From: a virus
Virus genome (UHGV): UHGV-1351772
Direction: 5' to 3' (one strand)
Length of the DNA: 64,000 nucleotides
Below are positions 1 through 64,000 of the stretch, one piece after another. Numbering within the stretch: the stretch's first letter is position 1; each line of letters opens with the position of its first letter. The notes under the pieces are model-generated. The model was given only the letters and a program-made list of their open reading frames with translations, was not told the origin of the DNA and did not search any database. A program made the position numbers and the translations under genes.

Positions 1-646
1 AAGTAATGTCGTCAAATTCAAAATGAATCATTCGACTGCCTTCCACCCTCGTTCCACCTCCTATTATCATGTAAACGCCCGGTTCATAATAGCGTGACGT
101 TATTGGCTCGATTTTCATTTTCGTGCCGTAGAAACGTAGCCACCGATAGTTGTCAGGCTCATCGTAGCGCTGCACAACAACAACACCCAATGTAAATTCA
201 GTGCGCTCACCTCCAGGGCGCATAGTTGGGGGTTTACTATCTAAGCGTATTGGTGTTGTTGAGAAAGCAAAGCCTAATTGCTTTAGTACAACCAAATCTC
301 CTCGCAGCAACGCGCCAACATCGTTTACTGCATACTCTAACGTTACCTCTCCTTTTTCTTTCAATTGGGCGCAAAAGCGAGAAAATTGTTTTCCCGGCAT
401 CAGTTCAGCAAACCCATTGAGATTCGCGCATCTTCCGTATGATTGATACGTCACGTAAACGATAACCCCATGCTCATCAGCGGGGTTTTTCGAAGCATTT
501 AAAATAAAGCTACCGCCACTGGTTTCAGTGACGTGGATAGGCACGCCAGTGTTATTTTCAAACGTAACAAGTTTCCTCAATCCAGACGTTTGACATAACG
601 AGCGTTCAGAGATACTGGGCACCACATCAATATCAAGACGTTTCAT
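1..646 (-). CDS. hypothetical protein, partial (gene runs off window start); possible virion protein
   Basis: Manual translation from ATG at 646 down to base 1 gives an open frame with no stop (MKRLDIDVVPSISERS...); lies after the terminator of the large structural-like gene. Confidence 0.45.
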   Translation of the reverse strand, partial: MKRLDIDVVPSISERSLCQTSGLRKLVTFENNTGVPIHVTETSGGSFILNASKNPADEHGVIVYVTYQSYGRCANLNGFAELMPGKQFSRFCAQLKEKGEVTLEYAVNDVGALLRGDLVVLKQLGFAFSTTPIRLDSKPPTMRPGGERTEFTLGVVVVQRYDEPDNYRWLRFYGTKMKIEPITSRYYEPGVYMIIGGGTRVEGSRMIHFEFDDIT

Positions 647-743
647 GGGAACCCAAGCTAAATTTTAATGATGACACATATCTTTAGTTTAAACTGTATT
701 TTTTCCATACATACTCCTTTAAAACCAACTGGCCGTCTCCCAT

Positions 744-758
744 TAATAATATCTATCC
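744..758. promoter_or_regulatory. palindromic promoter-like motif TAATAATATCTATCC followed by AT-rich box
   Basis: Variant of recurring AGATAATATCT element; intergenic, next to terminator. Confidence 0.4.
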
Positions 759-780
759 AAAAAATAATAGAAAGAAAAAA

Positions 781-816
781 AATAAAAGGTCTAAGCCCCG
801 AAGGGCTTAGACACTT
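781..816. terminator. rho-independent terminator hairpin (UUCG-type loop) with flanking A/T runs
   Basis: ggtctaagccc-cgaa-gggcttagac stem-loop then T-run; sits just after stop of 828..3122. Confidence 0.6.
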
Positions 817-827
817 TTTATTCGGTA

Positions 828-3122
828 TTATTTACCAGCAGCAGCTTTGCCTTCGCCAGCAACGTTACCTGCTACACCACCTTCGGTTTGTTTCTGACCG
901 TTCTGTTCAACAGAAACATTGTAAGCCAGTTTTTCTTCAACCAGTTTGGTGATGCCTTTAACCCAGATCAGACCAGTGATCGGGCAGTGGCAGATGTGCG
1001 CGTTACGTGGCTGTACGGCCAGCTCTTTAGAGGTAGAACCGTTACGCTGAATGTTGATGTTGGTAACCATGATCGGAGACCAGAAGTGGTTACCCCAGTT
1101 CAGCACGTTGTAGGAACCATCGTCCGCAGTCGGAACTTTCAGGAACCATTGCAGACGACGAGTCCAGGAACCGTCAGCTGCGTTGTAGATACGCCAGCGG
1201 TCATCGTTGGTGGTGATCACTTCGTATTCGTAGCGATCGCCCAGCAGACGTTGGTCGCCCTGTACCAGCAGCAGCATAGATGCAGTCGGTTCGTCAGTTG
1301 CAATAACAACTTTCGGCAGAATGTCCGGATCGGCAGTGTACAGACGCAGCGCAGGAATGAAGCGAGATTCCTGGATAGCCTGAGTTACCTGATTACCGAT
1401 ACGCTGTACCAGGCCCTGACGAGCGTTGATCAGTGCATCTTTGGTATCCAGGGACTGTACAACTTCATCAACGTTGTAGTCAGACTCTTTGAACCACGGA
1501 GCAACCCAGTGACGTCCCAGACCACGAATGGCCGGTTTGTCCCACGGAGTGATCATGCTTGCAGCAGCGTTACGTACCGCTTCGGTGTAAGACAGCGTCT
1601 GAGTGATAGCCAGCTGTTCGTTACGGATGTTAACTGCGGAAATCAGGTCGTCCAGACGTTCGGTATCGTCGTATTCAACTCCAACCGGAGACTTGGTCAG
1701 GATCGGAGAACCGTATTGCAGTTTGTAGTTTTCTTGTTCCCAGATTGGGTCAAGCAGCAGACCCTGGGTACGACGGTTTTCGTTGGTACGAGTACCATCG
1801 AAGCGCCAGCCCATCAGTTCAAGTTTCAGACCGTCCAGGATAACTTTGCCGGTACCAGATTTGGTATCAACTTTGTTACCGGTAGCGTCGTACAGACCTT
1901 CGATTTCCAGTTTGTGACCAGCGATGTCAACTTTACCACCGAACTGACCGGTAGTGAACAGAGACATGTTGATGGTGATCACATAACGCAGGGTGTAGGA
2001 GTTCTGACCAAGCGCTTGCAGTGCCGGAATAGCCGCACCAGTCCAGTCGGTAGTTTTCGCGTTCAGAGAGAACGCAGTACGACGGAATTGCAGTACCAGC
2101 TCACGGCCATCACCTTCAGCAGGACGCTGGAAGGTTGCGAACTGCATGTCACGAACGTGCAGTTTGATGAATTTACCTGCTTTTGCTTCTTCGGTCGGTT
2201 TACGTACGGAAATCAGCAGGCTGCCCAGAGCACAACCCGGTGCGATTTCATCAGTTTCGTCGTAACCTTCCTGAACGATACCCGGATGCGCAGACAGCTG
2301 GAACAGGTTCAGAGTGTCTTTAGCAAAGCTCAGGTAGTTAGTCGGGTACGGAGGTACACGACCCAGGCGAACAGATTCGTTCGGTACCAGTTCTTCGCTT
2401 ACGAAGTATTCAGCGTTTTCACCGGTTTCCATTACGTAAGGAACGATGTTGATCGCTTCGTCCTGAAGAACGGTGTGGTCAGTCAGCGCTTCGTGCAGGT
2501 TACGACGATGATCTTCAACAACGTCTTTGGTCAGTAACGCGTGCATGACACCACGAGAAACGGTGGTCACTTTGGTACGTACGGTAATACCAACGTCATT
2601 GGTGTCAACGGTGATGGTCGGGAACAGAGTCTCAGCGAAACGAGACTGAGTTTCCAGAGCACGTACGTTCAGCGTCCAGGTCAGACCCAGGTTTTTGTCG
2701 TAATCTTTGTTGGTGTAGTATTCCTGAGCAACAACCATACGCTCTTTGCCCCAGTCGCCGTTACCAGCTTGGGAACCAGGAATCGCAACGTCCAGGTTAA
2801 AACGGCTATGGAATTCTGGCTTAGCGTATTCTTGCGCTACTTTTTCTTGCAGGTCCATACCGTGACCAGCAGCACCCAGAATCATTGCAGAAGCAACTTC
2901 CGCAGCGTGGGACATTTTCTTGCCGCCAGCAAACGCGTTTGCGTAGTGCTGTGCAGCATCGTCACGCAGGGTACCAAAAACTTTCGTGTTGCTACGTACA
3001 GACTCACCAGCAACGATGGTGTTCCACATTTCGCCAGCACTGTTGTTACTAATGACGCTTTGTACCAGCGAGTTACCAGCTTGTACGAGTTTCTCCAGAT
3101 TAGAGATTCGGGTATCTTTCAT
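828..3122 (-). CDS. major virion structural protein, putative (major capsid or tail sheath)
   Basis: 764-aa ORF with strongly biased, highly-expressed-like codon usage; natural-looking composition; own terminator; size typical of jumbo-phage capsid/sheath proteins; product is inference. Confidence 0.55.
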   Translation of the reverse strand: MKDTRISNLEKLVQAGNSLVQSVISNNSAGEMWNTIVAGESVRSNTKVFGTLRDDAAQHYANAFAGGKKMSHAAEVASAMILGAAGHGMDLQEKVAQEYAKPEFHSRFNLDVAIPGSQAGNGDWGKERMVVAQEYYTNKDYDKNLGLTWTLNVRALETQSRFAETLFPTITVDTNDVGITVRTKVTTVSRGVMHALLTKDVVEDHRRNLHEALTDHTVLQDEAINIVPYVMETGENAEYFVSEELVPNESVRLGRVPPYPTNYLSFAKDTLNLFQLSAHPGIVQEGYDETDEIAPGCALGSLLISVRKPTEEAKAGKFIKLHVRDMQFATFQRPAEGDGRELVLQFRRTAFSLNAKTTDWTGAAIPALQALGQNSYTLRYVITINMSLFTTGQFGGKVDIAGHKLEIEGLYDATGNKVDTKSGTGKVILDGLKLELMGWRFDGTRTNENRRTQGLLLDPIWEQENYKLQYGSPILTKSPVGVEYDDTERLDDLISAVNIRNEQLAITQTLSYTEAVRNAAASMITPWDKPAIRGLGRHWVAPWFKESDYNVDEVVQSLDTKDALINARQGLVQRIGNQVTQAIQESRFIPALRLYTADPDILPKVVIATDEPTASMLLLVQGDQRLLGDRYEYEVITTNDDRWRIYNAADGSWTRRLQWFLKVPTADDGSYNVLNWGNHFWSPIMVTNINIQRNGSTSKELAVQPRNAHICHCPITGLIWVKGITKLVEEKLAYNVSVEQNGQKQTEGGVAGNVAGEGKAAAGK

Positions 3123-3134
3123 TTGTTTAATACC

Positions 3135-3659
3135 TTAATGAGATAAATGACATGCGTATAATTGCGTCAGCACTTCGTTAGCGGCAAACTGCGTTGAGGT
3201 ACTGAAGCAGTCATCCACGACGCGAGTCTTGGTACGCATATATTTAAAAAGTTCTGCGCAGAACATCTTTTTCGCAGCGTGGTCTTCACCCGAAGAAAAA
3301 CCCGAACCGGACTTCGCTTCTGCAAATGACGCCACAATCGTATCACCACGTTGAGTAAACACCCAACGTACGCGACAAGGAATTGTTTCCCCATATAAAT
3401 CGTCAAGGGAAACCTTTTCGCCTGATTCGACCAGACGTAACACCTGATCATAATATTTACCTGGAAGCACAGGCGGAGCCATTAACGCTTTATAAATAGC
3501 AGAACGACTTACTTCAGGTAAGATAATAGAACTGAAACCATTCGGACAGTCATATAACCAGTTAAAGAACCCTGCCTGGAGCAATTCTATACTTTTAACG
3601 GCAGCGCCTTTATCTATGTTAGGTTGAACTTCCCACGGTGGACTAAAACGAATTTGCAT
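3135..3659 (-). CDS. hypothetical protein
   Basis: 174-aa ORF, same strand as and tightly spaced with neighbours. Confidence 0.5.
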   Translation of the reverse strand: MQIRFSPPWEVQPNIDKGAAVKSIELLQAGFFNWLYDCPNGFSSIILPEVSRSAIYKALMAPPVLPGKYYDQVLRLVESGEKVSLDDLYGETIPCRVRWVFTQRGDTIVASFAEAKSGSGFSSGEDHAAKKMFCAELFKYMRTKTRVVDDCFSTSTQFAANEVLTQLYACHLSH

Positions 3660-3672
3660 TTAAGGATGCTCC

Positions 3673-5235
3673 ATGAATAACAAAATGATGTTGATAACCG
3701 CCTTAGCCACATTATACGCTGAAAGTCTTCTGACCGATCCTGAAAAGGACCACGACATCATAAGAAAAGTGCTGTTAGAGGCTAAGCTTCCTGATTACGC
3801 AGAAGAAGGTGACGAACGTGCCGCCCTCGTCGAAATCAAGGATATCATCACATCCATCATAGACGGCGGTATGCCTTACGACCACACAAACGTCATGAAA
3901 CGTTTGAAACTGGCCACTACGCAAATACGTCCTCTATACGATACGATTACCAAATTCCTGGAAGATGATATTCCAGAAGAACCAGAAGCACGCATCGAGC
4001 ATCTTAATCGCCAAGTAGCACAATACTACTTTCAGTTACGTCAAGCTATTCAAGGCGTACAACTGAAACAAAAATTGGGTCGTACGTTAGGCGCACTGAA
4101 CGGCACTGAAACGCGTGTTGATTTACAAACGGCGCTCAACGACCTTAAGGATACCTTATCCACGTTCAGTGAACGCTCTCATAATAAGATTCCTTCTCTG
4201 GTAGGGGAATTGATTACTGATAATAAAGCACCTTTCGTGCATGTATTCGACTCTATCAGTAAGAAAGCGGCAGGGAACGGGTTGCGTACGGGGTGGAAAG
4301 CAATTAACCAAATGCTCGGTTGTAACAAAGGGATCACCGAAGAACTCTGGCTGATGCCTGCTCTTCCCTTTAACTGTAAATCATTATTCAGTTTATTGCT
4401 CTCTATTAGCATTCCTGTATTCAACACTCCAGAAAAGGTGATGGCGAATGTTAAAGGTGACCTACAACCGGTTATTCTGGATTTAAGTTTAGAAAACGAA
4501 TTGGATGTTAACTTGGCTTACGCGTATCAAGCACTTTACGGACACTTTGAAGGTACAGCTCCGGTAATGGTTGCACCTGAAACGGCAACTGACGAAGAAA
4601 AAGCGCTACACAATGCACAAATGTCAGATTACCTCTGTAGTAAAATGCGGGCAAACGGTTGGGAGTATATTTTCCAAAAACACACAAACTCCGATTTTAA
4701 AATTCACTATTTGAATGATTTGATTTTAGATTTAAAACGTCGAGGTTATCATGTAGCTGGAATACGCGGAGACTATTTCGGTACTATCAGCAAAGCAGGA
4801 CACGGTAACGGCATTGCGGGTAGTGACATTAAAGAAATTTATCGTATCGCGCGAAACATCCAAGTGGTACGTAATCGTGGTTTCCTCTTAGCACCACACC
4901 AAATCTCACCTGAAGGCAAAAAATTAAAAGCACTCGACCCAGCAAGTTTCTGTAAGAGCTTACCTGGTCGTGGTCTTTACGACAACTGCTCTAGCTTAGA
5001 CAACGAAGCTGACGGTGAGATGTATTTTAACAAACGTGTCGTCAGCGGACACAGCTATTTAGAAGTACAACGCGGTAAACACCGTACCATTATTGATACC
5101 AAAGAAGCTTATCATTATACTGTAATACCTTTCCGTGATGTTGGCATTTTGCCATGGGATTGTGATAAAGAAGAAACTGTAACAGCCTCGTCGATTAACG
5201 TATTTACCGGCGGCATGGGTGACGAACTCTTTTGA
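3673..5235 (+). CDS. hypothetical protein
   Basis: 520-aa ORF divergent from 3659; followed by hairpin terminator at 5236..5262. Confidence 0.6.
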   Translation: MNNKMMLITALATLYAESLLTDPEKDHDIIRKVLLEAKLPDYAEEGDERAALVEIKDIITSIIDGGMPYDHTNVMKRLKLATTQIRPLYDTITKFLEDDIPEEPEARIEHLNRQVAQYYFQLRQAIQGVQLKQKLGRTLGALNGTETRVDLQTALNDLKDTLSTFSERSHNKIPSLVGELITDNKAPFVHVFDSISKKAAGNGLRTGWKAINQMLGCNKGITEELWLMPALPFNCKSLFSLLLSISIPVFNTPEKVMANVKGDLQPVILDLSLENELDVNLAYAYQALYGHFEGTAPVMVAPETATDEEKALHNAQMSDYLCSKMRANGWEYIFQKHTNSDFKIHYLNDLILDLKRRGYHVAGIRGDYFGTISKAGHGNGIAGSDIKEIYRIARNIQVVRNRGFLLAPHQISPEGKKLKALDPASFCKSLPGRGLYDNCSSLDNEADGEMYFNKRVVSGHSYLEVQRGKHRTIIDTKEAYHYTVIPFRDVGILPWDCDKEETVTASSINVFTGGMGDELF

Positions 5236-5262
5236 GTCTGGGGAGCTTCGGCTCCCCCTTAT
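5236..5262 (+). terminator. rho-independent terminator
   Basis: ggggagc-ttcg-gctcccc hairpin directly after stop of 3673..5235. Confidence 0.5.
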
Positions 5263-5378
5263 GACCCCTTATGCGTCTCGAAAAACAAAAAAAAACAGAA
5301 GGCTATTAATTATGAACGGGAAACAACTACTGAACTAAGTAGGGGGTGGTGACAACACCCCCTTTATTAGTTAGTAAC

Positions 5379-5540
5379 TTATCTCCTTACAGGTGGTTGG
5401 TGAACATTGTGGTTGTTAACCGTTTTCGGTGCCGCAACGAGGCCGAGACGAACATATTCGTCCATGCGTTGGTTAAACTGAATTTGTTTTTCACGATTTC
5501 GCATCGCGGTATTGGACATCTGTATTTGATATTCGTTCAT
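5379..5540 (-). CDS. small protein, paralog 1 of 3 (about 53 aa)
   Basis: Below ORF-track size cutoff; manual translation MNEYQIQMSNTAMRNREKQIQFNQRMDEYVRLGLVAAPK...; shares xFNxRxxExxxLGL core with 5695..5865; RBS-like aaagg upstream. Confidence 0.4.
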   Translation of the reverse strand: MNEYQIQMSNTAMRNREKQIQFNQRMDEYVRLGLVAAPKTVNNHNVHQPPVRR

Positions 5541-5600
5541 TTTTCATTACCTTTCGTAATGTTGTAAAAACGTCAACAACTTTATGTGTTGACACCGTAC

Positions 5601-5690
5601 AGCAGAGACTGTTCCGCCAGTCTCTGCTGCTTTAACTTCTCTTTCGAAAAGTTAAAGCTATGAAAAGGGGTGCTTCACCACCCCTTTATT
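5601..5690 (-). repeat. three-hairpin RNA module, copy 1
   Basis: Tandem stem-loops: cagcagagactg/cagtctctgctg, gctttaac...gttaaagc (loop ttctctttcgaaaa), ggggtg/cacccc + T-run. Confidence 0.55.
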
Positions 5691-5694
5691 TTAT

Positions 5695-5865
5695 TTAGTA
5701 GTTACTTCTCCTTTCGGTGAAGATTTGTACTCGAGGATTATTAGAAGGTTTAAGCCTTTTATTTAATCCTAGCTGTTGAACTTCTCTTAATCGTTCATTA
5801 AACCTCGCTTGTTCTGCATAGCTGTTTGAGATAGAAGTAAAGATACGTGTATTGTTGTTAGTCAT
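5695..5865 (-). CDS. small protein, paralog 2 of 3 (about 56 aa)
   Basis: Manual translation MTNNNTRIFTSISNSYAEQARFNERLREVQQLGLNKRL...; similar core to paralog 1. Confidence 0.4.
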   Translation of the reverse strand: MTNNNTRIFTSISNSYAEQARFNERLREVQQLGLNKRLKPSNNPRVQIFTERRSNY

Positions 5866-5922
5866 GTTAAAACCTCACACGAGTTGGGGATTAAGCTATT
5901 ACGCGGGTGTAATAGCAACAAG

Positions 5923-6005
5923 TAGGGACTGTACCGGCAGTCCCTACTGCTTTATCTTCTCTTTCGAAAAGATAAAGCGCCTATGGGGAGTGTTGGCGCA
6001 CTCCC
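5923..6005 (-). repeat. three-hairpin RNA module, copy 2
   Basis: Same architecture as copy 1; middle hairpin gctttatc...gataaagc has the identical loop with compensatory stem change (aac/gtt to atc/gat). Confidence 0.55.
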
Positions 6006-6015
6006 CTTTAGGTTG

Positions 6016-6168
6016 TTACCTCCTCTCAACTGCCAACTGGGTGTTTCTTGAATATGCAACTTTGGGCTGTGTTAACGTTGGTTGCGCTATTTCACTAACC
6101 CTTCGCTGAAACTCAAGTTGTTTTGTTGACAACTCGTTTAACCGTCGAAACAGCAGTTCATGTTTCAT
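6016..6168 (-). CDS. small protein, paralog 3 of 3 (about 50 aa)
   Basis: Manual translation MKHELLFRRLNELSTKQLEFQRRVSEIAQ...; weaker similarity to paralogs 1 and 2. Confidence 0.3.
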   Translation of the reverse strand: MKHELLFRRLNELSTKQLEFQRRVSEIAQPTLTQPKVAYSRNTQLAVERR

Positions 6169-6244
6169 GAACTCATCACCTATGTCGATTTTGCGAAAAT
6201 AAATAAAGTGTACCCCTAATCCTTTTCGGGATTAGGGGTTGCTT

Positions 6245-7060
6245 TTATTTAGTCGCTACGTATTGAACATGGCCACATTCCTTACATTCCACGTTGGCTT
6301 TCGGGATTGTCAGGCCGGTTAAAGGAACACGTATTTGGTACTGTGCTCCACATTCTTCACAAACAAAATCGTGTTCTGGATAAACACGACCTTCTAATTT
6401 CTCTTCTTTCCTTAGTGTGCCTGCTAAGAACAGCATCGCACCTAACGCTTCATTAATCTGCTGTTCCCATTCTCCGTCTAACGGGTAAGCGAACGCACGA
6501 GTCAACGTTTCCACCATCTCTGGAGTATTACTTACATAAACGTGTTTCAGTTCAAACTCAACACGCTGTAAGCCAAACAATACGCGTGCTGTTACAGTAA
6601 CATTATCCAACGTTTGTGCAAATACAACGGGATTATCGTCGCCGTACATCGCGAATAACGCAGCACGTTCGTATTCGATATCACTCCACTCGATTAGTTC
6701 TACAGATTTAATCTCTTCCGCAATCGTAGCATTACCGAACGTTTCATGTTCCAATAATCCGACGATAACTTCATTCAACGATTTCAATTGCTGTAAACGA
6801 ATCACAGGATCGGTGTTCACGATAAGCAAACGATGCATTCTGGATTTCAACCAATTAATCGTTCCTTCTACACCGCCCCCAAACGAGCAGATGCTTATCA
6901 CTTCAGGTTCGCGAAGGATAAGAGTGGATTTTCCTGCTGCCGTACTCAAGTAGAGTTTAAAAGACTTATCGCTGGACTCTGCAACGATGGCAATGTCTTC
7001 AGTTGGAACAAAGTTTTCATTGCTCAGTCCACGCGGAAAATAATCTTTAATGGTAATCAT
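6245..7060 (-). CDS. hypothetical protein with C-terminal CxxC...CxxC zinc-ribbon; possible P-loop-like segment
   Basis: 271 aa; CEECG...CKECG near C-terminus; STAAGKST segment resembles a deviant Walker A but is not canonical. Confidence 0.5.
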   Translation of the reverse strand: MITIKDYFPRGLSNENFVPTEDIAIVAESSDKSFKLYLSTAAGKSTLILREPEVISICSFGGGVEGTINWLKSRMHRLLIVNTDPVIRLQQLKSLNEVIVGLLEHETFGNATIAEEIKSVELIEWSDIEYERAALFAMYGDDNPVVFAQTLDNVTVTARVLFGLQRVEFELKHVYVSNTPEMVETLTRAFAYPLDGEWEQQINEALGAMLFLAGTLRKEEKLEGRVYPEHDFVCEECGAQYQIRVPLTGLTIPKANVECKECGHVQYVATK

Positions 7061-7113
7061 CTTTTATGCTCCAATTAATAAAAAATTAAGGGCACCCGAA
7101 GGTGCCTTATACA

Positions 7114-7257
7114 TTAACCACGACCAGTGCACTGTGCAACGGAGTTACCGTTGTCGATGCAAGTGTCGTAGCCTTTGTCGATGTCCAGATACAGGCAACC
7201 CAGAACAACAGCGATAACAACAGCGAAAATAGCTTTTTTGTGTTTTACAGAAATCAT
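7114..7257 (-). CDS. small putative lipoprotein (47 aa)
   Basis: Manual translation MISVKHKKAIFAVVIAVVLGCLYLDIDKGYDTCIDNGNSVAQCTGRG; hydrophobic signal-like segment ending in lipobox-like VLGC; followed by hairpin terminator 7089..7105. Confidence 0.45.
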   Translation of the reverse strand: MISVKHKKAIFAVVIAVVLGCLYLDIDKGYDTCIDNGNSVAQCTGRG

Positions 7258-7460
7258 GATATAACTCCTAATTAGGTATTCGATAAATGAGTATTACGTA
7301 AACTCTCACCTAGGTAATATATATCTGAAATCTTTTTGAATCCATATACCCTCTAGAACGCTCTAAAACGCATTCTGACGCAATTTTCTTTTTAAAGGGT
7401 AATTAGTCGTCTTAGCGGTTAAATGACTTCTGCGTGTCGTTTAGGAATAAATAAAAGGTA

Positions 7461-7494
7461 TTCCCGTTACCCATAGAGGTAACGGGAAGTTTTT
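7461..7494. terminator. rho-independent terminator
   Basis: ttcccgttacc-catagag-gtaacgggaa hairpin plus T-run just after stop of 7493..8299. Confidence 0.55.
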
Positions 7495-8299
7495 ACAGAC
7501 CTTGCATCTTATCCATTACAGCGATTTCAGGATCGTTAATGCCCGTCTTCGAAGAAATCATAAAGCGCTTATCGCTAATAGCTTCTACAGATTCGCGAAT
7601 AAACAATGACTTTTCTTCCGCAACAGGGAGAATAGAATCGTTATCCTGCGGACCCACAAGCTGACAACTGAATGGCACATAGCTGTTGAAAGTCACATAA
7701 GGACCTAACTGCAAGACCGGATACACTTCATTAAAGTTATTTGATGTACCGCTGTCTGTAGAAATAACAGAATAGCGCACCACCGCACGAACCGCTGTTG
7801 TGTATTCAGGATCGCGGGCTTCACCCACCACGGTAAAACGAAACGCATTGAAGTCGTAGTCTTCCGACTCACTAAAGTGTGAAGGGAGAATACGTTCAAT
7901 ATACTGAGGATAGGTTTCTTGTTGCCCTGGAATAACCGCTGCAGCTAATTTCTGAGCATAGAAGTAACAATAAGCAAAGCCGTATTGCGCTTCTAAAGCA
8001 CCAGACACCACGGCAGTTGTGATCGCGTGCAGGAACAACAAATGGCCTAACGTCCCTTTTTCTTCGATTGGTAATAAGCGACAATTCTGTACACCGTCTA
8101 CGGTATAAATAACAGAAATCGTTTTGTCAGCACTGGACGCCATGATGTAGTCCAACTGGCGTTGTTCGCCACCAGGAATAACATTAAGGCAACGTTCTAA
8201 CAACTTCGACGGTTTCGAAAAATTCTCTTCTTCGAACTTGTCGATTTGAATTAACGTTTGGCCAGACATTCTGAAAGTAAGTAGATTACTCATTAACAA
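7493..8299 (-). CDS. hypothetical protein
   Basis: 268-aa ORF. Confidence 0.55.
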   Translation of the reverse strand: MLMSNLLTFRMSGQTLIQIDKFEEENFSKPSKLLERCLNVIPGGEQRQLDYIMASSADKTISVIYTVDGVQNCRLLPIEEKGTLGHLLFLHAITTAVVSGALEAQYGFAYCYFYAQKLAAAVIPGQQETYPQYIERILPSHFSESEDYDFNAFRFTVVGEARDPEYTTAVRAVVRYSVISTDSGTSNNFNEVYPVLQLGPYVTFNSYVPFSCQLVGPQDNDSILPVAEEKSLFIRESVEAISDKRFMISSKTGINDPEIAVMDKMQGL

Positions 8300-8325
8300 A
8301 TCCTTTAGGTTACGGACGACATAAT

Positions 8326-9645
8326 TTACGTAGCGGTTGTAAATTTTTCATTAGTCAACCACAACGTCAATTGACTAATGGTATTAAATTGTGGGGACGC
8401 CATCGAACCACCGTCAACGGCAGCTTGGAAAACTTCACCAACCAACGTCCCATAACGAGTGTATACACCGTAATTATTCGCATACAGATATTTTACTGCC
8501 ATACCCGGCTGCAATAAACCGTACGCTGAACGGTTCCAGGTCGTTGCGGTCAGTGTCCCTCTGGCGGCAGCCAACTTAGAACGACGAGGCTTATCTGTGT
8601 CGCTGAAGTGCTCATTTGGATCAATAGGCGCATTAACAACACCACCGGGGTACTGTGTAGGGTCTGCTGCCGAAACAAACGAATCTGACGTCGTTGCTGA
8701 AACGTCGCCTGGAGAGAAAGAACTTGCACGACCATCTAAGGCACGGATTGAACCCACGCGGTAACCCGTTCCCTGGTTTAACGCAAGAGCGTCTTTGTCT
8801 TCGAAGGTGTGAACATCACCACCACAAATCAGATAAATGACGTCACCTGCAATGTGACACGTTTTATCTAAATAGGCAACTTTCTCTCTTGGAAGGTTAA
8901 TTACCACCAGTTTCTTTTTTGCCGTAGAGAATTTCTTAGAATCCCACGGTTGAAAGATATGCCAACGGTGTTTATACAAAAAGACACCTAATCCTTGGCT
9001 ATACACACCGTAGCGGTTTTGAATGAAATCGAAAACCGAAAGAAAACTTTGCGAATCGGGAATCAAAATGTCGCGATAAGGCTGTTGTTCTTCTTCCTCG
9101 TATTCCACACCAACCAACTGACCTTCTGGTGCATCCCCAGTAGGTAACGTATCAGCAAGTAATGCACGAACGACACTTAATCCGTCGGTTTCGTGATAAA
9201 TCCCTCCTACCTGACGGCAACGAAGGAACCACATCGATTCGTCCATCAACTCCAACGTCACCACACCCAACCCTTTTTGGTCAGATTCACCCAAGAACAT
9301 CGTGGGCGATTCCATATCAGGATCGTGATTGTTAACTACGATTCCTCGGTAGTTCAGTTGCGCAATGGTTTTCTTGTTCATTGTCCGCATCAGGATTTTA
9401 ACTGATAAATCCCCTTCTGCCGACGACGTAAGAATACGTTGCTGGCTCAGTGGAATCACCACACTGAGGTGCGTGATGGTCGTTAAATCCTGAGCGAAAT
9501 TACTGGCATGGATTATCGACATGGTTTTGTAAACGTCAATCGTCACCCCACGAACCGTGATAAGGGGTACGTAGTCGATGGCCGGTAATCCCGCCGCTTG
9601 TGCAATGTGCACGTTTGCTATGTTCTGTAACCGACCAAACGACAT
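8326..9645 (-). CDS. hypothetical protein
   Basis: 439-aa ORF. Confidence 0.55.
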   Translation of the reverse strand: MSFGRLQNIANVHIAQAAGLPAIDYVPLITVRGVTIDVYKTMSIIHASNFAQDLTTITHLSVVIPLSQQRILTSSAEGDLSVKILMRTMNKKTIAQLNYRGIVVNNHDPDMESPTMFLGESDQKGLGVVTLELMDESMWFLRCRQVGGIYHETDGLSVVRALLADTLPTGDAPEGQLVGVEYEEEEQQPYRDILIPDSQSFLSVFDFIQNRYGVYSQGLGVFLYKHRWHIFQPWDSKKFSTAKKKLVVINLPREKVAYLDKTCHIAGDVIYLICGGDVHTFEDKDALALNQGTGYRVGSIRALDGRASSFSPGDVSATTSDSFVSAADPTQYPGGVVNAPIDPNEHFSDTDKPRRSKLAAARGTLTATTWNRSAYGLLQPGMAVKYLYANNYGVYTRYGTLVGEVFQAAVDGGSMASPQFNTISQLTLWLTNEKFTTAT

Positions 9646-10286
9646 TACAGAATTCCTCCACGTCTACGGTATATCTGTTCAATACGGTGCATAATCGTAT
9701 CGTTGAACTGATGCCGCTCTGTTTCCAATCGGACTTCGCCAAATAACGCTTGTACGGAAACCGCCATTGTTACTTCAGGTTTCTTAAAGTAACCGTAACG
9801 GTTCGCTACCGGGAACAGTTTACGCGCTAACGCATTAAACTGACGCAAGCCCTCCATAGGGACTTTACGTGTTGTCAGGTGTGGGGTCTGCATGTAATTT
9901 AGCCAATCGGCTAAGTGTTCCATGATATACCCGTACACGATAATCCCGTCATGTGGGTCGTGGACGTCTAACGCCGCGCCAGATTCTGCATAAACCGCAA
10001 CTTCGAAAGGTCGCATGTATACGGTCTTTTTATTGAGCAGTATCGCGCGTGCTTTTTTCTCGTCTTCCGGTAAGAACAACCCATGTTCCTGAGACATGTA
10101 CGTTGAAATCGTCGTCCATTCAGGGACACGCCACCCCACCCACTTGTGAAACAGCATAAATGCTGCGCTACGTTTTTCAGCCACGTTAATCCCTCGCATA
10201 CCGTAACAACAAATACACCATCGGAATATAGTAGAACTGCGCATCCTTCGGCAAACGGTAAACTTCTTCAAACAACCGTAATGCAA
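9645..10286 (-). CDS. hypothetical protein (true start possibly internal Met near 10199)
   Basis: 213-aa ORF; longest-ORF start overlaps upstream gene by about 100 nt. Confidence 0.45.
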   Translation of the reverse strand: MHYGCLKKFTVCRRMRSSTIFRWCICCYGMRGINVAEKRSAAFMLFHKWVGWRVPEWTTISTYMSQEHGLFLPEDEKKARAILLNKKTVYMRPFEVAVYAESGAALDVHDPHDGIIVYGYIMEHLADWLNYMQTPHLTTRKVPMEGLRQFNALARKLFPVANRYGYFKKPEVTMAVSVQALFGEVRLETERHQFNDTIMHRIEQIYRRRGGIL

Positions 10287-11556
10287 TTACCGTTGACAGT
10301 GGGCGTTTATTCAGATAGAGATATAAACCGTATTCTAATAACGAACTGTACGAACCCTCGTAGAACGTTGGGCTTAACAAATACGGTTCGTAAGTCAGTG
10401 GTAGAAATGCAGGGATTGATTCACCTTCATTACCCCGATAATTCTCCACTTCAACCGGTTCAAACTCCGTCCACTTCGGCCACTGTCCAGGGAAACGTTG
10501 CGCCATCCCATAGCCCGGTTTTAATTCATCGGTAAAGAATCGGGTATCCGAAATTAATGACCAGGTCACAGAATTCCGATGCTGCATCGTACGGAAGGTT
10601 TTTACCTGCCAGACACTAGAATCACGTTTGTAATCCGCTAAGAACGTTGGCGATTGATTTAACAACGCAGTCCAGACCGTTTCAATATCTTCCACACGCA
10701 TTGGTGGATGCGGATAAATTTGAATATCTTTACCAACGGTGCGTAAGCCTACAGAGCGTACGAACTGTGCCAAGAACACATCGTAGTACGCACGACTACG
10801 CAACCCATCGCTGTGTCGATCGTGCGGGAAAAGCAACGTTGCCGTTTCCCCATCGTAAAACCGTTTTACGTAAGTCTGTTCAATGTCTGCAATCGCATCA
10901 ACGACCTTCAAAAACGCACGATATTCTTTCGGTGTCAGTAACGTATCACCGCCCGTCCAGGCACGCTCAGAAACGTAATAATACTCACGGACCGTACACC
11001 GGCGAATGGTTTCTGCAACTTCTGGATCAACTTCAAACAACAGCGTATATTCAATGTTATACGTTGCAATTTTGTTATTGGACATCCGTATGACGTTCGT
11101 GACATTGAACAACGCGAACCGTCCGTCTCCAATCGGTGCAACGAAAAAACACCCTTCGTTGGGAATCACCGAGTTCGCCATTGTTGCGGCACCGGACATG
11201 GTAAACGTTTTGTTTGTTGTGTCCTGAGAACGATCTAACGGTGTGGTAACCCGCAATTCTAACCCGATGATTTTCTCTACTTGCTGGTCAGGCGTAAGTA
11301 CCTTCGAATCGAAGAATTTCTTCGCGTCGTTACGCCCTTTCAGGAAATTAAAGAAATCCACTGTCCAGGAAGACCCTTCCAGGTATTTCATCAGGTACTG
11401 TTTCGGTATACGCTCTAAATCCGTCACCGTTGTACGTGTCGGTTGTGTCACCACGTTCGTGGTTTCCTTCACACCGTCTTGTGGTTTATTCAACTCAGGG
11501 ATCGGGCGTTCCACCGGTTCGAAAGAAGACGGTTTATCACGCTTCGCTTTGAGCAT
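10186..11556 (-). CDS. hypothetical protein
   Basis: 456-aa ORF. Confidence 0.55.
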   Translation of the reverse strand: MLKAKRDKPSSFEPVERPIPELNKPQDGVKETTNVVTQPTRTTVTDLERIPKQYLMKYLEGSSWTVDFFNFLKGRNDAKKFFDSKVLTPDQQVEKIIGLELRVTTPLDRSQDTTNKTFTMSGAATMANSVIPNEGCFFVAPIGDGRFALFNVTNVIRMSNNKIATYNIEYTLLFEVDPEVAETIRRCTVREYYYVSERAWTGGDTLLTPKEYRAFLKVVDAIADIEQTYVKRFYDGETATLLFPHDRHSDGLRSRAYYDVFLAQFVRSVGLRTVGKDIQIYPHPPMRVEDIETVWTALLNQSPTFLADYKRDSSVWQVKTFRTMQHRNSVTWSLISDTRFFTDELKPGYGMAQRFPGQWPKWTEFEPVEVENYRGNEGESIPAFLPLTYEPYLLSPTFYEGSYSSLLEYGLYLYLNKRPLSTVIALRLFEEVYRLPKDAQFYYIPMVYLLLRYARD

Positions 11557-13045
11557 TCTCTGTTCCTCGCATGGTAATAATGGTCGAGTTCAGCACCGTC
11601 AATAACACACGGGCTTCTACGTTCGGAATCAGTTTATTAATGTCATCGATAACACTCGGCGGTAACACCGGCTTATCCCACCACCAATCAGGAACGTCCC
11701 ATTTCGGGAATAACCACTCAATTAATACTTTCGCTGCCTTCGGATATAACTGTAATGGCCAGAGGTTCATTCCACGCCAGTCAAACATGACCGATTCGGT
11801 TAAGTAATAACCCTTATTTACTTTCAGGTCACGACCTTTAAGCGAAAACGTATTTCCTTCCCAATGGTAGAAACGCGGTTCGATAATCTGTCCCTCTTCG
11901 AACAGCTCGATACGGAAAACACCCGTCTGTCCTGTCGGGTCGATCGCACGACAATGTTCGATATACGGTAGCAACGCTTCGTTCCACTCGTAAGGTAAAT
12001 CTTCCGTAGACATCACCTTCGGCGATAACATGTTGTCCGGTTCAAAAACAACATCTGTACCGAAAATCGGTAGGAGTTTATCTTTCAACGGGGAATGTGT
12101 ACGGTGGAACTGTTCTGTCGGTGACAGTAAATACGGTAAACGAATATACTGACGGGTTTCGTTAATCCACCAGGTTGAATCGAGATTCTTCTGTTGTGGA
12201 TGACGATACACCAGTTCTTCGTTAGACACCCACGGTGGGTCTATCTCTGGCCAATATTCATCAGGCAGCGGTGTCTGATTGATGATATACGGATACGAAA
12301 CCACAATCTCTTCAGGGCGCTGATAAGAGAAACGGATAACGAACGTTGCTTCCCAGTGGTTTTCATCTTTATCCCAAGCCGGTGTTTGAACATCGTATAC
12401 CGTTTCTAAACGCGTAGGTGCGTAACGTACCGCAATGGTTTCCTGACCGCCAGCAACATTAGCTGCGCGAAATACATCGGGCGTAAAATACGCTTTCAAA
12501 TAGGCTTTAAAATCGTCAAACGTTGATACTCGCGTTCCCGCAGCAACGTAGCAGGCATTCAACAATTTTAAAGCAGGTTTAGGGATATAATAGAACGCTT
12601 CTGACTCCGTCATAGTCGAATAACGACCCATGTCCACTAACGAGTCTAAACGGTTCGTCCAGCGCAATAACTCGTCACGTGAGGCACTGGTACGTCGTAA
12701 CGTTACTGTTACGTTATACATCGTTCTAACGGGCCAGGCGCGTACCTGATCGACGGAGTTTTCAAAGAAGTACGGTTCAGCCTGCTGACCAACCTGACGA
12801 TTGATTCTGGCCCACTCATCGCGTTCTTCTTCTACTTCAACGTAAACCTTTTCAGGTGAACTGTACTCTACTTCAGTACCGTCACCTAAAGTAGAATCCG
12901 GTTGATGGGCGCTATTGAATTCATCGAGGAAAACAACCGCTGCTGTATCAATACCAGACTCATTAAGTACACGTTGTATAACACCATCGATTATTGGTTT
13001 GCGAATGGTCGCGTCTAACGACGGAATTTCAAAATACTGTTGCAT
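11537..13045 (-). CDS. hypothetical protein
   Basis: 502-aa ORF. Confidence 0.55.
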   Translation of the reverse strand: MQQYFEIPSLDATIRKPIIDGVIQRVLNESGIDTAAVVFLDEFNSAHQPDSTLGDGTEVEYSSPEKVYVEVEEERDEWARINRQVGQQAEPYFFENSVDQVRAWPVRTMYNVTVTLRRTSASRDELLRWTNRLDSLVDMGRYSTMTESEAFYYIPKPALKLLNACYVAAGTRVSTFDDFKAYLKAYFTPDVFRAANVAGGQETIAVRYAPTRLETVYDVQTPAWDKDENHWEATFVIRFSYQRPEEIVVSYPYIINQTPLPDEYWPEIDPPWVSNEELVYRHPQQKNLDSTWWINETRQYIRLPYLLSPTEQFHRTHSPLKDKLLPIFGTDVVFEPDNMLSPKVMSTEDLPYEWNEALLPYIEHCRAIDPTGQTGVFRIELFEEGQIIEPRFYHWEGNTFSLKGRDLKVNKGYYLTESVMFDWRGMNLWPLQLYPKAAKVLIEWLFPKWDVPDWWWDKPVLPPSVIDDINKLIPNVEARVLLTVLNSTIITMRGTENAQSEA

Positions 13046-13133
13046 TGGCTTGTTCCTTCGTTATAGTCATATCACAGGCGCGAAATGAAAAAAAATAAAA
13101 GGGAACCGAAGTCCCCTTTTACGTTTATCCTAC

Positions 13134-13466
13134 CTATAACAGATAAGGTATACCTTCAAAGATAATCTCGTCGTTAGCGAAGCCAACAGACGCTTCCTCA
13201 CCCCCAGAGGTGGTTGCCCAAATCTCTGCCGCAAAACGCTGATTGTTAATCAACAGCCCACGGTTGTTTTCGAACAACACTATCAAGACCAACCTGACGC
13301 TTTTATCTTGATGTAAACGGCGTATAAAGGCGTGCTTTACAGAGGAAGGATACCAGGTGAAGCGTGCTATTTTCCCTTTCGCAACTCTACCTAAAAAGAG
13401 CTTTTCTAAGGTTACAAACTCAGTGCCCATCTCTTTTCCAAATCTGATAATGCCAACGTGGGACAT
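13134..13466 (-). CDS. hypothetical small protein (start uncertain)
   Basis: 110-aa ORF overlapping 3-prime end of DHFR gene; internal Met at about 13430 would remove most of the overlap. Confidence 0.3.
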   Translation of the reverse strand: MSHVGIIRFGKEMGTEFVTLEKLFLGRVAKGKIARFTWYPSSVKHAFIRRLHQDKSVRLVLIVLFENNRGLLINNQRFAAEIWATTSGGEEASVGFANDEIIFEGIPYLL

Positions 13467-13956
13467 CGCTATCCGGTTTGGAAGCGTGCGTTAAGTTATA
13501 AACCAGTCTAAACTTGTTACGATCGATTTCAGGAAAGAACGCATCTGCACCATCGACTTTAACTTCTACGCGTGACAAGTAAATCTTATCCACATAAGGT
13601 AACGCCTGATGGTAAATTTCTGCGCCGCCGATAATAAAGATTTCCTTAGGATAACCCTTTTTCTCAACCTCGGTTTTGAGGAATTCAATAATCGAACCCA
13701 TTTCACCCTTAAGGTTAAGCACCCCATCGATATCGGGCACACCACCAGGTCTTCTCGTTAACACGACATGGTGGCGATTTGGTAGGGGTTTATACCCTAA
13801 CGATTCCCATGTCTTGCTTCCCATCACAATAACTTTACCTGACGTAAGAGCCTTAAAATTCTTTAAGTCATCGGGAATACGCCACGGCAGTTTATTGTCT
13901 TTCCCAATTTCGTTATTCAACCCAGCAGCAGCTATCATCGAAACTGTAATTGTCAT
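13420..13956 (-). CDS. folA: dihydrofolate reductase
   Basis: Classic DHFR sequence: MTITVSMIAAAGLNNEIGKDNKLPWRIPDDLKNF...VIVMGSKTWESLG...PLPNRHHVVLTR...IFIIGGAEIYHQALPYVDKIYLSRVEV; start moved from ORF-track 14145 to ATG at 13954..13956, which has a GGAG RBS. Confidence 0.85.
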   Translation of the reverse strand: MTITVSMIAAAGLNNEIGKDNKLPWRIPDDLKNFKALTSGKVIVMGSKTWESLGYKPLPNRHHVVLTRRPGGVPDIDGVLNLKGEMGSIIEFLKTEVEKKGYPKEIFIIGGAEIYHQALPYVDKIYLSRVEVKVDGADAFFPEIDRNKFRLVYNLTHASKPDSDVPRWHYQIWKRDGH

Positions 13957-14258
13957 TTCTTTATCTCCAGTGAGCCTCTTAAATGGCGTATAAAATCTTT
14001 TCGGGTATACCGACTCGTTTTGTACTGATCGGCTAAATGGTAAACGGTAACGTACCGCCCTTTGGCTTCCATATGCAAATGCGTTATATTGCCATCGTTC
14101 GTAGGGAGTGGTCTGATCAGAGGAATCATCAAATCCCCATTCCAACCAGGTTCATTAAGTCTCGGTATCAGTAATCGAATGTCTAGCCGTTTTACGCAGT
14201 ACACCACATTACTTTCCGGCAACTTAACAACACATATCGCATCGGCTTTGAGTTTCAT
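13953..14258 (-). CDS. hypothetical protein
   Basis: 101-aa ORF; stop overlaps DHFR start (coupled ATGA-type junction). Confidence 0.5.
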   Translation of the reverse strand: MKLKADAICVVKLPESNVVYCVKRLDIRLLIPRLNEPGWNGDLMIPLIRPLPTNDGNITHLHMEAKGRYVTVYHLADQYKTSRYTRKDFIRHLRGSLEIKK

Positions 14259-14260
14259 TT

Positions 14261-14812
14261 TTAACCTTCCTGGTATTGTCTAATTCCGTAATCAGGTAGA
14301 ATGTTTTCTACTGTGGTTTTCGGTACAACTGAAAGCTGGTTGTATAAATTCAACAAATCCTCGCGCAGTAACTTCTGCTCGATATCAAGTTTATAACAAG
14401 CCAGTTCTTTTTCTAGCGGTTTAAGTAATACAACGCGTGTTTGAAAACCGTCAATAGGCTCAGGAACACGATAACCGCGACGACGATAGAACGTTTCCAG
14501 CTTCGAATAATCACGAATGTATGTTTTCGTCAGTGTAGAATAACCTGCGTCTAACATAAACTTGTAGAACGGACGTAAAGCGATGAAACGATTATATTCC
14601 AGGTGCACCGGAATATAGAATTCGTAATTGCCGTAAGTGAGCGTGGAGAGTTGGGAACCATTACAATGCACACAGTTAATAAAAATAGCCAGTCCAATCA
14701 TTACCGGGCGTGGGACGATAAGAGTTTTATCGCCAAACTGAATGCGGAAAATTTCCTGCTGCAGGCTGGTTTCAGATACGACTTCAGCGTCTAAGATATT
14801 AAATTTGTTCAT
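14261..14812 (-). CDS. hypothetical protein
   Basis: 183-aa ORF upstream of DHFR operon. Confidence 0.5.
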   Translation of the reverse strand: MNKFNILDAEVVSETSLQQEIFRIQFGDKTLIVPRPVMIGLAIFINCVHCNGSQLSTLTYGNYEFYIPVHLEYNRFIALRPFYKFMLDAGYSTLTKTYIRDYSKLETFYRRRGYRVPEPIDGFQTRVVLLKPLEKELACYKLDIEQKLLREDLLNLYNQLSVVPKTTVENILPDYGIRQYQEG

Positions 14813-14870
14813 TTCTATTCTCCTAAAGGTAATAAACTGGTCGTTAAAAGATTACAATGTAATCTCACTA

Positions 14871-14886
14871 AGATAATATCTATCTG
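14871..14886. promoter_or_regulatory. palindromic promoter-like motif AGATAATATCTATCTG with AT-rich box
   Basis: Consensus copy in intergenic region between minus-strand genes. Confidence 0.45.
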
Positions 14887-14919
14887 TGATTATTTTTAAT
14901 AGAAAAAAAAAAGAAAAGG

Positions 14920-14952
14920 GAGAACCACCCCATTACAAGGTGGTTCTCTTAC
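14920..14952. terminator. rho-independent terminator
   Basis: gagaaccacc-ccattacaa-ggtggttctc hairpin flanked by A-run and T-run; just after stop of 14967..16229. Confidence 0.6.
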
Positions 14953-14966
14953 TAAACAATCAGGGA

Positions 14967-16229
14967 TTATTTAGATTTTTCGTAAGCAGCGATACCTGCG
15001 GAGATATAGCCGTTCAGACCGCTGGCCAGGTGTTTCTGGGTAGAAGCAATAATTTTCTCATTAAAAGAGAGACTACGTTGAACACTGGTAATGTGGCGAC
15101 GTAACTTACGCACATTGTCGGTCAGTTCTGGTTTTTCATCGATCTTGACTTTATCGATTTCTTTCAACAGATTACCGATTTTATCTTCAAAGGACTTACG
15201 TGCGCTTTCGACTTTACGATAAGCCTGAACGTTTTTCTCGATCTGTTTACCCACTTCGTTGAAGAAGGCATTGATCTTAGCCAGTTCGCCAACAGACGGA
15301 GTTTTCACGCTGGTTTCAACGCTTTTCTCAGCTTCGACAAAGGTATAACTAAAGCCACCTTCTTCATCGTACTCGACTTTCGCAGAGACGTTGCCGAGAT
15401 GATATTCGATAACTTCTTTTTTGGCGATCGCTTCGAAAACTTTCTTCAGTTCTCCATCAAAAGAAGCATCGCCTTTAAGGGCTTTATCAACCATGCCAGC
15501 AGCATCAGTGGCTAAAGAAGGGACTTCATTACTATAGAAATTAGAAACTCTGTGCAGATCGTCTTTCAGTGACGGGATATCGTTGCCAACGAACTTGCCA
15601 TCGATAGACAGAGACTTGATAAAGCCACCAGAGATTTCATCTTTCTTCTGTTTGCCCAGCTTACGAATAACTTCATCGTATTTCTTAGCACGCGCCTGGA
15701 TAGATTTACCCTGGTTGTGGAATTTCAGCCAGCGATCTTTGATCTTACGACCCTGTTCTTTCAGCCAATCCCAGATACGACCAATGAAGGCTTTAATGTC
15801 TTCCCACAGGGATTCACGAGCAACCTGACGACGGTTACGAGAACCGTAGGATTCGTGAGCAACAGAAGAACGGTGTTCGAAGTTCCAACGAGAACGGATA
15901 GATTCCTGAGCAACGTCCAGCGCAGTCGCAGCGTCGTCCGGCATATCTTCTTCGGCGTCCATCGGTTCTTCACCGTCTTCGCCAGCACCTTCACCGTCAG
16001 CAGCAGCCTGAGCTTCATCCAGAACATCCAGCTGAGCGTCAGTTTCGTCGCCGTCTTCTGCCAGCAGTTCAGCGTCAGCGTCCAGAGCTTCGATCGGTTT
16101 GGTGTCATGCTCGATATCGGCCAGAGTGCCTTCTACGGATTCTGCTGGCAGTTCGATGCCGTCTGGAACTACAGTAGAAGTAGACTCCATAGACTCACGA
16201 GCAATTTTGTTTTTGTAGAAATTCGCCAT
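14967..16229 (-). CDS. acidic protein, tandem paralog A (possible scaffold or internal virion protein)
   Basis: 420 aa; MANFYKNKIARESMEST N-terminus, acidic D/E-rich region, shared LRKLGKQKKDEISGGFI motif and ...NGYISAGIAAYEKSK C-terminus with 16312..17583; biased codon usage; GAGGA RBS. Confidence 0.6.
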   Translation of the reverse strand: MANFYKNKIARESMESTSTVVPDGIELPAESVEGTLADIEHDTKPIEALDADAELLAEDGDETDAQLDVLDEAQAAADGEGAGEDGEEPMDAEEDMPDDAATALDVAQESIRSRWNFEHRSSVAHESYGSRNRRQVARESLWEDIKAFIGRIWDWLKEQGRKIKDRWLKFHNQGKSIQARAKKYDEVIRKLGKQKKDEISGGFIKSLSIDGKFVGNDIPSLKDDLHRVSNFYSNEVPSLATDAAGMVDKALKGDASFDGELKKVFEAIAKKEVIEYHLGNVSAKVEYDEEGGFSYTFVEAEKSVETSVKTPSVGELAKINAFFNEVGKQIEKNVQAYRKVESARKSFEDKIGNLLKEIDKVKIDEKPELTDNVRKLRRHITSVQRSLSFNEKIIASTQKHLASGLNGYISAGIAAYEKSK

Positions 16230-16247
16230 TTTAAGCTTTTCCTCTAA

Positions 16248-16270
16248 GGGGAACGTATTGTTCCCCTGAT
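16248..16270. terminator. terminator hairpin between the tandem paralogs
   Basis: ggggaac-gtatt-gttcccc. Confidence 0.45.
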
Positions 16271-16311
16271 GATTTATTTCAAGAACTGTACGGAACTACG
16301 AATCTAAATGA

Positions 16312-17583
16312 TTATTTAGATTTTTCGTAAGCACCGATACCAGCACCCAGGTAGCCATTCAGACCGCTAATAACGGTGTTAGCAACATAGCTAACTGCGC
16401 GGTTCAGGGTCTGGTAGTTCTTAACAGACCAATCGGCAGCTTGACGTGCGTTACGCAGGCCATCCCACTTGCTATCGTCTTTTTCGTTGTTCAGCGCCTT
16501 AGCAGCATTCTCAGCAGCCTGTTGCAGCTTCACGATTTCAGAATCGTAAGCACGGAAATCTTTCAGTACGGCTTCGAAGCCTTTACCGATCGCTTCCAGA
16601 GCAGAAGCAGCGCCAGCCATTTCAGAAACAGACGGAGTTTTCACGTCTTTATCGTCAGAAGCGTCGCCGGTGCTCATGAATGCGATTGCAGTGAACTTGT
16701 GGCCGCCAGCCAGTTCTTTAGTACCAGCCTGAATGTAAGCGTTGCCCGGCAGTGCCAGCAGTTTAGACGCATCACCTTTTTCAAAGTTCGGCAGAGTGTG
16801 TAGTTTAGAAGCAGCTTTACCAAACAGTTCTACCGGCTGATCACCACGCATTGCCTTGAATGCGTCATCGTCACCTTTGGTAACGGCAGTCACAGCTTCA
16901 CCAGCTTGTTTTTCCAGAGCACCGATGGAACCTTTAGCTTTACCAGCGGTAACTTCTTTCGCAATAGCGATAGAGCCAGCAGCATCGAATTTACCTTCGA
17001 TAGACAGCTTGGTGATAAAGCCACCAGAGATTTCATCTTTCTTCTGTTTGCCCAGCTTACGCAGCATTTCCTGATATTTCTTCGCACGTTTCTGTGCGGT
17101 CTTACCGACGTTGAAATATTTCAGTTTCAGGTCTTTGATCTTCGCAATCACTTCTTTACAGAACTGAATGAAACGATCGTAAAGATCTTTCAGGGTTTCT
17201 TTCCAACCTTCCTGTGCAGCAGCAGTCATACCACGACCACGGCGATAGGATTCGCGAGCCAGTTTAGTACGTTCCAGGCACCAACGACGTGCGATGGATT
17301 CCTGTGCCACTTCGTGCAGGGCAACCGCTTCTTCCGGCATTTCTTCACCGTTAGCAACGGCTTCTTCCGCCTGTTCGATAGCGTCTTCAGTACGCTCGGT
17401 ATCGGCAGCCAGGGTTTCACCGTCGGTTTCCAGCTGATCGAGCTGACCGTCGATAGATGCTACGTCCGCAAGTTGGACGTCCAGGTTCTCTTCTGCCGGT
17501 TCAACGTTGCTGATACCGTCGATTACTTCATCGGCCGCTTCCATCGATTCACGAGCGGCGCGAGTTTTTGCGAAATTTGCCAT
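16312..17583 (-). CDS. acidic protein, tandem paralog B
   Basis: 423 aa; MANFAKTRAARESMEAAD..., same shared motifs and C-terminus ...NGYLGAGIGAYEKSK. Confidence 0.6.
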   Translation of the reverse strand: MANFAKTRAARESMEAADEVIDGISNVEPAEENLDVQLADVASIDGQLDQLETDGETLAADTERTEDAIEQAEEAVANGEEMPEEAVALHEVAQESIARRWCLERTKLARESYRRGRGMTAAAQEGWKETLKDLYDRFIQFCKEVIAKIKDLKLKYFNVGKTAQKRAKKYQEMLRKLGKQKKDEISGGFITKLSIEGKFDAAGSIAIAKEVTAGKAKGSIGALEKQAGEAVTAVTKGDDDAFKAMRGDQPVELFGKAASKLHTLPNFEKGDASKLLALPGNAYIQAGTKELAGGHKFTAIAFMSTGDASDDKDVKTPSVSEMAGAASALEAIGKGFEAVLKDFRAYDSEIVKLQQAAENAAKALNNEKDDSKWDGLRNARQAADWSVKNYQTLNRAVSYVANTVISGLNGYLGAGIGAYEKSK

Positions 17584-17642
17584 TTCGTTTATTTCCTTTG
17601 GTTATATAACCCAATTACACGCCCCTAGAATGAGGGGCCCCC

Positions 17643-18203
17643 TTAGGGACGTGCGATTTTCAAAAACACTGCTAACGACGAGATCATGTCGGACAACCCG
17701 TTCGGGCGCGTCATCCAGCGTGCCAGCAGTTCATGGTCTGCATAAGATAAAAGACGTTTGCTACACTCAACGGATTGGTGAGCAGAGCCCATATTACGTA
17801 CAGTACCTCGGCGACCAAACGCAGCAGCTAATAGACGCGAGCCTAATGCACCCGTCTGTTCAACATTCTTCGTGTTACGAACATCGTTCATATACGACGA
17901 CAGCAAAGTCGACCACTGCCCTAACGTCACATTACGTCGCTTACCATCCAGCAAGAAATCTACACTTTCGTTATAAAACGTATTAAAGGTAAATCCGACC
18001 TGCGGATATTCGTCATATAATACTTGCTGCAAAGAATCAGCAGCCATCAGACGAAAGTACGGTAAAATAACGGCGGCGGCTTCCAGTGTTTTGTGAATAA
18101 CCTCGTCATCGTGTGTGTCGATTGGGTTTTTCGATAAAATCGACATGTAGGATTTAATGCGCTCTACAGCAACATTAAATTCAGGACTATCGTGCTCAAA
18201 CAT
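17643..18203 (-). CDS. hypothetical protein
   Basis: 186-aa ORF. Confidence 0.5.
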   Translation of the reverse strand: MFEHDSPEFNVAVERIKSYMSILSKNPIDTHDDEVIHKTLEAAAVILPYFRLMAADSLQQVLYDEYPQVGFTFNTFYNESVDFLLDGKRRNVTLGQWSTLLSSYMNDVRNTKNVEQTGALGSRLLAAAFGRRGTVRNMGSAHQSVECSKRLLSYADHELLARWMTRPNGLSDMISSLAVFLKIARP

Positions 18204-18220
18204 TCGCCTCTCCTAACGGT

Positions 18221-19156
18221 TTACGCTAAACCGTATTTCTTTTCAAGACGCTCACGCTTGTGCTTGAGTTCCATCAGATGCTTTTCACTGATTTCAATCA
18301 GTTTCTCAATGTAGGCATCACCCTTACCTTCTGCGACTTGCTTTTTGTAAAGTAAGATACGCAGTTCCGCCGCTTTCGCCGCTTCTACACACTCGTCGTA
18401 CTTATCCATCTGCCGTTCAGCGATATTCAAACGTACGCGCAATATCAGCGAGATTGGGAACGGTACACTGCTCATTCCCAGTGGGTCAACGGAGCTCGAA
18501 CCGAACTGTTGCGCCAACTCACCGTAAGTTTCGTCGTTAAAGATCGCTTCAGGAATTTCCGCATAATCCGCTTTCAGTTTATTCAGCGGCGTTGCCAGCA
18601 CACGGACAGCAATGCAGTAAGAAATAGAACGAGTATTGAGGTATTGAAGGTCATTCGGACCGACGCCTTTTACTTCAATATTCGAGCCTTCTACGGCGGC
18701 TATTTCTTCCGCGGTTACGTAGTTAAGTAAGGTGGCACTGTAACCTGTAAAGAAGTCAATCAGGTCAAGCAGTCTGAGCACCGTTAATTTATTAAACGTC
18801 ATTGAAGACGTGACTAACGCTTTACCAATGTCACGCGTAATACATTGGTCTAAGAAAGAACGCAATTGTAGCGTGTTTTCCATCGAGGCAACGATGTATT
18901 CCAGCATCGAAGGATTACGGAGACCTTTGGCTTCCAGACCGGAATTCCGCAGGTATTTAACCAAATCATCCGACATGTCCTGCACCGTTTTCGATTTAAA
19001 CGGCTTGCCTTCTTTCGACGCTACCAGCTCTTGCAGAGACTGGAAACGCGGTAAAAGTTGTTCACCAATCGCATCGCAGTTTGATGAGAGTTGGTTTTTC
19101 AAGTTTGTTGCTTCAAAGCTCGGCAACAACATAGCGAGCATATTCGGGATTGCCAT
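18221..19156 (-). CDS. hypothetical protein
   Basis: 311-aa ORF. Confidence 0.55.
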   Translation of the reverse strand: MAIPNMLAMLLPSFEATNLKNQLSSNCDAIGEQLLPRFQSLQELVASKEGKPFKSKTVQDMSDDLVKYLRNSGLEAKGLRNPSMLEYIVASMENTLQLRSFLDQCITRDIGKALVTSSMTFNKLTVLRLLDLIDFFTGYSATLLNYVTAEEIAAVEGSNIEVKGVGPNDLQYLNTRSISYCIAVRVLATPLNKLKADYAEIPEAIFNDETYGELAQQFGSSSVDPLGMSSVPFPISLILRVRLNIAERQMDKYDECVEAAKAAELRILLYKKQVAEGKGDAYIEKLIEISEKHLMELKHKRERLEKKYGLA

Positions 19157-19166
19157 GCCTTACCCC

Positions 19167-20273
19167 TTAAAGAACTGGCTGAGCGCCAGAGCGATACGCT
19201 TCGATGATTTTATTTACATCGGCGCTACCAGACTTCGATTTACTAAAGTCAGATTTATCGAGTTCCTGAGAGCCGTTCTGACCACGGGTATAAATAGTGA
19301 CGCGATTCCAGGTGGTGTCCACAACAACGTAGTAGACGGTCAAGGTGTCTTTGAACACACGCTGACGGATATTGAAATCGTCAAATTCGCCACCTAGCTG
19401 TGCGGTCAAACCGTCGATGGTGTCTTGAGAAACCACCATAACGGAAGAAGCGTTATTGATAGACGGTGCCAGAGACAGCAAACCAGATAACCAGTTACCG
19501 TTCTTCTTCTCCACCATCTTACGGTAATAACCGGACTTATCGCGATAACGGTTCTTACGATATTCTTCTACCAGGTCGTTACAGAACGCAATGTCTTTTA
19601 CGTAACTCAACGCGCCAACGCGTGCACGCAGCCAACGTTCCCAGAATGTTTTCGTCTGGTCACTGAACGCAATCAGTGTTTCAATTTGTTCGGTCGGTAA
19701 GGATTTCACATCCAAACGTAAACGCATTGGGAGTTCGACTTTATTACCGTCACGTTCGAATGTTACTGAGAACATCTTCCCGTTGGACAACCCTTCTTGA
19801 TCGAAAAGCTGTTTAATCGGATCACCTTTCCCACCACTGACTGAACCTTTTGATTCTTGGGCAACCCGTCGGGAAGATTCACCGACCGCAATGCCGATTT
19901 TATCGTATGACGGTAAACCATAACGGGCAGATTCGCCGACCGCAAGCGCTGCTAAGCGGGAACCGCTGCGGACTGCATTATCGAGCGCACTACGACGTGT
20001 GCTGACCTGATCCAGTGTGCCGATAATATCGACATCCGGTACACCAGTTAACAGGGAGATAGCCGTTAGTTGGTTTCCTGCCAGCAAAATTTGGATTTTC
20101 TCCAGAATTCCCGGAAGGTAATCTAAACCCAGCAGGCTTTGTTCGACTAAGGTAATGTGCTCGTTATAGAGCACTGAGTTAAATTCCTCCATCGACTCCG
20201 CACGTGAACGAAACAGCATGGGAAGTCTGGAGAGGAAAGAGACAACGCTTGTCTCAAACGTTTTTTCTAACAT
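19167..20273 (-). CDS. hypothetical protein
   Basis: 368-aa ORF. Confidence 0.55.
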   Translation of the reverse strand: MLEKTFETSVVSFLSRLPMLFRSRAESMEEFNSVLYNEHITLVEQSLLGLDYLPGILEKIQILLAGNQLTAISLLTGVPDVDIIGTLDQVSTRRSALDNAVRSGSRLAALAVGESARYGLPSYDKIGIAVGESSRRVAQESKGSVSGGKGDPIKQLFDQEGLSNGKMFSVTFERDGNKVELPMRLRLDVKSLPTEQIETLIAFSDQTKTFWERWLRARVGALSYVKDIAFCNDLVEEYRKNRYRDKSGYYRKMVEKKNGNWLSGLLSLAPSINNASSVMVVSQDTIDGLTAQLGGEFDDFNIRQRVFKDTLTVYYVVVDTTWNRVTIYTRGQNGSQELDKSDFSKSKSGSADVNKIIEAYRSGAQPVL

Positions 20274-20299
20274 TTTCCTAATGAACTCCGGAGTTAAAG

Positions 20300-21598
20300 A
20301 TGAGTGACGAGACAGATAAGAACGATCCGGGGTATGACCCGAATACTGATTACGACGATTCTCTCCACAATCCGAATAATGCGGACGCAGTGCCTTCGGT
20401 CGCAGGGTATTTCGACGGACGGATTAGTAATGCTAACCCCCCGACGCCTTACGACGCTAATACTGAACTTACGGCATGGAACGATCGTATCCGTCTTACT
20501 GTAGGTTTGGGTCTTGCTGCGCAGCGTTTGACCAACCCCTACATGGGGTTCAACCATATGATGGCGTCTAACCCCACGCCAATCAACCGAGAATACGGTG
20601 GACTAACTTTTATTACCCGGCCCGATTTTAACCTGTGCTACGACAACATTGCTAAGTCTCGTAAAATGTCGAACATGGCAATGCAGCCAAAGGACTCCAT
20701 AGATTATTCGATTTTAGCTGCGCTTGACCCCGATTTTGAACTCGGATTTACGGACGCACCTATGGAAAACGGTAGGCGGAAGAATCGCTTAGGTACGCCG
20801 TTTATGCCTCAAGTAAAATTCGATAATCTACAAGCGTTCATACCAATACTCAGTACGCAGCTGATTAGCCTTAGTGGTGCACCCGATCAATCTATTGATA
20901 ACTGGATGGCAAGTGAAGGTTTAATGCGTGAACAGTGGGGGATGGTTGACTCTACCCACGAAGTTAACAACAGCTTTTCCATCAGCATGTCATTAAACAA
21001 CCCCTATGGCGACCCATTGATGAAAATGATGGGTGTGTGGCTGGAGTATATGTCTGGTGTGAAAATGGGTAAATTCCGTCCGAAAATGCGTAACTCCATT
21101 CAACGCAGAATCGATTATCAGTCGCGAATCTACGGGATGCGTTACGATGCCTTAGGGAACATCACCCGTTTCTGGACGATTTGCGTCGCTTGGCCGATGA
21201 ACGATAACGCGGGACAAATGGCGAACGTTGATAACTCCAAACCGCAGTTAAACGACGACGTTACGATTACTATTAACTGGCAAGCTATCGGTGCGCGGTT
21301 TAACGATCCATTATACATGGAAATGTTTAACCGCACCGTTTCCATTTTTAATCCGGATATGCTCCCGCAGCCAGGCTCTATTCAATCGGGCAACTTCATC
21401 CCGATTGCTAGTGACCAATTAGTACCCATCGCGCCACAATTGCTGCCGTTGTTTAACTATTACGGTTATCCACACATCGATTCCGTGCGACGCAAACTTA
21501 CCTGGTATGTTTACCAGGCAGACTACCAACATATTCTCAAGAAAGCGGGATTACTGGATAACGCTAATGCCGCTTCACTACCGACAGGTAATAACTGA
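20300..21598 (+). CDS. hypothetical protein (possible virion protein)
   Basis: 432-aa ORF; divergent from 20273; stop overlaps start of next gene. Confidence 0.6.
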   Translation: MSDETDKNDPGYDPNTDYDDSLHNPNNADAVPSVAGYFDGRISNANPPTPYDANTELTAWNDRIRLTVGLGLAAQRLTNPYMGFNHMMASNPTPINREYGGLTFITRPDFNLCYDNIAKSRKMSNMAMQPKDSIDYSILAALDPDFELGFTDAPMENGRRKNRLGTPFMPQVKFDNLQAFIPILSTQLISLSGAPDQSIDNWMASEGLMREQWGMVDSTHEVNNSFSISMSLNNPYGDPLMKMMGVWLEYMSGVKMGKFRPKMRNSIQRRIDYQSRIYGMRYDALGNITRFWTICVAWPMNDNAGQMANVDNSKPQLNDDVTITINWQAIGARFNDPLYMEMFNRTVSIFNPDMLPQPGSIQSGNFIPIASDQLVPIAPQLLPLFNYYGYPHIDSVRRKLTWYVYQADYQHILKKAGLLDNANAASLPTGNN

Positions 21599-24552
21599 TG
21601 AGTTCTACGACTTACGATACTTTGGCAAAGAACATATTGTTGTTTGCCCACCATCCGGCAGCGATGCAAACACTGCTCTTGAATCAGCTTCTGGATGTAG
21701 AAGACGCCGAAGGCCAAATAGTGTTACGTGACCCAACAGACCCTGTTGTTTATTTGGCGGAAATGGGGACAATGTTGGGCCATGCAACGCTTATGGGGTT
21801 GCAGGAATCAGTGCCAAAGACATTTCCATCGATGGCGCAAACGTACGATGACCTGTTCCGACATATGTCCGATGTGGACTACGTTGATGTGTTCGCCCAA
21901 CCTTCAACCACCGAGCTGTTGTTATTAATCGATGTTGATAGTTTAATCTCCAAGGCGTACCCTTTACAGATTGCGGGTGTGCGTAAAGTTGTTATCCCAC
22001 GAGACACAGTTTTCACGGTGTCAGGTTACACCTTTGCCATCCAGTACCCGATTGAAATCAGGGTACTTCCTTACGGTACCAATGAAAACCCGGCGTTTCA
22101 GGTTCTTTGGATTACCGAAACACAGTCACCTATTTCTCCTGTGTCGACGAATGCGCTGGATTGGGAGTTGACGTCGTCTAACACCACGGCCTCGCAACTA
22201 CTGGCAATCCATATCCCGGTCATGCAGTATGCGGTGAAAAACGAAAGTGACACCGTTGCTGGGAAAAATACCTTTGTCATGACCCGTCATTACACTAACA
22301 AATTTTTCTACGTAAGGGTATGGATGAAATCAACCAACGATAACAAGTGGGTTGAAATTCAGCATACGCACAGTCGTGACGTTTACGACCCCAACACCCC
22401 AACCGCGTTAATCCAGGTCGGTGACGGTGTTATACGGTGTACTATCCCCTCGATCTACATGGCGAAGAACTTGGTCAGCGGCGAAATTCGTATGGATATC
22501 TACACGACCTTAGGGCCTTTAAGTGTCGATATCTCGGCTTATCCGTCTGACGAATACACGTTCACGTTGCGTGATTTAAACGGCGAATATGACGAAAACT
22601 ACGTTAACCCGATTAAGAGTTTTTCCATCAAACAGATGGCTGCAAAAGCAGGTAAAATGTTGTCAGGTGGTCGTAGCCAGCTCACCTTCGAAGATTTACG
22701 TACACGTGTAGTCAATAACGCTGTAGGTGCACGAAAACTCCCTGTAACGGAGAAACAATTAGAAGCAACGGTTTCTGACTACGGTCTAACGTTGTCGAAA
22801 CCAAACGACTATGTTACTAGCCGTACATACTTCTTAACGGCACCGATGCTCGAATCGACAATTCCCAATGTCAGTTCTCCCATCGGGACAATCACGGCAC
22901 CGTTCTATTTCTCCTGGAATGAATTGGTTAATCTACCAACGGTAAAGGTTAACGGTAATCGCCTGACGATTCTTCCTGACACACTTTATCGGTTCACCGA
23001 CACCAGCTTGACGGTTGATGCGGAGATGACGGTCTTGGCAAAAACCATGCGTAAAGAAGATTTGATTAATGCGGCCAACGCTAATCGTTATCTCTTTACA
23101 CCATTCCATTACGTTGTGGATATCAACAACAAAGCCATTGACGTTCGTATTTATCAATTAGATAAACCGACGTTAAACTCCAAACGCTTTATCGCCACTA
23201 ACGTAAGCACGGAACTCAGTGTGGTAACAGCCGACTACACTATCGAAAAGACCGAAGCCGGTTATGTATTGCGTACCGTAACGAAGTCAGAGGCACCTTA
23301 TCAAGCACTGACCGACGATCAAGTTTTTGCACAGCTATCGTTCCGTCCACGTAACGCAGACAACACTTTAGCGTACATCAACGGTACGTTAGTCGGTAAA
23401 CAGGGTAGTGAGCGCGTATGGGAATTCCTGCTGGAAACCAACCTAGACGTTGACCGTAACGACGAATTAATGCTAACGAATACACGCATTAGTAGTAGCA
23501 CACCCACGGAAACGCCTGTACCGCTGATGACGGACTTCAACCTGTTCTACGGCTGCACCGGTTATTATCCTGGTAATTACGAACGTGCGGAAATGGATGC
23601 GTTAATCACTGCCCCGTCACGCGATGCTATTGGTATTACTCACGAGATTTTCAAAATCGAATTGGGTAAAGCAATGACGTACTACTGGCGTAAAGCGCGT
23701 GCTGTTACTGACAGCATTAACTACCAGTATTACGAAAAAGACGTGATGGCAACGTGGGAAATCGATGTGGTTAAACGCGATGAGAACGGTGTACCAATCT
23801 ACACCTACGACGCAGGTCGCACGCCACCACTTCAGATTACGTACGAGCATCGTAAAGGTGATCCTAAACTTGACGAGGCTGGACAACAGATCGTCCTACA
23901 TCGTGAAGGAGACTTAGTTAAAGACGAATTCGGCAATCCGAAAATTGCGAAATCGCGTTCTATCAAATTCCGTAGTGAGATGGCGGTATTCGATGCGCGA
24001 TATAAATTCGCGACGACGCCTTCTGCAAAATCGTATCTGAACGAGGTTATCGAAAACATCGTTAACTACGTTACGGTAATACTGCCAACTTTGAAGCCTA
24101 TGTTGTTAGAACGTACCGAAGGTTACTTTGTGCCGATTACAACAATGGGGTATATCGACGCCCGTACCGAGGACGGGGTAGTAACGCCTGTCCCTGCGGA
24201 AAACCAGTTCACCGTGCGTTATTACCTAACAGCTGCTAACCGTAATAACACCGAGCTCTTAACGCAGATTCGTAAGAAAACGTCTCAGGTTATCAATGAT
24301 TACTTGGGTAGTCATCTAACAATCTCTGCAACAGAAATCGGTAATGCATTGAGTGAAACCCTCGATGCGTCTATTATCGGTGTTGAACTCGATGCTATGG
24401 GACCAGATAAAGACATGCGTCTCTTTACCGTTGTTTCGGAAGCATCAAGAGCAACTATAGGTAAAAAGCTGGACATTGAGGCCAGCGGCGACATCGGACT
24501 TAAAGACGATATCGTTATTGTCTATAACCGTCACGATACTACCGCCGATTAA
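21598..24552 (+). CDS. hypothetical large protein (possible virion structural protein)
   Basis: 984-aa ORF translationally coupled to 20300..21598; followed by strong terminator. Confidence 0.6.
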   Translation: MSSTTYDTLAKNILLFAHHPAAMQTLLLNQLLDVEDAEGQIVLRDPTDPVVYLAEMGTMLGHATLMGLQESVPKTFPSMAQTYDDLFRHMSDVDYVDVFAQPSTTELLLLIDVDSLISKAYPLQIAGVRKVVIPRDTVFTVSGYTFAIQYPIEIRVLPYGTNENPAFQVLWITETQSPISPVSTNALDWELTSSNTTASQLLAIHIPVMQYAVKNESDTVAGKNTFVMTRHYTNKFFYVRVWMKSTNDNKWVEIQHTHSRDVYDPNTPTALIQVGDGVIRCTIPSIYMAKNLVSGEIRMDIYTTLGPLSVDISAYPSDEYTFTLRDLNGEYDENYVNPIKSFSIKQMAAKAGKMLSGGRSQLTFEDLRTRVVNNAVGARKLPVTEKQLEATVSDYGLTLSKPNDYVTSRTYFLTAPMLESTIPNVSSPIGTITAPFYFSWNELVNLPTVKVNGNRLTILPDTLYRFTDTSLTVDAEMTVLAKTMRKEDLINAANANRYLFTPFHYVVDINNKAIDVRIYQLDKPTLNSKRFIATNVSTELSVVTADYTIEKTEAGYVLRTVTKSEAPYQALTDDQVFAQLSFRPRNADNTLAYINGTLVGKQGSERVWEFLLETNLDVDRNDELMLTNTRISSSTPTETPVPLMTDFNLFYGCTGYYPGNYERAEMDALITAPSRDAIGITHEIFKIELGKAMTYYWRKARAVTDSINYQYYEKDVMATWEIDVVKRDENGVPIYTYDAGRTPPLQITYEHRKGDPKLDEAGQQIVLHREGDLVKDEFGNPKIAKSRSIKFRSEMAVFDARYKFATTPSAKSYLNEVIENIVNYVTVILPTLKPMLLERTEGYFVPITTMGYIDARTEDGVVTPVPAENQFTVRYYLTAANRNNTELLTQIRKKTSQVINDYLGSHLTISATEIGNALSETLDASIIGVELDAMGPDKDMRLFTVVSEASRATIGKKLDIEASGDIGLKDDIVIVYNRHDTTAD

Positions 24553-24568
24553 GAAAAAAATAATAAAA

Positions 24569-24606
24569 GTTACCCTACTCCTTCGGGAGTAGGGTAATCT
24601 TTTTTA
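24569..24606. terminator. bidirectional terminator, repeated element copy 1
   Basis: gttaccctactcc-ttcg-ggagtagggtaat, UUCG loop, T-run; between convergent genes; identical 30-nt copy at 29929. Confidence 0.65.
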
Positions 24607-26337
24607 ATCAATCAATTTATTGAACTTCCCACCTTTCACAAGTGGGTTGGACTTGGCACGCTTCAACACCGTTGCCATAGACCCTGCGGCCTTGCACCAC
24701 ATGTTAATCATGTTTGCACTGTGCGCAACAGAATCCCAGACATTGCGGTCAGGGTTTAACACCATCATCGTGGTCAGCTCACGACCGTGAAGGTTAAAGT
24801 TTTCCCCTCGCGTCACTTGGTCTTTAAACGCCTGTTCCATCGCCTGCCATTTCTGACTGTCGACGCCAGAACGTGATTGGCGTGCCATCTCTTTCAAGGT
24901 TTTTACAACCTGATCGACACGTTTCTCCAACACCTTATACTTGTCTAGCGCAGTATTCGCTACGCCATCAGAGATACCACTACGTGCCAGTGTAATCAGA
25001 CATGCCAACAGCTCACGGTAATCCCCGTTACTTAAGCTCAACTCCTGGCGCATCATCTCCAGGTTTGTTGTGGAGCCAAAGAAAGAGTTAGCACCGATTG
25101 ATGCAATCATCCAACCGTTGTCTAATTCACGTGTGGTATAACCGAGAAGCTCAACCTTGTCTTTTACACGCAAAATTGGACCAGGACTACCTTTCTGTCG
25201 TCCAAATTCCGTGGCAGTATATTCAATTCGGCCATTGATCTCGCCTAACGCACGAACCAGATGCACAGCGGCGACTTGGTTCTCTTGCGATGTGCCTACC
25301 TTCGGATTATTCGACAGGTAATACGTTTTGATGTCTTTCAGCGACTGGTCTAAGTCCTGAAGCGCACCGGCAAAACTGTCAAGAATCGTGCTCATTAAGT
25401 TGAACTGAATATCTGACGGAATGTTCACCCCAGCACGTTTCACATCAGGCGGCAAACCGTTATAGACTTCCTCAGCAACCCCGAAGTCAAATACACCGTA
25501 ACCGATGTTCGTCCGAAGCAGCGTATCGAGCAGATCCTGAATAACCTGCAGCTCATTCTGCCGACGTTTAAGATGGTTCTTAAACGTATCGATAAACGGT
25601 GATTTACCTAACGCAGCGGCGAGTTTATTTAGAAACTCTTCAGCTTCCATGTTCACGAAAACGTCGTCAGCCAGCGAAAGAGATAACTCCAGGTTGCTTA
25701 ACTCGCTGTCTTTCAAACCTTTTGACAGTACCAGATAAACTTCTTTCAGTACGGTTGTTTTCAGGCGCTCTGTGAAAGGAACATCGGCCAACTTCTCTTC
25801 CAGTTTCTCGCGATAGTCGTTCCCGTCAATGTTCGCAGCACCTGCAAAAGGAACGGCGTTGCTGATAATCCAACTGAGGATTTTCATTATCCCCATCATC
25901 ACCATCACGATGAGGCTAATCTTACCAAAATTAGCGTAAGACTCTAATGCCACCACCGTTTCTTTCTGGTGTGTTTTGGAATAATTCGACGTCAGGACAC
26001 TTTGTACAGCCTTTGGGATCGTACCAGGACGCAACGATTCAGTCGCTACAGCAACATCACGGTTCAACCCTGCTTTACGTATTTCCCGTAAGATCGCTTC
26101 AATCTGCGCGATAAGGCGAGAGCCGTAAATCAGGTCTGCTTCATTACGTTGCATGTAGAGATTGAGTTGGCTAACAGAATCGATGCGTTCTTCCATGCGC
26201 TGTTCTAACAGTGCAGGAAGTTCATCGAGTTTCCATTGCGGTTGCGCAATGTTTGCTGTCATCTCCATACTCATACCAGCTCGCCTCGCGTTTCTTCCAT
26301 ATAGAATTTCACCGTTTCCATGAAACGTTCCAGCCAC
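24604..26337 (-). CDS. hypothetical protein with one predicted hydrophobic (membrane-like) segment
   Basis: 577 aa; hydrophobic stretch ISLIVMVMMGIMKILSWIISNAV. Confidence 0.55.
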   Translation of the reverse strand: MAGTFHGNGEILYGRNARRAGMSMEMTANIAQPQWKLDELPALLEQRMEERIDSVSQLNLYMQRNEADLIYGSRLIAQIEAILREIRKAGLNRDVAVATESLRPGTIPKAVQSVLTSNYSKTHQKETVVALESYANFGKISLIVMVMMGIMKILSWIISNAVPFAGAANIDGNDYREKLEEKLADVPFTERLKTTVLKEVYLVLSKGLKDSELSNLELSLSLADDVFVNMEAEEFLNKLAAALGKSPFIDTFKNHLKRRQNELQVIQDLLDTLLRTNIGYGVFDFGVAEEVYNGLPPDVKRAGVNIPSDIQFNLMSTILDSFAGALQDLDQSLKDIKTYYLSNNPKVGTSQENQVAAVHLVRALGEINGRIEYTATEFGRQKGSPGPILRVKDKVELLGYTTRELDNGWMIASIGANSFFGSTTNLEMMRQELSLSNGDYRELLACLITLARSGISDGVANTALDKYKVLEKRVDQVVKTLKEMARQSRSGVDSQKWQAMEQAFKDQVTRGENFNLHGRELTTMMVLNPDRNVWDSVAHSANMINMWCKAAGSMATVLKRAKSNPLVKGGKFNKLID

Positions 26338-26714
26338 AGATTAACGGTATCCCATACATCGTCGCCCAAGGCTTCATTGAAAATCTCACGGACAGAGAAG
26401 TTTTCAATAGCGCGACGGCCGCCCCAAGCGCTATCGTAGCGGTTACAAAACAGTGCCACTGTCAAATCTTCAATACTGCCCAGATCGACACAATAAAGCT
26501 CGTTTACGTCCGAAACAACATTTTTCATCAGCGGGCGAAGCTTTAGCTGCGACACTTCATTCGACCCAAACGGGCCATTATCGGGCATATCGGTATTATA
26601 AGCCAAAGCGAATGCGACCAGGCCAGTCAGCGCGCGTTGTGCCTGTACACCTTTACCCTCGTTCGTACGTTTAAAGTCCAGAACCAGGGAATTTAAAGAA
26701 ACTTTATGCGTCAT
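26271..26714 (-). CDS. hypothetical protein
   Basis: 147-aa ORF. Confidence 0.45.
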   Translation of the reverse strand: MTHKVSLNSLVLDFKRTNEGKGVQAQRALTGLVAFALAYNTDMPDNGPFGSNEVSQLKLRPLMKNVVSDVNELYCVDLGSIEDLTVALFCNRYDSAWGGRRAIENFSVREIFNEALGDDVWDTVNLWLERFMETVKFYMEETRGELV

Positions 26715-26728
26715 GATTTTACCTTTAC

Positions 26729-28096
26729 TTATTCGACATTAAACATGGCTGAAGCAATACGAAGATCGTTCGACATATACTTCCCAATCGCACGCTGGTA
26801 ATCAACTGCAGCACGTGAGCGACGACCCTTCGGCGTTAAAGTATTCCAGATAAACTGATACAAGTTATCTTTATCTTTTACGGTTTCTAATAACTTGTCG
26901 ATAACCGCAATACCATCTAAAATACGTTTACGTTGCTCGTTAGCCGCCTTCGTATTTTTGTCTTTAATCGTATTGAGTTCTTCAACGAGTGTACGTCGCA
27001 TTGCCTCAAAACGCTGCTGCGGCGGATCGTAAATGGTGTTATCCGGGTCATTTAAGATCATTCCGAACGTCACGGAAATCACTGGAATAATTGGAATCGT
27101 AGAAGAGACTATTAACGCGGTCACGCGGAAAAGTTCTACTGTCAAATGGACACCCATGTTCATATACGCTGAGTTCCGCAGCAAATAGAACGAACTGGTT
27201 TCCATTTTATACAGTGCAGAGGCCAGATAAGGAGCGCCTCCGAAACGGGAAGCAAAATCATCCGCAGCACGTTCCCACGTCCTGTTAGCAAAGCCTTGAC
27301 TACCGCTAATGAACGGACGATCTAATAACAGCTGTGTGACCAAGTGCATGTAGACGTTTTCTTTTTTGTACTCAGTACAAATCGTTTCTGGCTGATTCAC
27401 TTTCGTGTTCAGCATCTTCTCTACGTCTTTAACAATGCGCAAGCGGACAGTTTGGTCTTCTGTTTCCATGATGCGGTTAGCCGCAGCATCTGCCAGCAAA
27501 TCAGTCACCACGGTACGCATTAGCGTACGGAAATAATAATAGATGTGGCCGACTTCATGAAGAATCACCGAGGCGATTTCCAGATCGGTCAGATTTAATT
27601 TTTCCAGCAGCACCGGGGTAAGATAAAGCGGAGAACCCACTTTGCTTAAATCGCCACTGATTTTTGCGCTGCTGTCATCGATTGATGTGTTCAGTTCGTT
27701 TTCTTTGATGAACTTACTGTACATATCCAGGTCTTTGTTACCTGCGTACAGTGCGCGAGTCATCGATGCAATGATTGGACTGTTTGCATCCAATTTCGGT
27801 GGTTCTACGCCTGCAAAAGCAACGTCAACAAGACCCAGTTCGCTACCGTTCTTAAAGTGAATCGTAATGCCGATATTCTTAAATACCCAATCCGAAACCC
27901 CGGCACTTTCGTAGCCAGCAGGACTGAAATCGCCTGCTCCACGAAACTTAGCAATAATATCAGCCAATTCTGCCAGCTTCTTTTTGTCTTGGAATTTAAT
28001 CGATTCTGCGGCTACAACCTTTGCATCCGCAACTGATGCAATGTGATTTTGCCAATATCCCATTTGTGTTTCCTTTTGAGAAATTACATTACCCAC
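26729..28096 (-). CDS. hypothetical protein
   Basis: 455-aa ORF. Confidence 0.55.
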   Translation of the reverse strand: MGNVISQKETQMGYWQNHIASVADAKVVAAESIKFQDKKKLAELADIIAKFRGAGDFSPAGYESAGVSDWVFKNIGITIHFKNGSELGLVDVAFAGVEPPKLDANSPIIASMTRALYAGNKDLDMYSKFIKENELNTSIDDSSAKISGDLSKVGSPLYLTPVLLEKLNLTDLEIASVILHEVGHIYYYFRTLMRTVVTDLLADAAANRIMETEDQTVRLRIVKDVEKMLNTKVNQPETICTEYKKENVYMHLVTQLLLDRPFISGSQGFANRTWERAADDFASRFGGAPYLASALYKMETSSFYLLRNSAYMNMGVHLTVELFRVTALIVSSTIPIIPVISVTFGMILNDPDNTIYDPPQQRFEAMRRTLVEELNTIKDKNTKAANEQRKRILDGIAVIDKLLETVKDKDNLYQFIWNTLTPKGRRSRAAVDYQRAIGKYMSNDLRIASAMFNVE

Positions 28097-28134
28097 AAAT
28101 CAGTATAGCAGCCGCTAGATTTGAGAGTGAAATC

Positions 28135-29916
28135 ATGAATAACTATTACGCACCGGAAGACGTTATTGCCAAGGAGTGCAAGTTTGTTTCTTACGCAACC
28201 GATCAGCAGAAAGAAAACGACTTCGTGCTCATAAAGGAGGTCGTCCATACTAAAGATGGCAGATATATCCCACGAATTGTCATGCGTGAAAATCTGAAAC
28301 GGCCCATCTACATTACTTTACCACAACATCGTAACCACAAGGAAAAGAAAGAATACGAAGAACGTAGTAAGTGCCAGGAATATTTAACAACGGACGTAAT
28401 GATGTCCTCAACCATACAGATGGGTCTGGGGATTCGTTTTCCCGATAAAAAGAAACCACTCCGTCAGGTTTGTACTTCACCGTATGTTTACTGGGCTGAT
28501 TTGCCCATTACTAGCTGGATTAAAGAAAAGTACATACGTAAATGGCCTAATGCTGTTTCACCTAACCGCATCTGTGTATACGACGTGGAAACTCGAGAAG
28601 AAGACAAGTCTCGAGACCCCTGGATTATGAGTTTTGTTTTAGACGACGAAATTCATTTCTTTGCTACGAAAGACTACGTCACCCGTTGCGGACGTGAAAA
28701 CTTTGAAGCGCGACTCGTCAAACGTGCTCAAGAATTGCTTTCTAAAATCGCTTTTCGTGGAAAAGACGAGAACGACAACCCTATCGTTAAATACAAAAAC
28801 GTTATCGACGGTTACAAAATCTTCGTTTACGAATGTCTCAATTCGGGTTGTTGTATTCAACGGATGTTTGAGGAAATTCACCCTCGTCTCCCTGACTTAC
28901 TCGTCGCATGGAACCACGAGTTCGATATTTCACGTATGTTAGAAGCTTTAGAAGCAGCGGGCATTCCACCGGAAGACGTCTTCTGTCATCCAGACGTGCC
29001 GAAACAGTACCGTCGTGTCTACTTTAAGAAAGACGAAGCATCGAAGAAAACGGAATCAAAGTCATTAACAAAAGCGCCTTCGCAACAGTGGCACATTCTT
29101 TATTGTACGGCGTCATTCTACTGTGTAGATGCAATGTGTCTATTCCGTTCATTGCGTGTACACGAGGGACAACGCCCCTCTTACAAACTTAACGCGATAC
29201 TGGAAACCGAGTTGGGTTTAAACAAGTTGGACTTACCAGAACTACCCTACGAGGAAAAGTTGGAATGGCACTTAAAGGCGCAGAAAGATTTCCCGTTAGA
29301 ATACTGCGTTTATAACATCTTCGATAACTTGATGATTGTTCTGCTGGATAAAAAGACGAACGATCTGTCTTCTGCTATTTCAGTTTTGGCGGGTTATTCG
29401 ATGTATGATATTTTCCCTTCTCTACCGAAGCGAATCTGTATTGCATACACGTATTACCTCTATGAACAGGGTCTGGTTATCGGTTGTGTGGGTAGCGCGA
29501 TGCGTAACGATTTCGACAATGAAGTCATTGGGACGGATGGTTGGATTGTTACATTGACTGCGTGTATGAACGCAGAGAATGGGCTACGAAACATCATCAA
29601 GGAAGTTGATGATTTCTACACGGCTTTCCGTGGGCAAACTGCGGATGCTGACTTAACCCAGGCATACCCATCTGCAACGAACATGATGAACCAGTCTCGT
29701 GAAACAACGTTAATCGAGCTATTGAGCATTCACGGTGTTCCTGAAGAGGTGCGGCGTCGTGTCGGTATTAACCTTACTGCGGGGCGTGTCAATGCAATGG
29801 AAATCGCGACAGATTTCTTCCTGTTGCCCGATAAAAACGACGTCTTAGAAGCTTTTCTACGTAGACAAGGAGAAACGATTACCGATCCTTTTGAATATAT
29901 CAAAGCTGCAAAGTAA
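28135..29916 (+). CDS. family-B DNA polymerase, N-terminal part (3-5 exonuclease domain plus motif A)
   Basis: Exo I VYDVETRE, Exo II WNHEFDI, YKLNAILETELGLNKLDL block, Exo III YCVYNIFDNL, motif A DLTQAYPS; start moved to ATG 28135 to avoid overlap with convergent gene. Confidence 0.7.
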   Translation: MNNYYAPEDVIAKECKFVSYATDQQKENDFVLIKEVVHTKDGRYIPRIVMRENLKRPIYITLPQHRNHKEKKEYEERSKCQEYLTTDVMMSSTIQMGLGIRFPDKKKPLRQVCTSPYVYWADLPITSWIKEKYIRKWPNAVSPNRICVYDVETREEDKSRDPWIMSFVLDDEIHFFATKDYVTRCGRENFEARLVKRAQELLSKIAFRGKDENDNPIVKYKNVIDGYKIFVYECLNSGCCIQRMFEEIHPRLPDLLVAWNHEFDISRMLEALEAAGIPPEDVFCHPDVPKQYRRVYFKKDEASKKTESKSLTKAPSQQWHILYCTASFYCVDAMCLFRSLRVHEGQRPSYKLNAILETELGLNKLDLPELPYEEKLEWHLKAQKDFPLEYCVYNIFDNLMIVLLDKKTNDLSSAISVLAGYSMYDIFPSLPKRICIAYTYYLYEQGLVIGCVGSAMRNDFDNEVIGTDGWIVTLTACMNAENGLRNIIKEVDDFYTAFRGQTADADLTQAYPSATNMMNQSRETTLIELLSIHGVPEEVRRRVGINLTAGRVNAMEIATDFFLLPDKNDVLEAFLRRQGETITDPFEYIKAAK

Positions 29917-29928
29917 AAAAAAATAAAC

Positions 29929-29966
29929 GTTACCCTACTCCTTCGGGAGTAGGGTAATACTTTTAT
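29929..29966. terminator. bidirectional terminator, repeated element copy 2
   Basis: Identical gttaccctactccttcgggagtagggtaat; between convergent genes. Confidence 0.65.
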
Positions 29967-30472
29967 GCCGCGTTGAAGCAGTAAGCCAGTAAGTGTTGCA
30001 GCTCTGGATCGGTCACACGTTGTACCAAACGTCCAACGTTGTCACGCTGAGCAAAGTTTGCTTTATCCTGAGAATTTGCGAAACGTACTAACATGTTGAT
30101 AAACACGACGTATGTTTCACGTTCAGCGGAATCGTAAAACCAATCTAAATGGTAGTTCACATTCGGATAGTAGAAGATACCACGTTTGTGTTTAATTGCA
30201 GCTTCAACGAACACGTTGAACGCATCAATGAATGCTTGGCCACGCAGTTCAAATAACGTACGGAACGATTGATGCAGCTTACGGAAAGCGTCGTCAGCTT
30301 CTGGGGTATCTTTCGGTTTATTTTGGCTAATTGCCCCGCCAGCCTCATCGAGCTGAGTAGCAATAAGTCGCACCTGGTACGCATCATCCTGACTGTAAGT
30401 TACCGCATTTTCCTCAGCGCGTCTTACCGCTGATGGGCGTTCATCTTGTGTCGAAATATCTTTAGTTGCCAT
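29963..30472 (-). CDS. hypothetical protein
   Basis: 169-aa ORF. Confidence 0.5.
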   Translation of the reverse strand: MATKDISTQDERPSAVRRAEENAVTYSQDDAYQVRLIATQLDEAGGAISQNKPKDTPEADDAFRKLHQSFRTLFELRGQAFIDAFNVFVEAAIKHKRGIFYYPNVNYHLDWFYDSAERETYVVFINMLVRFANSQDKANFAQRDNVGRLVQRVTDPELQHLLAYCFNAA

Positions 30473-30485
30473 TGGCTAATAATCC

Positions 30486-31805
30486 TTACGTAATGTGGAT
30501 CGATGGATTAAATTCGTGTACCACTGTCTCTTTACCGTGCATCGCGGCCATTGCCACGGACATAACGTTAGAGAACGCCGAGGATATATCCGCAGCGATT
30601 GCGCGAGGTTCTTCCCCTTTATTCGCAGACGAACACGCTGTGCAGGTGTCGATGTGGCCATACTGACATAAGATGGGTCGGCGTAACCGCACCACTTTAC
30701 CTAACTGCTGTTTTAAATATTCCTCAGTCAGTGGTGTCAGTTTACCATTAACCATCGCATTCATCCCAACGTAACGTTTTACGTTATCATCGGTAATCAC
30801 AACCGGATACGTTAGTTTCGTTCCACAGTCACCAGGGACGATTCGGTGGTTCTGGAAAATCATCTGGATAATACGTACCTGCTCACCCCCTTTCGCTGTT
30901 TCCGCACCACGAGAGAACGAACCTTCACGGATAGAGTTGAATTTCGCGACCAGGTTTTCCATCCCCGCCTTATCAACTTCAACTAATGCGTTCGGAATGA
31001 GCGTGTAATGGCCCCCTTCCTGAAAAGACGATTCAATACCGTACATCAGCATTAATTTACGTCGACGCATCCGCGATTTCGGCGAGTTATAAAACTCAAT
31101 AGATTGGTCACCCGACAACCACTCTTTATCTAACTCATCCAGCGCTTTTTCAATCTTAACGATAACGGCAGGATCGTCTAACTCGTCTTTGTGCTTCAAC
31201 AGTAACGCATCGCGGATTTTATACGCATCAGGATGCACCGTGAGGCTTCGTAACGTACCTGTTGGTGCAATACCTGACGTGAGCGGTGCGAGCTCGTGTA
31301 AGCCGCTTACAAAGCGCTCAATCATACTCGGTCGAATTGCACCTTCGTTTTCTGGCTCATCGGTTTCATGGTCTAAACAACGACGATGCATCTCTTTGCG
31401 ATATTCCAACGGGTTTTGTGAAATCGCCAGATAAGGTAAGCGTGTACCAAATGCATACCAGATAACAATCCAGTTAAAAACGTATCGTCCTACTGTCGTG
31501 GGAATAGGACCGTCTAAACCGGGATAATCGTCAGGGCGTAGCTCGAACTGTTCTTCAGGGACAAACAGCTCCTGGTCCTTTACACCGTCAGTAATCGGTT
31601 CCCAACTGCCCTTACCGTCTTCTACAGCGTAATAATGCGGTAAGCCGTCGATATACGTTATATCAAACACTTCGGGTTCTTCGCGCCCTGTTGGAAACAC
31701 CGACATGTTAAAAATAGCAATACGCCAAACCAATCGACGCCAAGCTTCTGCTTTACATGCCGCTACTAAGAACTCAAACCTCGTCATCGTGCTCTGCCTC
31801 CTCAA
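30486..31805 (-). CDS. hypothetical protein
   Basis: 439-aa ORF. Confidence 0.55.
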   Translation of the reverse strand: MRRQSTMTRFEFLVAACKAEAWRRLVWRIAIFNMSVFPTGREEPEVFDITYIDGLPHYYAVEDGKGSWEPITDGVKDQELFVPEEQFELRPDDYPGLDGPIPTTVGRYVFNWIVIWYAFGTRLPYLAISQNPLEYRKEMHRRCLDHETDEPENEGAIRPSMIERFVSGLHELAPLTSGIAPTGTLRSLTVHPDAYKIRDALLLKHKDELDDPAVIVKIEKALDELDKEWLSGDQSIEFYNSPKSRMRRRKLMLMYGIESSFQEGGHYTLIPNALVEVDKAGMENLVAKFNSIREGSFSRGAETAKGGEQVRIIQMIFQNHRIVPGDCGTKLTYPVVITDDNVKRYVGMNAMVNGKLTPLTEEYLKQQLGKVVRLRRPILCQYGHIDTCTACSSANKGEEPRAIAADISSAFSNVMSVAMAAMHGKETVVHEFNPSIHIT

Positions 31806-32640
31806 CCTGATAAATCAGCCGTAGGCTTTTTAATGCAGGTTGTAAAACAGTAATGGGTTGTAACCCATCATTATTAAGTTTCTCTAAGTTCGTCGAAAGA
31901 TCGGCATAGGCGTCATCGAAGTCATCGTTATCGATAATCGAAAGCCCTACCGTGTACATCTCGAGCAATTCTGTTTCGCTATAATCCTCGACGTCAAACA
32001 CTAACGATTGTTGAACAACCGTCAAATCGGGATCTTCAGGTAAGTTTAGGAATACGAACGCAGAGGGGTTTTGCGGATAAAGGCGCAAGTATTCTGCAAT
32101 ACGTGACAGACGTGCATCGTTACCTACTGCGAGTTGTTCATCCACAACCATAGCTGAGAGATAGTTACGCATCACTGTCATTACACGGGGTGAAACACGA
32201 ATGACCAAATCTTCAAAATGGATATTGTCATCGCCGTATACGTAACGGCAGATACTTTCCAGGATAAACTCTGGCGTCTCTCCAGACATCACGAGACCGT
32301 ATAGCGTATCGGTGTCTTCGAACTCTTCGAATTTAGACGTAATGCCATCCAGAATACGCACGGTCTCTTTCGGTTTACGGAAAACTTCTTGTGGGTTTAA
32401 AGCGACGCCTAAACGGTTGCCTAACGCCACGGCACATTTTACAATAATCCCTTCCAGTCTTACGGTTTCGTCGGCAGGATCAGACGACGGTTGCCAATAC
32501 ACATCGCTTAGCGCAACATCGTAACCGTAATCCATGCACAGCGTTACTAAGTCCAGGAAAGGCGCAGCACGTTCTTCCGCACGATTGACGGTAAGAACGG
32601 CGGCGTAATCGGTATAAATGTCAATCATAGCCTTTTCCAA
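31774..32640 (-). CDS. hypothetical protein
   Basis: 288-aa ORF. Confidence 0.5.
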   Translation of the reverse strand: MEKAMIDIYTDYAAVLTVNRAEERAAPFLDLVTLCMDYGYDVALSDVYWQPSSDPADETVRLEGIIVKCAVALGNRLGVALNPQEVFRKPKETVRILDGITSKFEEFEDTDTLYGLVMSGETPEFILESICRYVYGDDNIHFEDLVIRVSPRVMTVMRNYLSAMVVDEQLAVGNDARLSRIAEYLRLYPQNPSAFVFLNLPEDPDLTVVQQSLVFDVEDYSETELLEMYTVGLSIIDNDDFDDAYADLSTNLEKLNNDGLQPITVLQPALKSLRLIYQVEEAEHDDEV

Positions 32641-32707
32641 TACAAGGGGTTCATACCAAAGCGAAAAAAAAGAAAAAGCTAAGGGAGTCGTAAAGACTCC
32701 CTTACAT

Positions 32708-33013
32708 TTAATTTTTCAGCTTAAGTTCTTTCTCCAAACCTTGTAGCTCTGGGTCACCGGCAGTAACGTCACTCATGACTTTCTTAATCGCGGCTTTACG
32801 ACGATTAAGCACACGGAGCATCATCATAATCTCCCACCGTGGCCGATCTAACCACTCGTCGAAGGTCATTCTGAAATGCTCGCCTATCTGCTCACGCAGA
32901 TACACTTCCATCCAGATTTCATACAGACTCCCGTATTCGGGGTTTTCAAAATCTGATAAGCCAACGTGTCTCGTCCCGGTGTCTAGGCCGACCGATAAGT
33001 CGTACGCACCCAA
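32708..33013 (-). CDS. hypothetical protein
   Basis: 101-aa ORF. Confidence 0.45.
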   Translation of the reverse strand: MGAYDLSVGLDTGTRHVGLSDFENPEYGSLYEIWMEVYLREQIGEHFRMTFDEWLDRPRWEIMMMLRVLNRRKAAIKKVMSDVTAGDPELQGLEKELKLKN

Positions 33014-33129
33014 AAGCTCATCGTGAGCTTCCTGATAAGTTATCGGGCGCGTGCTACGTTGTTTGAACAGAGAGGTGGTATCAAGCTTAAGCGTATTAAT
33101 GACGTGATCCGAAGGAATCTCGTTCGGGT

Positions 33130-35088
33130 CTAGCCAATAACGGCGTATTGATCCCTCAGATACCGCTGAATCTCGGACACCACTCGAGATAGCTCGAAAA
33201 AAACGCGGTCCGGTGAGATCGTCACGATACCACGGTAAGTTCCTTCTTTTTCGCCCTCATGGGTTTTACCGCAAGACGGACATTTCTGACCCATATATCC
33301 GAACACCGCCAAACGACTACGTTCGTTATAGTTCGCCGCAGCCGCCTCAAACTCGTACACATAGTGACGATCGGAAGACAGCTCCTCCAGAATCTGGATA
33401 ATCTTATCGGTATCCGTTTCTGTGGTGCTTACCTCACGAATTTCATCGTCCTGCATAACTTCTTCAGTTACCGTAATGGATTCCACCATATACGCATAAC
33501 GTGTTAAGCGACGTGCTTCGGTAATGAGGCGAAGGTGATCTTCACGCTCCCGCTCGGTGCCTTTCTCAGCCAACGCAGATGTAGACGCGGTGTTGTTCTC
33601 TTCCACCCAACGTTCTGTATTATCAAAGAACTTACCTAACGTCGAACGACCGAATTTAACGGTAATACCGTCGCTTACGAATGTCGCAGACGGATCTTTC
33701 AGGTGTTCTTCAACAAACTTACGTTGTTCCAAACGACTGATCGTAACGTCTTCTTTACCACGCTGTTGGGCCCACAGGCTACGCTGCATATCGGTGTAAA
33801 GCGACGTACCCATGCGGATACAACGGGCCAGGTTCAGACGAATATCTTCTTGATAACCACATCCCTCATGACCACAGATTAACGTCCATGGCAAACCGCC
33901 GGGATATTTCGCTTGCATCACACCAATCAGCAACAGCCAATAATCCGCAAGATCGATAGTATCCAGCAACACGGTCTTCATGTCGTTCCCTTCGCAATCC
34001 AACGTGCAGTCGGTAACGAAGCGTAACGCAAATTCAACCATATGGCTTAAATAGATACCCGAAGATGCGGATAACATCAGACCGTAGGTCTGCATACCGA
34101 TTTTTGCAGTTTCCAGGGTCAGCTGAATATCAAAATCACAGATTTCGCGTTCTAACGGTGCACGGAAGCCTACAAAGATACCCGTTGCGGGTAACCATAC
34201 CCAGTTAGGGATACCTGACTTACGACGACGACGAAGTGCCGCAATAGCACCAGTGTGCTGACTGTTACGTGGTGTAATGAAGCCAACCGGCTTAGACATT
34301 CCCGGCAACTGTACACGCTGTTCCCAGGCGGTATCTTCACGAGACAATGCACCATCGAATGCTTGCTGTTGGTTTTGTAAACGCGGTGGCATCATGTTCA
34401 GGGCGCGATACAAACGCTCGTACAGGTCACGCTGTTCTTCCGATTTAAACAGGAGCCGACCGTCACTACCGCGCGGAACACTGGAAAAGAATTTCTTCAG
34501 TTCACTACCGATGAGATTCGGGTCTTCACGCAAACCAATCAGTGTATTGAACTCCGTCAGAACTCGACCTGGATCGTCTTCGGGCAATTCACTGATTTCC
34601 TCGTGTGGTGCTTGCGTACCAAAATTCACATGGTGCTCAGCTGGTTGTTCTTTCACTGCCGGGGATGCTTCAGGTTCGTGATCAGCGGCAATCTGTGAAC
34701 CTTCGATCGCTTGAGGAACGTAAGGTTCTTCGGCTTTCTTCTCTACCACCGGCGCAGGTTTGTCTGCGACAGGGGCAGGATCAGGTTGCTGAATAACCGG
34801 CTCAACGACAACGGGTTCTGGCTCAGCAATCGTTACTACCGGAGCAGGCTCTTCTTCATAAACCGGTTTAGGTAGAACGGGTTCTTCAGCAGGTTTCACT
34901 TTTACGAGATTGTGATACATCTCTTCTGCTTGGGCAAATGAAAAATGGGGATTACTGCGTTTGATTGCCATAATCCCATCGTCGGCGGACATCGTAGACA
35001 AGTCAGCCTCAGGTACGACGACATGAGGTGTGTCTTCCTGAACCCGACGACGCCCATTACCTGGGCGTTGGTCTAAAGTATCTGACAT
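33130..35088 (-). CDS. hypothetical protein with Pro/Glu/Val-rich N-terminal linker and Cys clusters
   Basis: 652 aa; PEPVxxEP repeats in first third; CGHEGCG and CPSCGKTHEG motifs. Confidence 0.55.
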   Translation of the reverse strand: MSDTLDQRPGNGRRRVQEDTPHVVVPEADLSTMSADDGIMAIKRSNPHFSFAQAEEMYHNLVKVKPAEEPVLPKPVYEEEPAPVVTIAEPEPVVVEPVIQQPDPAPVADKPAPVVEKKAEEPYVPQAIEGSQIAADHEPEASPAVKEQPAEHHVNFGTQAPHEEISELPEDDPGRVLTEFNTLIGLREDPNLIGSELKKFFSSVPRGSDGRLLFKSEEQRDLYERLYRALNMMPPRLQNQQQAFDGALSREDTAWEQRVQLPGMSKPVGFITPRNSQHTGAIAALRRRRKSGIPNWVWLPATGIFVGFRAPLEREICDFDIQLTLETAKIGMQTYGLMLSASSGIYLSHMVEFALRFVTDCTLDCEGNDMKTVLLDTIDLADYWLLLIGVMQAKYPGGLPWTLICGHEGCGYQEDIRLNLARCIRMGTSLYTDMQRSLWAQQRGKEDVTISRLEQRKFVEEHLKDPSATFVSDGITVKFGRSTLGKFFDNTERWVEENNTASTSALAEKGTEREREDHLRLITEARRLTRYAYMVESITVTEEVMQDDEIREVSTTETDTDKIIQILEELSSDRHYVYEFEAAAANYNERSRLAVFGYMGQKCPSCGKTHEGEKEGTYRGIVTISPDRVFFELSRVVSEIQRYLRDQYAVIG

Positions 35089-35091
35089 TAA

Positions 35092-35664
35092 TTAACCCTC
35101 TGCTTCAACGACGGTGTCTGGTTGTTTTACAGCCTGCTCAGCCTGCTGTAGAAGTTCGTACGCTTCGGCGAACGTGCTACCTTGCTGCATTGCACGTTTT
35201 ACAAAATCGGCGCGACTATTGTACAATGACAAGATTTCAATCGCGGCACCCTGAATATCTTTGCCCAGGAAGATCGCATCGGTTTCCAGGTTAGTCACCA
35301 GCAGAGTATCCAGCTCGTATTGCTCTTTGACATTGGCCCAATTTGTGCTTTCCAACATCGTTTTGGTTTTGGTTGCCACTTCATCGATCGCAATCAATTT
35401 AGCACCCAGCTTTTCTTTCCCCTCTGCCATCAGTCCCACGAAAGCCGCTTTCGCTTCGTCTAACGCGTTAATGGCAAACTCTTTGTATTCTGGTTCTTGC
35501 AGCGCGTCCAGAATCTCGCGTTCTTTGTCGATACGCTCAGCCAAAATTTTCATTTGGTCTTCGAACAGAATGACCAGTTTATACACGTTCTTCACGCTAT
35601 CACGAAGGGTTTTCTTCGCCAGAGCACGTGGATTATAAGCGGGTTTCTTTTTACGACGTGACAT
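35092..35664 (-). CDS. hypothetical protein
   Basis: 190-aa ORF, charged and helical-looking. Confidence 0.5.
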   Translation of the reverse strand: MSRRKKKPAYNPRALAKKTLRDSVKNVYKLVILFEDQMKILAERIDKEREILDALQEPEYKEFAINALDEAKAAFVGLMAEGKEKLGAKLIAIDEVATKTKTMLESTNWANVKEQYELDTLLVTNLETDAIFLGKDIQGAAIEILSLYNSRADFVKRAMQQGSTFAEAYELLQQAEQAVKQPDTVVEAEG

Positions 35665-35725
35665 TTTTATATTCCTTTAGCAAAAAAAGAAAGGGTGTAC
35701 ACAATATACACCCGTTCTGTTCTTT

Positions 35726-36109
35726 TTAACCGTTATCATGAGGAACGGTTACCCAACTGTGCCATTTCTCGGAGTATAACCGATAGGCCACTTTCGGGTT
35801 TTGGTCTACATTACCTGCGGGGTTTTCAGACCACAGAACCCAACTGTACAATTCATAAGACGAAGTATTACGAATACTGGAGTTACGTGTGATATAATAG
35901 CATTTACCACGTTGGAAAATCTGCATTCCTGCATAGTGTTCATTCACCATGTAATAGTGAAATGCGACACTCATTACAGGATCGGTACAGAGTCTATTTA
36001 CGACGTCTAAAACGTCGGGATACGCCTTTAAAACTTTTTCGAGAAAACTTGCTAAGTTCAGACCGGCATACGGCGCGGTTGGCTCTGTTGGCTGCGGCGG
36101 TAGTAACAT
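35726..36109 (-). CDS. hypothetical protein (start probably internal Met near 35974)
   Basis: 127-aa ORF; longest form overlaps helicase 3-prime end. Confidence 0.4.
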   Translation of the reverse strand: MLLPPQPTEPTAPYAGLNLASFLEKVLKAYPDVLDVVNRLCTDPVMSVAFHYYMVNEHYAGMQIFQRGKCYYITRNSSIRNTSSYELYSWVLWSENPAGNVDQNPKVAYRLYSEKWHSWVTVPHDNG

Positions 36110-37703
36110 CAGCTTTCCTTACAATATACGGTGAGGTGGCTATCTTAAACGACAACACAGAATCACTCAGTGATTTTTGACGCGCATTCAAGTAATTGCA
36201 ATGCTTCGGTATCGAATAAGAATGGAATAACCACACAACGGGATCGAGTTCACCCCAGTCGTTGTGGAGAATCTTACGTGGACGTCCGGCCATCTGGCGG
36301 TTTAACTGCTGGTCTTCCACAGGAGTAGTAATGTACATGTGCACCAGCCCCGGTTTGTCAACCGCAGTACCTGCTTTCCCTGGTGTTGAAATAGAGAAAT
36401 CCGCTTGAATAAAGTCGTCATACGAATCCCCTGCGTTATATTTCGCAACCATCAACGCATGGAACTTATCAGATTGTGCAAGCTTCTCTCGCACGTAATC
36501 CGTAAAGAACTCACACATTGCGACAGTTGCGAACAACACCAACACTTTCTGACCAGGTTGATAACCTGCCAGATACGTCCGTTCTATTACATCCCAGACC
36601 ATATCCGCGTACGACTGATGAAGGTTTTCGCTAATCAGCTTCCCTTCAAACAGTTTGTGGTTATACGGGGTCATCTTCGTTGCCCACCACGCAAACCGTT
36701 TATTCTCAATTCGGTAATACAACGCTTTCACATGTACCGCAGGAATAATCGGAATGGTGATACGTGCCTCTTGTGGGAAACGTTCTTTATACCGTTCTGC
36801 CAAGAACGCTTTCGATTCACCCGGTTGGAGTGTAGCCGACATCTCAACAGAGGGCGGCGGATTCAACATAATTCCAGCCATGTACACCAAGTGGAAATGT
36901 TCGTGCACTTCATCCATCGATAAGAACCCAACACCTAGCGTGTTATAGAAATCATCGATGTTCACTGGGTTAGTCGCAGCGGTGTTGATATATTCTTTCA
37001 AAAACCGCTGTAACGTCACTGTAGAGACGATAATAACTTTGATGCCACGTTTATCCAACTCACCACTTTCACCCATTTCTAGCGCTTCGTAGACCGCTTG
37101 TACGCCCTGTATAACCAAGACGTCCTCTTTCGATTCACGAAGTCCAGTAGGATCTTCCGTTAAGTCGAATAACCATTTAGAGATGTACGTGGGTCGATGA
37201 ATCAATAACGTTCTTACCCCTTTACGAACCATCACTTTCATGTTCGTCTTCGACTTACCCATCCCTGTACCAATCTCAAAGATGGTTTGTAAGCGGTTAG
37301 GCTGGCACGCCGTTTCTACAACGCCATTCTGATAAAAGAAGCGTGACGACTCATCTTCTTCTATCATGTTAAAGCCGTAGTTTTCAAACGTACAGCGGTA
37401 AGGTGTTCCCTGGGTTAAGTGATGCTCGTAGAGTTTAAAGTCAATTGCAAACTCAGCGGCCGTTCGGTTAATAATGATTCGTAAACGTTCGGAAAAATTC
37501 CGGTGGAATATAAAGGTACGGATAGAAGGAATATGTGCGTAATACGGATCGCCACGTTCGGTGATGATTCTTCCGTATTGTTTACCCATTTTCGGGGCGT
37601 GCATATTCTCTTCTGCCCACTTTAGGATTGCCGACTCTATAGGTCGACAAGGGACTTCGACCCTCACACCCATACTCGTAAAGGTCATGTGGAATTCGTA
37701 CAT
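35994..37703 (-). CDS. SF2 (DExH-type) helicase, putative
   Basis: Walker A GTGMGKSKT and DEVH box (FLSMDEVHEHFH) in correct order. Confidence 0.65.
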   Translation of the reverse strand: MYEFHMTFTSMGVRVEVPCRPIESAILKWAEENMHAPKMGKQYGRIITERGDPYYAHIPSIRTFIFHRNFSERLRIIINRTAAEFAIDFKLYEHHLTQGTPYRCTFENYGFNMIEEDESSRFFYQNGVVETACQPNRLQTIFEIGTGMGKSKTNMKVMVRKGVRTLLIHRPTYISKWLFDLTEDPTGLRESKEDVLVIQGVQAVYEALEMGESGELDKRGIKVIIVSTVTLQRFLKEYINTAATNPVNIDDFYNTLGVGFLSMDEVHEHFHLVYMAGIMLNPPPSVEMSATLQPGESKAFLAERYKERFPQEARITIPIIPAVHVKALYYRIENKRFAWWATKMTPYNHKLFEGKLISENLHQSYADMVWDVIERTYLAGYQPGQKVLVLFATVAMCEFFTDYVREKLAQSDKFHALMVAKYNAGDSYDDFIQADFSISTPGKAGTAVDKPGLVHMYITTPVEDQQLNRQMAGRPRKILHNDWGELDPVVWLFHSYSIPKHCNYLNARQKSLSDSVLSFKIATSPYIVRKADVTTAAANRANRAVCRSELSKFSRKSFKGVSRRFRRRK

Positions 37704-37745
37704 GCTCCCCTCTTACAAAAAAAGAGGGGCGCAGGCCCCTCTCGT

Positions 37746-39845
37746 TTACTCAATGATAGTCGCGGCCACCGTATTGTCGTATAACGACGCCGGACGTTTA
37801 CGTGACGTGTAGAAACGCACGTTGTCCAGGTTTTTCTGTTGGCCTTCGAATAACAACATCGGTACAGCTGAACGCATCGCAATCAACGTGTTGTGATCCT
37901 CGAAACGTTTGCCATCCATCACATCAGCATCTTCACTATCAAACCCAACCGCCGGGAAAGGATTGGTCGGTGATTCAACGCGTGATATCGCCAGCATAAT
38001 CGCGATGTGTGTCATCGGAATACCACCGAGCTTACGTTGGATATATTTAAACACATCAAATAACGCGTGCGTACATTGTTTCTCCGTAGCACCGCGCATC
38101 TGAACCAGTGTCGTTGGTTTTACCTTACCTGACTTCTTGCTCAAACGCATTGAGTCATCAGAGAACTGTTCGAAAGTATCCGATTTATCAGACGCAACCG
38201 AACGAAGTTTCAATTCTAACCCTGCTACAAACTCCGCCATAGATTCAGACCGATTCGTATAAATTAGTATCGGCCAACTCGGTTTCCATCCTTTCAGGGG
38301 AATCCGTACCAGCTTCTTCGACGGGAAGGTAATGTTATCGCGCTGTTTCAGGAAGAAATGTAAGAAGGCTTTCGAGAAGTTACCACAAACCCCCATACGG
38401 ACGTCAATGGGATCTTCGGCCAACACATTCCCAGCTTCATCCAACCGCAAAAAGGTCAGTTCGTTAATCTCCGGCAATGCCGTTTCGTCGATCACTTCCA
38501 AATCATCGTGATACGCGATTTGGCTGATTTCAGAATAGACTTCATCGGAAATAACGAGTTGGTATTCATCCCAATTACCGTACTGCGGTTTCTCCCGTAA
38601 ACTCAATCCTTTTACGGAGTTGTGTTTATACTCACCAAGATAATCCCGCATTCTTGGAGTCAGCACCAGATTCAGCAGATAGCGTAAGAAGTCCAGGTGT
38701 TTCGTTGAGAGAATCCCCTGTGTACCCTTTTCAGATATCGAGGTTGAGGCCAAGTGGCCTGGTGACGTTCCCGGCGAAAGGTTATAAATCAAATCACCCA
38801 TGCAGGTTGCACAAATGCTTTGACGCGCCATCCCCTTACAACACATCGCGGTACGAAACTCAATAGGTTTGCCTAAGACTTTCTCAAACTCCCCTTTCTC
38901 GAATCGTAACCACGGGCCACCCACACCTTCAAAACGATAACGCATTCCCACCATCGCATCGTACTTCTTACGCTCCAGTTTACTTTCTGTAAACGTGTGG
39001 CGATGAACGTGATGTGTACCACAATCGTCGTATTCGAAATACATTAACACGTTGGCTGCTAACTGTAGCTTACGTGACGCATATTCCGCATCGGCGATTT
39101 TATCGGTATTATACAGGTGAGTACGTGACGTCGCTCCCGCTTCTTTCAGACGGCTAATTACAGAATGTAGACCCGTAAAGAAACCTTCCCATACCTGGTT
39201 GGAATAAACGCGAGAATCAATCTCTGATGTTTTCCCACGTATATACGCCTGAAGAACCTGGTTCATTTTGATGGTCTTATCCAAGACCGACATCACCACA
39301 GGGTTTAAACGAAGTTGTGGGTCTTTGAAGATATCTTCGATAAGAAGATACGCTTCTTCGATCATATCCCGACCTTCTTCGTCGTACCCAGTAGGATACA
39401 TTTGTGCCCACTGATGAATCTGCGTAAAATTTCGGTGTTGGTAAATTTCCATCATCGTATCGTAGTCAATCGTGACGCAATACGACAACAGATTTTTCAC
39501 CGATAAGTTAAACGCATCCGCATAGACGTGCTGCTGCAATAAATAGCGGGTATCTGCTAAATCCACACCCGCTTTACGTGCTGCCACAGCTGCCAATGAC
39601 ATAAACTTCAGATGTGCGTCATCTGTAGCGGTGTCGCCATGTTTATACGCCATTTGCGAACTGATTGGGATCTGCGGATAAAATCGTGTTAGCCCCCAAT
39701 AAGGCCAACTGATTTTAATGTGGCGTCCTGACATGTTTAAGGTTATCCCGTCATCGAACGTCACTTCATATCTGCCGCGCAATAGCCACACCTGATCCGA
39801 GTTCAGTTTACACAGATCACGCACGTGAACTGGAGTGCCCTTCAT
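37746..39845 (-). CDS. multisubunit RNA polymerase beta-prime-like subunit, C-terminal portion
   Basis: CATCMGDL...ISEKGTQGILSTKHLD resembles bacterial beta-prime CAKCYGRDL...IGEPGTQLTMRTFHIG region; immediately downstream of and coupled to the beta-like gene. Confidence 0.6.
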   Translation of the reverse strand: MKGTPVHVRDLCKLNSDQVWLLRGRYEVTFDDGITLNMSGRHIKISWPYWGLTRFYPQIPISSQMAYKHGDTATDDAHLKFMSLAAVAARKAGVDLADTRYLLQQHVYADAFNLSVKNLLSYCVTIDYDTMMEIYQHRNFTQIHQWAQMYPTGYDEEGRDMIEEAYLLIEDIFKDPQLRLNPVVMSVLDKTIKMNQVLQAYIRGKTSEIDSRVYSNQVWEGFFTGLHSVISRLKEAGATSRTHLYNTDKIADAEYASRKLQLAANVLMYFEYDDCGTHHVHRHTFTESKLERKKYDAMVGMRYRFEGVGGPWLRFEKGEFEKVLGKPIEFRTAMCCKGMARQSICATCMGDLIYNLSPGTSPGHLASTSISEKGTQGILSTKHLDFLRYLLNLVLTPRMRDYLGEYKHNSVKGLSLREKPQYGNWDEYQLVISDEVYSEISQIAYHDDLEVIDETALPEINELTFLRLDEAGNVLAEDPIDVRMGVCGNFSKAFLHFFLKQRDNITFPSKKLVRIPLKGWKPSWPILIYTNRSESMAEFVAGLELKLRSVASDKSDTFEQFSDDSMRLSKKSGKVKPTTLVQMRGATEKQCTHALFDVFKYIQRKLGGIPMTHIAIMLAISRVESPTNPFPAVGFDSEDADVMDGKRFEDHNTLIAMRSAVPMLLFEGQQKNLDNVRFYTSRKRPASLYDNTVAATIIE

Positions 39846-42082
39846 TATTCATCGCCCCTTTTCATTTTCACCAATTCAAACCCTTCACAGCTGTGAATGT
39901 TTTTCATCATCCTGTCAATCTGTGAATCCCCTAACGGGAATTTATTTCGGTCTACCAGTGGACCCGGATTAGACGGGGTTTGAGATCGATAAAGCCCTAC
40001 TAAAATCTCACGATGCACCGCAGGGTTATTTGCCCTGTCGTGAACTTCTTCGTAGTTACCTGGACCATAACCCGCTAACAGTCGTTCTTCCGAAGGACCA
40101 GCCCATTTTAGCGTTTTATAGTTTATCGGATACGAACCGCGGCCTTGGTTAGACGCGTCTATCGTACCCAGATAATTCAGATACATTGACGAGATACTGG
40201 AAAACTCACGACCTGTTTTATCCAGACGTAATGTTTCCACACCACCTACGTAAAACTCATTTTTTGTCCATTCCTGTTTACCATCGAAATTAGTAATCAG
40301 GAGTTTGGATTTACGCGGTTTAAATTCACCCAACCGTTCACTGATATCGACTGGCGTGTCGTCAAGTTCATGTGGTAAGTAAATACGGATTGTAAAATCG
40401 TAAATCTCTTTGAAAAGTTCGCGTTGTAAATCCTCCGTAGGATGCGTTGCCTGTAGTGTATTGGCCCATTCTGGATTATAGCGTGATAGATAATCCATCA
40501 GGATTTCCCAGCTCTCGCTGATACGTCCTTCATCCAGCAATGGTTTGAGACGCATTTTCAACTGTTCAGACGCAGCTGACCAATACATGTGGAATAATGC
40601 TGCATAAGTCGAGCGACGAATTACAGCGTTCATCGAACGTAAAACGTGAACACGTTCACCGAATTCGTTAATCGGCATCTGTTCAACGGGTAATACACGT
40701 CCAACAATCCCTTTCGTACCCGAGCGGTCGGTAATCTTAGACGACACCGTTACCGGGATCGGATAACGAACAGCAATACGAATGGTATACGTGTTGATGG
40801 GATCGCTGAGTCCACGTTGTACTGGCGAGGTCAACTTAGAAAGAATCTGCTGACTGACATTTTCTTTACCGTATTCACCACGACGAATTGCTTCATCAAT
40901 CACCACGCGTATCTCTTCACGAAACTCGTGATAGACCTCGTACGTTTCAGAAGCGAACGCTTTTTCCAACAACACACACGCTTTCGGCGACCAGATAATA
41001 TTTTTGTCACGGGACATCGAGAAATAGAATCGTACGATGGCATTGTAATAGTCTTTCAATGCTAATGCGTATTTATCCAGTTCTCGTTTGTTCTCTTCGG
41101 TACAAGAAATATTGTTAGCACCATTCGCGCAAGACGTTTCATCACGCCACACCTGGATATCGACGATACGTGTACCGCTACGCTCCATCAGTTCTTTGTC
41201 GCCTGCAAGACGTGCTTTATAATGGACGGGATCGGCATCCACATATTCGCAACTATCAAAGAACGGAGAGACGTGTTGAGTTTCCCCAAGCGACGCATCA
41301 ATTGCACCGTAAAGCTCATCGAAACGACGCGATGCAATGACCAACCCATCGTCACGAATAGCCTCTCCTACATCCGGGAAATACCGTGGGACGCGATTAC
41401 CGTTCGGATCGATGTAACCGTAAGTATCCAGTAAAAACTCGTCTTCACGTAGCGTCTTTTCAACGATTTTCAAACCATAACCGTGGAGTTTTTGGGCGGC
41501 GTACTCAGAGATGGTGTAAGAATCCTCGATGATATCAGAATGCGAAATCGTAACGGTTGGTAGCACGACGCTATCGGCGTACTCGCCTTCCACCATACAC
41601 GACATCGTTGTAAGGATTTCATCCTTTTCCAACTGATCGGTTTCGCCACGTAAAATACTACGCAGTTTCATCGACTCACGTTTCTCAGATGAGAAGATGT
41701 TGTCGTGGTTAGTATAGAAGTTAATCTCTAGCACATCTATCATGGTTTTACCGCCCTTCATTTCTGCACGGCGGAAGAAGATAGCATGTTCTAACGCTTT
41801 AGAATCCCCACGACGACCATAACGTGTAAACGTCGCGCGGCGCTGACGACCGTCTTTGGTCATATAGTGGCAGATGCTACCGGGATCTTCTACAACGTCG
41901 TTGAACAGAAAATCGTGGTAGTTTATATCTGCCCCTGTAAAATGCGGCGATGGTTCAGGATTGTCGATAGGGACCGCAGACTTCATATGGTTGCCTACCA
42001 TCGATGCCCTTGCACCTGATACTTCGGTGATATTAATCTCACGGTCAGCCACACTGCTCATTAGCTCTACTGGCGTTTTCAT
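39845..42082 (-). CDS. multisubunit RNA polymerase beta-like subunit, C-terminal portion
   Basis: DRSGTKGIVG...MP matches beta GDK..GRHGNKGV...MP motif; PDVGEAIRDDGLVIA matches PNVGEAALSKLDESGIV. Confidence 0.8.
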   Translation of the reverse strand: MKTPVELMSSVADREINITEVSGARASMVGNHMKSAVPIDNPEPSPHFTGADINYHDFLFNDVVEDPGSICHYMTKDGRQRRATFTRYGRRGDSKALEHAIFFRRAEMKGGKTMIDVLEINFYTNHDNIFSSEKRESMKLRSILRGETDQLEKDEILTTMSCMVEGEYADSVVLPTVTISHSDIIEDSYTISEYAAQKLHGYGLKIVEKTLREDEFLLDTYGYIDPNGNRVPRYFPDVGEAIRDDGLVIASRRFDELYGAIDASLGETQHVSPFFDSCEYVDADPVHYKARLAGDKELMERSGTRIVDIQVWRDETSCANGANNISCTEENKRELDKYALALKDYYNAIVRFYFSMSRDKNIIWSPKACVLLEKAFASETYEVYHEFREEIRVVIDEAIRRGEYGKENVSQQILSKLTSPVQRGLSDPINTYTIRIAVRYPIPVTVSSKITDRSGTKGIVGRVLPVEQMPINEFGERVHVLRSMNAVIRRSTYAALFHMYWSAASEQLKMRLKPLLDEGRISESWEILMDYLSRYNPEWANTLQATHPTEDLQRELFKEIYDFTIRIYLPHELDDTPVDISERLGEFKPRKSKLLITNFDGKQEWTKNEFYVGGVETLRLDKTGREFSSISSMYLNYLGTIDASNQGRGSYPINYKTLKWAGPSEERLLAGYGPGNYEEVHDRANNPAVHREILVGLYRSQTPSNPGPLVDRNKFPLGDSQIDRMMKNIHSCEGFELVKMKRGDE

Positions 42083-42110
42083 TTTAATGCTCCTTTAGGT
42101 TGAATCAGTA

Positions 42111-42126
42111 GGATAATATCTATCTC
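42111..42126. promoter_or_regulatory. palindromic promoter-like motif GGATAATATCTATCTC with AT-rich box
   Basis: In divergent intergenic region, upstream of ATG 42146. Confidence 0.5.
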
Positions 42127-42145
42127 ACTTATTTTAGGAACGATT

Positions 42146-42469
42146 ATGTTAGACAATTTTATTACCCTAGAAGAATTCATACCTGCGCCTTACACCACGA
42201 CGTGGAAAGTGATGCACGATTACACAGACTATCTGCGTAAACACCCGAAAACTAAAATAGAAAATGTTGACCCACGCTACAGTTGGCCTGAGGTCCACAA
42301 TTTCTACGCCTACTGTAAACTCAAAGGTTACGCCGATATCATTATCTATCCGATGATGCTATTAAACGGGCTAGAAGACCCCATGAATTTCACCCCTGAA
42401 ATCACGCAACTAATCGTACCCGACGTCGGAACGGTTAGTGAGATTATTAGCACCATCGGTAATGATTAA
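42146..42469 (+). CDS. hypothetical protein
   Basis: 107-aa ORF preceded by motif, followed by terminator. Confidence 0.5.
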   Translation: MLDNFITLEEFIPAPYTTTWKVMHDYTDYLRKHPKTKIENVDPRYSWPEVHNFYAYCKLKGYADIIIYPMMLLNGLEDPMNFTPEITQLIVPDVGTVSEIISTIGND

Positions 42470-42473
42470 AAAA

Positions 42474-42497
42474 AGAAGGGACCGAGTCCCTTCTTTT
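42474..42497. terminator. bidirectional terminator
   Basis: gaaggga-ccga-gtcccttc with A-run before and T-run after; between convergent genes. Confidence 0.6.
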
Positions 42498-42506
42498 ATA
42501 CTTCAC

Positions 42507-43886
42507 TTAGCGCGTAAATGGCGAAGTTGCAAATCCACCGAAGCTGCTTTGCGGCTGTCCGCCAAAACTGCTATTCGTTGCAAATGCTGAACTCGTGCTA
42601 AACGCGCTAGTCCCTCCTACGTTCCCGCTAAAAGAATTATTCCCTCCGCCAAAGGTACTTGCCAAAGAACCTCCGGTATTCCCTACACCGAAGTTACTCT
42701 GACCACCGAAAGGTGACACCTTGCGCTCTCCACCAAACGCATCCACAACAGAAATTCGACTTACCATACCGTTGGCAGGGTTAGTTGTTCCGTGCTGCTC
42801 GGCGTAACGTTGCATCGCTGGCGTCAAATTCCCATAAGGACTATGCGTGGCCATGTTACGTTCACGTGCGCGGAAGAATTCCATCGGATCGGACTTATCT
42901 GCTTTATCTGCATCCGATGCACGTTTTTGTGGAATCTGCTGTGGTGCCTGTGCACGATCAATACGGAAATCATGCGCCGTGGTATCACGTTCAGGGCTGT
43001 CAGAACGTGGGCCGGTGTTATACGGTAAGGTCTGAATGACGTTATCGTAAATATCCATATTGTCCAGCTGAGAAATCCATTCATCTTCCAACGGACGTAA
43101 AGAAGTGTGGTCGCGCAATCCCTTAACGACGTTGTTATAGTTCACAACGTACTGCGCCCAACCACGCGCTAAGCAACCGAAATACGGACGCGAATCATTA
43201 GACCCCGTTACGCTCGGATACCAACCGAACACGGTGGTCAATAAACGATGGATAATGATTTTGTCTTGTTTACGTTGAAGCTTCGCAGAGAAGTACATTG
43301 CAGTACCATCTAACGATTCTTCTTCGAACATATTCCGATAATTAGCTACACGGTTAAACTTCACGCCGTCGATAACTAAATCAGACGCAATAAAAAGCTG
43401 GGTGATCTTGTGCTTTTTATCTTTTTCCAATTGTGCATAAACGAACGCCTTAACCGCTTCCCAGGATTTTACCAAACGTTCATCGAACGTCGGATCTTTC
43501 ATCCCTTCGCAAATCTGTTCTGTTAAGAATTTCTTGTAGGATGCAGAACGTACTGCTTTACCACTTGCCCCCGTTTCCAGAATCGCGTCGATTAATGCAA
43601 AGGAACGAATGAACAGGTTCGCATTAATGGATTTCTTCAGGAAACGAATTGTACCTGATTCACCTGCCAGTACCGATTCACACAGCGGATGAAATGCCTG
43701 ACATTCACGACCATCGTCGTCTTCCATGCCACGCTTAATCATCGCTGGGGTGGGAAGCGCCAAACGGCGCTTCACTTTGTTATACGTAAACTCTGCCGGT
43801 TCACCACCGTCACGAGTGAGTAAATCGTTTTCAAAATCGAATCCTTGTGATTTAAGAAACGATTTGTAGAATTCAATAATTTTCAT
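42507..43886 (-). CDS. hypothetical protein with C-terminal FG(G)-repeat low-complexity tail
   Basis: 459 aa; C-terminal ~70 aa contain AFGG, PFGG, NFG, TFGG, SFGG, SFGGF repeats in a Gly/Ser/Asn-rich context. Confidence 0.55.
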   Translation of the reverse strand: MKIIEFYKSFLKSQGFDFENDLLTRDGGEPAEFTYNKVKRRLALPTPAMIKRGMEDDDGRECQAFHPLCESVLAGESGTIRFLKKSINANLFIRSFALIDAILETGASGKAVRSASYKKFLTEQICEGMKDPTFDERLVKSWEAVKAFVYAQLEKDKKHKITQLFIASDLVIDGVKFNRVANYRNMFEEESLDGTAMYFSAKLQRKQDKIIIHRLLTTVFGWYPSVTGSNDSRPYFGCLARGWAQYVVNYNNVVKGLRDHTSLRPLEDEWISQLDNMDIYDNVIQTLPYNTGPRSDSPERDTTAHDFRIDRAQAPQQIPQKRASDADKADKSDPMEFFRARERNMATHSPYGNLTPAMQRYAEQHGTTNPANGMVSRISVVDAFGGERKVSPFGGQSNFGVGNTGGSLASTFGGGNNSFSGNVGGTSAFSTSSAFATNSSFGGQPQSSFGGFATSPFTR

Positions 43887-43908
43887 TTAAGAGTCCTTGA
43901 TTAATCTT

Positions 43909-45615
43909 TTACTCGCCGAATGCACCAAAACCAGACACTGGCGCAGGAGTTGACATATCGCTGCCGCCAAAGCTACCGAAGCTACCCAGGCTCGTAGGTG
44001 CAGACACAGGGGCAGTTGGAATATTCGACAGGATATTCGAACGGTTCTGACCACGGTTGAATTCTTGGTACCCTTCTTCCACTTTATTCATCAGCTGCGC
44101 TGTTTCTGCAGCTAACTGGTTCGTGTACTGAAGGTCAGTTGTTGTACCACAATGCAGACGTGCTTTCATGAACGACGCATGAGTATAATACTCAGGCAGC
44201 TCACCATCGATTTCAATTTCAATACGTGAAACCACCCCGACGATACATGTTACGGTCATCTTACAACGAATACGGTTGTGTTTAGTCACTTGCAAGAATA
44301 CGCCTTGTAAGTCACTTAAGAAGCGACGCGCTAACACATCCGGTAATCCGTCTTCAGTTAATGCCCCAACGTTGTGTTTTGACACTTGCAGCAGAGGAGG
44401 TGTTGCAATATCCGCCATACGGTTATCGTAGAAGAAAGTCACTTCACCGATAAGGTTACGAGTGACCACAGGCCCCAGTAACATGGCTAAATCAAATGCC
44501 ACCAACGAACCCTGAGTAGAATAGTTATTACGTCCTACCCAATCATCGGTGCGTTCAATTTCACCAAAACCACGACGAGCCGCGACAGCCAGCGAGTGCG
44601 CAATTGCAGCGTCCACGTCTTCGGGATTAATCACCGCATTACGCAAGTCGCACAGTTTGAATGCTGCACGGTTCGCAACGTTCCAACCGCTAGTCATATC
44701 GGACGTGGCGTTGGATATGGCTGTTCTAAAAGCCTTCACCAACTCGTAACTGTTGAAATTACGCATCACACCGATCTGGCTAAGTTCAGATTCTACCCCA
44801 AGAGAATGATCTCCTGCGAAGAAACTGTCTACTGCGCTCAACTCCGTTTCAATCCCCATGGTATTAATGAAGGAATTGGAGATCGCTGTCACGAAAGATT
44901 CTGGTCGGGTTAATTGACTAGACATCAACTGTGGCGCACGCTGGCAATTAGCGGAGATAACGGTGTTGTTATCCAGCTCAATCTGCTCACCAGCTTTCAC
45001 CACTTTACGTACCATATCAGCTGCTTTCGCGGTAGAAATAACGTCAATGGTGTGCTCTACATAGCTGTCTGCGGTTAATGTCTTGGACAACACATAGTTG
45101 TCTATCAAACGGAAGGAATCCGGGTTGATACGACGTCCACCGAACGCATCAGTGATATACGTACATTGTAACCCGTATATTTCGTTGATATACAGAACCA
45201 TGTCGTCCGGCAGGTGATTAAACATGGATCGCTCTGCCTGGGACGTATACCCGGAAACAACATAACGCGTTTCCTGAGTCCGTGTGTCGTTTAACGAGTT
45301 CGAAACAATAATCGCCACGAAGTTATACACACCAGTATCGCGAGAATTATACGCAAATTGGATTGGTTGCGATTCGTTATCACTCACGTTAATGAATGGA
45401 CGTTCAATGCCTGTTGGGGTATTGTCGAAACCCACAATCTGCCCCAGGGCTTCTTGATAAGCCCGAGAACCTGTTGCTTTATCACCGTGTTCTGCAACCA
45501 CATCCACTAACTCATCCAAAGCGTGCTGCGATTCAAAGAACCCAATACGACGACGAATCTGCTCTGGGATTTCGTACACTGGATACATTTGTAGTTTCAA
45601 AAGTTTCATTGCCAT
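43909..45615 (-). CDS. hypothetical protein with C-terminal FG-repeat tail
   Basis: 568 aa; C-terminus ...SLGSFGSFGGSDMSTPAPVSGFGAFGE. Confidence 0.55.
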   Translation of the reverse strand: MAMKLLKLQMYPVYEIPEQIRRRIGFFESQHALDELVDVVAEHGDKATGSRAYQEALGQIVGFDNTPTGIERPFINVSDNESQPIQFAYNSRDTGVYNFVAIIVSNSLNDTRTQETRYVVSGYTSQAERSMFNHLPDDMVLYINEIYGLQCTYITDAFGGRRINPDSFRLIDNYVLSKTLTADSYVEHTIDVISTAKAADMVRKVVKAGEQIELDNNTVISANCQRAPQLMSSQLTRPESFVTAISNSFINTMGIETELSAVDSFFAGDHSLGVESELSQIGVMRNFNSYELVKAFRTAISNATSDMTSGWNVANRAAFKLCDLRNAVINPEDVDAAIAHSLAVAARRGFGEIERTDDWVGRNNYSTQGSLVAFDLAMLLGPVVTRNLIGEVTFFYDNRMADIATPPLLQVSKHNVGALTEDGLPDVLARRFLSDLQGVFLQVTKHNRIRCKMTVTCIVGVVSRIEIEIDGELPEYYTHASFMKARLHCGTTTDLQYTNQLAAETAQLMNKVEEGYQEFNRGQNRSNILSNIPTAPVSAPTSLGSFGSFGGSDMSTPAPVSGFGAFGE

Positions 45616-45645
45616 TGTAAATGCTCCTTTAGGTCAAGCCGAAAA

Positions 45646-47358
45646 TTATTGATTAAACCATGCTACTTCTTCGCATTTCTTTCTGTTTTGAATTAACAGA
45701 AATTCTGCTAACATGTTCTGAAGTCGCGGATGAGGTGAATAGTCCAACATCACTGTCCCACACCGTAACATTCTGGCTGCTTCCGGTGTTGCCCTGAGAT
45801 TGAAGTTGAACGGTGCAATATGTTCACGAACCAACAAGCTGAGAGAATCCTTCAATGTTGATTGTTCGTAAGTATTACGATGCTTACGGTATGCTTGTGG
45901 ATAATATCTATCCGTTTTTATTTTAATCTCATTATCGATTGGCTCGATAGGATACCCGCCATTTAGCGGTGCCCGGATCATTTCACAACTTAACAACTGT
46001 GCAATCTCAGGCATTCCGTAATAGATGTAAACGGCTTGGGATATACCCATCGCGTTCTTAAACGCTTCTGCGTCGATTTCCTTGTATGTACGACGATCTG
46101 CAAATCGGTGCATCACTGCCGCCACCAACCATTCGTAGAGTTCGTAGAAAGGATATTGATGGTTAATGTTGATGGAATCTATCAACACTTTCACATCAGC
46201 GGGAGCAATATCGAGATTCAAAGCACGCACCGCACGACGATAGTCATTAAAGAATTCTTGAGTACGAACGAATTCCTTCATTGGTGCTTTAGTCCGAGCT
46301 TGAACCAGGTCAATCGACGAAGTTTTCCCCTTCTCGCCGTTGAACATGATTTTCTCAGGATTCGCTTTTAGCATCACGTTTTGACCGGAAATTTTTCCCG
46401 CGAAGCCCGTTTCAATTTCTTGCCGAATATTGAAATACATCCCCGCCACGATGTTGTTTTCAACCATCGTACCTGGTGGTAGTTCGGCACCGATTAACTT
46501 CATCGCAATTAAACGGATAACGGCGAACGCTATGATGTATTCCTCTACCATATCCGTACCGTAGCCGCAGATAGATGCCAGGACGGTAAGGTTTGCAGTA
46601 TTAGGTCCTTTACTCCCCCCGTCCTGAACTTTCGAAATCACCGACACTAAAAACTCACGCAACTTTGTAATGGCTGGCAGTGTAGCAATCTCGGTATCAG
46701 ACAACAGTTCCATGCAGTAGGTCAGGTTATAAACACTTTTGCGCTTCGACTCAACAGAAGCACGTGTTGCAGGAAAAGCGTCCAAAATCAAGAATACGGG
46801 AATAAACGGTTTTGTCATCAAAGACAAAATCACCAATTCGTAATAATCTTGTACGATATACGTCATCTCTTTTGGATAATTCGACGACATCTCTTCGTAC
46901 GTTTCGTGGACGTTTTGAGGAATCCACACCGAACCGTGTGGATAAAGCTGGCGGAATCTATCTGCGTGATGAAATTTAGCAATTCTCGCGACGAGCGTGG
47001 GGACGTGTTCACGAATAACTTCTGGGGGTTCATTAGCTAACAACTCTAATTCTTCGTAAACTGAAAACAGTTCGCTTTTCTCTTCAGGTGTTAAAGTTGA
47101 CCAATAACGCTCGATTTCCATGAACATGATTTTATCGTGCGTTACGATCTGTCCGAAACTATCGCGTACGTCTGGCACATTCACGTCTTTACGTCCATTT
47201 CGGAAACCATTAAACGCGACCTCTTTTTCGCCGTACTTTATCACTAAACGGTCACGATTCTTTTCAATGCGCATTTTAAAATCTCCAGGAATAACATAGT
47301 CGTCCACTAAGATAAAATCTATCTCAGATAACTTCGACTGTATTCTACACACATACAC
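45646..47358 (-). CDS. hypothetical protein
   Basis: 570-aa ORF. Confidence 0.55.
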   Translation of the reverse strand: MYVCRIQSKLSEIDFILVDDYVIPGDFKMRIEKNRDRLVIKYGEKEVAFNGFRNGRKDVNVPDVRDSFGQIVTHDKIMFMEIERYWSTLTPEEKSELFSVYEELELLANEPPEVIREHVPTLVARIAKFHHADRFRQLYPHGSVWIPQNVHETYEEMSSNYPKEMTYIVQDYYELVILSLMTKPFIPVFLILDAFPATRASVESKRKSVYNLTYCMELLSDTEIATLPAITKLREFLVSVISKVQDGGSKGPNTANLTVLASICGYGTDMVEEYIIAFAVIRLIAMKLIGAELPPGTMVENNIVAGMYFNIRQEIETGFAGKISGQNVMLKANPEKIMFNGEKGKTSSIDLVQARTKAPMKEFVRTQEFFNDYRRAVRALNLDIAPADVKVLIDSININHQYPFYELYEWLVAAVMHRFADRRTYKEIDAEAFKNAMGISQAVYIYYGMPEIAQLLSCEMIRAPLNGGYPIEPIDNEIKIKTDRYYPQAYRKHRNTYEQSTLKDSLSLLVREHIAPFNFNLRATPEAARMLRCGTVMLDYSPHPRLQNMLAEFLLIQNRKKCEEVAWFNQ

Positions 47359-47407
47359 GATAAAGAGCCCCAGGATATCCTGGGGCTATGTTATAGTTTT
47401 ACATTAT

Positions 47408-48052
47408 TTAGATAATATCGTCAAAATCGTTAGTTGGTGTTGGGGCTTTTGCAGCAGATTGGTTGTTATAACCTCCGCCGTTGCCGCCGTTATTGTAACC
47501 GCCGCGACCGTAACTACCACCACCCGCATTATTAAACTCACGCGGTTTGTAGTTGTCACGGAAATCTTCCAGGAATACATCCGCATTTTTCAGGAACGCG
47601 CGTAGCTGACGCTCTGCCAGTTCCAGATCGGAGACCAGTTGTCCATTACGGAAAACACGATAACCTTTCGGATAAGTGAAATAGAATTTCTTCTGACGCG
47701 CACCAACCCCTGGGATCTCGCCGCTCAGTGCAAAGAACGGTGTCAGATTTTCATCACGACCTACGTGTAAGCTAACCGGTGCCTTCTTACCTTTTGTATC
47801 TTCCCATTTGAAAACAACTTTTTCGGGTTTCTGCATCACCGTACGCAGGGTTTCAAAGATATCAACACAGACAGTATAACCTGCGGTGAAATAAAGACCT
47901 TCGCCTTTACCAAAGGAATAGTGGAATTTCATCAGTTCCACATCACCATTGAACTCGTTCAATTCAATGCCCAGTTTACGAGTACGGCCCTGTTGATCCG
48001 GCTCAGTCTGCGGGTAAAGCCATTTCTCTTTAAGGAAGTTTTTATTGACCAT
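47408..48052 (-). CDS. hypothetical protein; possibly SSB-like (Gly-rich linker plus acidic C-terminal tip)
   Basis: 214 aa; C-terminus GGGSYGRGGYNNGGNGGGYNN...NDFDDII resembles the Gly-rich linker and DFDDDIPF-type tip of bacterial SSB; N-terminal fold not verifiable by eye. Confidence 0.35.
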   Translation of the reverse strand: MVNKNFLKEKWLYPQTEPDQQGRTRKLGIELNEFNGDVELMKFHYSFGKGEGLYFTAGYTVCVDIFETLRTVMQKPEKVVFKWEDTKGKKAPVSLHVGRDENLTPFFALSGEIPGVGARQKKFYFTYPKGYRVFRNGQLVSDLELAERQLRAFLKNADVFLEDFRDNYKPREFNNAGGGSYGRGGYNNGGNGGGYNNQSAAKAPTPTNDFDDII

Positions 48053-48110
48053 TTACTTATCCTATTTTTACATTTTCGGAGTGCTCAAACTAACAAAACG
48101 ATCTGTAAAA

Positions 48111-48947
48111 TTAGCGAGACAATCTACGAAGGAACTCAATGACAAAGGGCTCGTTAACCAACTTCAAGCAACTGTAAATACGATCCATGGTCGTATCTTG
48201 TCGCCAGTGGTATTTCTCGGCGGTATTCAACACCACCTTACGAACCTTTCTGTCAAGTGGGGAGAACATATACCCATCGCCAAATAGCGTTAGAAACGCC
48301 TTGTTAAACGGGATCTGTTCGGGTTTACCGTAAAGCTTCGTGTACCATTCTAACCGACCTTTAATCTTGCCCGTGTGTGATTCTAGCAGATTCAACAGCG
48401 GGAAATCTTTGTAGGCCAGCAGATCGGCGGGGTAATGGGTTAAAATCAATGTGTCATGCTGCCCTTTCGGAAACACATCGAAGCTTTTGAATTGCTCAGG
48501 GTATTTTTCACCGTATAACTTTAACGTATCGTGTTCTAACGCATTAAAGTGGTGCTGGTTAGGTGTCATCTTTTCCTGCCCTCCCGCAATCGTACGGAAC
48601 GCTGCTTCGGGGAAGATTCTGTTCGCACTTTTATACGTACAGATATAGGGGACACATAGCACCGAAGGCGCTACCGCTTTCGCGGTAGCGTTAATAGAAG
48701 CAATATCTTCTTCAATCGATGCCAGCAACACTTCAGGTGTTAATCGTTCACGATTCGTTTCAAACGCGTAAAACGCGTTACGGAACAACGTCCGTAGATT
48801 CAGGTAAATATCCTGATACTTGTGGATAGGGACAGGACCCTTCCAATCGGCATATTCTCCTTCATGGAGAAGCCCTTCAAAAGCCAACGATGTAGCAATT
48901 GACATTTGATAAAACCCAAACGTGCGATCAACACTGATTGGGGTCAT
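48111..48947 (-). CDS. hypothetical protein
   Basis: 278-aa ORF. Confidence 0.5.
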   Translation of the reverse strand: MTPISVDRTFGFYQMSIATSLAFEGLLHEGEYADWKGPVPIHKYQDIYLNLRTLFRNAFYAFETNRERLTPEVLLASIEEDIASINATAKAVAPSVLCVPYICTYKSANRIFPEAAFRTIAGGQEKMTPNQHHFNALEHDTLKLYGEKYPEQFKSFDVFPKGQHDTLILTHYPADLLAYKDFPLLNLLESHTGKIKGRLEWYTKLYGKPEQIPFNKAFLTLFGDGYMFSPLDRKVRKVVLNTAEKYHWRQDTTMDRIYSCLKLVNEPFVIEFLRRLSR

Positions 48948-50092
48948 TTGATGCTCCTGATAATGTCAGTGACAATTTGTGCATCGTATTTAAACGGCAC
49001 TAATGCTTCTAACAAAATCGCTTCCACATTCTCTTCAGAGATGGTTTCCTCGACCTCTGCGTCGATGGCAAAACCGGCTGCGAGAATTTGCTCCTCTTCA
49101 GGCGTACGTATACGCGTACCTGAAATATGGAATGAATATTGTGATTTCCAACGAGTGATGGCTTCCGCCAATGGAGAATCAGGGTAATATTCAATTTCCA
49201 ATCGTCCTATCATTGAGGACGGATGAGTATCGATGTACTCAAGCGCAGAGAGACATTTCGCGTACTGCGATTCATAGTCCTCCTCCGCAGCAATTTTAAT
49301 CTGCGGGCAAGCGCGTTCATTAACCAAGAAATAATCTCTGGCTAAATCAGGAGTGAAATCGACAATAGCAAAGCCTTTGTCCTCTTCTTCACCCATTGCC
49401 AGGCGATCAGGGCTGCCTGGTACACGAATCTTACCCAATTGTTTCCTACGATGATCGTGATGGATGATAATCAAATGCTTGACTAACGGTTCCCAAAAAT
49501 CCGTATGGAAAAAGCGGGTAGACTCAACGGGAACTTGGAACTGAAAGCAGCCATGCATAAAGCAGAAATCCATCTGCTGTATACCACGCGTGGCTAATAA
49601 TTCAGCCATTTCCTGTTCTGTTGCGGTAGCATCAATGGATTCAGAACCCAGGGCTTTATACTCGTCCTGGACCCAACCGACTGTCGCTTCTAACGCCTCG
49701 TCGTAAAACACGCCAATCTTATCCAGATACAAACAATCTGCACCCACCGCCTGATTTAACTCTTCGACGATTTTCGATTGTTTGTGATCGTGGGAGGGTG
49801 TTCCTTCCAAGACACGAATAGCAGTATTCGTCTGTTTGGCCCAGAGCAATAACCAAGTTAAAAACCCTATGGCTTCCTGAGAATCTTCTTGCCGCAAATG
49901 CCGGGAATCATCAAATAAATCACCAGCTATATAAATAGCGTCAATCGTATTATCGAACCGTTCTAAGGTTTCCTTGAGCACGTTAACAATGTGCCACGTC
50001 GGTACACGACGGTGCAGTAAATGTACATCGCCCGTTGAGAAAATGCGCTTAACGCCAACTGGTTTCGGTGGCGGATTAGTAATCCTCTTCAT
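48944..50092 (-). CDS. calcineurin-like metallophosphoesterase, Mre11/SbcD-like nuclease (putative)
   Basis: Phosphoesterase motifs in order: GDVHL, GDLFDD, SHDH, HGCF, HHDH. Confidence 0.55.
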   Translation of the reverse strand: MKRITNPPPKPVGVKRIFSTGDVHLLHRRVPTWHIVNVLKETLERFDNTIDAIYIAGDLFDDSRHLRQEDSQEAIGFLTWLLLWAKQTNTAIRVLEGTPSHDHKQSKIVEELNQAVGADCLYLDKIGVFYDEALEATVGWVQDEYKALGSESIDATATEQEMAELLATRGIQQMDFCFMHGCFQFQVPVESTRFFHTDFWEPLVKHLIIIHHDHRRKQLGKIRVPGSPDRLAMGEEEDKGFAIVDFTPDLARDYFLVNERACPQIKIAAEEDYESQYAKCLSALEYIDTHPSSMIGRLEIEYYPDSPLAEAITRWKSQYSFHISGTRIRTPEEEQILAAGFAIDAEVEETISEENVEAILLEALVPFKYDAQIVTDIIRSIK

Positions 50093-50744
50093 CGATGATT
50101 CTTCTTCCCTTAGCAGGGGAGGACTGTTCAGGTTGTGCCGCCGTTACAGATTTCTTTTGTCCCTGGATACGATTGCACAATTCTTCAAGTCCTTCAGGAT
50201 AAGGTAATTGTCCTGACACGTTATAACGACGGAAGATCCAGTTTAACAGGTCGATAGTCTGTTTCGCACGAAGTGCATTTTCTTCGTACGACAACTGCTC
50301 GATACCGTCCAACGTATAGTCGATCATCTGATACATCTGCCGTTCACCGACCTCGGAAATGATATCGGCTTGTTGGCGAATCATCTCTGTTTCTTCAGTG
50401 AGCGACGGTTGACCGTCGACGTGTTGGAGTGACCGACCAGTATTAAGCAGAGGCGGGATCGTAAAGAGTAGTTTTGAATTATCCGAATCCGAAACAATCT
50501 GTAACGGAACGAAAGCACTACCTACATAATCCGTCCAGGTATCTTCGTTAAACGTACCGTCCAACATCCCCGACAACAACGGCAAACCTTGTCGACGGAA
50601 CATCGATTCAGTAAACACGCTGCACACACCCTGGCCCTGTTTAAGCATCTCTTCCATTTCAAGAAGTTTCTCAAACTCAAACTTAGCACGGCCAGAAAGT
50701 TCTTCAATGGGTACACCATTAAATTTTCCCGGTTCTTGATCCAT
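50076..50744 (-). CDS. hypothetical protein
   Basis: 222-aa ORF. Confidence 0.5.
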   Translation of the reverse strand: MDQEPGKFNGVPIEELSGRAKFEFEKLLEMEEMLKQGQGVCSVFTESMFRRQGLPLLSGMLDGTFNEDTWTDYVGSAFVPLQIVSDSDNSKLLFTIPPLLNTGRSLQHVDGQPSLTEETEMIRQQADIISEVGERQMYQMIDYTLDGIEQLSYEENALRAKQTIDLLNWIFRRYNVSGQLPYPEGLEELCNRIQGQKKSVTAAQPEQSSPAKGRRIIDEEDY

Positions 50745-50746
50745 CC

Positions 50747-51130
50747 TTACTCATCCTCAATGACTGATGATTCAGTTTCAACGTATCGTTCCACATCATA
50801 CCACACCCCGCCCGACATAACGCGAGCTTGGATGATGATACGGTAACGTACATCGGTATCCGGCAAATATTCCCAGGTTGTCTCTACTTCAACCCCCTCA
50901 GGAAAAATATGTTCGTAAAGCGTGGTTAAGTCTGTTTTCACCCGATTGGCTAAACCGTCGGGATCTTGAGCAAACATTTGCTTTGCTTTCGCAAGTGACC
51001 GGACATTGCCTTGATAAATTTGCGATTGGCTGTACCCTGCTTCCGTGTAATGATTCATCATCTCACGAATACGTTCACGGGGAGTTTTTGCCCAGCCGCG
51101 TGTAGAAACCGTGCCTACTGCAATCGCCAT
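50747..51130 (-). CDS. hypothetical protein
   Basis: 127-aa ORF. Confidence 0.5.
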   Translation of the reverse strand: MAIAVGTVSTRGWAKTPRERIREMMNHYTEAGYSQSQIYQGNVRSLAKAKQMFAQDPDGLANRVKTDLTTLYEHIFPEGVEVETTWEYLPDTDVRYRIIIQARVMSGGVWYDVERYVETESSVIEDE

Positions 51131-51177
51131 TCTCTACTCCTATCACATTGATAGCTGCTGCTGTAAATAAGAAAAAA

Positions 51178-51204
51178 GAAGGGGGTGCCCAATCCCCTTC
51201 TTTT
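51178..51204. terminator. bidirectional terminator
   Basis: gaagggg-tgcccaat-ccccttc with A-run and T-run. Confidence 0.5.
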
Positions 51205-51207
51205 CGA

Positions 51208-51795
51208 TTAACACGAAGCGCCGAGTTCAGAACACGGATCTTCGTCTTCCCAATCAAAACTCCGCATACGTGCCCAGTTGATTTGCATGTCAACTTGCTC
51301 TACACGCGTGAGTTTGTTGGATCGATCTTCGTTGGATACCCAGTTCCAAATACGATCTTCATCGTACTCGTTGGACATACCCGACGTTACTTCGCGGAAG
51401 TTATCGTCCGTATGCATATACGCCGAACCACGGAAGTTATCGATTTTCGAATACCCGTTCTCGTAACCGGTCGCCATGTTGTTATTGTACAATTGTCGAT
51501 ATTCCGGCAACGCCATTAGCAACGGCTGTAAGGTTGCGTTTGCAAACTGGAATTGTCCTATCTTCTCCAATTGTCGTACAACGTCAGTCGCATCGCTGTG
51601 CTGTACTTTGCGTGCGGCTGCATACATCTCGCGGAAACGCTCTAATGAAATTAACTCATTACATTTTCGTTTAACGCTTTCGATCATGTCAGGAGCAAAG
51701 GCGTTAATATCGAAATTGTCTCTGAAATAGCGATACATCCCGCTATTTTCAGTTTGTCGCGTCCAGATGGTTCCGCCTAAGTTCCACATGCCCAT
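51208..51795 (-). CDS. hypothetical protein
   Basis: 195-aa ORF immediately downstream of beta-prime exon 2, in a different frame. Confidence 0.5.
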   Translation of the reverse strand: MGMWNLGGTIWTRQTENSGMYRYFRDNFDINAFAPDMIESVKRKCNELISLERFREMYAAARKVQHSDATDVVRQLEKIGQFQFANATLQPLLMALPEYRQLYNNNMATGYENGYSKIDNFRGSAYMHTDDNFREVTSGMSNEYDEDRIWNWVSNEDRSNKLTRVEQVDMQINWARMRSFDWEDEDPCSELGASC

Positions 51796-51801
51796 GTTTC
51801 A

Positions 51802-53759
51802 TTACCCCGCCAATTTTAATAATTCCGAGTCAAGCGCGATACCGGCTTCCAAGTCCTCTTCAGTATCCTGGAAGAAACTGTTTATGTTGCTGATATTCTC
51901 GTTATGGAGAATCATGCAACTCGAAACCTCGTCCACATTCGTGCTTGACATAAACCCGTTGTCTGGGCGATAAGCCATGCCCAGTTCCATTTCAATCTGG
52001 TCGATTGCCAATCTACATTGTAACTGGTCGCCATCGAAATCCTGTTTGTCCACTCCATTCCTTTTGGAGCAGGTGTGCAATGACACCCTCCCATGCTTTC
52101 ACATGGGCACAGACTATATCATAACCGTAGGTATTGCTACCCGTAGGTCTCCCCCACTTCGCCGCTAAACTAAGCAGCTACTCTACTCGGTTTTACCCTT
52201 TCGATAGTCGTTGAACGATTTTCATCGCTGCTGGTTATCCATTATCACAACCCTTAGCATTATTGGTTAGCATAGGTTATCTTACGAATTGTTTCTGACT
52301 TTCGCCACCCTGTCGGGATCGTAAGCTTTAGGGGTTTCCAGCAATTCGAGGGATACGCACTAGAGGTTTCCCGTCTAGTGGGCCAGTGTTTAGCATTAGG
52401 TGCTTTGATGACGCGATCAGAAATACGCAGAGAACATTGTGTTACATCTGTCAGTACCGCTGAGATGAACAATGTCTGAATAGAAAGTTGAACCAATGTT
52501 GGGTTACGCAGAACTTCCAACATTAAGCCGAATCCGCCGGGGGATTCTTTAATCAACTCATTAATAATTTCATGTACCAACGGTACATACTGCATTGCCG
52601 CAAATGCAATGATGCGCTCACATTGTCGAGGTGTATAATCACGTCGACCTAACTTGTTCTCAATGTGAACACTCGCCAACGGAACCAACCAACGCCAAGG
52701 CGCAATAACTTTCAACGCATCATGAGGTTCAGAGATAGGAGAGATAGTCACACGTCCGCCCCACGGTACGTGTGTTGACCCGAGTTTTGCCCGATAGAAC
52801 CCAGGTTTACCTTCCATCACTTCCTGACGATGGTCAATATAGAAATACGCAAGCTGTCGATTCGCTTTGATCGCACGACGAATAATAAATCGTGGTTCGA
52901 TACGGCGTGCATTCGTGTACAACAACGCCACATTTTTTACTGCGTCGATAGCGCTGGTATAAACCGGATCGATAAAAATACCTTGTCGGCGCTCCTCCGT
53001 AACGATCAGTTTTGATGAAATAATCGGAAGGTGTCTTGGAAAGAATGAGAACGATTGTTCCTGAAAGAACTCACGCCATTCTAAGCGCACGCGCTCACTC
53101 TCATAACGGTTATTTTTCGTTGGTGGATAAATCTCCTTCCAAGCTTCCGGAGACGTAAGGATATTAAAGACGGTTCGATGGTGGTCGATAAAGTTTCGAA
53201 TTCCCCGTTCGAAGCCATGTTCGCCGAGTATTCTTTTCACCACGCGAGCACGTGTTCCCTCGTCCTTTTCTGGATGGTAGTACGGATCGATTAGCCACAG
53301 CAGTAAATCAGACCCGCGTTCTACCGTCACTTTGTTACGATTAAATTTTTTCAGCTTAGAGCCAAAGAAGGCATTAAAGAGAGACCAAAAACGTGGATTG
53401 ATAAAGTTACCCATCTCATCGGGAGCGCGTAACCAGACATCAGACGTAATCCGATGTTCAGAAACAACATGTCCGCAATGTGGGCAACGAAGCCCAAGAT
53501 TATAACGATGGGTAATAGGTGATTCGCAGGTCAGACTGCAAATAGGAGCCGAGTTGAGTGTTTCATCAACGATTCGGTTTTGGAGTATTTGGTTAATCAT
53601 CTCCGACGCTTCGATGGTATCCATCGTTGCAGCAACGTCATTGATAATAATCGGTGGTTTGTAGCCTTTTTCCTCCGCTTCTTGTATACAGTCACGTAAC
53701 ATCTTGTCGTGACTAATTAGTCGCCCCGAAATCCCGTAATATTCTAGTTTATGTTCCAC
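51802..53759 (-). CDS. multisubunit RNA polymerase beta-prime-like subunit, N-terminal portion with catalytic DFDGD; interrupted by a group I intron (exon 1 about 52446..53759, exon 2 about 51802..52087)
   Basis: Exon 1 has zinc ribbon CSLTCESPITHRYNLGLRCPHCG, GKPGFYRAKLG...GGRVTISP (cf. [20 protein letters not shown]) and LRNPTLVQLSIQ (cf. [12 protein letters not shown]); exon 2 has LHTCSKRNGVDKQDFDGDQL (cf. [18 protein letters not shown]); ORF-track splits this into two ORFs and reads through the intron. Confidence 0.75.
52088..52446 (-). other. group I self-splicing intron (ORF-less), boundaries approximate within about 10 nt
   Basis: On the gene strand, in order: P-like gaattgctggaaac (52331..52350), Q-like aaccagcagcg (52226..52236), R-like gttcaacgactat (52204..52216), S-like gatatagtctg (52110..52120), then a P9-like hairpin cccatg-tgaaag-catggg; P3 (ctgg/ccag) and P7 (gacta/tagtc) pairings possible. 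Confidence 0.7.
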
Positions 53760-53789
53760 GCCGAATCCTCAACAAAAAAAGAGAGGGAA

Positions 53790-53814
53790 GGGACAGGGGG
53801 TTTTCCCCTGTCCC
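53790..53814 (-). terminator. rho-independent terminator after 53844..55691
   Basis: gggacagggg-gtttt-cccctgtccc hairpin followed by T-run on minus strand. Confidence 0.6.
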
Positions 53815-53843
53815 TCAACTACTGCTTACTACTTACCAACTTA

Positions 53844-55691
53844 TTAGAAAGTCGGACGCCAGTCAGTTGCAGCGAAGGACATACCGAAATCGCTACCAAA
53901 TGCGTTAGGACCGCTACCAGACAGCGCGAAGTTCTCATTACCCGTGTTAACAAACACAGAGTGAGTGAGGCTGTTCGCTGCGGTAACACCATTCACCTGG
54001 AAGTTGCAGTTTTCAGTAATGTATTCCACCAGTGCTTTACCAAACAGCGGATTGATCGCCAGGTCAGACGCTTCACCCGTTACCTGCGGCTGTTTGCTAC
54101 CGAACATGGACGCAGCCATTTTCAGCAGGTACAGACGCTGGTCACGCGCATTCAGATAGCGGTGAGAGTAGGACTGTGCACTGATGTAGTCGATCGCATC
54201 GCGTTGGTTATCACCCACTTTAGTCAGAGCGGAAACCAAGTCCATATCCTGGAAGCTGCGTTTCTGGCTGTTGCTGAAATACTGACCAGAGATGGTCGGG
54301 CAACCGGCAATAACAACGTGTTTGCACTCGAAGTTGGTGACATTGCCCAGCAGTGCTTTGAAGCGAGTGCTGAACTTAGTCGCGCCGTTGCTGGCCATGT
54401 TATCCAGGATATTGAACAGGGTGTACAGTGCGTTGGTGTTACCCATCCCGATTTCGCTCAGGAGAGTAGACAGGCCACCGATACCGTTACCTGCACGATG
54501 GTTCACCACCAGGGCCGCAGTCGGGTTAGCGAAGGTGTCCAGGCATTTCTCGATAACTTCACGGTTACCGTCGATTTTGCTCAGGTCAGGTTTTTCGCTG
54601 CCCCATTCTACATACTCCAGAACGCGGGAGAAGCGGCGATCGGTTTTGTTCAGCGACTGCATGAAACGTTCACGCCAGCCACCAATAGTGGCGATTTGTG
54701 CGAACGCGGCCAGTTCAATCAGCTGACGCTCGATAGGTGCCATTGCCCCAGAGGACTGAGAATCCATCAGGGAAACAACCACTTCGGCTTCCAGCTGACG
54801 CAGGTCCTGAGTACCGTTAGTCAGGGTTTGAGGTTTACCTTTATGGCGGAGGTTGATGTAACCAACACCTGCAACGCTCGGATAATTCTGGAGGCGTTCA
54901 GAAGAGAACAGCGTCGGGTTATTATCGTTGTTGCCAGTGCGAGTGTGGTCAACCACAACCATCAGGTCAGCACGTTGTGCAGAACCGTTAACGTCAGTTA
55001 CAGAACCTTCTTCAACTACGCTGACTTGCGCGGTGAAGCGATCAGAACGGGTCATTTTCAGGTAGCCCAGGTAGCCGGAATGACGACCGAAGATACCCAA
55101 TGCAATCTGGCCCATGAGCTGGTTAGCCCATTCTTCGTTCATGGTTTTACCCAGTTCCGGTACGCAGTTCATTACCATGAACTGTACGCTTGGCAGATTG
55201 TGCTGAGTTGCAATCTGGTTAGTGATGTTGTTCATCACACCTTCTTGACTGAACAGCTGCGCCAGGGTGTAGTAGTTTTCTTTACCGTTGATTTCGTAGA
55301 AACGGATGGACTGGCCATGTTCAAAGAACAGGATACCATAGAGCCATTCGTTATGGTTATCGCCGGACGGACCAGCCACGTATGCAGCAGAACCCATTTC
55401 AGAGTTGATGCCGTCAATAACACCCCAACGGAAGTTACGCAGGTATGTGTTCTTCTCCGCCATCTTCTCAATCAGGCTAGTGAACTGAGAAGCAGTGGAC
55501 ACGAAAGACATGTATCCGAAAGCTTTATCGAAAGTAGAGATGTTTTTAGACATCCCACCAAAAGCGTTGGCCGCATTGGTATTATCCACAGTAGCAGCTC
55601 CCGCGCCACCGAAAGACGGAATTGGATCTGCAGCGGAACCAGCAGCACCAGTCACAACGTCGTTTTGATTGTCAATAAACTCTTTAGCCAT
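53844..55691 (-). CDS. abundant 615-aa protein; candidate phage nuclear-shell protein (chimallin), alternatively a virion structural protein
   Basis: Strong codon bias; AAGGA RBS; two tandem consensus promoter motifs upstream; own terminator; size and extended N/C tails are compatible with chimallin, but no direct sequence verification is possible here. Confidence 0.4.
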   Translation of the reverse strand: MAKEFIDNQNDVVTGAAGSAADPIPSFGGAGAATVDNTNAANAFGGMSKNISTFDKAFGYMSFVSTASQFTSLIEKMAEKNTYLRNFRWGVIDGINSEMGSAAYVAGPSGDNHNEWLYGILFFEHGQSIRFYEINGKENYYTLAQLFSQEGVMNNITNQIATQHNLPSVQFMVMNCVPELGKTMNEEWANQLMGQIALGIFGRHSGYLGYLKMTRSDRFTAQVSVVEEGSVTDVNGSAQRADLMVVVDHTRTGNNDNNPTLFSSERLQNYPSVAGVGYINLRHKGKPQTLTNGTQDLRQLEAEVVVSLMDSQSSGAMAPIERQLIELAAFAQIATIGGWRERFMQSLNKTDRRFSRVLEYVEWGSEKPDLSKIDGNREVIEKCLDTFANPTAALVVNHRAGNGIGGLSTLLSEIGMGNTNALYTLFNILDNMASNGATKFSTRFKALLGNVTNFECKHVVIAGCPTISGQYFSNSQKRSFQDMDLVSALTKVGDNQRDAIDYISAQSYSHRYLNARDQRLYLLKMAASMFGSKQPQVTGEASDLAINPLFGKALVEYITENCNFQVNGVTAANSLTHSVFVNTGNENFALSGSGPNAFGSDFGMSFAATDWRPTF

Positions 55692-55740
55692 TTTACTTAA
55701 TCCTTATAAGGTTTAATACAATTGTAGTGTTGGTTCACGT

Positions 55741-55754
55741 AGATAATATCTAGC
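55741..55754. promoter_or_regulatory. palindromic promoter-like motif AGATAATATCTAGC with downstream GATATTTT
   Basis: First of two tandem copies in the divergent region between 55691 and 55900. Confidence 0.55.
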
Positions 55755-55820
55755 TAAGATATTTTAGAATACACGTAAAACACACATAGCTTAAAATGAT
55801 TAACTACCGAACCATCACAT

Positions 55821-55834
55821 AGATAATATCTTTC
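55821..55834. promoter_or_regulatory. palindromic promoter-like motif AGATAATATCTTTC with downstream GATATTTT
   Basis: Second tandem copy, 80 nt from the first. Confidence 0.55.
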
Positions 55835-55899
55835 TCAGATATTTTTCAATGTGAGTGAGACTGTGACCGTTTCCTATGTGTAACCCCAAGGAGTAAGTC

Positions 55900-56961
55900 A
55901 TGTTCAGTCAAGCCGAGTTAAACCAAGCAGCCATAAAGGGTAAATTCGAAGACCCTTCCGCTATACAATTGGTCAGTGCCGTAAAAAATAATAATCAGCG
56001 CATTCGCAACTATTTAGAGTCCATTCAAACCCGTGTTGTTTCAGGCCATCTGGTACTCAAAATCTTAGCGGCTATCGGATATGCGGGTGAACCCAGCTAC
56101 GAAGAGATCGAGTGGGCATGTCGACGCAAGCTTTCCGATATCGGTAATGCGCTACACCTAACTTCTGTGGGGGAGTATGGTCAAGTTTTCAACGGGATCT
56201 TTATCGAGGGGCAAGATGAGATTATTTCACTCGTCGCACGTCCTATTGATCCTGAACTGTCTTTTCGTGACTACACACCTGCAGTTTATCTTTATCACGA
56301 GTACACGAATCTTAACTGGAGTCTCGGGAACGGCAAACCCCGTGGCATCAGTATTATTGAAATTAATCTGGTTGCACTGCTATGGCAATACGTTCTTGCA
56401 GAACAATACTACCGAACGCAATCCGAACCGATTAACCGTGTAGTTTACGCGCAACGACACATCATTTACCGTATGTTACCCAGCTACATGAATATTGCTT
56501 TTTTAAATATTCATCGCGCTGTCGCAACGGGTAAAGAAGTCGAACCCGAAACGCCACTTCGTGTTATCCCTACACCACCTTTGCGTGAACTTTCAATTAA
56601 ACACGCAACGCAAGTTTGTAAAGCACTTCGTGCAGGTAAACCTTTACCTGGTGTGGTCATGGCACACATTCCACAGTTCTTTGATGATCCGACACACCCT
56701 ACCACTGCGGTAGACCGCATCCTTTTTAAAGACCCAGGCTCAACCATTCAAGGTAGTTGGCATCGAAACATCGTGAACTGGTATTGGGCGTTGTTCTGCT
56801 TACAGTTCGACAATTCGAGTATGAGCAAATACAAATCCAATTTAATGGTGCGTATAGCCAGATTCGAAGATGCGAAGATATTGGAAAAACTTACACGGTC
56901 GGCTAGAAATTACTATCGACACGAGTTAATTTTACCATTATATCACGCATTAGAAAATTAA
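55900..56961 (+). CDS. hypothetical protein
   Basis: 353-aa ORF downstream of the tandem motifs; terminator hairpin at 57014..57040. Confidence 0.6.
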   Translation: MFSQAELNQAAIKGKFEDPSAIQLVSAVKNNNQRIRNYLESIQTRVVSGHLVLKILAAIGYAGEPSYEEIEWACRRKLSDIGNALHLTSVGEYGQVFNGIFIEGQDEIISLVARPIDPELSFRDYTPAVYLYHEYTNLNWSLGNGKPRGISIIEINLVALLWQYVLAEQYYRTQSEPINRVVYAQRHIIYRMLPSYMNIAFLNIHRAVATGKEVEPETPLRVIPTPPLRELSIKHATQVCKALRAGKPLPGVVMAHIPQFFDDPTHPTTAVDRILFKDPGSTIQGSWHRNIVNWYWALFCLQFDNSSMSKYKSNLMVRIARFEDAKILEKLTRSARNYYRHELILPLYHALEN

Positions 56962-57013
56962 GACTTACTCTCCCCCGCTGAGGATTCTTTCGAATCCCCA
57001 TATAATAGAGTTA

Positions 57014-57045
57014 AAACGTTGCACCAAAGTGCAACGTTTACTTTC
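57014..57045. terminator. bidirectional terminator
   Basis: aaacgttgcac-caaa-gtgcaacgttt plus T-run; between convergent genes. Confidence 0.55.
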
Positions 57046-57193
57046 TTTTTACCGTAATTCGTATCCCATGACAAAAACATTCTGTCCGGTTACGTGAGCT
57101 AACCACCCGTTTAACTGATCGTCATAGTAGATTTCGAAACTGACAACGGGCTTCAGTCGGAACCAACGTTCGTTACACGGGATCGAATTAATC

Positions 57194-59506
57194 TCATTCG
57201 TCGTCAAAAACCTCTTCTTCGTCTTCATCTTCTTCGTCATCCCCTGCCCTCTCCGATTTCTTAACGTATTGTACTTCCGCCAATTCCTTGTACAATTCGT
57301 CTTTCTCCTCGGCCTTGTCGTAGAAATCTGACAACAACCTCATCCTGTTTTTATCCATCATGAACACACCTAAGCATTCGAGAATGTGATAGTACGGTTC
57401 AACCGTAGAGAAAGCAGTACGACGGATATCTGCAATATCGATCAGTTCTTTAGGGATACCATAGTTTTCCACCAAATGTTCTGGCAGAATCAGTGTTTTA
57501 TATTTACGGAAGTTTGTCTCCTCAAACCACGCCGATGCACCGTTCTTGATAATCGGATCTTCGATACTGTCAATCCACTCTTTAATCTTCGTTTTGTTTT
57601 CCAATGTTACCGGAAGCTTCACTGCATCATACGGCGGTTCTTCCAAATAACCAAACTTCGGACCAAAGATAGCATTATACATTCGGTGGTAATGGTAGTT
57701 CTTCTCATCCTTCTCGTTATAAGCGCTACGTTCCTTGATGTTCGTCGTTTTCAAATACCCTGGATTCCCAGAACGAATAGAATCCATAATCGTGTGTTCG
57801 ATTTGGGCAACCTTTTCCAGCAACGGAATGATTTCGATCTGATCGCCACGGGCAACAACTTCACATAACCCTTTGATGGTGTTCTTAAACTCCTTCATGA
57901 TAATCGGAGGAATGTTAGACGTACGTAAAGACACACCTTTTACTTCCAGCTCGGGATCTTTTTTCAGCTGGCCTTCCTGTCCAGTAATCAATGAGAAGTA
58001 ATGTTTTGCTTTAGTGGTTAATGCAAACGAATCAAACTTAAATTCATTCTTCATTGCATACAGGAACAAACGCTCCTTCGCCACACCGATGTTTGCTGAC
58101 ATACTCGCCATCAAGTGCCGTAAGTGCTGTGTCGCAATATAGATCATCGCATTGGAAACACGGGTAGCTACCTCACCGTAATGTTTACCGGTGTACCAGA
58201 TTGCCCACCATTGCGCAGTCATCATTGTAGAGTCAGTATCAGATACTACCCCTACACGACGAACCACATCCGGCATTCGAGCAATATTGATTGGTAAGTT
58301 TTTCGTGGTAAGAATATTGCGAATCAGTAGCGCGTATTTACCGATCGTTTTCTGTAAGAACACTGCGGAACGAATTAATTCTTTATACCCATCCTGCTGT
58401 TCCCACGGCAACGGTTTTTTATTACCATCAAGTTTCTTAACGTCACTGAACGCTTTACCCATCGGTACTACGTCGGTACGGAACTGCGAGATAATAATCT
58501 GCATATCACCATCGATGGTCTTCTCAGCAGCAACCCAGTCCGTATCAGTCCAGCCTTCGGTATCAACACGCACATCTGGGGTAATTAATGCGCCAATAAA
58601 GTCGCGCATGAATTTATCGTTGTATTTAGCCAGGTGGAAAAAATCACCCATGTAAACAAACGCCGCTCGCGTCAACGCTGATACATTACTAACGTAATGC
58701 TCAACGAACTCCATCCCCTCTTCGTTCTTAAAGTAGAAATCGGCAGAATAATGAATAACCTCCATCACCTCTTCTACCGACGGATAATGAAGCTCATACG
58801 TCTCCATACATTTCTTAAAGCTATTCCAATCGGTTAAAGTACCGATAGATAAGAAATGATCGATAATGCGTGACGGGGTTTCGTAATGTCTATTACCTCC
58901 TAATAAACGCTCATTTCCAGCATTGCCGAACGAAGTTGCAGTACGACAAGTGGACGTCAGTGTGGAGTGTGAGGACTGATTAAAAAGGATCGTGAACGGG
59001 GAGGAAAATGCGCCCGACATACCGTTGTTCAGCGTCTTGACCGCATTCTGTTCGTTCTTTTTGTTGATATTTAATACTACATTGCCCGCTGCTGCTGCTG
59101 CAAACATTTCCTTTTTTACCGCATCACGTTTCGCTACGTTAGCTGCTGTGAATTCAGACAACTTAGAACGTTTGACATGTTCGGGCAAATAAAAAGTTAA
59201 CGAAGGTGCGGAGATAATCTGTTTGTCAATGACGGTTTTAAATAACTTATCGACGGTAGTGTATTTTTCCTCACGATCGCCCGTTTTCTGATTACGCACC
59301 CACATCTTACACACGGGTGATTCGGTTGCTAACTCACCGCCAGGTGCAATAAGAGCATCAACTTCCTGACGACAAAACTCTAAAGGGTATTTTTGTGCGG
59401 TCACGTTATGAATGTATAACGCGACTTGTTCGCGGTAGGCATCGTTGACATCGATATCACGATGGTATTCATCTACCGTTAAACGAAAAGGAGAAATGTA
59501 TTCCAC
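57194..59506 (-). CDS. family-B DNA polymerase, C-terminal (polymerase) part, putative
   Basis: Motif C-like VVSDTDS, downstream KxY-like TKAKHYF, possible motif B-like KTLNNGMSGAF; highly acidic C-terminal tail; complements the exonuclease/motif A gene at 28135..29916. Confidence 0.5.
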   Translation of the reverse strand: MEYISPFRLTVDEYHRDIDVNDAYREQVALYIHNVTAQKYPLEFCRQEVDALIAPGGELATESPVCKMWVRNQKTGDREEKYTTVDKLFKTVIDKQIISAPSLTFYLPEHVKRSKLSEFTAANVAKRDAVKKEMFAAAAAGNVVLNINKKNEQNAVKTLNNGMSGAFSSPFTILFNQSSHSTLTSTCRTATSFGNAGNERLLGGNRHYETPSRIIDHFLSIGTLTDWNSFKKCMETYELHYPSVEEVMEVIHYSADFYFKNEEGMEFVEHYVSNVSALTRAAFVYMGDFFHLAKYNDKFMRDFIGALITPDVRVDTEGWTDTDWVAAEKTIDGDMQIIISQFRTDVVPMGKAFSDVKKLDGNKKPLPWEQQDGYKELIRSAVFLQKTIGKYALLIRNILTTKNLPINIARMPDVVRRVGVVSDTDSTMMTAQWWAIWYTGKHYGEVATRVSNAMIYIATQHLRHLMASMSANIGVAKERLFLYAMKNEFKFDSFALTTKAKHYFSLITGQEGQLKKDPELEVKGVSLRTSNIPPIIMKEFKNTIKGLCEVVARGDQIEIIPLLEKVAQIEHTIMDSIRSGNPGYLKTTNIKERSAYNEKDEKNYHYHRMYNAIFGPKFGYLEEPPYDAVKLPVTLENKTKIKEWIDSIEDPIIKNGASAWFEETNFRKYKTLILPEHLVENYGIPKELIDIADIRRTAFSTVEPYYHILECLGVFMMDKNRMRLLSDFYDKAEEKDELYKELAEVQYVKKSERAGDDEEDEDEEEVFDDE

Positions 59507-59580
59507 GGCTGACCTCTAAAAAGGCAGTTTAACTCGGCTATAAGGAGGGTGGGTAACGTGAAAAAAAAAGAAAGAAGTAT

Positions 59581-59604
59581 GTCCTCTCCGAAGAGAGGAC
59601 ATTT
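59581..59604. terminator. bidirectional terminator
   Basis: gtcctctc-cgaa-gagaggac flanked by A-run and T-run. Confidence 0.55.
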
Positions 59605-59608
59605 TCGA

Positions 59609-60028
59609 TTAACCCGCAGCGTTTTCAATGATCTCGATTTCCACATCATTAAACCCGCGTGCTGCCAACGCAGCTTCCAGGTCTTCTTTCTCTTGCTTGT
59701 TATCGAGCTGTACAACAAAACGTGCTGTCAAACTGGTAATTACCCTTACTTCGCGTACCCACGCATCAGCCGCAACGCCTACCTTACCTGTAGAATCGCG
59801 GAACAGCATATAGTTATACGCAGTGAGGTCATTTGAAGGTTGTGCTACTAACGACGAATAAATATTCTTCTGGATAGCAGCCAGATCTTCGCCTGCGGTT
59901 TTTGCAAACTCATAGCCGACTTTAGACGCGAGTACACGCACTCGCGTTTCATTACCTTTTAACGGAGTATCGTAAACAATATTTACGATAGACCCTGGTT
60001 CAATGTTACTAAAATCAAACATTATCAC
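59609..60028 (-). CDS. hypothetical small protein
   Basis: 139-aa ORF; first of a same-strand array of short genes. Confidence 0.45.
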   Translation of the reverse strand: MIMFDFSNIEPGSIVNIVYDTPLKGNETRVRVLASKVGYEFAKTAGEDLAAIQKNIYSSLVAQPSNDLTAYNYMLFRDSTGKVGVAADAWVREVRVITSLTARFVVQLDNKQEKEDLEAALAARGFNDVEIEIIENAAG

Positions 60029-60629
60029 TCCTCAACATTGTGATGTCCAGATGGAACGTAGCGTAAACACCTGAAACGGTACCTAAGTCATCATGTAACG
60101 ATAAGTTTAAACACAGGCTCTCAATACCACATTTGTGTGCGGTACGAAAGAGCTGGATAGCGGGTTCGCAATCATTCTCGTAAATCTGGAGAATATTATC
60201 GCGAAGAATTTCTATCGCGTGTTCACGCAACACGTCCCAAGAAGACCCGCCTTGTATTTTACATAACTCATAGATTTCCAGGAGTGGTCGCATATCCTCA
60301 ATCATGTCTTCCGTATAACTGGTTTCCATCATTGAGTTAAATTCCCACTGCCGGTATTCGTCGTTTAACCGTTTCAGGTAACTGTCTAACTCTTTCAGTT
60401 CCCTTTTATTGCCAGGAAAGTTACACGCTTTCGATAACTCGCTAATCGCGGTATTGATATATCGCGTTGCTTCATCCGTCGTCTCTATCGTTGTAGGAAA
60501 AGACACTCGCATACAGCGAAAGCGCATTAGGGTTCTTACTAACTTATCTTTATAGAAATCGCCATCTGTGGCGTATTCCAGTAACCCTAAGTTCGGACGG
60601 ATGAAATGATCACCCCGTACTTTGTACAT
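60015..60629 (-). CDS. hypothetical protein
   Basis: 204-aa ORF. Confidence 0.45.
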   Translation of the reverse strand: MYKVRGDHFIRPNLGLLEYATDGDFYKDKLVRTLMRFRCMRVSFPTTIETTDEATRYINTAISELSKACNFPGNKRELKELDSYLKRLNDEYRQWEFNSMMETSYTEDMIEDMRPLLEIYELCKIQGGSSWDVLREHAIEILRDNILQIYENDCEPAIQLFRTAHKCGIESLCLNLSLHDDLGTVSGVYATFHLDITMLRSDNV

Positions 60630-61097
60630 TCAAACCTCTATGCAAATAAAACCACTCCCAATCTCATTCATAAACAAAGATACTTTGGTTTTCTTCGATC
60701 CTTCTTCCGGCGTTAACCCAGACTGTTGCCAGAGCGTTTCGACCAGATTACGGATACGAAAATAGTCCACATCCTTTTCTATTTCAAACTGCAACAAAGA
60801 ATGGGAGAATATACGCACTTCATCGACTGAGAACAGTTGTGCTAGTTGTGTGAAAATAAATTGGTGATTGGGTGGGATGAACGTCAGAAACGTTTCACCC
60901 TCACCCAAACGACGCACCACCGAACGTACAGATTCCTCTGCATACTTCGCCAGGAACCAGTACGCCATATACGGTGCTACCGAACCAATATCCGCATTCT
61001 CAACCCGCGAATGTAGGCGTTCCGGGAGATACACTTCCGAAATTTCCATAAACAGTTTCATAGCAGACCAACACCAGATCGCTGAATGTTTCCCCAA
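60630..61097 (-). CDS. hypothetical protein
   Basis: 155-aa ORF. Confidence 0.45.
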   Translation of the reverse strand: MGKHSAIWCWSAMKLFMEISEVYLPERLHSRVENADIGSVAPYMAYWFLAKYAEESVRSVVRRLGEGETFLTFIPPNHQFIFTQLAQLFSVDEVRIFSHSLLQFEIEKDVDYFRIRNLVETLWQQSGLTPEEGSKKTKVSLFMNEIGSGFICIEV

Positions 61098-61506
61098 TCC
61101 AACGTGTCAATGAACCAGGAAACATCGAATTAATTAACGCAGCCAATCCTGTCTGCGACAGAAGTTCACGCTGTAGAATATCCGCCGCGTGACAAATTGC
61201 CGCCAGATGACTGTCTTCATCACCTATCGTAGAAAGGAAGGTGATACTTTCTACAGTTTCGCCTGGAATAGCATTTTCGTCGTATGCAGTGACAGTAAGC
61301 AGTTCTTTTAACAACTCAGGATTATGGGACTTCGCCGCGATAATGTATGCGGTACCGAAGTCTTCATAGAGTCGCCGAATATCGTGCTCGAAAACGTCTA
61401 AACGATTCGTTTCTAAAACGTCCACCAACACGTCACGTACTGCTTCGTAAAAACGGGTTCTACCGTAACTTTGTACCTCTTGCGCGACGTAATAAACATA
61501 CTGCAT
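61000..61506 (-). CDS. hypothetical protein
   Basis: 168-aa ORF; overlaps next gene start by 98 nt. Confidence 0.4.
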   Translation of the reverse strand: MQYVYYVAQEVQSYGRTRFYEAVRDVLVDVLETNRLDVFEHDIRRLYEDFGTAYIIAAKSHNPELLKELLTVTAYDENAIPGETVESITFLSTIGDEDSHLAAICHAADILQRELLSQTGLAALINSMFPGSLTRWIGETFSDLVLVCYETVYGNFGSVSPGTPTFAG

Positions 61507-62015
61507 TATAAAACCTTCCCAGCCAGATTACCCAGCAACATTTCTGTAAGCGTTTGTATTTTTGGGGTGATTTGTTGTAACAAAGCGGGTTCCTCGTATT
61601 CAGGATACTTCACCTCCTCGTACCTTACAAGGAACTCTACCGCGCCAGGCTTTTGTGCACAATAACGTGCACCTATCCACTGGCCGTATCGTGTAAACCA
61701 GTACGGCTCTGTCGACACCGCTGTCACAAAAGCCTTCGCCACTTCCTGCGTCGCCTTTACATACTCCAACGCACGCTCACCCTCCAACAAGACGCCATGG
61801 CTGTTAAGTTCCCGTCCAATAAAATCAAACGTTTCTTGTAACGCGTAACGATCTAACCGCGGGAAGTACCCCGTTAACGCGTACTCCCAGACATAATTCA
61901 GTACCGTATTTAAATCGGTACAGACTTCGCGCAATATCGCATTCGGATCAAACTCCGTCAGCGGTCCGCAAATAAATTGATAGTCAGGTATGATAAAATA
62001 ACTCTCACGCACCAT
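61506..62015 (-). CDS. hypothetical protein
   Basis: 169-aa ORF. Confidence 0.45.
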   Translation of the reverse strand: MVRESYFIIPDYQFICGPLTEFDPNAILREVCTDLNTVLNYVWEYALTGYFPRLDRYALQETFDFIGRELNSHGVLLEGERALEYVKATQEVAKAFVTAVSTEPYWFTRYGQWIGARYCAQKPGAVEFLVRYEEVKYPEYEEPALLQQITPKIQTLTEMLLGNLAGKVL

Positions 62016-62412
62016 ACGCTACCCCTCCTGTTGTAAACATTCGCCAAACGCCAGAACCTGTGTGGAACAGAAGAAAACCTTCATTCGGTAAAACGACCAC
62101 TTCTTCTTCAAGTCGCGCCCATAACGACACTGAATTCAGAAGCTCAACTTCAATAACATGATTAATACAGTAACTGTTCGGACTCTCCGATTCTACAATC
62201 GGATACCGCCGAATAATGTCCGCAAACAGCTCACGTACTGTAAGTTCGTCGATGCAATACTTTCGACGTAACACCTCCAGCCTAACGAGCTGTTCTACGT
62301 AATAATCTACTGTATCCGAAACATCCAGGTATTGAAGATACGCGGCGCGTTTTATTACCTTCAGAATTTCTGCAGTTGTCCACGGAAACTCAATAAAGAT
62401 CGTCATAAACAT
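62005..62412 (-). CDS. hypothetical protein
   Basis: 135-aa ORF. Confidence 0.45.
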   Translation of the reverse strand: MFMTIFIEFPWTTAEILKVIKRAAYLQYLDVSDTVDYYVEQLVRLEVLRRKYCIDELTVRELFADIIRRYPIVESESPNSYCINHVIEVELLNSVSLWARLEEEVVVLPNEGFLLFHTGSGVWRMFTTGGVAYGA

Positions 62413-62821
62413 CCGTTACCTTCTTTGGAATAAAACGAAGAAAATGTCCGTCTATCCGATAATAAAAACGCCACCCTTTGGGAGGAATGCCCATTTCCTC
62501 ACATAGAGCACCACGGACGTAAGATGTTATCAGACGAACATCTTCCTCTGTAGACCGAGGTCGATAAGACCGTACTATCGTTGCAGCACAGTTAGCATCC
62601 CACATTCCCGATTCCGTAAAATTAGGAATGAGATACTCCAGTAGGGACAGTATGACATATTTTAACTGTTCAGCATCTGTCCCTGAATACGATGACAACC
62701 TTTCGTCCGCGAGTATACGCTGGTACGCCTTATACGTCACGTGATCGAGTAAGGTAATCCGGATCGTATCTTTTATCCGGGAAACAGTTCCGGTAGTGGA
62801 TAAATCGGATATCTTCTCCAA
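62390..62821 (-). CDS. hypothetical protein
   Basis: 143-aa ORF. Confidence 0.45.
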   Translation of the reverse strand: MEKISDLSTTGTVSRIKDTIRITLLDHVTYKAYQRILADERLSSYSGTDAEQLKYVILSLLEYLIPNFTESGMWDANCAATIVRSYRPRSTEEDVRLITSYVRGALCEEMGIPPKGWRFYYRIDGHFLRFIPKKVTDVYDDLY

Positions 62822-63356
62822 GACGAAGCTCCATCATCGCAATTTGACCTCTCGGTGTAAGGTGTGGTTCAATCTCAACCGTTAAATAAGGATTGAAAAC
62901 TTCCCCGACAGCCTCAAACCCTTCCCTAACTAAAGATTCGACCTCACACAACAAACCGTCGTAACAGTCATCAAACGCCAACCCCAGGAGATATGTCTTC
63001 GAACGTAGGACACAAACCTCACGTTCCTGTTCTGTTGCAACTTCACCAAACGCTGAACGATGGACAAGAACCTGACGACACTTCATGGTTTTAGGTGGTT
63101 TTACACGACCATCTGCAACCAGTAAATTCGTTAGGGTGTAAGCATCCGTGAACTGGTCTAAAAAATCCGGCAGCCGACTATTCGGCATTCTGGGAATTGA
63201 GTGAAAAATATCCTCTAATGCTGTGTGTATCAGTTGTACAGTAACGGCCTGTTTTTCTTTTACTGTCATCCGCAAAGCGGAAGCGTAGGATGTTTTTTCC
63301 ATCGCTGCCCAGAAGTTATGATAAACTGTAGCTGGATTGAAGTGTATTTTGACCAC
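62730..63356 (-). CDS. hypothetical protein (start possibly internal)
   Basis: 208-aa ORF; overlaps next gene start by 92 nt. Confidence 0.4.
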   Translation of the reverse strand: MVKIHFNPATVYHNFWAAMEKTSYASALRMTVKEKQAVTVQLIHTALEDIFHSIPRMPNSRLPDFLDQFTDAYTLTNLLVADGRVKPPKTMKCRQVLVHRSAFGEVATEQEREVCVLRSKTYLLGLAFDDCYDGLLCEVESLVREGFEAVGEVFNPYLTVEIEPHLTPRGQIAMMELRLGEDIRFIHYRNCFPDKRYDPDYLTRSRDV

Positions 63357-63589
63357 GTTTGCACAACTCCATTTTTATAAGAGAAAGGACTACTGTGGTC
63401 ACGACCCAACGCACTGATCATAAACCACGCATCCGAACCAAAATATCTTTCTGCCACCTTCAACCGATCTCCAGGTAAATTGTGAACACCCGGAAAAATC
63501 AGTTCTTGTATCGCTTCTAAAATCTCCTCAGGACGATAGCGAACTGAATGGCTAGAGTCTAGCAGAAAACCAAATAGCACGCGCGTCAT
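63266..63589 (-). CDS. hypothetical protein
   Basis: 107-aa ORF. Confidence 0.4.
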   Translation of the reverse strand: MTRVLFGFLLDSSHSVRYRPEEILEAIQELIFPGVHNLPGDRLKVAERYFGSDAWFMISALGRDHSSPFSYKNGVVQTWSKYTSIQLQFIITSGQRWKKHPTLPLCG

Positions 63590-63622
63590 TAACGTTAATA
63601 CTCCTTTAAGGGAACATCATTA

Positions 63623-63637
63623 AGATAATATCTATAC
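63623..63637. promoter_or_regulatory. palindromic promoter-like motif AGATAATATCTATAC with downstream AAATATT
   Basis: Consensus copy in divergent region upstream of ATG 63756. Confidence 0.5.
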
Positions 63638-63755
63638 AAAAAATATTCGAGTATAGTGCGCACAGGAAGGGCACAGAGTGTATTTTTTAGTAAGGCAGGG
63701 TTGGACTATTACCCGATCCTATGAACCGTTTTACAGAGCCTATTAGGAGCACGCA

Positions 63756-64000
63756 ATGAGCGTCATCGACTACTGTCTACGGAGAATACGTCGCGAAATT
63801 CCCGAACCGATTCTTCGTGCGGCTTTTGTACCTCAAAATCTTCGCAACTTTGGTGTTGCCAGTTCGCTGGACAATGAAATCACTCAAAAGGTTTTTCGAG
63901 AATACTTAATTCCTGAAGTCTCTCGTTTAGGTCAGTACACAGAGATCGATTTACAGGGTCTCCCTTTTGAAAATGACACACAGGATTACTATTCACGCAT
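63756..64000 (+). CDS. hypothetical protein, partial (runs off window end)
   Basis: ATG at 63756 with AGGAG RBS about 7 nt upstream; open to end of window (MSVIDYCLRRIRREIPEPILRAAF...). Confidence 0.5.
   Translation, partial: MSVIDYCLRRIRREIPEPILRAAFVPQNLRNFGVASSLDNEITQKVFREYLIPEVSRLGQYTEIDLQGLPFENDTQDYYSR

What the first reader, a model, noticed from the sequence alone, without database searches (positions are those of the whole stretch)
42507..45615. Adjacent proteins with FG(G)-repeat low-complexity C-terminal tails, echoed at the termini of the 615-aa abundant protein
The 459-aa protein ends with about 70 residues rich in Gly/Ser/Asn carrying repeated AFGG/PFGG/TFGG/SFGG units, and the next gene (568 aa) ends ...SFGSFGGSDMSTPAPVSGFGAFGE. 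The 615-aa protein at 53844..55691 has similar dipeptides at both ends (PSFGGAG...NAFGGMS; NAFGSDFGMSF). FG-repeat disordered tails on several proteins in one phage region are unusual and suggest a shared short linear motif for binding a common partner or for condensation; a role in the nuclear-shell environment is speculative.
Basis: inference. Interest (0 to 1): 0.6.

Follow-up and report, generated by a model that had tools for sequence, protein, structure and literature searches.

The report
FG-repeat tails on phage-nucleus shell proteins
In a nucleus-forming jumbo phage, the nuclear protein importer PicA/Imp1, its neighbour (the phiKZ gp70 homologue) and the shell protein chimallin carry matching disordered Phe-Gly repeat tails that change together across related phages, which suggests they bind each other or the shell and recalls the FG repeats of eukaryotic nuclear pores.

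Summary
The 459-aa protein ends in a 70-residue, almost uncharged Gly/Ser/Thr/Asn tail with 10 Phe (5 FG). The 568-aa protein has 4 FG in its last 23 residues. The 615-aa protein has lineage-specific FG motifs in both disordered termini.

The proteins are, in order, the phiKZ gp70/PhiPA3 gp64 homologue, PicA/Imp1 (the essential nuclear protein importer) and chimallin (Foldseek E 8e-20). All three families are reported at the phage-nucleus shell.

FG itself is a lineage "dialect". A sister phage keeps the Phe positions while the spacers drift. The nearest named relatives (phiEaH2, SPN3US) have Leu-Gly repeats at the same places. Other lineages use NPF, xLFG/SMFG, Met/Gln/Pro, Tyr/Gln/Pro or Arg/Asp.

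The dialect co-varies within genomes:
- PicA tail vs gp70 tail: p ≤ 1e-4
- either tail vs the chimallin termini: p about 0.001–0.04

Controls were mostly negative, and there is no DNA-level repeat or gene conversion between the tails.

Best reading: these are multivalent "sticker-and-spacer" disordered tails that tether PicA and gp70 to each other and to chimallin's flexible arms. This is inferred, not shown. A nucleoporin-like selective phase is possible but untested. I found nothing on these tails in the literature searched.

The parts
42507..43886 (-). Gene for the 459-aa homologue of phiKZ gp70 / PhiPA3 gp64. This is a shell-associated protein of unknown function: a globular domain (residues 1 to about 290), a linker, and a low-complexity tail.
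42510..42734 (-). FG-repeat disordered tail of the gp70 homologue (residues 385-459). It contains SPFGG, SNFGV, STFGG, NSFSG, SAFST, SAFAT, SSFGG and SSFGG, then GFATSPFTR.
   Evidence: AF2 pLDDT is below 50 for 385-445 and 447-459. The protein's lowest-entropy segment lies here. The last 70 residues hold 10 F, 16 G and 1 charged residue. Against the sister phage, F columns are 9/11 identical and other columns 13/42, Fisher p=0.003.
43909..45615 (-). Gene for the 568-aa PicA / Imp1 family protein, the selective protein importer of the phage nucleus.
   Evidence: It matches phrog_3141 at E 1.9e-127. PhiPA3 gp63 (PicA), Goslar gp174, Deimos-Minion gp250 and a Vibrio phage protein fall in the same family. 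It sits at the same syntenic position, between the nvRNAP gp68 homologue and the gp70 homologue. Pairwise BLASTP against PhiPA3 gp63 is not significant on its own.
43912..44016 (-). FG-repeat tail of PicA (residues 534-568): TAPVSAPTSLGSFGSFGGSDMSTPAPVSGFGAFGE.
   Evidence: It holds 4 FG in 35 aa, shuffle p=7e-4. It lies outside the PHROG profile match, which covers residues 1-536. The protein's lowest-entropy segment lies here. The sister phage has 5 FG and the same FGAFGE end.
53844..55691 (-). Gene for chimallin (ChmA), the major nuclear-shell protein, 615 aa.
   Evidence: The AF2 model (pTM 0.68) gives nine Foldseek top hits against PDB that are all chimallin/PhuN structures, E 8e-20 to 1e-16. 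It is about 50% identical to the protein at the SPN3US gp244 locus, which PMC9365700 names a chimallin homologue. Synteny agrees.
55542..55691 (-). Disordered N-tail of chimallin (residues 1-50), with the lineage-specific motifs PSFGG27 and NAFGG44. It lies upstream of the conserved FDKAFGY segment, which by position corresponds to the NTS.
   Evidence: pLDDT is below 30 for residues 1-64. In the alignment the same position reads P-S-F-G-G in the window clade and A-P-L-G-G in Erskinevirus and Seoulvirus. In 201phi2-1 the N tail (1-47) is disordered and dispensable for assembly, and the NTS is residues 48-61 (PMC9365700).
53847..53975 (-). C-terminal flexible segment of chimallin (residues 573-615, the CTS1/CTS2-equivalent region), with NAFGS598 and SDFGM602.
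   Evidence: pLDDT is below 40. SDFG(L/M) is conserved across the clade, whereas NAFGS is specific to the window clade. Same-genome similarity of the C-terminal 40 aa gives p=0.003 against gp70 and p=0.011 against PicA.
47408..48052 (-). Context: gene for ChmC / Imp6 (214 aa). This shell-associated RNA-binding protein binds Imp1. Its own tail is a different type, rich in N/G with SYG and RGG motifs, at residues about 172-214 (47411..47539).
   Evidence: Synteny with PhiPA3 gp61 / phiKZ gp67 and a match to phrog_3284. The PhiPA3 ChmC tail drives condensates (PMC11077065). Imp6 binds Imp1 (bioRxiv 10.1101/2024.03.27.586873). By k-mer composition its tail does not co-vary with the gp70 tail (p about 0.3).

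Best explanation
The FG stretches are intrinsically disordered, nearly uncharged 'sticker-and-spacer' tails. A hydrophobic residue followed by Gly recurs every 5-13 residues in a Gly/Ser/Thr/Asn background. They sit on two adjacent shell-associated proteins of a nucleus-forming jumbo phage: the importer PicA/Imp1 and the gp70/gp64 homologue. The same motif is present in the flexible N-tail and the C-terminal arm of the shell protein chimallin.

The most likely function is multivalent, weak, like-with-like hydrophobic contact. This would tether PicA and gp70 to each other and to chimallin's own flexible lattice-linking arms, concentrating them at the shell or import site. Each phage lineage keeps the interacting partners in one shared 'dialect', and Phe-Gly is the dialect of this lineage.

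Shown here: the identity of the proteins, predicted disorder of the gp70 tail and both chimallin termini (the PicA tail was not modelled), motif enrichment, conservation of Phe positions, and within-genome co-variation. Inferred only: that the tails touch each other or chimallin, and that this matters for localisation or import.
For: Identity. Shell localisation of PhiPA3 gp61/63/64: PMC10643120.

Disorder: pLDDT below 50 for gp70 residues 385-459, and for chimallin 1-64 and 573-615. Each protein's lowest-entropy window lies in these tails.

Motif selection: F is followed by G in 11/17 tail positions in the window phage and 15/18 in the sister. Against the sister phage the gp70 globular domain is 93% identical, tail non-F/G columns 31%, and F columns 82% (Fisher p=0.003).

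Concerted switch: the window clade is nested inside a large Leu-Gly radiation and is sister to phiEaH2. It is F-type in gp70, in PicA and in the chimallin N-tail. phiEaH2 and SPN3US are L-type in all three at aligned positions.

Statistics on 14-15 clade representatives:
- gp70 tail vs PicA tail, k-mer cosine: p<=1e-4 for k=1-3
- gp70 vs PicA, local alignment of the C-terminal 40 aa: p=2e-5
- chimallin vs gp70: p=0.003
- chimallin vs PicA: p=0.011
- chimallin N50 vs gp70 tail: p=0.04, 0.009 and 0.009
- local-alignment controls: not significant, p=0.07-0.22

Independent FG lineages repeat the pattern. L020, L021 and L023 carry SMFG or FG repeats on gp70 and xLFGG or HFGG on PicA, and L020 chimallin has GFGTFG at its C-terminus.

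Other causes are excluded or unlikely:
- No tandem repeats or shared DNA beyond 16-22 nt, so no recent duplication or gene conversion.
- F/(F+L) in globular parts is 0.38 against 0.28-0.33, so there is no matching genome-wide drift.
- In the whole phiEaH2 genome only these two proteins carry dense LG repeats.

Precedent: the neighbouring ChmC tail drives condensates (PMC11077065).
Against: No experiment or complex model links the tails to any partner.

In E. coli pull-downs phiKZ gp70 did not bind Imp1. PicA of Goslar and Deimos-Minion has almost no low-complexity tail, so a PicA tail is not universal in the family.

The link to chimallin is statistically weaker. PicA vs chimallin N50 is not significant for k=1 and k=2.

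Some controls showed small same-genome effects: gp70 tail vs PicA globular segment, k=1, p=0.003; ChmC vs gp70 terminal residues, p=0.006-0.03. A genome-wide composition component therefore exists.

Clade representatives are not fully independent. The 201phi2-1 chimallin N tail is dispensable for assembly and incorporation (PMC9365700). The tails are short (35-70 aa).
Confidence: 0.5

Rival explanations
1. Docking motif, or chimallin-tail mimicry. Each hydrophobic-Gly unit, or only the extreme C-terminus, is a short linear motif. It inserts into a folded groove on chimallin, the same groove that receives chimallin's own NTS, CTS1 or CTS2. PicA and gp70 would thereby be plugged into or onto the lattice. 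Co-variation would reflect all three tails tracking one pocket.
For: Chimallin's NTS, CTS1 and CTS2 are known to dock on neighbouring protomers (PMC9365700).

The C-terminal 40 aa of chimallin resemble those of gp70 (p=0.003) and PicA (p=0.011) from the same genome.

The extreme C-termini often match:
- L025: all three proteins end in RW.
- PhiPA3: gp63 and gp64 both end in LGLL.
- ctg16610: PicA ends TFNY and gp70 ends SFNY.
- Kwan: chimallin ends NSFTL and PicA ends DNFKL.

For the last 3 residues the tests give p=0.004-0.011.

The end of the window gp70 (SFGGFATSPFTR) resembles the end of chimallin (FGMSFAATDWRPTF). In the sister phage the pair is PFASASTSP and SFASGNYSP.
Against: The two independent F-type clades share no convergent substitutions in the chimallin core (0 columns), PicA (1) or gp70 (3), against a background of 0-8 for unrelated clade pairs. 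No co-evolving pocket is visible, although the test has low power.

A single docking peptide does not explain 9-11 regularly spaced stickers, or the wide range of tail grammars across the gp70 family.

One control for the terminal-residue test was itself significant (ChmC vs gp70).
Confidence: 0.25
2. Passive linkers or entropic bristles. The tails are just flexible, fast-evolving low-complexity ends with no specific partner. The shared composition would come from shared mutational and expression constraints within each genome.
For: The tails evolve fast and are rich in indels. Grammar varies enormously across the gp70 family. A weak genome-wide composition effect exists (control p=0.003 at k=1). 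The chimallin N tail is dispensable in 201phi2-1.
Against: Phe positions are conserved (82%) while spacers drift (31%). F is specifically followed by G.

A concerted L-to-F switch occurred in three proteins while globular F/L usage stayed nearly the same.

By k-mer composition, ChmC tails in the same genomes do not co-vary with gp70 tails. Dense hydrophobic-Gly repeats are confined to exactly these two proteins in a 243-kb genome. A low-complexity tail is retained in most of 147 gp70-family representatives.
Confidence: 0.15
3. Nucleoporin-like selective phase. The tails of PicA and gp70, with chimallin N-tails, form a cohesive FG meshwork that fills the import opening of the shell. This would act as the permeability barrier through which PicA-licensed cargo passes.
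For: PicA is the essential, selective importer and forms one punctum on the shell (PMC11087766). No pore has been seen, and the translocation step is unknown.

The tails have the hallmarks of cohesive FG domains. They are uncharged, have Ser/Thr/Asn/Gly spacers, carry xxFG motifs with conserved Phe, and have fast-drifting spacers. Other lineages carry xLFG and SMFG repeats with Asn/Gln spacers.
Against: The tails are 35-70 residues with 4-10 stickers, far shorter than nucleoporin FG domains (my own knowledge). Most relatives use Leu, Met, Tyr or Arg/Asp instead of Phe. They give no match to the Pfam nucleoporin FG models. Copy number at the punctum is unknown, and no experiment bears on permeability.
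Confidence: 0.1

Closest known systems
ChmC / Imp6 C-terminal N/G-rich disordered tail (PhiPA3 gp61; Enustun et al., NAR 2024, PMC11077065)
   Same: It is a disordered low-complexity C-terminal tail on a phage-nucleus shell-associated protein, encoded in the same conserved gene block. The ChmC tail is needed for condensate formation in vitro. The ChmC orthologue lies three genes away in this window.
   Different: The ChmC tail is Asn/Gly-rich with Tyr and Arg (SYG, RGG) and ends in an acidic cluster, and it works with RNA. The PicA and gp70 tails are uncharged hydrophobic-Gly repeats. By k-mer composition they do not co-vary with the ChmC tail. They have not been described in the literature I could search.
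Eukaryotic FG-nucleoporin domains, cohesive GLFG / PSFG / SAFG type (comparison from my own knowledge)
   Same: Both have xxFG motifs in an uncharged Ser/Thr/Asn/Gly spacer, conserved Phe with drifting spacers, and predicted disorder. Both are attached to machinery that moves proteins selectively into a DNA-containing compartment.
   Different: There is no homology and no Pfam nucleoporin-FG match. The tails are 35-70 aa rather than hundreds. Phe is replaced by Leu, Met, Tyr or charged residues in most related phages. No barrier function or transport-receptor binding is known.
Chimallin NTS / CTS1 / CTS2 lattice-linking segments (Laughlin et al., Nature 2022, PMC9365700)
   Same: These are flexible terminal segments that hold the shell together by docking on neighbours. 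Chimallin's termini in this phage carry the same FG motifs, and their sequence co-varies with the PicA and gp70 tails.
   Different: NTS and CTS are single, ordered-on-binding peptides of chimallin itself. The tails here are repeats on other proteins. Two of the chimallin FG motifs lie in the N tail that is dispensable for assembly in 201phi2-1.
PicA / Imp1 import system (PNAS 2024, PMC11087766; bioRxiv 10.1101/2024.03.27.586873)
   Same: The 568-aa protein belongs to this family, and the gene order ChmC - nvRNAP gp68 - PicA - gp70 is identical.
   Different: Published work maps cargo selectivity to surfaces of the folded PicA domain. I found no role, and no mention, of a C-terminal low-complexity tail. 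phiKZ-type and Goslar-type PicA have little or no such tail.

Membership tests
PicA / Imp1 (protein importer of chimalliviruses) | Sequence-family membership together with PhiPA3 gp63, phiKZ gp69 and Goslar gp174 | tested here: met
   The window 568-aa protein matches phrog_3141 at E 1.9e-127. PhiPA3 gp63 (4e-170), Goslar gp174 (1e-46), Deimos-Minion gp250 and the Vibrio phage homologue match the same family. Direct BLASTP against gp63 is not significant.
PicA / Imp1 (protein importer of chimalliviruses) | Conserved position between the nvRNAP gp68 homologue and the gp70 homologue, downstream of chmC | tested here: met
   The gene order is the same in PhiPA3, Goslar, Deimos-Minion, a Vibrio phage, eight Erwinia, Salmonella and Cronobacter phages and metagenomic contigs.
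PicA / Imp1 (protein importer of chimalliviruses) | Required for selective protein import; forms a punctum on the shell | not testable with these tools
   This is known only for phiKZ, PhiPA3 and Goslar (PMC11087766).
phiKZ gp70 / PhiPA3 gp64 family | Homology of the globular domain | tested here: met
   Both the window protein and PhiPA3 gp64 match phrog_3520. The profile built here hits PhiPA3 gp64 at 1e-24, Goslar gp173 at 4e-17 and Deimos-Minion gp251 at 5e-23. tblastn to PhiPA3 gives 1e-11. The family has 497 representatives at E<=1e-10.
phiKZ gp70 / PhiPA3 gp64 family | Localisation to the nuclear shell | not testable with these tools
   Shown for GFP-tagged PhiPA3 gp64 (PMC10643120). 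phiKZ gp70 is listed among nuclear proteins.
Chimallin (ChmA) | Chimallin fold | tested here: met
   The top nine Foldseek hits of the AF2 model are 7sqq, 7sqv, 7sqt, 7sqr, 7squ, 7sqs, 8igg and 8fne, E 8e-20 to 1e-16, probability 1.00.
Chimallin (ChmA) | Match to Pfam PF25677 (Chimallin_Phikzvirus) | tested here: not met
   The window protein gives no Pfam hit. Orthologues in related contigs carry a precomputed PF25677 hit. The family model is built on phiKZ-type sequences, so the sequence is simply too diverged. Fold and synteny decide.
Chimallin (ChmA) | Flexible N- and C-terminal segments flanking a two-domain core | tested here: met
   pLDDT is below 30 for residues 1-64 and below 40 for 573-615, with a confident core.
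FG-nucleoporin domains | Homology or profile match to nucleoporin FG repeat families | tested here: not met
   The isolated tails give no Pfam hit even at E up to 10.
FG-nucleoporin domains | Disordered, low-charge region with repeated xxFG motifs and conserved Phe | tested here: met
   The scale is much smaller (35-70 aa, 4-10 Phe).
FG-nucleoporin domains | Cohesive phase formation, a selective permeability barrier, and binding of transport receptors | not testable with these tools
   This needs biochemistry and in vivo work.
ChmC-type condensate-forming tail | Asn/Gly-rich region followed by a Ser/Asp/Glu cluster, on a Whirly-fold RNA binder | tested here: not met
   The PicA and gp70 tails lack the acidic cluster and the Tyr/Arg motifs. 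Their k-mer content does not co-vary with ChmC tails (p about 0.3). The true ChmC orthologue is the 214-aa protein at 47408..48052.

The most novel reading that the evidence does not exclude
The hydrophobic-Gly tails of the importer PicA and of gp70, together with the matching flexible arms of chimallin, form a cohesive selective phase at the single import site of the phage nucleus. This would be a convergent, miniature counterpart of the FG barrier of the eukaryotic nuclear pore, with each phage lineage using its own sticker (Phe, Leu, Met, Tyr or Arg/Asp).
Probability: 0.12. Interest if true: 0.95.

Novelty: new variant of a known kind. Interest (0 to 1): 0.66.

Why it matters
How proteins cross the closed chimallin shell is the main open question about the phage nucleus. 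PicA/Imp1 is known to select cargo, but the translocation step and the way PicA is held at one spot on the shell are unknown. gp70/gp64 has no assigned function.

Matching, co-evolving disordered tails on PicA, gp70 and chimallin give a concrete hypothesis for how the import site is assembled or anchored. It can be tested with simple tail deletions, Phe-to-Ser changes and tail swaps between FG-type and LG-type phages.

If the tails prove cohesive, a virus of bacteria would have arrived independently at the same physical principle as FG nucleoporins. Even if they only serve as tethers, the lineage-specific dialects could contribute to the known species specificity of nuclear import and to incompatibility between co-infecting chimalliviruses.

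Tried and rejected
1. Recent DNA duplication, slippage or gene conversion between the two tails. Rejected: there are no tandem repeats, and the only shared stretches are 16-22 nt that encode S-T-F-G-G.

2. Genome-wide Phe/Leu drift. Rejected as the main cause: globular F/(F+L) is 0.38 against 0.28-0.33, whereas the tails switch from about 10% to about 90%.

3. A co-evolving folded pocket. I looked for substitutions shared by the two F-type clades in the chimallin, PicA and gp70 cores. None exceeded background.

5. Direct sequence links to solved chimallin or to PhiPA3 PicA. phmmer against PDB found nothing, BLASTP was insignificant, and a profile against PDB was marginal (8fne, E 0.02). PHROG families, bridging profiles and the fold search resolved this instead.

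6. Pfam nucleoporin FG models on the tails: no hit.

7. Chimallin N-tail of an independent FG lineage (L020).

8. Literature on gp70 essentiality or on FG tails. Nothing was found in the papers checked. The Nature 2025 version of the Imp1 paper is not in the library.


Full report
**What the window is.** The region belongs to a nucleus-forming jumbo phage (a chimallivirus).
- At the DNA level, only the part of the 42507-45615 query that encodes most of the 459-aa protein (30% of the query) matches cultured phages: 76.7% identity to Erwinia phages phiEaH2 and Stratton.
- Gene order from 39.8 to 57 kb is the conserved block known from PhiPA3 gp53-gp65 and phiKZ gp54-gp71: DNA polymerase, a reverse-strand gene, chimallin, nvRNAP beta', small genes, SbcD, gp66, ChmC, nvRNAP gp68, PicA, gp70, a small reverse-strand gene, nvRNAP beta.

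**Identity of the three proteins.**
- *568-aa protein (43909..45615, minus strand).* It falls in phrog_3141 (E 1.9e-127). PhiPA3 gp63 (PicA), Goslar gp174 and the syntenic proteins of Deimos-Minion and a Vibrio phage fall in the same family. Pairwise BLASTP against gp63 is not significant by itself.
- *459-aa protein (42507..43886, minus strand).* It falls in phrog_3520 with PhiPA3 gp64. A profile of its orthologues hits PhiPA3 gp64 at 1e-24 and Goslar gp173 at 4e-17.
- *615-aa protein (53844..55691, minus strand).* It is chimallin. Its AlphaFold2 model (pTM 0.68) retrieves only chimallin/PhuN structures as top hits (7sqq, 7sqv, 8fne and others, E 8e-20 to 1e-16). It is about 50% identical to the protein at the SPN3US gp244 locus, which Laughlin et al. 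named a diverged chimallin (PMC9365700).
- *214-aa protein (47408..48052).* This is the ChmC/Imp6 orthologue.

Published work places PhiPA3 gp61 (ChmC), gp63 (PicA) and gp64 at the nuclear shell (PMC10643120). It shows PicA/Imp1 to be the essential selective importer that forms a punctum on the shell (PMC11087766; bioRxiv 10.1101/2024.03.27.586873). It shows Imp1 binds Imp6 but, in E. coli pull-downs, not gp70.

**The observation.**
- The last 70 residues of the 459-aa protein contain 16 Gly, 15 Ser, 10 Phe, 7 Thr, 6 Asn and one charged residue.
- PicA's last 35 residues hold four FG.
- Chimallin has PSFGG27 and NAFGG44 in its N-terminus, and NAFGS598 and SDFGM602 near its C-terminus.
- In the window as a whole, FG occurs exactly as often as composition predicts (52 against 51.5). 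Only the two tails reach 4 FG per 40 residues, and chimallin's N-terminus reaches 3.
- In 717 kb of related phage DNA, 4 or more FG per 40 residues is found only in these two proteins of this phage and of its sister lineage.
- Within the tails, Phe is followed by Gly more often than shuffling gives: PicA p=7e-4 and gp70 p=0.045. In the sister phage both give p=1.5e-4.
- AlphaFold2 gives a confident globular domain for gp70 residues 1-290 (pLDDT above 90) and pLDDT below 50 for 385-459. For chimallin, residues 1-64 and 573-615 are below 40.
- In each of the four shell proteins, the lowest-complexity window coincides with these segments.

**Are the tails conserved?** As low-complexity tails, yes. 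As FG, only partly.
- A sister phage (contig from ERR10505394) is 93%, 82% and 72% identical in the globular parts of gp70, PicA and chimallin. It has 8-9 FG on gp70, 5 on PicA, and PSFGG and NAFGG in chimallin's N-tail.
- In the gp70 tail alignment, Phe columns are 9/11 identical and columns without F or G 13/42 (Fisher p=0.003). This is the pattern expected when the Phe residues are under selection and the spacers are not.
- The nearest named relatives carry Leu instead of Phe. phiEaH2 and Asesino have GGLGGG repeats, and SPN3US has LLGG/LGG. The Machinavirus group has NSLL(D/G), and Wellingtonvirus has GSLLGG.
- A neighbour-joining tree of the globular domain puts the FG clade deep inside this Leu-Gly radiation, as sister to phiEaH2. 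The change to Phe is therefore recent.
- Derbicusvirus phages (Phobos, CR5) form a second Phe-type clade with NPF repeats.

**Co-variation.** The central result is that the tail 'dialect' is shared by different proteins of the same genome.
- The window phage and its sister are F-type in the gp70 tail, the PicA tail and the chimallin N-tail.
- phiEaH2 and SPN3US are L-type in all three, at aligned positions: P-S-F-G-G against A-P-L-G-G in chimallin.
- The Machinavirus group shares NSLLD/NSLLG between gp70 and PicA.
- A Vibrio phage has Arg/Asp-rich tails on gp70, PicA and both chimallin termini.

Permutation tests, one representative per clade:

| Comparison | Measure | p |
|---|---|---|
| gp70 tail vs PicA tail | k-mer cosine, k=1-3 | ≤1e-4 |
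| gp70 vs PicA | local alignment, C-terminal 40 aa | 2e-5 |
| chimallin C-terminus vs gp70 | local alignment | 0.003 |
| chimallin C-terminus vs PicA | local alignment | 0.011 |
| chimallin N50 vs gp70 tail | k-mer cosine, k=1, 2, 3 | 0.04, 0.009, 0.009 |
| chimallin N50 vs PicA tail | k-mer cosine, k=3 only | 0.0013 |
| controls: ChmC tail, gp68 C-terminus, a gp70 globular segment | k-mer or local alignment | 0.07-0.4 |

Two controls did show small effects: gp70 tail against a PicA globular segment (k=1, p=0.003), and ChmC against gp70 terminal residues (p 0.006-0.03). Some genome-wide composition signal therefore exists.

Alternative causes were examined.
- There is no tandem repeat and no shared DNA beyond 16-22 nt between the tail-coding regions.
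- Phe/Leu usage in the globular parts barely differs between clades.
- In the complete phiEaH2 genome, dense LG repeats occur only in the gp70 and PicA orthologues.

**The family-wide picture.** A profile search of 1.84 billion representatives finds 497 gp70-family proteins at E<=1e-10. Among 147 full-length representatives:
- 65% have at least 60% Gly/Ser/Asn/Gln/Thr/Pro/Ala in the last 70 residues.
- 25% have strongly charged Arg/Asp(/Tyr) tails.
- Ten have three or more FG.

The grammars include SMFG with Asn spacers, perfect APQQxSxMFG repeats, NPF, GGFG, Tyr/Gln/Pro, Met/Gln/Pro and Trp/Gly/Pro.

For five of the FG-bearing lineages I recovered the upstream PicA gene.
- In three of them the PicA tail matches. 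L021 has SMFG on gp70 and three xLFGG on PicA. L020 has SMFG on gp70, LFGG/NLF on PicA and GFGTFG at the chimallin C-terminus. L023 has FG on gp70 and HFGGSF on PicA.
- L024 shares a Trp/Met/Pro flavour between the two tails, and L022 matches only weakly (one FG on PicA).
- In a separately recovered Tyr/Gln/Pro lineage (L025), chimallin, PicA and gp70 all end in Arg-Trp. PhiPA3 gp63 and gp64 both end in LGLL.

**Mechanism.** The evidence fits disordered sticker-and-spacer tails whose hydrophobic stickers make weak multivalent contacts. These would be with matching tails and with chimallin's own flexible arms, which hold the lattice together (PMC9365700). They would tether PicA and gp70 at the shell.

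The steps shown here are identity, predicted disorder (gp70 tail and chimallin termini), motif selection and co-variation. The contact itself is inferred.

A close rival is specific docking of a tail motif, or of the extreme C-terminus, into a chimallin groove (mimicry of CTS1/CTS2). The C-terminal similarities support it. Against it, the two F-type clades share no convergent substitutions in the cores of chimallin, PicA or gp70, and a single docking peptide does not explain 9-11 regularly spaced stickers.

Passive linkers are unlikely given the conserved Phe positions and the concerted switches.

A nucleoporin-like selective phase is the most exciting reading. The tails look like miniature cohesive FG domains on the phage's nuclear importer. 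However, they are short, most relatives use other stickers, there is no profile match to nucleoporin FG families, and nothing here bears on permeability.

**Comparison with what is known, and novelty.**
- The nearest described feature is the Asn/Gly-rich tail of ChmC, which drives condensates (PMC11077065). The tails here differ in chemistry and, by k-mer composition, do not co-vary with it.
- Searches for FG repeats, nucleoporin or disordered tails in the phage-nucleus literature held in the library found nothing. The Nature 2025 Imp1 paper could not be read.
- I therefore rate this a new variant of a known kind: low-complexity tails on phage-nucleus proteins.
- It offers a concrete, testable link to the open question of how the import site is built.

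**Limits.**
- All functional statements are inference from sequence comparison and structure prediction.
- The clade representatives are not fully independent.
- The chimallin link is weaker than the PicA-gp70 link.
- PicA tails are absent in some chimallivirus lineages (Goslar, Deimos-Minion).
- No multimer prediction could be run.

Noticed in passing
[not shown]
   Followed up: partly
loci L020-L027 and proteins P0107-P0248 (gp70 family): The C-terminal tail of the gp70 family is nearly always low complexity, but its grammar differs widely between lineages. The types seen are FG/MFG/LFG/NPF, LG, Met/Gln/Pro, Tyr/Gln/Pro (PGYP, QQPVQQGYGY), Trp/Gly/Pro and alternating Arg/Asp/Tyr.
   Followed up: partly
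L025 (ENA ERZ18242344 contig); L009 (PhiPA3) 15368-18314: In L025, chimallin, PicA and gp70 all end in Arg-Trp (MNRW, NLRW, TTRW). PhiPA3 gp63 (PicA) and gp64 both end in LGLL. Shared extreme C-termini may mimic chimallin's CTS2.
   Followed up: partly
window 47411..47539 (minus strand), tail of the 214-aa ChmC/Imp6 orthologue: The ChmC tail here is GGGSYGRGGYNNGGNGGGYNNQ followed by an acidic end, NDFDDII. It is a Tyr/Arg (SYG/RGG) type, distinct from the FG tails three genes away.
   Followed up: partly
window 53751..55700 (plus strand): A 649-aa open reading frame runs antisense across the whole chimallin gene. The minus-strand product has the chimallin fold, so this ORF is probably a by-product of codon usage and not a gene.
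   Followed up: no
window 42146..42469 (plus strand): A small gene (107 aa) on the opposite strand lies between gp70 and nvRNAP beta. It is present at the same place in the Erwinia, Salmonella, Cronobacter, Vibrio and Goslar phages and the metagenomic contigs examined, but is not annotated in PhiPA3. Its function is unknown.
   Followed up: no
L015 2051-3682 (phiEaH2 AFQ96548.1): A 543-aa hypothetical protein has an internal GGGLGGGGIGGSGGGI stretch. This was the only other Gly-rich stretch containing Leu/Ile that turned up in the whole-genome scan of phiEaH2.
   Followed up: no

What the first reader, a model, noticed from the sequence alone, without database searches (positions are those of the whole stretch)
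47408..48052. Possible SSB-like protein: Gly/Asn/Tyr-rich linker ending in acidic DFDDII tip
The C-terminus (GGGSYGRGGYNNGGNGGGYNN...TPTNDFDDII) mimics the disordered Gly-rich linker and acidic protein-interaction tip (DFDDDIPF-type) of bacterial single-stranded DNA-binding proteins. The N-terminal ~150 aa could hold an OB fold but this cannot be judged by eye. A consensus-like motif variant overlaps the last codons.
Basis: inference. Interest (0 to 1): 0.45.

Follow-up and report, generated by a model that had tools for sequence, protein, structure and literature searches.

The report
Jumbo-phage ChmC protein with SSB-like tail
This gene encodes the ChmC/Imp6 protein of a nucleus-forming jumbo phage, a known single-stranded RNA/DNA binder with a Whirly fold rather than an OB fold. 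Its disordered tail and acidic tip copy the layout of bacterial SSB so closely across the family that ChmC may be these phages' long-missing SSB.

Summary
The ORF is real (47408-48052, minus strand, 214 aa) and its tail is as described.

**What it is not.** It is not an OB-fold SSB.

**What it is.** It is the orthologue of ChmC/Imp6 (phiKZ gp67, PhiPA3 gp61, Goslar gp176), the Whirly-fold, tetrameric ssRNA/ssDNA-binding protein of nucleus-forming jumbo phages.
- It falls in the same PHROG (3284) as those proteins.
- Profile-profile probability is 98.4%.
- Gene order is identical: SbcD-gp66-ChmC-gp68-Imp1-gp70-RNAP.

The core observation holds and generalises.
- In 95 family members a G/N/Q-rich linker is followed by an acidic, almost K/R-free tip.
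- The tip has a hydrophobic residue in its last two positions in 94 of 95.
- Ten members end in a literal bacterial SSB tip (…DDDIPF).
- The query tail aligns in order with the E. coli SSB tail (z 5.5 against shuffles).

**Why it may matter.** No canonical SSB is detectable in SPN3US, and the literature reports none in phiKZ-like phages. The ChmC papers I could search never mention SSB.

**Verdict.** This is a new member of a known family. It leaves an open, testable possibility that ChmC doubles as the missing SSB, or uses an SSB-type tip as an interaction hub.

The parts
47408..48052 (-). CDS of the ChmC/Imp6 orthologue (214 aa plus stop)
   Evidence: ORF list. PHROG 3284 at E 5e-51, the same PHROG as phiKZ gp67, PhiPA3 gp61 and Goslar gp176. 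hhalign against ChmC references gives 98.4%, E 4e-15.
47537..48052 (-). Whirly/PUR-like nucleic-acid-binding domain (aa 1-172)
47459..47533 (-). Gly/Asn/Tyr-rich disordered linker (aa 174-198)
   Evidence: pLDDT below 50 from residue 174 onward. Family linker composition is G 34%, N 17.5%, Q 9%. No DNA tandem repeat underlies it.
47411..47458 (-). Pre-tip QSAAKAPTPT (aa 199-207) and acidic, hydrophobic tip NDFDDII (aa 208-214)
   Evidence: Ordered alignment to the E. coli SSB tail, z 5.5. Tip conservation across 95 homologues.
48060..48063 (-). Shine-Dalgarno AGGA, 7 nt upstream of the ATG
   Evidence: Read directly from the sequence.
47366..47387 (-). Intrinsic-terminator-like hairpin AGCCCCAGG-ATAT-CCTGGGGCT followed by CTTTAT
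   Evidence: Terminator scan. RNA fold -20.9 kcal/mol, z -4.49. An equivalent hairpin follows the SPN3US orthologue.
47410..47421 (-). ACGATATTATCT: a 2-mismatch variant of the recurrent motif, overlapping codons D-D-I-I-stop; probably coincidental
   Evidence: Not present at the same place in SPN3US.
47310..47321 (-). TAGATTTTATCT: promoter-like motif after the terminator, 36 nt upstream of the likely true start (ATG 47274) of the gp68-like gene
   Evidence: An exact TAGATATTATCT sits at the equivalent place in SPN3US.
48111..48947 (-). Upstream neighbour, phiKZ gp66 homologue
   Evidence: BLASTP E 2e-28. PHROG 3229 for both proteins.
48944..50092 (-). SbcD-like nuclease (phiKZ gp65 homologue)
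   Evidence: BLASTP E 2e-30. PHROG 100.
45646..47274 (-). Downstream neighbour, phiKZ gp68 homologue (non-virion RNA polymerase subunit, sigma-like)
   Evidence: BLASTP E 5e-10. PHROG 3209 for both proteins. Role taken.
43909..45615 (-). phiKZ gp69 (Imp1/PicA) homologue, the published direct binding partner of gp67/Imp6
   Evidence: PHROG 3141 for both proteins. The interaction is reported in bioRxiv 10.1101/2024.03.27.586873.
42507..43886 (-). phiKZ gp70 homologue
   Evidence: BLASTP E 6e-11. PHROG 3520 for both proteins.

Best explanation
The ORF encodes the ChmC/Imp6 orthologue of an undescribed SPN3US/phiEaH2-like nucleus-forming jumbo phage (Chimalliviridae).

Shown here:
- It is homologous to the characterised ChmC proteins.
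- It has a Whirly/PUR-type fold, not an OB fold.
- It ends in a disordered G/N/Y-rich linker and a conserved acidic, hydrophobic tip.

Inferred from experiments on PhiPA3, phiKZ and Goslar ChmC:
- It forms homotetramers that bind single-stranded nucleic acid non-specifically through the basic face of the Whirly domain (RNA somewhat tighter than DNA).
- The disordered tail gives multivalency and condensate formation, and the tail is essential for productive infection.
- The protein acts in and on the phage nucleus together with Imp1/PicA and the phage RNA polymerase.

Inferred from the tail anatomy:
- The tip works as in SSB, T7 gp2.5 and T4 gp32. It would be a short acidic peptide with a hydrophobic end that folds back on the protein's own basic nucleic-acid-binding surface, docks on partner proteins, or both.
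- The overall design is therefore an SSB with its OB fold replaced by a Whirly domain.
For: - **Family:** PHROG 3284 for the query (E 5e-51) and for phiKZ gp67, PhiPA3 gp61 and Goslar gp176. hhalign gives 96% against phiKZ gp67 alone and 98.4%, E 4e-15, against a ChmC reference alignment. The merged alignment shows a continuum between the clades and shared VGR / KF.F motifs.
- **Synteny:** the order SbcD-gp66-[ORF]-gp68-gp69/Imp1-gp70-RNAP beta-helicase matches phiKZ, PhiPA3, Goslar and SPN3US.
- **Tail:** of 95 homologues, 87 have at least 2 acidic residues in the last 8, 1 has any K/R there, 94 have a hydrophobic residue in the last 2, 63 end in F, and 10 match D[DE][DE][ILMVF]PF$. Literal-tip members lie in the chimallin-RNAP-...-ChmC block. 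The query tail aligns in order to the E. coli SSB tail.
- **Experiments on homologues** (PMC11077065): homotetramer; Kd 58 nM for ssRNA and 184 nM for ssDNA; condensates require the tail; knockdown gives small nuclei with less DNA; the tail-less form fails to rescue titre. Imp1 binding is reported. No transposon insertions were recovered in the gene and ASO knockdown impairs the phage.
Against: - Only 1 of the 6 basic residues mutated in PhiPA3 ChmC (K30, R35, R44, K48, K59, R63) aligns with a basic residue in the query in the MAFFT alignment. That part of the alignment is unreliable at about 15% identity.
- Pairwise BLAST between the query and phiKZ gp67 is not significant, so homology rests on profiles, fold and synteny.
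- The oligomeric state, nucleic-acid binding and tip function of this particular protein were not and cannot be tested here.
- The query tip (DFDDII) lacks the Pro-Phe of the canonical SSB tip.
Confidence: 0.85

Rival explanations
1. ChmC is the missing replicative or recombination SSB of nucleus-forming phages. On this reading a Whirly-fold tetramer has non-orthologously replaced the OB-fold SSB. It coats ssDNA in the phage nucleus and uses its SSB-type tip to recruit phage partners (polymerase, helicase, UvsX, the RNase HI-like protein) or imported host partners. This is compatible with an additional RNA role.
For: - The layout is that of SSB, and ten homologues carry a literal SSB tip.
- The top structural match, StWhy2, belongs to the plant Whirly family, described as ssDNA-binding proteins of organelles.
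- PhiPA3 ChmC binds ssDNA cooperatively (Kd 184 nM, Hill coefficient 2.4) and was found by proximity labelling with the nuclear recombinase UvsX.
- It is very abundant and expressed early.
- Goslar ChmC forms puncta inside the nucleus. Knockdown nuclei contain less DNA, and the tail is essential.
- Kazlauskas et al. 2016 detected no SSB in phiKZ-like phages and proposed non-orthologous displacement (PMC4889955).
- phmmer with E. coli SSB, T4 gp32 and T7 gp2.5 finds nothing in the whole SPN3US genome, the window or the phiKZ block. ChmC is the only ORF there that combines a G/N/Q/S/P-rich linker with an acidic, hydrophobic tip.
- No SSB is annotated in SPN3US.
- No paper in the held library links ChmC with SSB.
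Against: - ChmC binds ssRNA about 3-fold tighter than ssDNA, crosslinks to phage mRNAs in vivo, and its knockdown traps mRNA in the nucleus.
- PhiPA3 ChmC is seen at the shell and in the cytoplasm rather than throughout the nucleus.
- Reduced DNA could be secondary to the global loss of phage proteins.
- Tips vary a lot between clades (DFDDII, YDEFL, FDEDMPSF, AFDGLAF). This argues against strict mimicry of the invariant host SSB tip.
- The phmmer check cannot exclude a very divergent OB-fold SSB.
Confidence: 0.3
2. The tail is only a solubilising, autoinhibitory 'electronegative cluster' plus a condensate-forming N/G-rich region, as proposed in the ChmC paper. On this reading there is no specific partner-docking function, and the likeness to SSB is convergent and incidental.
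For: - This is the published interpretation, with the demonstration that tail deletion abolishes condensates and shell localisation while RNA binding and tetramers persist.
- Tip sequences are variable across clades.
Against: A pure charge cluster does not explain three features: the near-universal hydrophobic or aromatic final residue (94/95, with F in 63/95), the recurrent [ILMVF]-P-x(0,1)-[FW] motif near the end (at least 40 of 95), or the literal DDDIPF in ten members. The ordered match of pre-tip and tip to E. coli SSB also exceeds what composition gives.
Confidence: 0.3
3. A canonical OB-fold single-stranded DNA-binding protein (bacterial SSB, gp32 or gp2.5 type).
For: Only the tail resembles one.
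Against: - No Pfam hit at E up to 1.
- The only PDB sequence hit to an SSB is the low-complexity tail, at E 0.73.
- phmmer with three SSB seeds finds nothing.
Confidence: 0.02

Closest known systems
ChmC / Imp6 of Chimalliviridae (PhiPA3 gp61, phiKZ gp67, Goslar gp176; Enustun et al. 2024, NAR, PMC11077065; Imp6 in bioRxiv 10.1101/2024.03.27.586873)
   Same: It shares the same PHROG, profile-level homology, the Whirly-like fold, the N/G-rich disordered region followed by an acidic end, the same slot in the conserved gene block, and similar domain charge.
   Different: - It is shorter (214 aa against 246-262 aa), lacking the N-terminal extension of about 12 residues and the insertion around residues 85-105 of the phiKZ clade.
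- Identity is only about 12-20%.
- The tip is of the [FY]-D-[DES]-[FIM]-[ILVF] type, without Pro-Phe.
- The experimentally mutated basic residues are mostly not alignable.
Bacterial SSB (E. coli SSB, Pfam PF00436): OB-fold tetramer, G/Q/P-rich intrinsically disordered linker and the acidic tip MDFDDDIPF
   Same: - It has the same three-part layout.
- The tail shows ordered similarity (QSA..AP..P..DFDD.I).
- Family members carry identical tips (EFDDDIPF, NDDDIPF).
- The characterised homologues are tetramers that bind ssDNA and form condensates.
   Different: The nucleic-acid-binding domain is a Whirly fold, not an OB fold. Homologues prefer ssRNA. The linker is Asn/Tyr-rich rather than Gln/Pro-rich.
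Plant Whirly proteins (StWhy2, AtWHY2, PBF-2 p24) and trypanosome MRP1/MRP2
   Different: There is no detectable sequence similarity (5-9% identity in structural alignments) and no Pfam Whirly hit. To my knowledge these proteins lack a Gly-rich linker with an SSB-type tip.
Phage SSBs T7 gp2.5 and T4 gp32
   Same: Both have acidic C-terminal tails ending in a hydrophobic residue (…EADEDGDF and …DLDDLLNDL). From established knowledge, these tails both autoinhibit DNA binding and dock phage replication proteins.
   Different: They are OB-fold proteins with no Gly-rich linker. No sequence similarity to the query was found.

Membership tests
ChmC/Imp6 (PHROG 3284) | Sequence homology to the experimentally characterised members | tested here: met
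   The query (E 5e-51) and phiKZ gp67, PhiPA3 gp61 and Goslar gp176 fall in the same PHROG. hhalign gives 98.4%, E 4e-15.
ChmC/Imp6 (PHROG 3284) | Whirly/PUR-like fold (tandem beta-sheet plus helix repeats) | tested here: met
ChmC/Imp6 (PHROG 3284) | C-terminal disordered N/G-rich region followed by an acidic segment | tested here: met
   pLDDT below 50 for residues 174-214. Composition and tip statistics.
ChmC/Imp6 (PHROG 3284) | Position in the conserved block beside the nvRNAP subunits and Imp1/PicA | tested here: met
ChmC/Imp6 (PHROG 3284) | Conservation of the basic residues needed for RNA binding in PhiPA3 ChmC | tested here: inconclusive
   Only K30 aligns to a basic residue (R25). The alignment is unreliable there. 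Domain net charge and pI are similar.
ChmC/Imp6 (PHROG 3284) | Homotetramer; ssRNA/ssDNA binding; condensates; Imp1 binding | not testable with these tools
   Known only for PhiPA3, phiKZ and Goslar proteins.
Bacterial-type SSB (PF00436) and phage gp32 / gp2.5 SSBs | OB-fold ssDNA-binding domain | tested here: not met
Bacterial-type SSB (PF00436) and phage gp32 / gp2.5 SSBs | Disordered Gly-rich linker | tested here: met
Bacterial-type SSB (PF00436) and phage gp32 / gp2.5 SSBs | Acidic C-terminal tip ending in a hydrophobic residue (D-F-D-D-D-I-P-F in bacteria) | tested here: met
   The query ends in NDFDDII, which has the DFDD.I core but lacks Pro-Phe. Ten of 95 homologues have a strict D[DE][DE][ILMVF]PF$.
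Bacterial-type SSB (PF00436) and phage gp32 / gp2.5 SSBs | Coats ssDNA at forks; tip binds replication and repair proteins | not testable with these tools
   Only in-vitro ssDNA binding by PhiPA3 ChmC is known.
Whirly (PF08536) / PUR (PF04845) superfamily | Match to the family sequence models | tested here: not met
   No Pfam family at E up to 1. The relationship is structural only.

The most novel reading that the evidence does not exclude
ChmC is the long-sought SSB of nucleus-forming jumbo phages. On this reading a Whirly-fold tetramer replaced the OB-fold SSB but kept, or re-acquired, the SSB linker and acidic tip. The tip would act as a docking hub for phage replication and recombination proteins, or for host SSB-interacting proteins, inside the phage nucleus. 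The published RNA-export and import phenotypes would then be only part of its job, or partly downstream of a replication defect.
Probability: 0.3. Interest if true: 0.75.

Novelty: new member of a known kind. Interest (0 to 1): 0.42.

Why it matters
As a gene, this is an ordinary though divergent orthologue of a protein characterised in 2024.

ChmC proteins carry the full SSB tail, and several carry it to the letter (…DDDIPF).
- phiKZ-like phages have no recognisable SSB, a gap noted in 2016.
- The ChmC and Imp6 literature I could search never draws the SSB parallel.

If the tip is a docking peptide, it offers a concrete handle, a 7-10 residue peptide, for finding ChmC's partners. It would also allow ChmC's RNA roles to be separated from possible DNA replication and recombination roles. 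Finally, it would be a clean example of domain replacement under a conserved SSB design.

Tried and rejected
- Pfam (E up to 1) and a PDB sequence search gave nothing except a low-complexity tail match to Coxiella SSB at E 0.73.
- Megablast of the ORF, and of 20 kb around it, against phage records found no close relative. The best was 12% coverage at about 74% identity, so the phage itself is undescribed.
- Pairwise BLASTP against phiKZ gp67 was not significant. Profiles were needed.
- AATGTAAAA, present at both ends of the ORF, is not enriched: 2 copies against 1.4 expected. I dropped it.
- Rfam found no RNA family at E up to 1, and no DNA tandem repeat underlies the Gly/Asn-rich part.
- The afdb50 fold library was unavailable.
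- Supplements of the ChmC paper, wanted for the affinities of the tail-less protein, are not held.
- Pfam on ten neighbouring genes gave one weak RNAP hit only. PHROGs were informative instead.
- I considered strict mimicry of the host SSB tip and think it unlikely for this clade. Tips differ widely between phages of hosts whose SSB tips are, as far as I know, nearly identical.
- I considered the motif over the last codons as a functional promoter and rejected it as the likeliest reading. It is not conserved in SPN3US, whereas the copy after the terminator is.

Full report
**1. Observation.**
The window holds an ATG-initiated ORF at 47408-48052 on the minus strand. Several features mark it as a real gene.
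- An AGGA Shine-Dalgarno sequence lies 7 nt upstream of the ATG.
- A 9-bp, GC-rich hairpin followed by CTTTAT lies 20 nt after the stop codon. Its RNA fold is -20.9 kcal/mol with z = -4.5 against shuffles.
- Full-length homologues of 39-99% identity occur in jumbo phages and metagenomes.
- No Rfam family and no DNA tandem repeat lie under it.

**2. Source of the window.**
tblastn of the protein hits 62 phage records, all jumbo phages of about 200-250 kb. They include Erwinia phiEaH2, Stratton and Asesino, Salmonella SPN3US and its relatives, and Escherichia, Cronobacter and Proteus phages. The best identity is 71% over the folded part. Megablast of 20 kb covers at most 12% at about 74% identity. 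The window therefore comes from an undescribed member of the SPN3US/phiEaH2 group of phiKZ-like phages.

**3. Family.**
Pfam gives nothing. PHROGs places the protein in phrog_3284, annotated 'unknown function' (E 5e-51). The same PHROG holds phiKZ gp67, PhiPA3 gp61 and Goslar gp176 (E 6e-80, 6e-81 and 1e-35). Those three proteins are ChmC (Enustun et al. 2024, PMC11077065), also called Imp6.

Pairwise BLAST against phiKZ gp67 is not significant. The profile of the query clade matches phiKZ gp67 at 96% probability. It matches an 11-sequence ChmC reference alignment at 98.4% probability, E 4e-15. A merged alignment shows intermediates that bridge the two clades and shared VGR and KF.F motifs.

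**4. Gene order.**
The window, read on its minus strand, runs as follows:
- SbcD-like nuclease (48944-50092)
- gp66-like (48111-48947)
- the ORF (47408-48052)
- gp68-like nvRNAP subunit (45646-47274)
- gp69/Imp1/PicA-like (43909-45615)
- gp70-like (42507-43886)
- RNA polymerase beta genes (39845-42082 and 37746-39845)
- helicase (35994-37703)

This is the order of phiKZ gp65 to gp75 and of the same blocks in PhiPA3, Goslar and SPN3US. It is confirmed by BLASTP and by shared PHROGs for gp66, gp68, gp69 and gp70. The ORF is therefore the positional orthologue of ChmC.

**5. Fold.**
AlphaFold2 with a 13-sequence alignment gives a confident core (pLDDT above 90 over most of residues 11-160). The topology is beta-beta-beta-alpha / beta-beta-beta-beta-alpha, and the tail from residue 174 is disordered.

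**6. The tail, across the family.**
I collected 95 non-redundant family members. Their tails show the following:
- The 45 residues before the tip are 34% Gly, 17.5% Asn and 9% Gln.
- 87 of 95 have at least two acidic residues in the last eight.
- Only 1 of 95 has any Lys or Arg in the last eight.
- 94 of 95 have a hydrophobic or aromatic residue in the last two positions, and 63 end in Phe.
- At least 40 carry an [ILMVF]-P-x(0,1)-[FW] motif near the end.
- Ten match the strict bacterial SSB tip D[DE][DE][ILMVF]PF$. Examples are …EFDDDIPF, …GDDDIPF, …NDDDIPF, …SFDDDLPF and …NDFDDELPF.

Two of these literal-tip proteins were traced to contigs of 24 kb and 212 kb. There they sit in the chimallin - RNAP - … - SbcD-like - gp66-like - ChmC - gp68-like block. 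They are true orthologues, not SSB chimeras.

The query clade uses a shorter tip, [FY]-D-[DES]-[FIM]-[ILVF]. Its last 20 residues align in order with those of E. coli SSB (QSAAKAPT--PTNDFDDII against QSAPAAPSNEPPMDFDDDI). The z-score is 5.5 against composition-preserving shuffles. The Whirly domains of the query and of characterised ChmCs have the same charge pattern: domain pI about 9, last ten residues net -3.

**7. What is known experimentally about homologues.**
- PhiPA3 ChmC is a homotetramer. It binds ssRNA (Kd 58 nM) and ssDNA (Kd 184 nM, Hill coefficient 2.4).
- It was discovered by proximity labelling with ChmA and with the nuclear recombinase UvsX, and it is among the most abundant early proteins.
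- It forms condensates that depend on the C-terminal 48 residues.
- Goslar ChmC forms puncta inside and on the phage nucleus. Knockdown gives small nuclei with less DNA, nuclear retention of mRNA and a global loss of phage proteins. The tail-less protein supports nucleus growth but does not rescue titre.
- phiKZ gp67 binds Imp1 (gp69) directly. The gene tolerates no transposon insertions, and ASO knockdown impairs phage propagation.
- The authors interpret the acidic end as an 'electronegative cluster'. The paper never uses the terms SSB or single-stranded DNA-binding protein.
- No relevant paper in the held library combines ChmC with SSB. Two recent reviews do not either.

**8. The 'missing SSB' angle.**
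Kazlauskas et al. 2016 reported that they could not detect an SSB in phiKZ-like phages. They suggested either extreme divergence or non-orthologous displacement (PMC4889955).

I fetched the whole SPN3US genome and found no CDS annotated as an SSB. phmmer with E. coli SSB, T4 gp32 and T7 gp2.5 against all six-frame ORFs of at least 50 aa found nothing at E up to 10. That search covered SPN3US, the window and the phiKZ block. In the same set, the ChmC orthologue is the only ORF that combines a G/N/Q/S/P-rich segment (0.65-0.76 of residues) with an acidic, hydrophobic tip.

These checks are of limited sensitivity. They are consistent with ChmC being the only SSB-shaped protein these phages have.

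**9. Mechanism.**
Best supported: a Whirly-fold tetramer binds single-stranded nucleic acid on its basic face, and a flexible G/N/Y-rich linker carries an acidic tip with a hydrophobic end.

By analogy with SSB, gp2.5 and gp32 (established knowledge; their tails are shown), the tip should compete with nucleic acid for the basic surface, dock on partner proteins, or both. The near-universal terminal hydrophobic residue and the I-P-F motifs argue for a specific pocket rather than mere charge.

The identity of the partner is unknown. The candidates are Imp1/PicA, nvRNAP, replication or recombination enzymes, or host SSB interactors. The wide variation of tips between clades (DFDDII, YDEFL, FDEDMPSF, AFDGLAF, DDDIPF) suggests co-evolution with phage-encoded partners rather than strict mimicry of the host SSB tip.

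**10. Side observation on the motif.**
The 'consensus-like motif' is TAGATATTATCT.
- It is strand-specific: GATATTATC occurs 8 times on the minus strand and never on the plus strand.
- It is enriched: 19 matches at up to 2 mismatches, against 4.7 expected.
- It lies mostly in intergenic regions.

A 1-mismatch copy at 47310-47321 follows the terminator, 36 nt before the probable true start (ATG 47274) of the gp68-like gene. SPN3US has an exact copy at the same place, after an equivalent hairpin. The 2-mismatch copy that overlaps the ORF's last codons is not conserved in SPN3US and is probably a by-product of the codons for D-D-I-I-stop.

**11. Verdict.**
The finding is a new, divergent member of a known family (ChmC/Imp6).
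- Its tail observation is right and turns out to be general.
- The most novel reading not excluded is that ChmC doubles as the Whirly-fold SSB of nucleus-forming phages, or at least uses an SSB-type docking tip. I put this at about 0.3. It is directly testable with tip mutants and peptide pull-downs.

Noticed in passing
window 14871-14882, 42111-42122, 45899-45910, 47310-47321, 55741-55752, 55821-55832, 63623-63634 (all minus strand); also L001 6744, 8160, 11903: A strand-specific motif, TAGATATTATCT, recurs mostly in intergenic regions upstream of genes (19 matches at up to 2 mismatches against 4.7 expected). It is conserved at equivalent positions in SPN3US. It is probably a phage promoter element; from memory it resembles the AT-rich early-promoter consensus of phiKZ.
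   Followed up: partly
window 45646-47358 (-): The mechanical ORF starts at GTG 47358, but that would run through the terminator hairpin and the promoter-like motif. The true start is probably ATG 47274 (MRIEKNRD…, 542 aa), which fits SPN3US gp236 (535 aa).
   Followed up: partly
window 42146-42469 (+): A small gene of 107 aa lies on the opposite strand, between the gp70-like gene and the RNA polymerase beta gene. An opposite-strand ORF of 107-117 aa sits at the same place in SPN3US (gp233), Goslar (gp172) and a 212-kb metagenomic contig (L020 12819-13163). Its function is unknown.
   Followed up: no
window 53844-55691 (-): A 615-aa protein sits in the position of the nuclear-shell protein chimallin, upstream of the gp55-like RNAP gene. 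It falls in PHROG 8316 (as SPN3US gp244), not in the phiKZ chimallin PHROG 4795. It has no Pfam chimallin hit and no BLAST hit to phiKZ gp54. It is presumably a very divergent ChmA.
   Followed up: partly
P0014 (Salmonella phage SPFM9, SPFM9_00272): This annotated 228-aa protein contains the same sequence blocks as ChmC but in scrambled, apparently reversed block order. It is probably an assembly or annotation artefact.
   Followed up: no
L008 (Erwinia phage pEa_SNUABM_54, record 235866-237278): The ChmC homologue is annotated there as a 1413-nt CDS, about twice the usual length. This could be a fusion with the next gene or a missed stop or frameshift.
   Followed up: no
P0090 (metagenomic ChmC homologue): The tip …GDGDDIPF is followed by 18 further residues (NDVAHNHVKKIAFDV). 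It is the one listed homologue in which the SSB-like tip is not terminal. This could be a read-through or a sequencing error.
   Followed up: no
BFVD hits of the model: Small proteins of about 125-135 aa from Bacillus phages W.Ph. (gp208, gp212, gp230), BPS10C and PPIsBest match the model at Foldseek probabilities of about 0.85-1.0. This may be an unexplored group of short Whirly-like phage proteins.
   Followed up: no
P0001, P0008: A protein 99% identical to the query stands for a cluster of 152 member sequences, represented by a 15.5-kb contig assembled from public reads. A 90% identical fragment is filed at NCBI as 'hypothetical protein, partial [Escherichia coli]'. The phage appears repeatedly in sequence data but is absent from the phage genome collection searched.
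   Followed up: no

Follow-up and report, generated by a model that had tools for sequence, protein, structure and literature searches.

An ORF-less group I intron before the catalytic aspartate motif of a predicted jumbo-phage RNA polymerase gene

Introduction

Introns are already known in gp55 of phage phiKZ, which encodes the N-terminal half of the beta-prime subunit of the non-virion RNA polymerase (nvRNAP) (PMC11512511, PMC10914365), and the intron described here is a further example. In phiKZ, the coding sequence is interrupted at the loop with the catalytic aspartates, and an HNH gene, gp56, separates the exon ORFs gp55 and gp56.1. The predicted phiKZ introns gave no splicing reads under the conditions used (PMC10914365), and the dependence of T4 intron splicing on ribosomes is cited in the same article. 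In the phiKZ-like phage PS119XW, where the polymerase gene adjoins the shell-protein gene, the insertion follows DFDGD (GAT|). Judging from the name and sequence of the solved phiKZ chain, the phiKZ insertion site is probably the same.

We analysed a 64,000-nucleotide stretch of viral DNA (UHGV-1351772), hereafter the window; positions are those of the window, and all features of the intron and its gene lie on the minus strand. The orthologous gene carries the same class of element here, also at the catalytic aspartate loop. The insertion is 15 nt upstream of the PS119XW site, the intron has no HNH gene, unlike that of phiKZ, and its nucleotide similarity to the phiKZ type is confined to core elements.

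Results

We found a single match in an Rfam search of the 64-kb window, to RF00028 (Group I catalytic intron; 52407..52090, minus strand, 56.9 bits, E 8.6e-12). The match scores above the gathering score of 50 and spans the full model (positions 1-253 of 253), and no other structured RNA or further intron was found in the window at E<=0.1. A sequence-only reading of this DNA had proposed that two ORFs belong to one beta-prime-like gene, interrupted just before DFDGD by an ORF-less group I intron. The covariance-model match bears out the intron, on the minus strand between these ORFs, and its place in the gene is supported by the absence of the block from sister genomes, by covariation, by the restored NADFDGD motif and by the match to phiKZ gp55.

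The intron occupies 52042..52391 (350 nt), from A52391 to the terminal G52042 (omega-G). These limits are set by intron-less alleles without precisely those 350 nt: exactly this block is absent in four close phage lineages whose flanks are 76-99% identical at the nucleotide level, and the sequences that do not have it are L003-L006 and L012 (flank identity 93-99%) and L014 (76-79%). Against these alleles the junction has no alternative register at the DNA level; a shift of one nucleotide in either direction is ruled out, since the joined sequence would then differ from them. The insertion is in phase 0 and separates the Ala codon of the universal NADFDGD motif from the first of its Asp codons, a tighter position than had been thought. 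The sequence-only reading had placed the intron at 52088..52446, missing the 5' splice site by 55 nt and the 3' site by 46 nt, and had left two candidate pairs of splice sites open, whereas the intron-less alleles fix one register and reject 52446/52088. In its exon join, an 18-residue peptide that is exon was assigned to the intron, and RVSLHTCSKRNGVDKQ, which is intron (P9.1, P9.2 and the 3' tail), was assigned to the exon. The apparent bacterial spacing of that join was a coincidence, a 16-aa intron-derived peptide having replaced the true 18-aa exon peptide. As had been claimed, the intron is ORF-less: no endonuclease-size ORF fits into the 350 nt, which hold just the read-through from exon 1 and short ORFs.

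The corrected gene model consists of exon 1 at 52392..53759 (456 codons, ending in AAT GCT for Asn-Ala) and exon 2 at 51802..52041 (79 codons and a stop, beginning with GAT TTC GAT GGC GAC for DFDGD). Exon 1 is colinear with the intron-less alleles as far as T52392 and aligns to phiKZ gp55, while exon 2 is defined by a PHROG profile match and by the junction alignment against the intron-less alleles. That one gene is split over two ORFs, as had been suspected, is seen from the phrog_2987 profile, of which positions 1-417 match the 499-aa ORF and positions 412-477 the 94-aa ORF. Removal of the intron gives the predicted junction ...CCTAATGCT|GATTTCGAT... at the DNA level and a 535-aa protein in which NADFDGD is restored, 98% identical to the uninterrupted homolog P0001. 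The closest solved relative of this protein is 7OGP_A ('PHIKZ055 | PHIKZ056.1', E 1.5e-38, residues 70-499), whose alignment runs unbroken through the junction region. The match to Pfam RNA_pol_Rpb1_2 stays below threshold (19.8 bits vs 25.3). Among the tblastn matches are PhiPA3 gene 054 and an entry labelled 'non-virion-associated RNA polymerase subunit'. By these homologies the host gene is the phiKZ gp55 ortholog, predicted to encode the N-terminal half of the nvRNAP beta-prime subunit of phiKZ-like phages (Chimalliviridae), in a jumbo phage of presumably nucleus-forming type. Uninterrupted orthologs are the rule, and intron-less alleles form the majority. In PS119XW and Vibrio phage 2 TSL-2019, the gene upstream of the polymerase gene is annotated as nuclear shell protein; the 615-aa upstream ORF of the window, a chimallin candidate, matches the PS119XW shell protein weakly (20% identity, pairwise E 3e-4) and has no PDB or Pfam match.

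In the output of gene callers, this essential polymerase subunit appears as two pieces, a 499-aa protein whose last 43 residues are false and a fragment of 83-94 aa. The read-through from exon 1 adds 43 codons of intron (52391..52263), not the 63 estimated from the sequence alone, and the first 15 codons of the ORF at 51802..52086 are intron sequence. The predicted read-through peptides include KHWPTR.... Several Seoulvirus GenBank records carry the same mis-annotation, as 'RNA polymerase beta subunit 1'/'beta subunit 2' or 'hypothetical protein'. Some of these mis-annotated phages are considered for therapy.

We built an IA-type P1-P9.2 model by hand and tested it on 11 homologous introns by MAFFT alignment and explicit pair counting. 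Over 99 pairs, 93.3% of the cells are paired, versus 35-46% in slid controls, and 34 pairs are compensatory, with both sides changed, versus 1-7 in the controls; the observed value was matched by none of 500 shuffles. The inner columns of P8 and P6 are aligned poorly by MAFFT, and their pairing is probably underestimated. The thermodynamic signal alone is modest (z = -2.86). The minimum free energy fold recovers P2, P5a-c, P6, P8, P9 and P9.2 and mispairs near the P3/P7 pseudoknot, as expected for a pseudoknotted ribozyme, and we prefer the comparative model for this reason.

P1 (52382..52394) is short, with three exon and one or two intron base pairs, and is formed by exon GCU (52394..52392) and intron A1 with the guide UGGC (52385..52382). 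The U52392-G52384 wobble, whose G is intron position 8, marks the 5' splice site and is invariant in 11/11 sequences, and exon base -2 covaries with the internal guide (G-C in six, C-G in five sequences). The L1 loop has 5 nt and is the place of the HNH ORF in relatives. The P2 hairpin (CACUAGA...UCUAGUG, 52358..52380) has nine pairs, 100% paired, three of them compensatory. The Rfam alignment places the P3 5' strand (52347..52353), J3/4 and the P4 5' strand (52338..52343) within 52338..52353, the 'P' element of the sequence-only reading. P3 is 97% paired with three compensatory pairs, and P4 is 100% paired, varying just from G-C to G-U. P5 and its branched extension (52237..52334) are supported by the covariation of a 7-bp stem with six compensatory pairs, beside which the extension holds two small hairpins, one with a GAAA tetraloop, and one more hairpin. 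In P5, C59 and A154 of the window copy are mismatched; L010 and L011 have U-A at this place. The mismatch is the clear exception among the differences between the window copy and these two, nearly all of which lie in loops or keep or slightly alter the pairing. The P4 3' strand (52229..52234) and the P6 hairpin (52215..52228), placed by the Rfam alignment and the pair count, together correspond to the 'Q' element (52215..52234); P6 has no compensatory pairs.

The P7 5' strand (GACUAU, 52204..52209), which falls within the 'R' element GUUCAACGACUAU, pairs with the 3' strand (AUAGUC, 52112..52117) within the 'S' element GAUAUAGUCUG. This helix forms a pseudoknot with P3; its pairing reaches 93.9%, and one pair is compensatory, U-A being replaced by C-G in SaP7. 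Between P7 and the P3 3' strand lie 43 nt (52161..52203) that form two hairpins, P7.1 and P7.2, the latter with six pairs, 100% paired and five of them compensatory. An insertion of P7.1/P7.2 at this place is a hallmark of subgroup IA, the type of the T4 introns td, nrdB and sunY, and, judged by these helices, the architecture of the intron is IA-type. The P3 3' strand (52150..52156; Rfam alignment and pair count) is followed by the P8 hairpin with a GCAA loop (52124..52148), whose outer stem is fully paired (100%) and includes one compensatory pair. The Rfam model ends at the P9 hairpin (CCCAUGU GAAA GCAUGGG, 52090..52107; seven pairs, five compensatory). Past it stand two 3'-terminal hairpins (52052..52087), P9.1 (52072..52087), which is invariant, and P9.2 (52052..52070), which is 100% paired with two compensatory pairs. 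The last feature (52042..52045) is the 3-bp P9.0, in which ACA (52045..52043) pairs with UGU (52111..52109) in 94% of cells, and next to it the terminal G52042, invariant in 11/11 homologs. For P10 (intron positions 2-6 against GAUUUC of the 3' exon), no convincing complementarity was seen by eye. All the elements that had been read from the letters (P, Q, R, S and a P9-like hairpin) are present in the right order, but the hairpin is not the end of the intron, since P9.1, P9.2 and the P9.0 strand extend beyond it.

We then compared intron-bearing and intron-less alleles. There are two independent pairs of these, the window with L012 at 99% and L011 with L014 at 98% identity. The L011 intron is 98.3% identical to that of the window (6 mismatches in 350), while the exons are just 73-74% identical. 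Between L011 and its intron-less sister L014, the identity of the two exons is 98.5% and 96.7%, and the differences bunch at -16, -13, -10, -7, -4, +3, +6 and +9 from the junction. At -16, -13, -4, +3 and +6, L011 has the window-type base, which points to a co-conversion tract no longer than about 16 nt in the L011 exons. Because a 98.3% identical intron resides in a lineage with 73% identical exons and the co-conversion tract is short, the spread appears recent. By this comparison the intron behaves as mobile DNA, and it appears to have lately entered that lineage.

Alternatively, the intron might be immobile and vertically inherited, and could have been lost precisely on repeated occasions, for instance when the gene recombined with a reverse transcript of spliced mRNA; the 98% intron identity across diverged lineages would then reflect strong purifying selection on the ribozyme. 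The intron-less majority, the conserved ribozyme cores and the lack of an endonuclease in the intron, with none found in the window, would suit such a history. However, the 98.3% identity includes loops and peripheral hairpins that vary freely in the Seoulvirus copies (~71% identical), and the surrounding essential exons are just 73% identical. Moreover, the exon bases near the L011 junction are of the window type, unlike those of its 98%-identical sister L014, and this argues for gain by gene conversion rather than loss. We consider an immobile intron improbable.

No homing endonuclease was found in the 64-kb window by tblastn with five intron HNH proteins (E >= 0.08), and no close relatives of the SaP7 endonuclease were found in IMG/VR. 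Since the intron carries no endonuclease, its spread most likely relies on an HNH/I-HmuI-like nicking enzyme acting in trans. A candidate source would be the ORF-bearing sibling intron at the identical site in Salmonella phage SaP7; the window copy may instead be a recent ORF-loss derivative of an ORF-bearing intron. Spread at the RNA level, by reverse splicing into the homologous mRNA site followed by reverse transcription and recombination, is a further route that would accord with an ORF-less intron, a P1 guide that requires just 3-5 nt of target and conversion tracts that extend at most about 16 nt to either side. We regard this route as very unlikely: no reverse transcriptase was seen in the window, pure reverse splicing predicts no conversion tract, even a short one, I-HmuI-type nicking HNH enzymes give short, asymmetric tracts (cited in PMC11620839), and the HNH-bearing siblings at the identical site offer a conventional route.

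On mobilisation in trans by an endonuclease, we offer a tentative picture that we think possible rather than probable. An endonuclease-free intron may move among Salmonella jumbo-phage lineages with a target identity of ~73%, leaving tracts of at most ~16 nt. The HNH enzyme of a sibling intron, or a free-standing one, would mobilise it in the phage nucleus shared at co-infection. If so, the ~15-nt NADFDGD-coding stretch would serve as a landing pad for which introns compete, with three or more distinct insertion points. One is NA|DFDGD, the site in the window; VB_ZK_P1 and phiKp_32 have theirs at DFDG|, and phiKZ-like phages at DFDGD|. A reading of the VB_ZK_P1/phiKp_32 gene as a paralog (vRNAP) is rejected, because phiKZ gp55 is its closest solved relative too. 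At the catalytic loop of some phages, a micro-exon of 12 nt stands between two intervening sequences; the second intervening sequence of VB_ZK_P1 has 311 nt.

Following established group I chemistry, splicing would proceed as follows. The last exon bases GCU and intron A1 would pair with the guide UGGC to form P1, with the U-G wobble at the cleavage site, and exogenous guanosine held in P7 would attack after U52392. P9.0 would then bring the terminal G52042 into the guanosine site, where the freed 3'-OH of exon 1 would attack after G52042. Ligation would yield ...AAU GCU|GAU UUC... and the 535-aa protein with an intact Mg-binding motif. In an unspliced transcript, translation would end 43 codons into the intron and give an enzyme without the catalytic loop, and splicing would for this reason be obligatory for middle and late transcription. 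As the phage nucleus separates transcription from translation, ribosomes presumably could not aid splicing as they do in T4.

The intron-bearing allele is present on at least 24 public contigs, which would not be expected if the gene no longer worked. Intron-bearing contigs include IMGVR_UViG_3300045988_113438 and IMGVR_UViG_3300045988_078609. That the element is instead a dead remnant, with no splicing and either two polypeptides (the 499-aa read-through and an exon-2 peptide from the GTG at 52086) or a pseudogene, has the GTG with GGGAGG directly before it, the P5 C-A mismatch and the natural division of jumbo-phage RNAP genes into several polypeptides (PMC7598289) in its favour, yet it is the least credible explanation, because the split would cut NADFDGD at Ala/Asp and bring 43 and 15 foreign residues into the active centre, GGGAGG abuts the GTG without a spacer and both belong to the P9/P9.1 stems, the core helices are all intact with substitutions among copies compensatory or in loops, orthologs are as a rule uninterrupted, and the allele is so widely represented. 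Taken together, we have little doubt that an ORF-less IA group I intron, which is predicted to splice and behaves as mobile DNA, resides at NA|DFDGD of the phiKZ gp55 ortholog. The points that speak against this view are the short P1, the search for P10, the P5 mismatch, the modest thermodynamic signal, the endonuclease searches that found no candidate and the phiKZ study that saw no splicing reads.

Comparison with known introns

The nearest relatives of the intron are in Seoulvirus. At the identical site, which reads NG|DFDGD there, we found introns that lack annotation in EC001, Lh1B, JN03, SPLA3, SPLA5c and 1252. The introns of this type (EC001 type) are likewise ORF-less, have ~356 nt compared with 350 in the window, form the same helices and score 68-69 bits in Rfam. 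They are ~71% identical to the window intron, with many compensatory changes, and P6, P7.1 and P9.2 are built differently. The guide differs together with the exon: GCC matches the exon end GGU in the EC001 type, whereas GGC matches GCU in the window. The intron is absent from SPN3US, SEGD1 and SPFM13/21. As SPN3US gp23 is uninterrupted, Thomas et al. 2016 (PMC5105663, Fig. 7) cannot be marking an intron in SPN3US.

In SaP7 and Proteus phage 7 (Seoulvirus), the same site holds a 1404-nt intron with an HNH + NUMOD1 (I-HmuI-like) ORF. Its ribozyme is homologous, window intron positions 7-350 aligning at 73%, and its 3' tail (P9.2) resembles that of the window more closely than that of the EC001 type. 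The 288-aa endonuclease ORF lies within the P1 loop, closed by a 9-bp stem, where the window has 5 nt. More distantly, T4-like subgroup-IA introns in the DNA-polymerase genes of Krischvirus ECD7 and JSE have the P7.1/P7.2 architecture and the P/Q/R/S consensus in common with the window. The P7-P7.1 module of the ECD7 intron is 95% identical to the window over 41 nt, but the host gene and phage family are different and BLAST could not align the remaining sequence. The HNH ORF of the ECD7 intron follows the P4 3' strand and seems to lie within or close to P6, in contrast to the ORF-less window intron.

A putative group I intron also adjoins the catalytic aspartates in PhiPA3 gp210, likewise a multisubunit RNAP gene of a jumbo phage, although the subunit there is the beta of the virion RNAP (PMC11620839). 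Birkholz et al. 2024 showed that the nicking HNH endonuclease encoded by the gp210 intron interferes with a second phage during co-infection (PMC11620839); such an activity is not assignable to the ORF-less intron of the window. The intron-bearing and intron-less pairs at 98-99% identity provide a natural experiment on the spread of an ORF-less intron in phages with a protein nucleus. The window intron adds a third insertion point in a very small target, the catalytic Asp loop, and this bears on the intron-mediated competition shown for PhiPA3 (PMC11620839).

Intron boundaries in the polymerase gene

The only match above the gathering score in an Rfam scan of the whole window is to Intron_gpI (RF00028). 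It covers the full model at minus-strand positions 52407..52090 (56.9 bits against a gathering score of 50, E 8.6e-12), and no further match appeared at a relaxed E<=0.1. The group I intron that the sequence-only reading had placed between two ORFs is thus real, and the P, Q, R and S strings described for it, along with the terminal hairpin, all occur in canonical order. With the 499-aa ORF as the query, a protein search found about 30 homologs of 526-546 aa, each of which aligns only to the first 91% of this ORF and then runs on. The closest homolog, P0001 (535 aa, 98% identical), reads through the junction uninterrupted. P0001 is encoded on four contigs (L003-L006; L004 and L006 from NCBI Salmonella assemblies, the other two from Logan sequencing-run assemblies), with the same gene order and 93-95% DNA identity to the window on both sides, and all four are without one block present in the window. 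The upstream flank (window 53800..52392, minus strand) and the downstream flank (52041..51700, minus strand) align contiguously to locus positions 9960..11368 and 11369..11710 of the intron-less allele, so the intron is exactly 52042..52391 (350 nt, minus strand). The same precise absence is found in two IMG/VR contigs, L012 (flanks 98.8-99.0% identical) and L014 (76-79%). The junction has a single possible placement in the nucleotide sequence: if it were shifted by one base in either direction, the joined sequence would differ from the intron-less alleles. The interval first proposed, 52088..52446, therefore missed the 5' boundary by 55 nt and the 3' boundary by 46 nt. An 18-aa peptide assigned to the intron is exon, the peptide RVSLHTCSKRNGVDKQ assigned to the exon is intron, and the read-through tail, thought to be 63 codons long, has 43. 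The base before the intron is U (GCU) and the intron ends with G (...AAACAG). Removing the intron restores the reading frame. The insertion is in phase 0, between Ala456 and Asp457 of the spliced product, within the NADFDGD loop, the universal Mg-binding loop.

The interrupted gene and its phage

The two ORFs are one interrupted gene, as had been supposed: phrog_2987 ('RNA polymerase beta subunit') is split across the 499-aa ORF (profile positions 1-417) and the 94-aa ORF (412-477). The spliced product of 535 aa matches PDB 7OGP chain A ('PHIKZ055 | PHIKZ056.1'; E 1.5e-38), which is the N-terminal half of beta-prime in the non-virion RNA polymerase of phiKZ, and the alignment continues straight across the splice junction. 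A homolog was found by tblastn in 262 phage records, among them PhiPA3 (gene 054) and one whose annotation reads 'non-virion-associated RNA polymerase subunit'. Directly upstream of the polymerase gene, where PS119XW and Vibrio phage 2 TSL-2019 have an annotated nuclear shell protein (chimallin) gene, the window has a 615-aa ORF (53844..55691, minus strand; phrog_8316, unknown function). This ORF is weakly similar to the PS119XW shell protein (20% identity, pairwise E 3e-4) and has no match in PDB or Pfam. We infer that the window's phage is likely nucleus-forming.

In GenBank, the phages nearest to the window belong to Seoulvirus (SPN3US-like) and share only ~70% nucleotide identity with it; the GenBank phage collection used holds no closer relative. 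Near-identical contigs of 60-226 kb (L003-L006, L010, L012, L028-L031) occur outside GenBank phages, in NCBI Salmonella enterica isolate assemblies (GCA_014613015.1, GCA_007654195.1), many Logan sequencing-run assemblies and IMG/VR. The phage looks like an undescribed Salmonella jumbo-phage lineage travelling with isolates.

Structure and covariation

We compared 11 homologous introns: those of the window and of two related loci (L010 and L011), four ORF-less Seoulvirus copies, and those of SaP7, Proteus phage 7, VB_ZK_P1 and phiKp_32. ORFs were excised from the SaP7, Proteus phage 7 and phiKp_32 introns before the alignment (A2). The structure model, hand-written from the Rfam alignment and inspection, comprises P1, P2, P3, P4, P5 with a branched extension, P6, P7 (pseudoknotted with P3), P7.1, P7.2, P8, P9.0, P9, P9.1 and P9.2. 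Standard pairs occupy 93.3% of the cells in this model, against 35-46% in controls whose 3' partners were slid by 1-3 columns, and 34 pairs are changed on both sides, against 1-7 in the controls; none of 500 shuffles attained the observed covariation score or paired fraction. The compensatory changes are located in P1, P2, P3, P5 and its 7-bp extension stem, P7, P7.2, P8, P9 and P9.2. P1 is particularly telling: the exon U preceding the splice site pairs with G in 11/11 introns, and the exon base before this U covaries with the guide (GCU/GGC in the window type, GGU/GCC in the Seoulvirus type). P7.1 and P7.2, which are inserted between P7 and the P3 3' strand, identify the architecture as IA. 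The 48 nt past the Rfam model form P9.1 and P9.2, and P9.0 has 3 bp (UGU/ACA) immediately before the terminal G; no convincing P10 was found in the window intron. MFE folding by itself gave z = -2.86. L010 and L011 each differ from the window copy in six places, mostly in loops or as slight pair changes (e.g. A-U to G-U); the window's own exception is a C-A mismatch in P5, which is U-A in both other copies.

The P7-P7.1 module (window 52178..52216; GUUCAACGACUAUCGAAAGGGUAAAACCGAGUAGAGUAG) is 95% identical over 41 nt to a Krischvirus DNA-polymerase intron (L032 2001..2041, from Escherichia phage ECD7, and about 15 other T4-like Krischvirus records), and P7.1 differs in the Seoulvirus copies of the same intron (CGCUGAAAUGCG). 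This likeness hints that intron modules may have been exchanged between unrelated phages.

Signs of recent movement, and proposed splicing

The locus is polymorphic for the intron. L010 possesses it in flanks 97% identical to the window, and L012 is intron-less at 99%. The intron of L011 is 98.3% identical to that of the window (6/350 mismatches), while the exons are only 74.4% and 72.9% identical. L014, the sister of L011, is intron-less, and its two exons are 98.5% and 96.7% identical to those of L011. The differences between these sisters cluster around the junction (-16, -13, -10, -7, -4, +3, +6, +9), and L011 has the window-type base at -16, -13, -4, +3 and +6. Vertical inheritance followed by loss is hard to reconcile with this pattern, which is expected if the intron was gained by gene conversion together with a short co-converted tract. 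The window intron clearly bears the signature of a recent transfer. Public assemblies commonly contain either allele: the intron-containing read-through product is found on at least 24 public contigs and the intron-less P0001 on 22.

By analogy with established group I introns, guanosine would attack after U52392, G52042 would be docked through P9.0, and the exons would then be ligated. Late transcription would depend on this splicing. The endonuclease that starts homing may have come in trans, encoded either in a sibling intron or by a free-standing gene; alternatively, the ORF may have been lost very recently.

ORF content and neighbouring insertion points

The intron indeed lacks an ORF of its own, its 350 nt containing just the read-through and short ORFs, and tblastn with five intron-encoded HNH proteins found nothing in the 64-kb window (E >= 0.08). 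The Seoulvirus site NG↓DFDGD (the arrow marks the insertion point) is identical to the window's intron site. Here EC001, Lh1B, JN03, SPLA3, SPLA5c and 1252 carry a 356-nt ORF-less homologous intron (Rfam 68-69 bits), and their annotation shows only a pair of 'beta subunit' CDSs or hypothetical proteins. The intron of SaP7 and Proteus phage 7 is 1404 nt long and has a 288-aa HNH+NUMOD1 (I-HmuI-like) ORF in the P1 loop, which a 9-bp stem closes, and the gene is uninterrupted in SPN3US (gp23), SEGD1, SPFM13, SPFM21 and phiEaH2. An HNH ORF lies in the P1 loop in SaP7 (L015 940..2343), Proteus phage 7 (L016) and phiKp_32 (L017 928..2357), enclosed by a stem of 9 bp in SaP7 (UAUUCUGCU/AGCAGAAUA) and 12 bp in phiKp_32 (AAGAAGUGAGAG/CUCUCACUUCUU). 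Phage EL gp025 ('putative replication protein') has the same order of exon, ORF, ribozyme core and exon.

Raoultella phage VB_ZK_P1 (PV662128; L018 1993..2680) and Klebsiella phage phiKp_32 (LC768500; L017) have an intron of the same family at NA↓DFDG. These orthologs also contain a second intervening sequence of 311 nt directly after GAT TTT GAC GGT (L018 2370..2680), and between the two lies a micro-exon of 12 nt that codes for DFDG. When the three exons are joined, ...KTFNADFDGDTMYCYV... is restored (534 aa). The second sequence is preceded by U and ends with G; it gave no group I intron match and no credible Rfam match even at E<=10, a snoR26 match being at chance level (E 7.4). Three insertion points, NA↓DFDGD of the window, DFDG↓ and DFDGD↓, thus lie within ~15 nt of coding sequence.

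Comparison with known introns

Introns in jumbo-phage RNA polymerase genes were already known, as the sequence-only reading stated; phiKZ and PhiPA3 have them (PMC11512511, PMC10914365, PMC11620839). For phiKZ, PMC11512511 and PMC10914365 cite Mesyanzhinov 2002 and Ceyssens 2014 in reporting introns in gp55 and gp180, with HNH genes gp56, gp72 and gp179. The solved phiKZ subunit carries the name gp55/56.1. In PhiPA3, an intron in the virion RNA polymerase beta gene encodes the HNH endonuclease gp210, which plays a part in competition between phages (PMC11620839), and Goslar has an annotated Intron_gpI. In the same gene as the window's, phiKZ-like PS119XW (NC_070882) has an ORF-less group I intron (L007 4258..about 4617; Rfam 75.7 bits); this intron lies after DFDGD (GAT↓, exon 2 starting CAA CTT AAC), at a point 15 nt farther downstream than in the window.

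The window intron is real and has good support, and it helps to correct annotation. In the Seoulvirus deposits MN445185, MT799840, OR413585 and OR413581 (L001, L002, L008, L019) the gene is split into a 'beta subunit 1' that carries a spurious read-through tail and a 'beta subunit 2', or exon 2 is uncalled, and none of the four has the intron annotated. In the limited library searched, no paper was found on an intron at NA↓DFDGD in SPN3US-like phages, which is weak evidence that none exists. Because this class of intron and this host gene were known before, as was even the neighbourhood of the site, the interest of the window intron is moderate; it differs from the phiKZ type in its insertion point, and it has no ORF.
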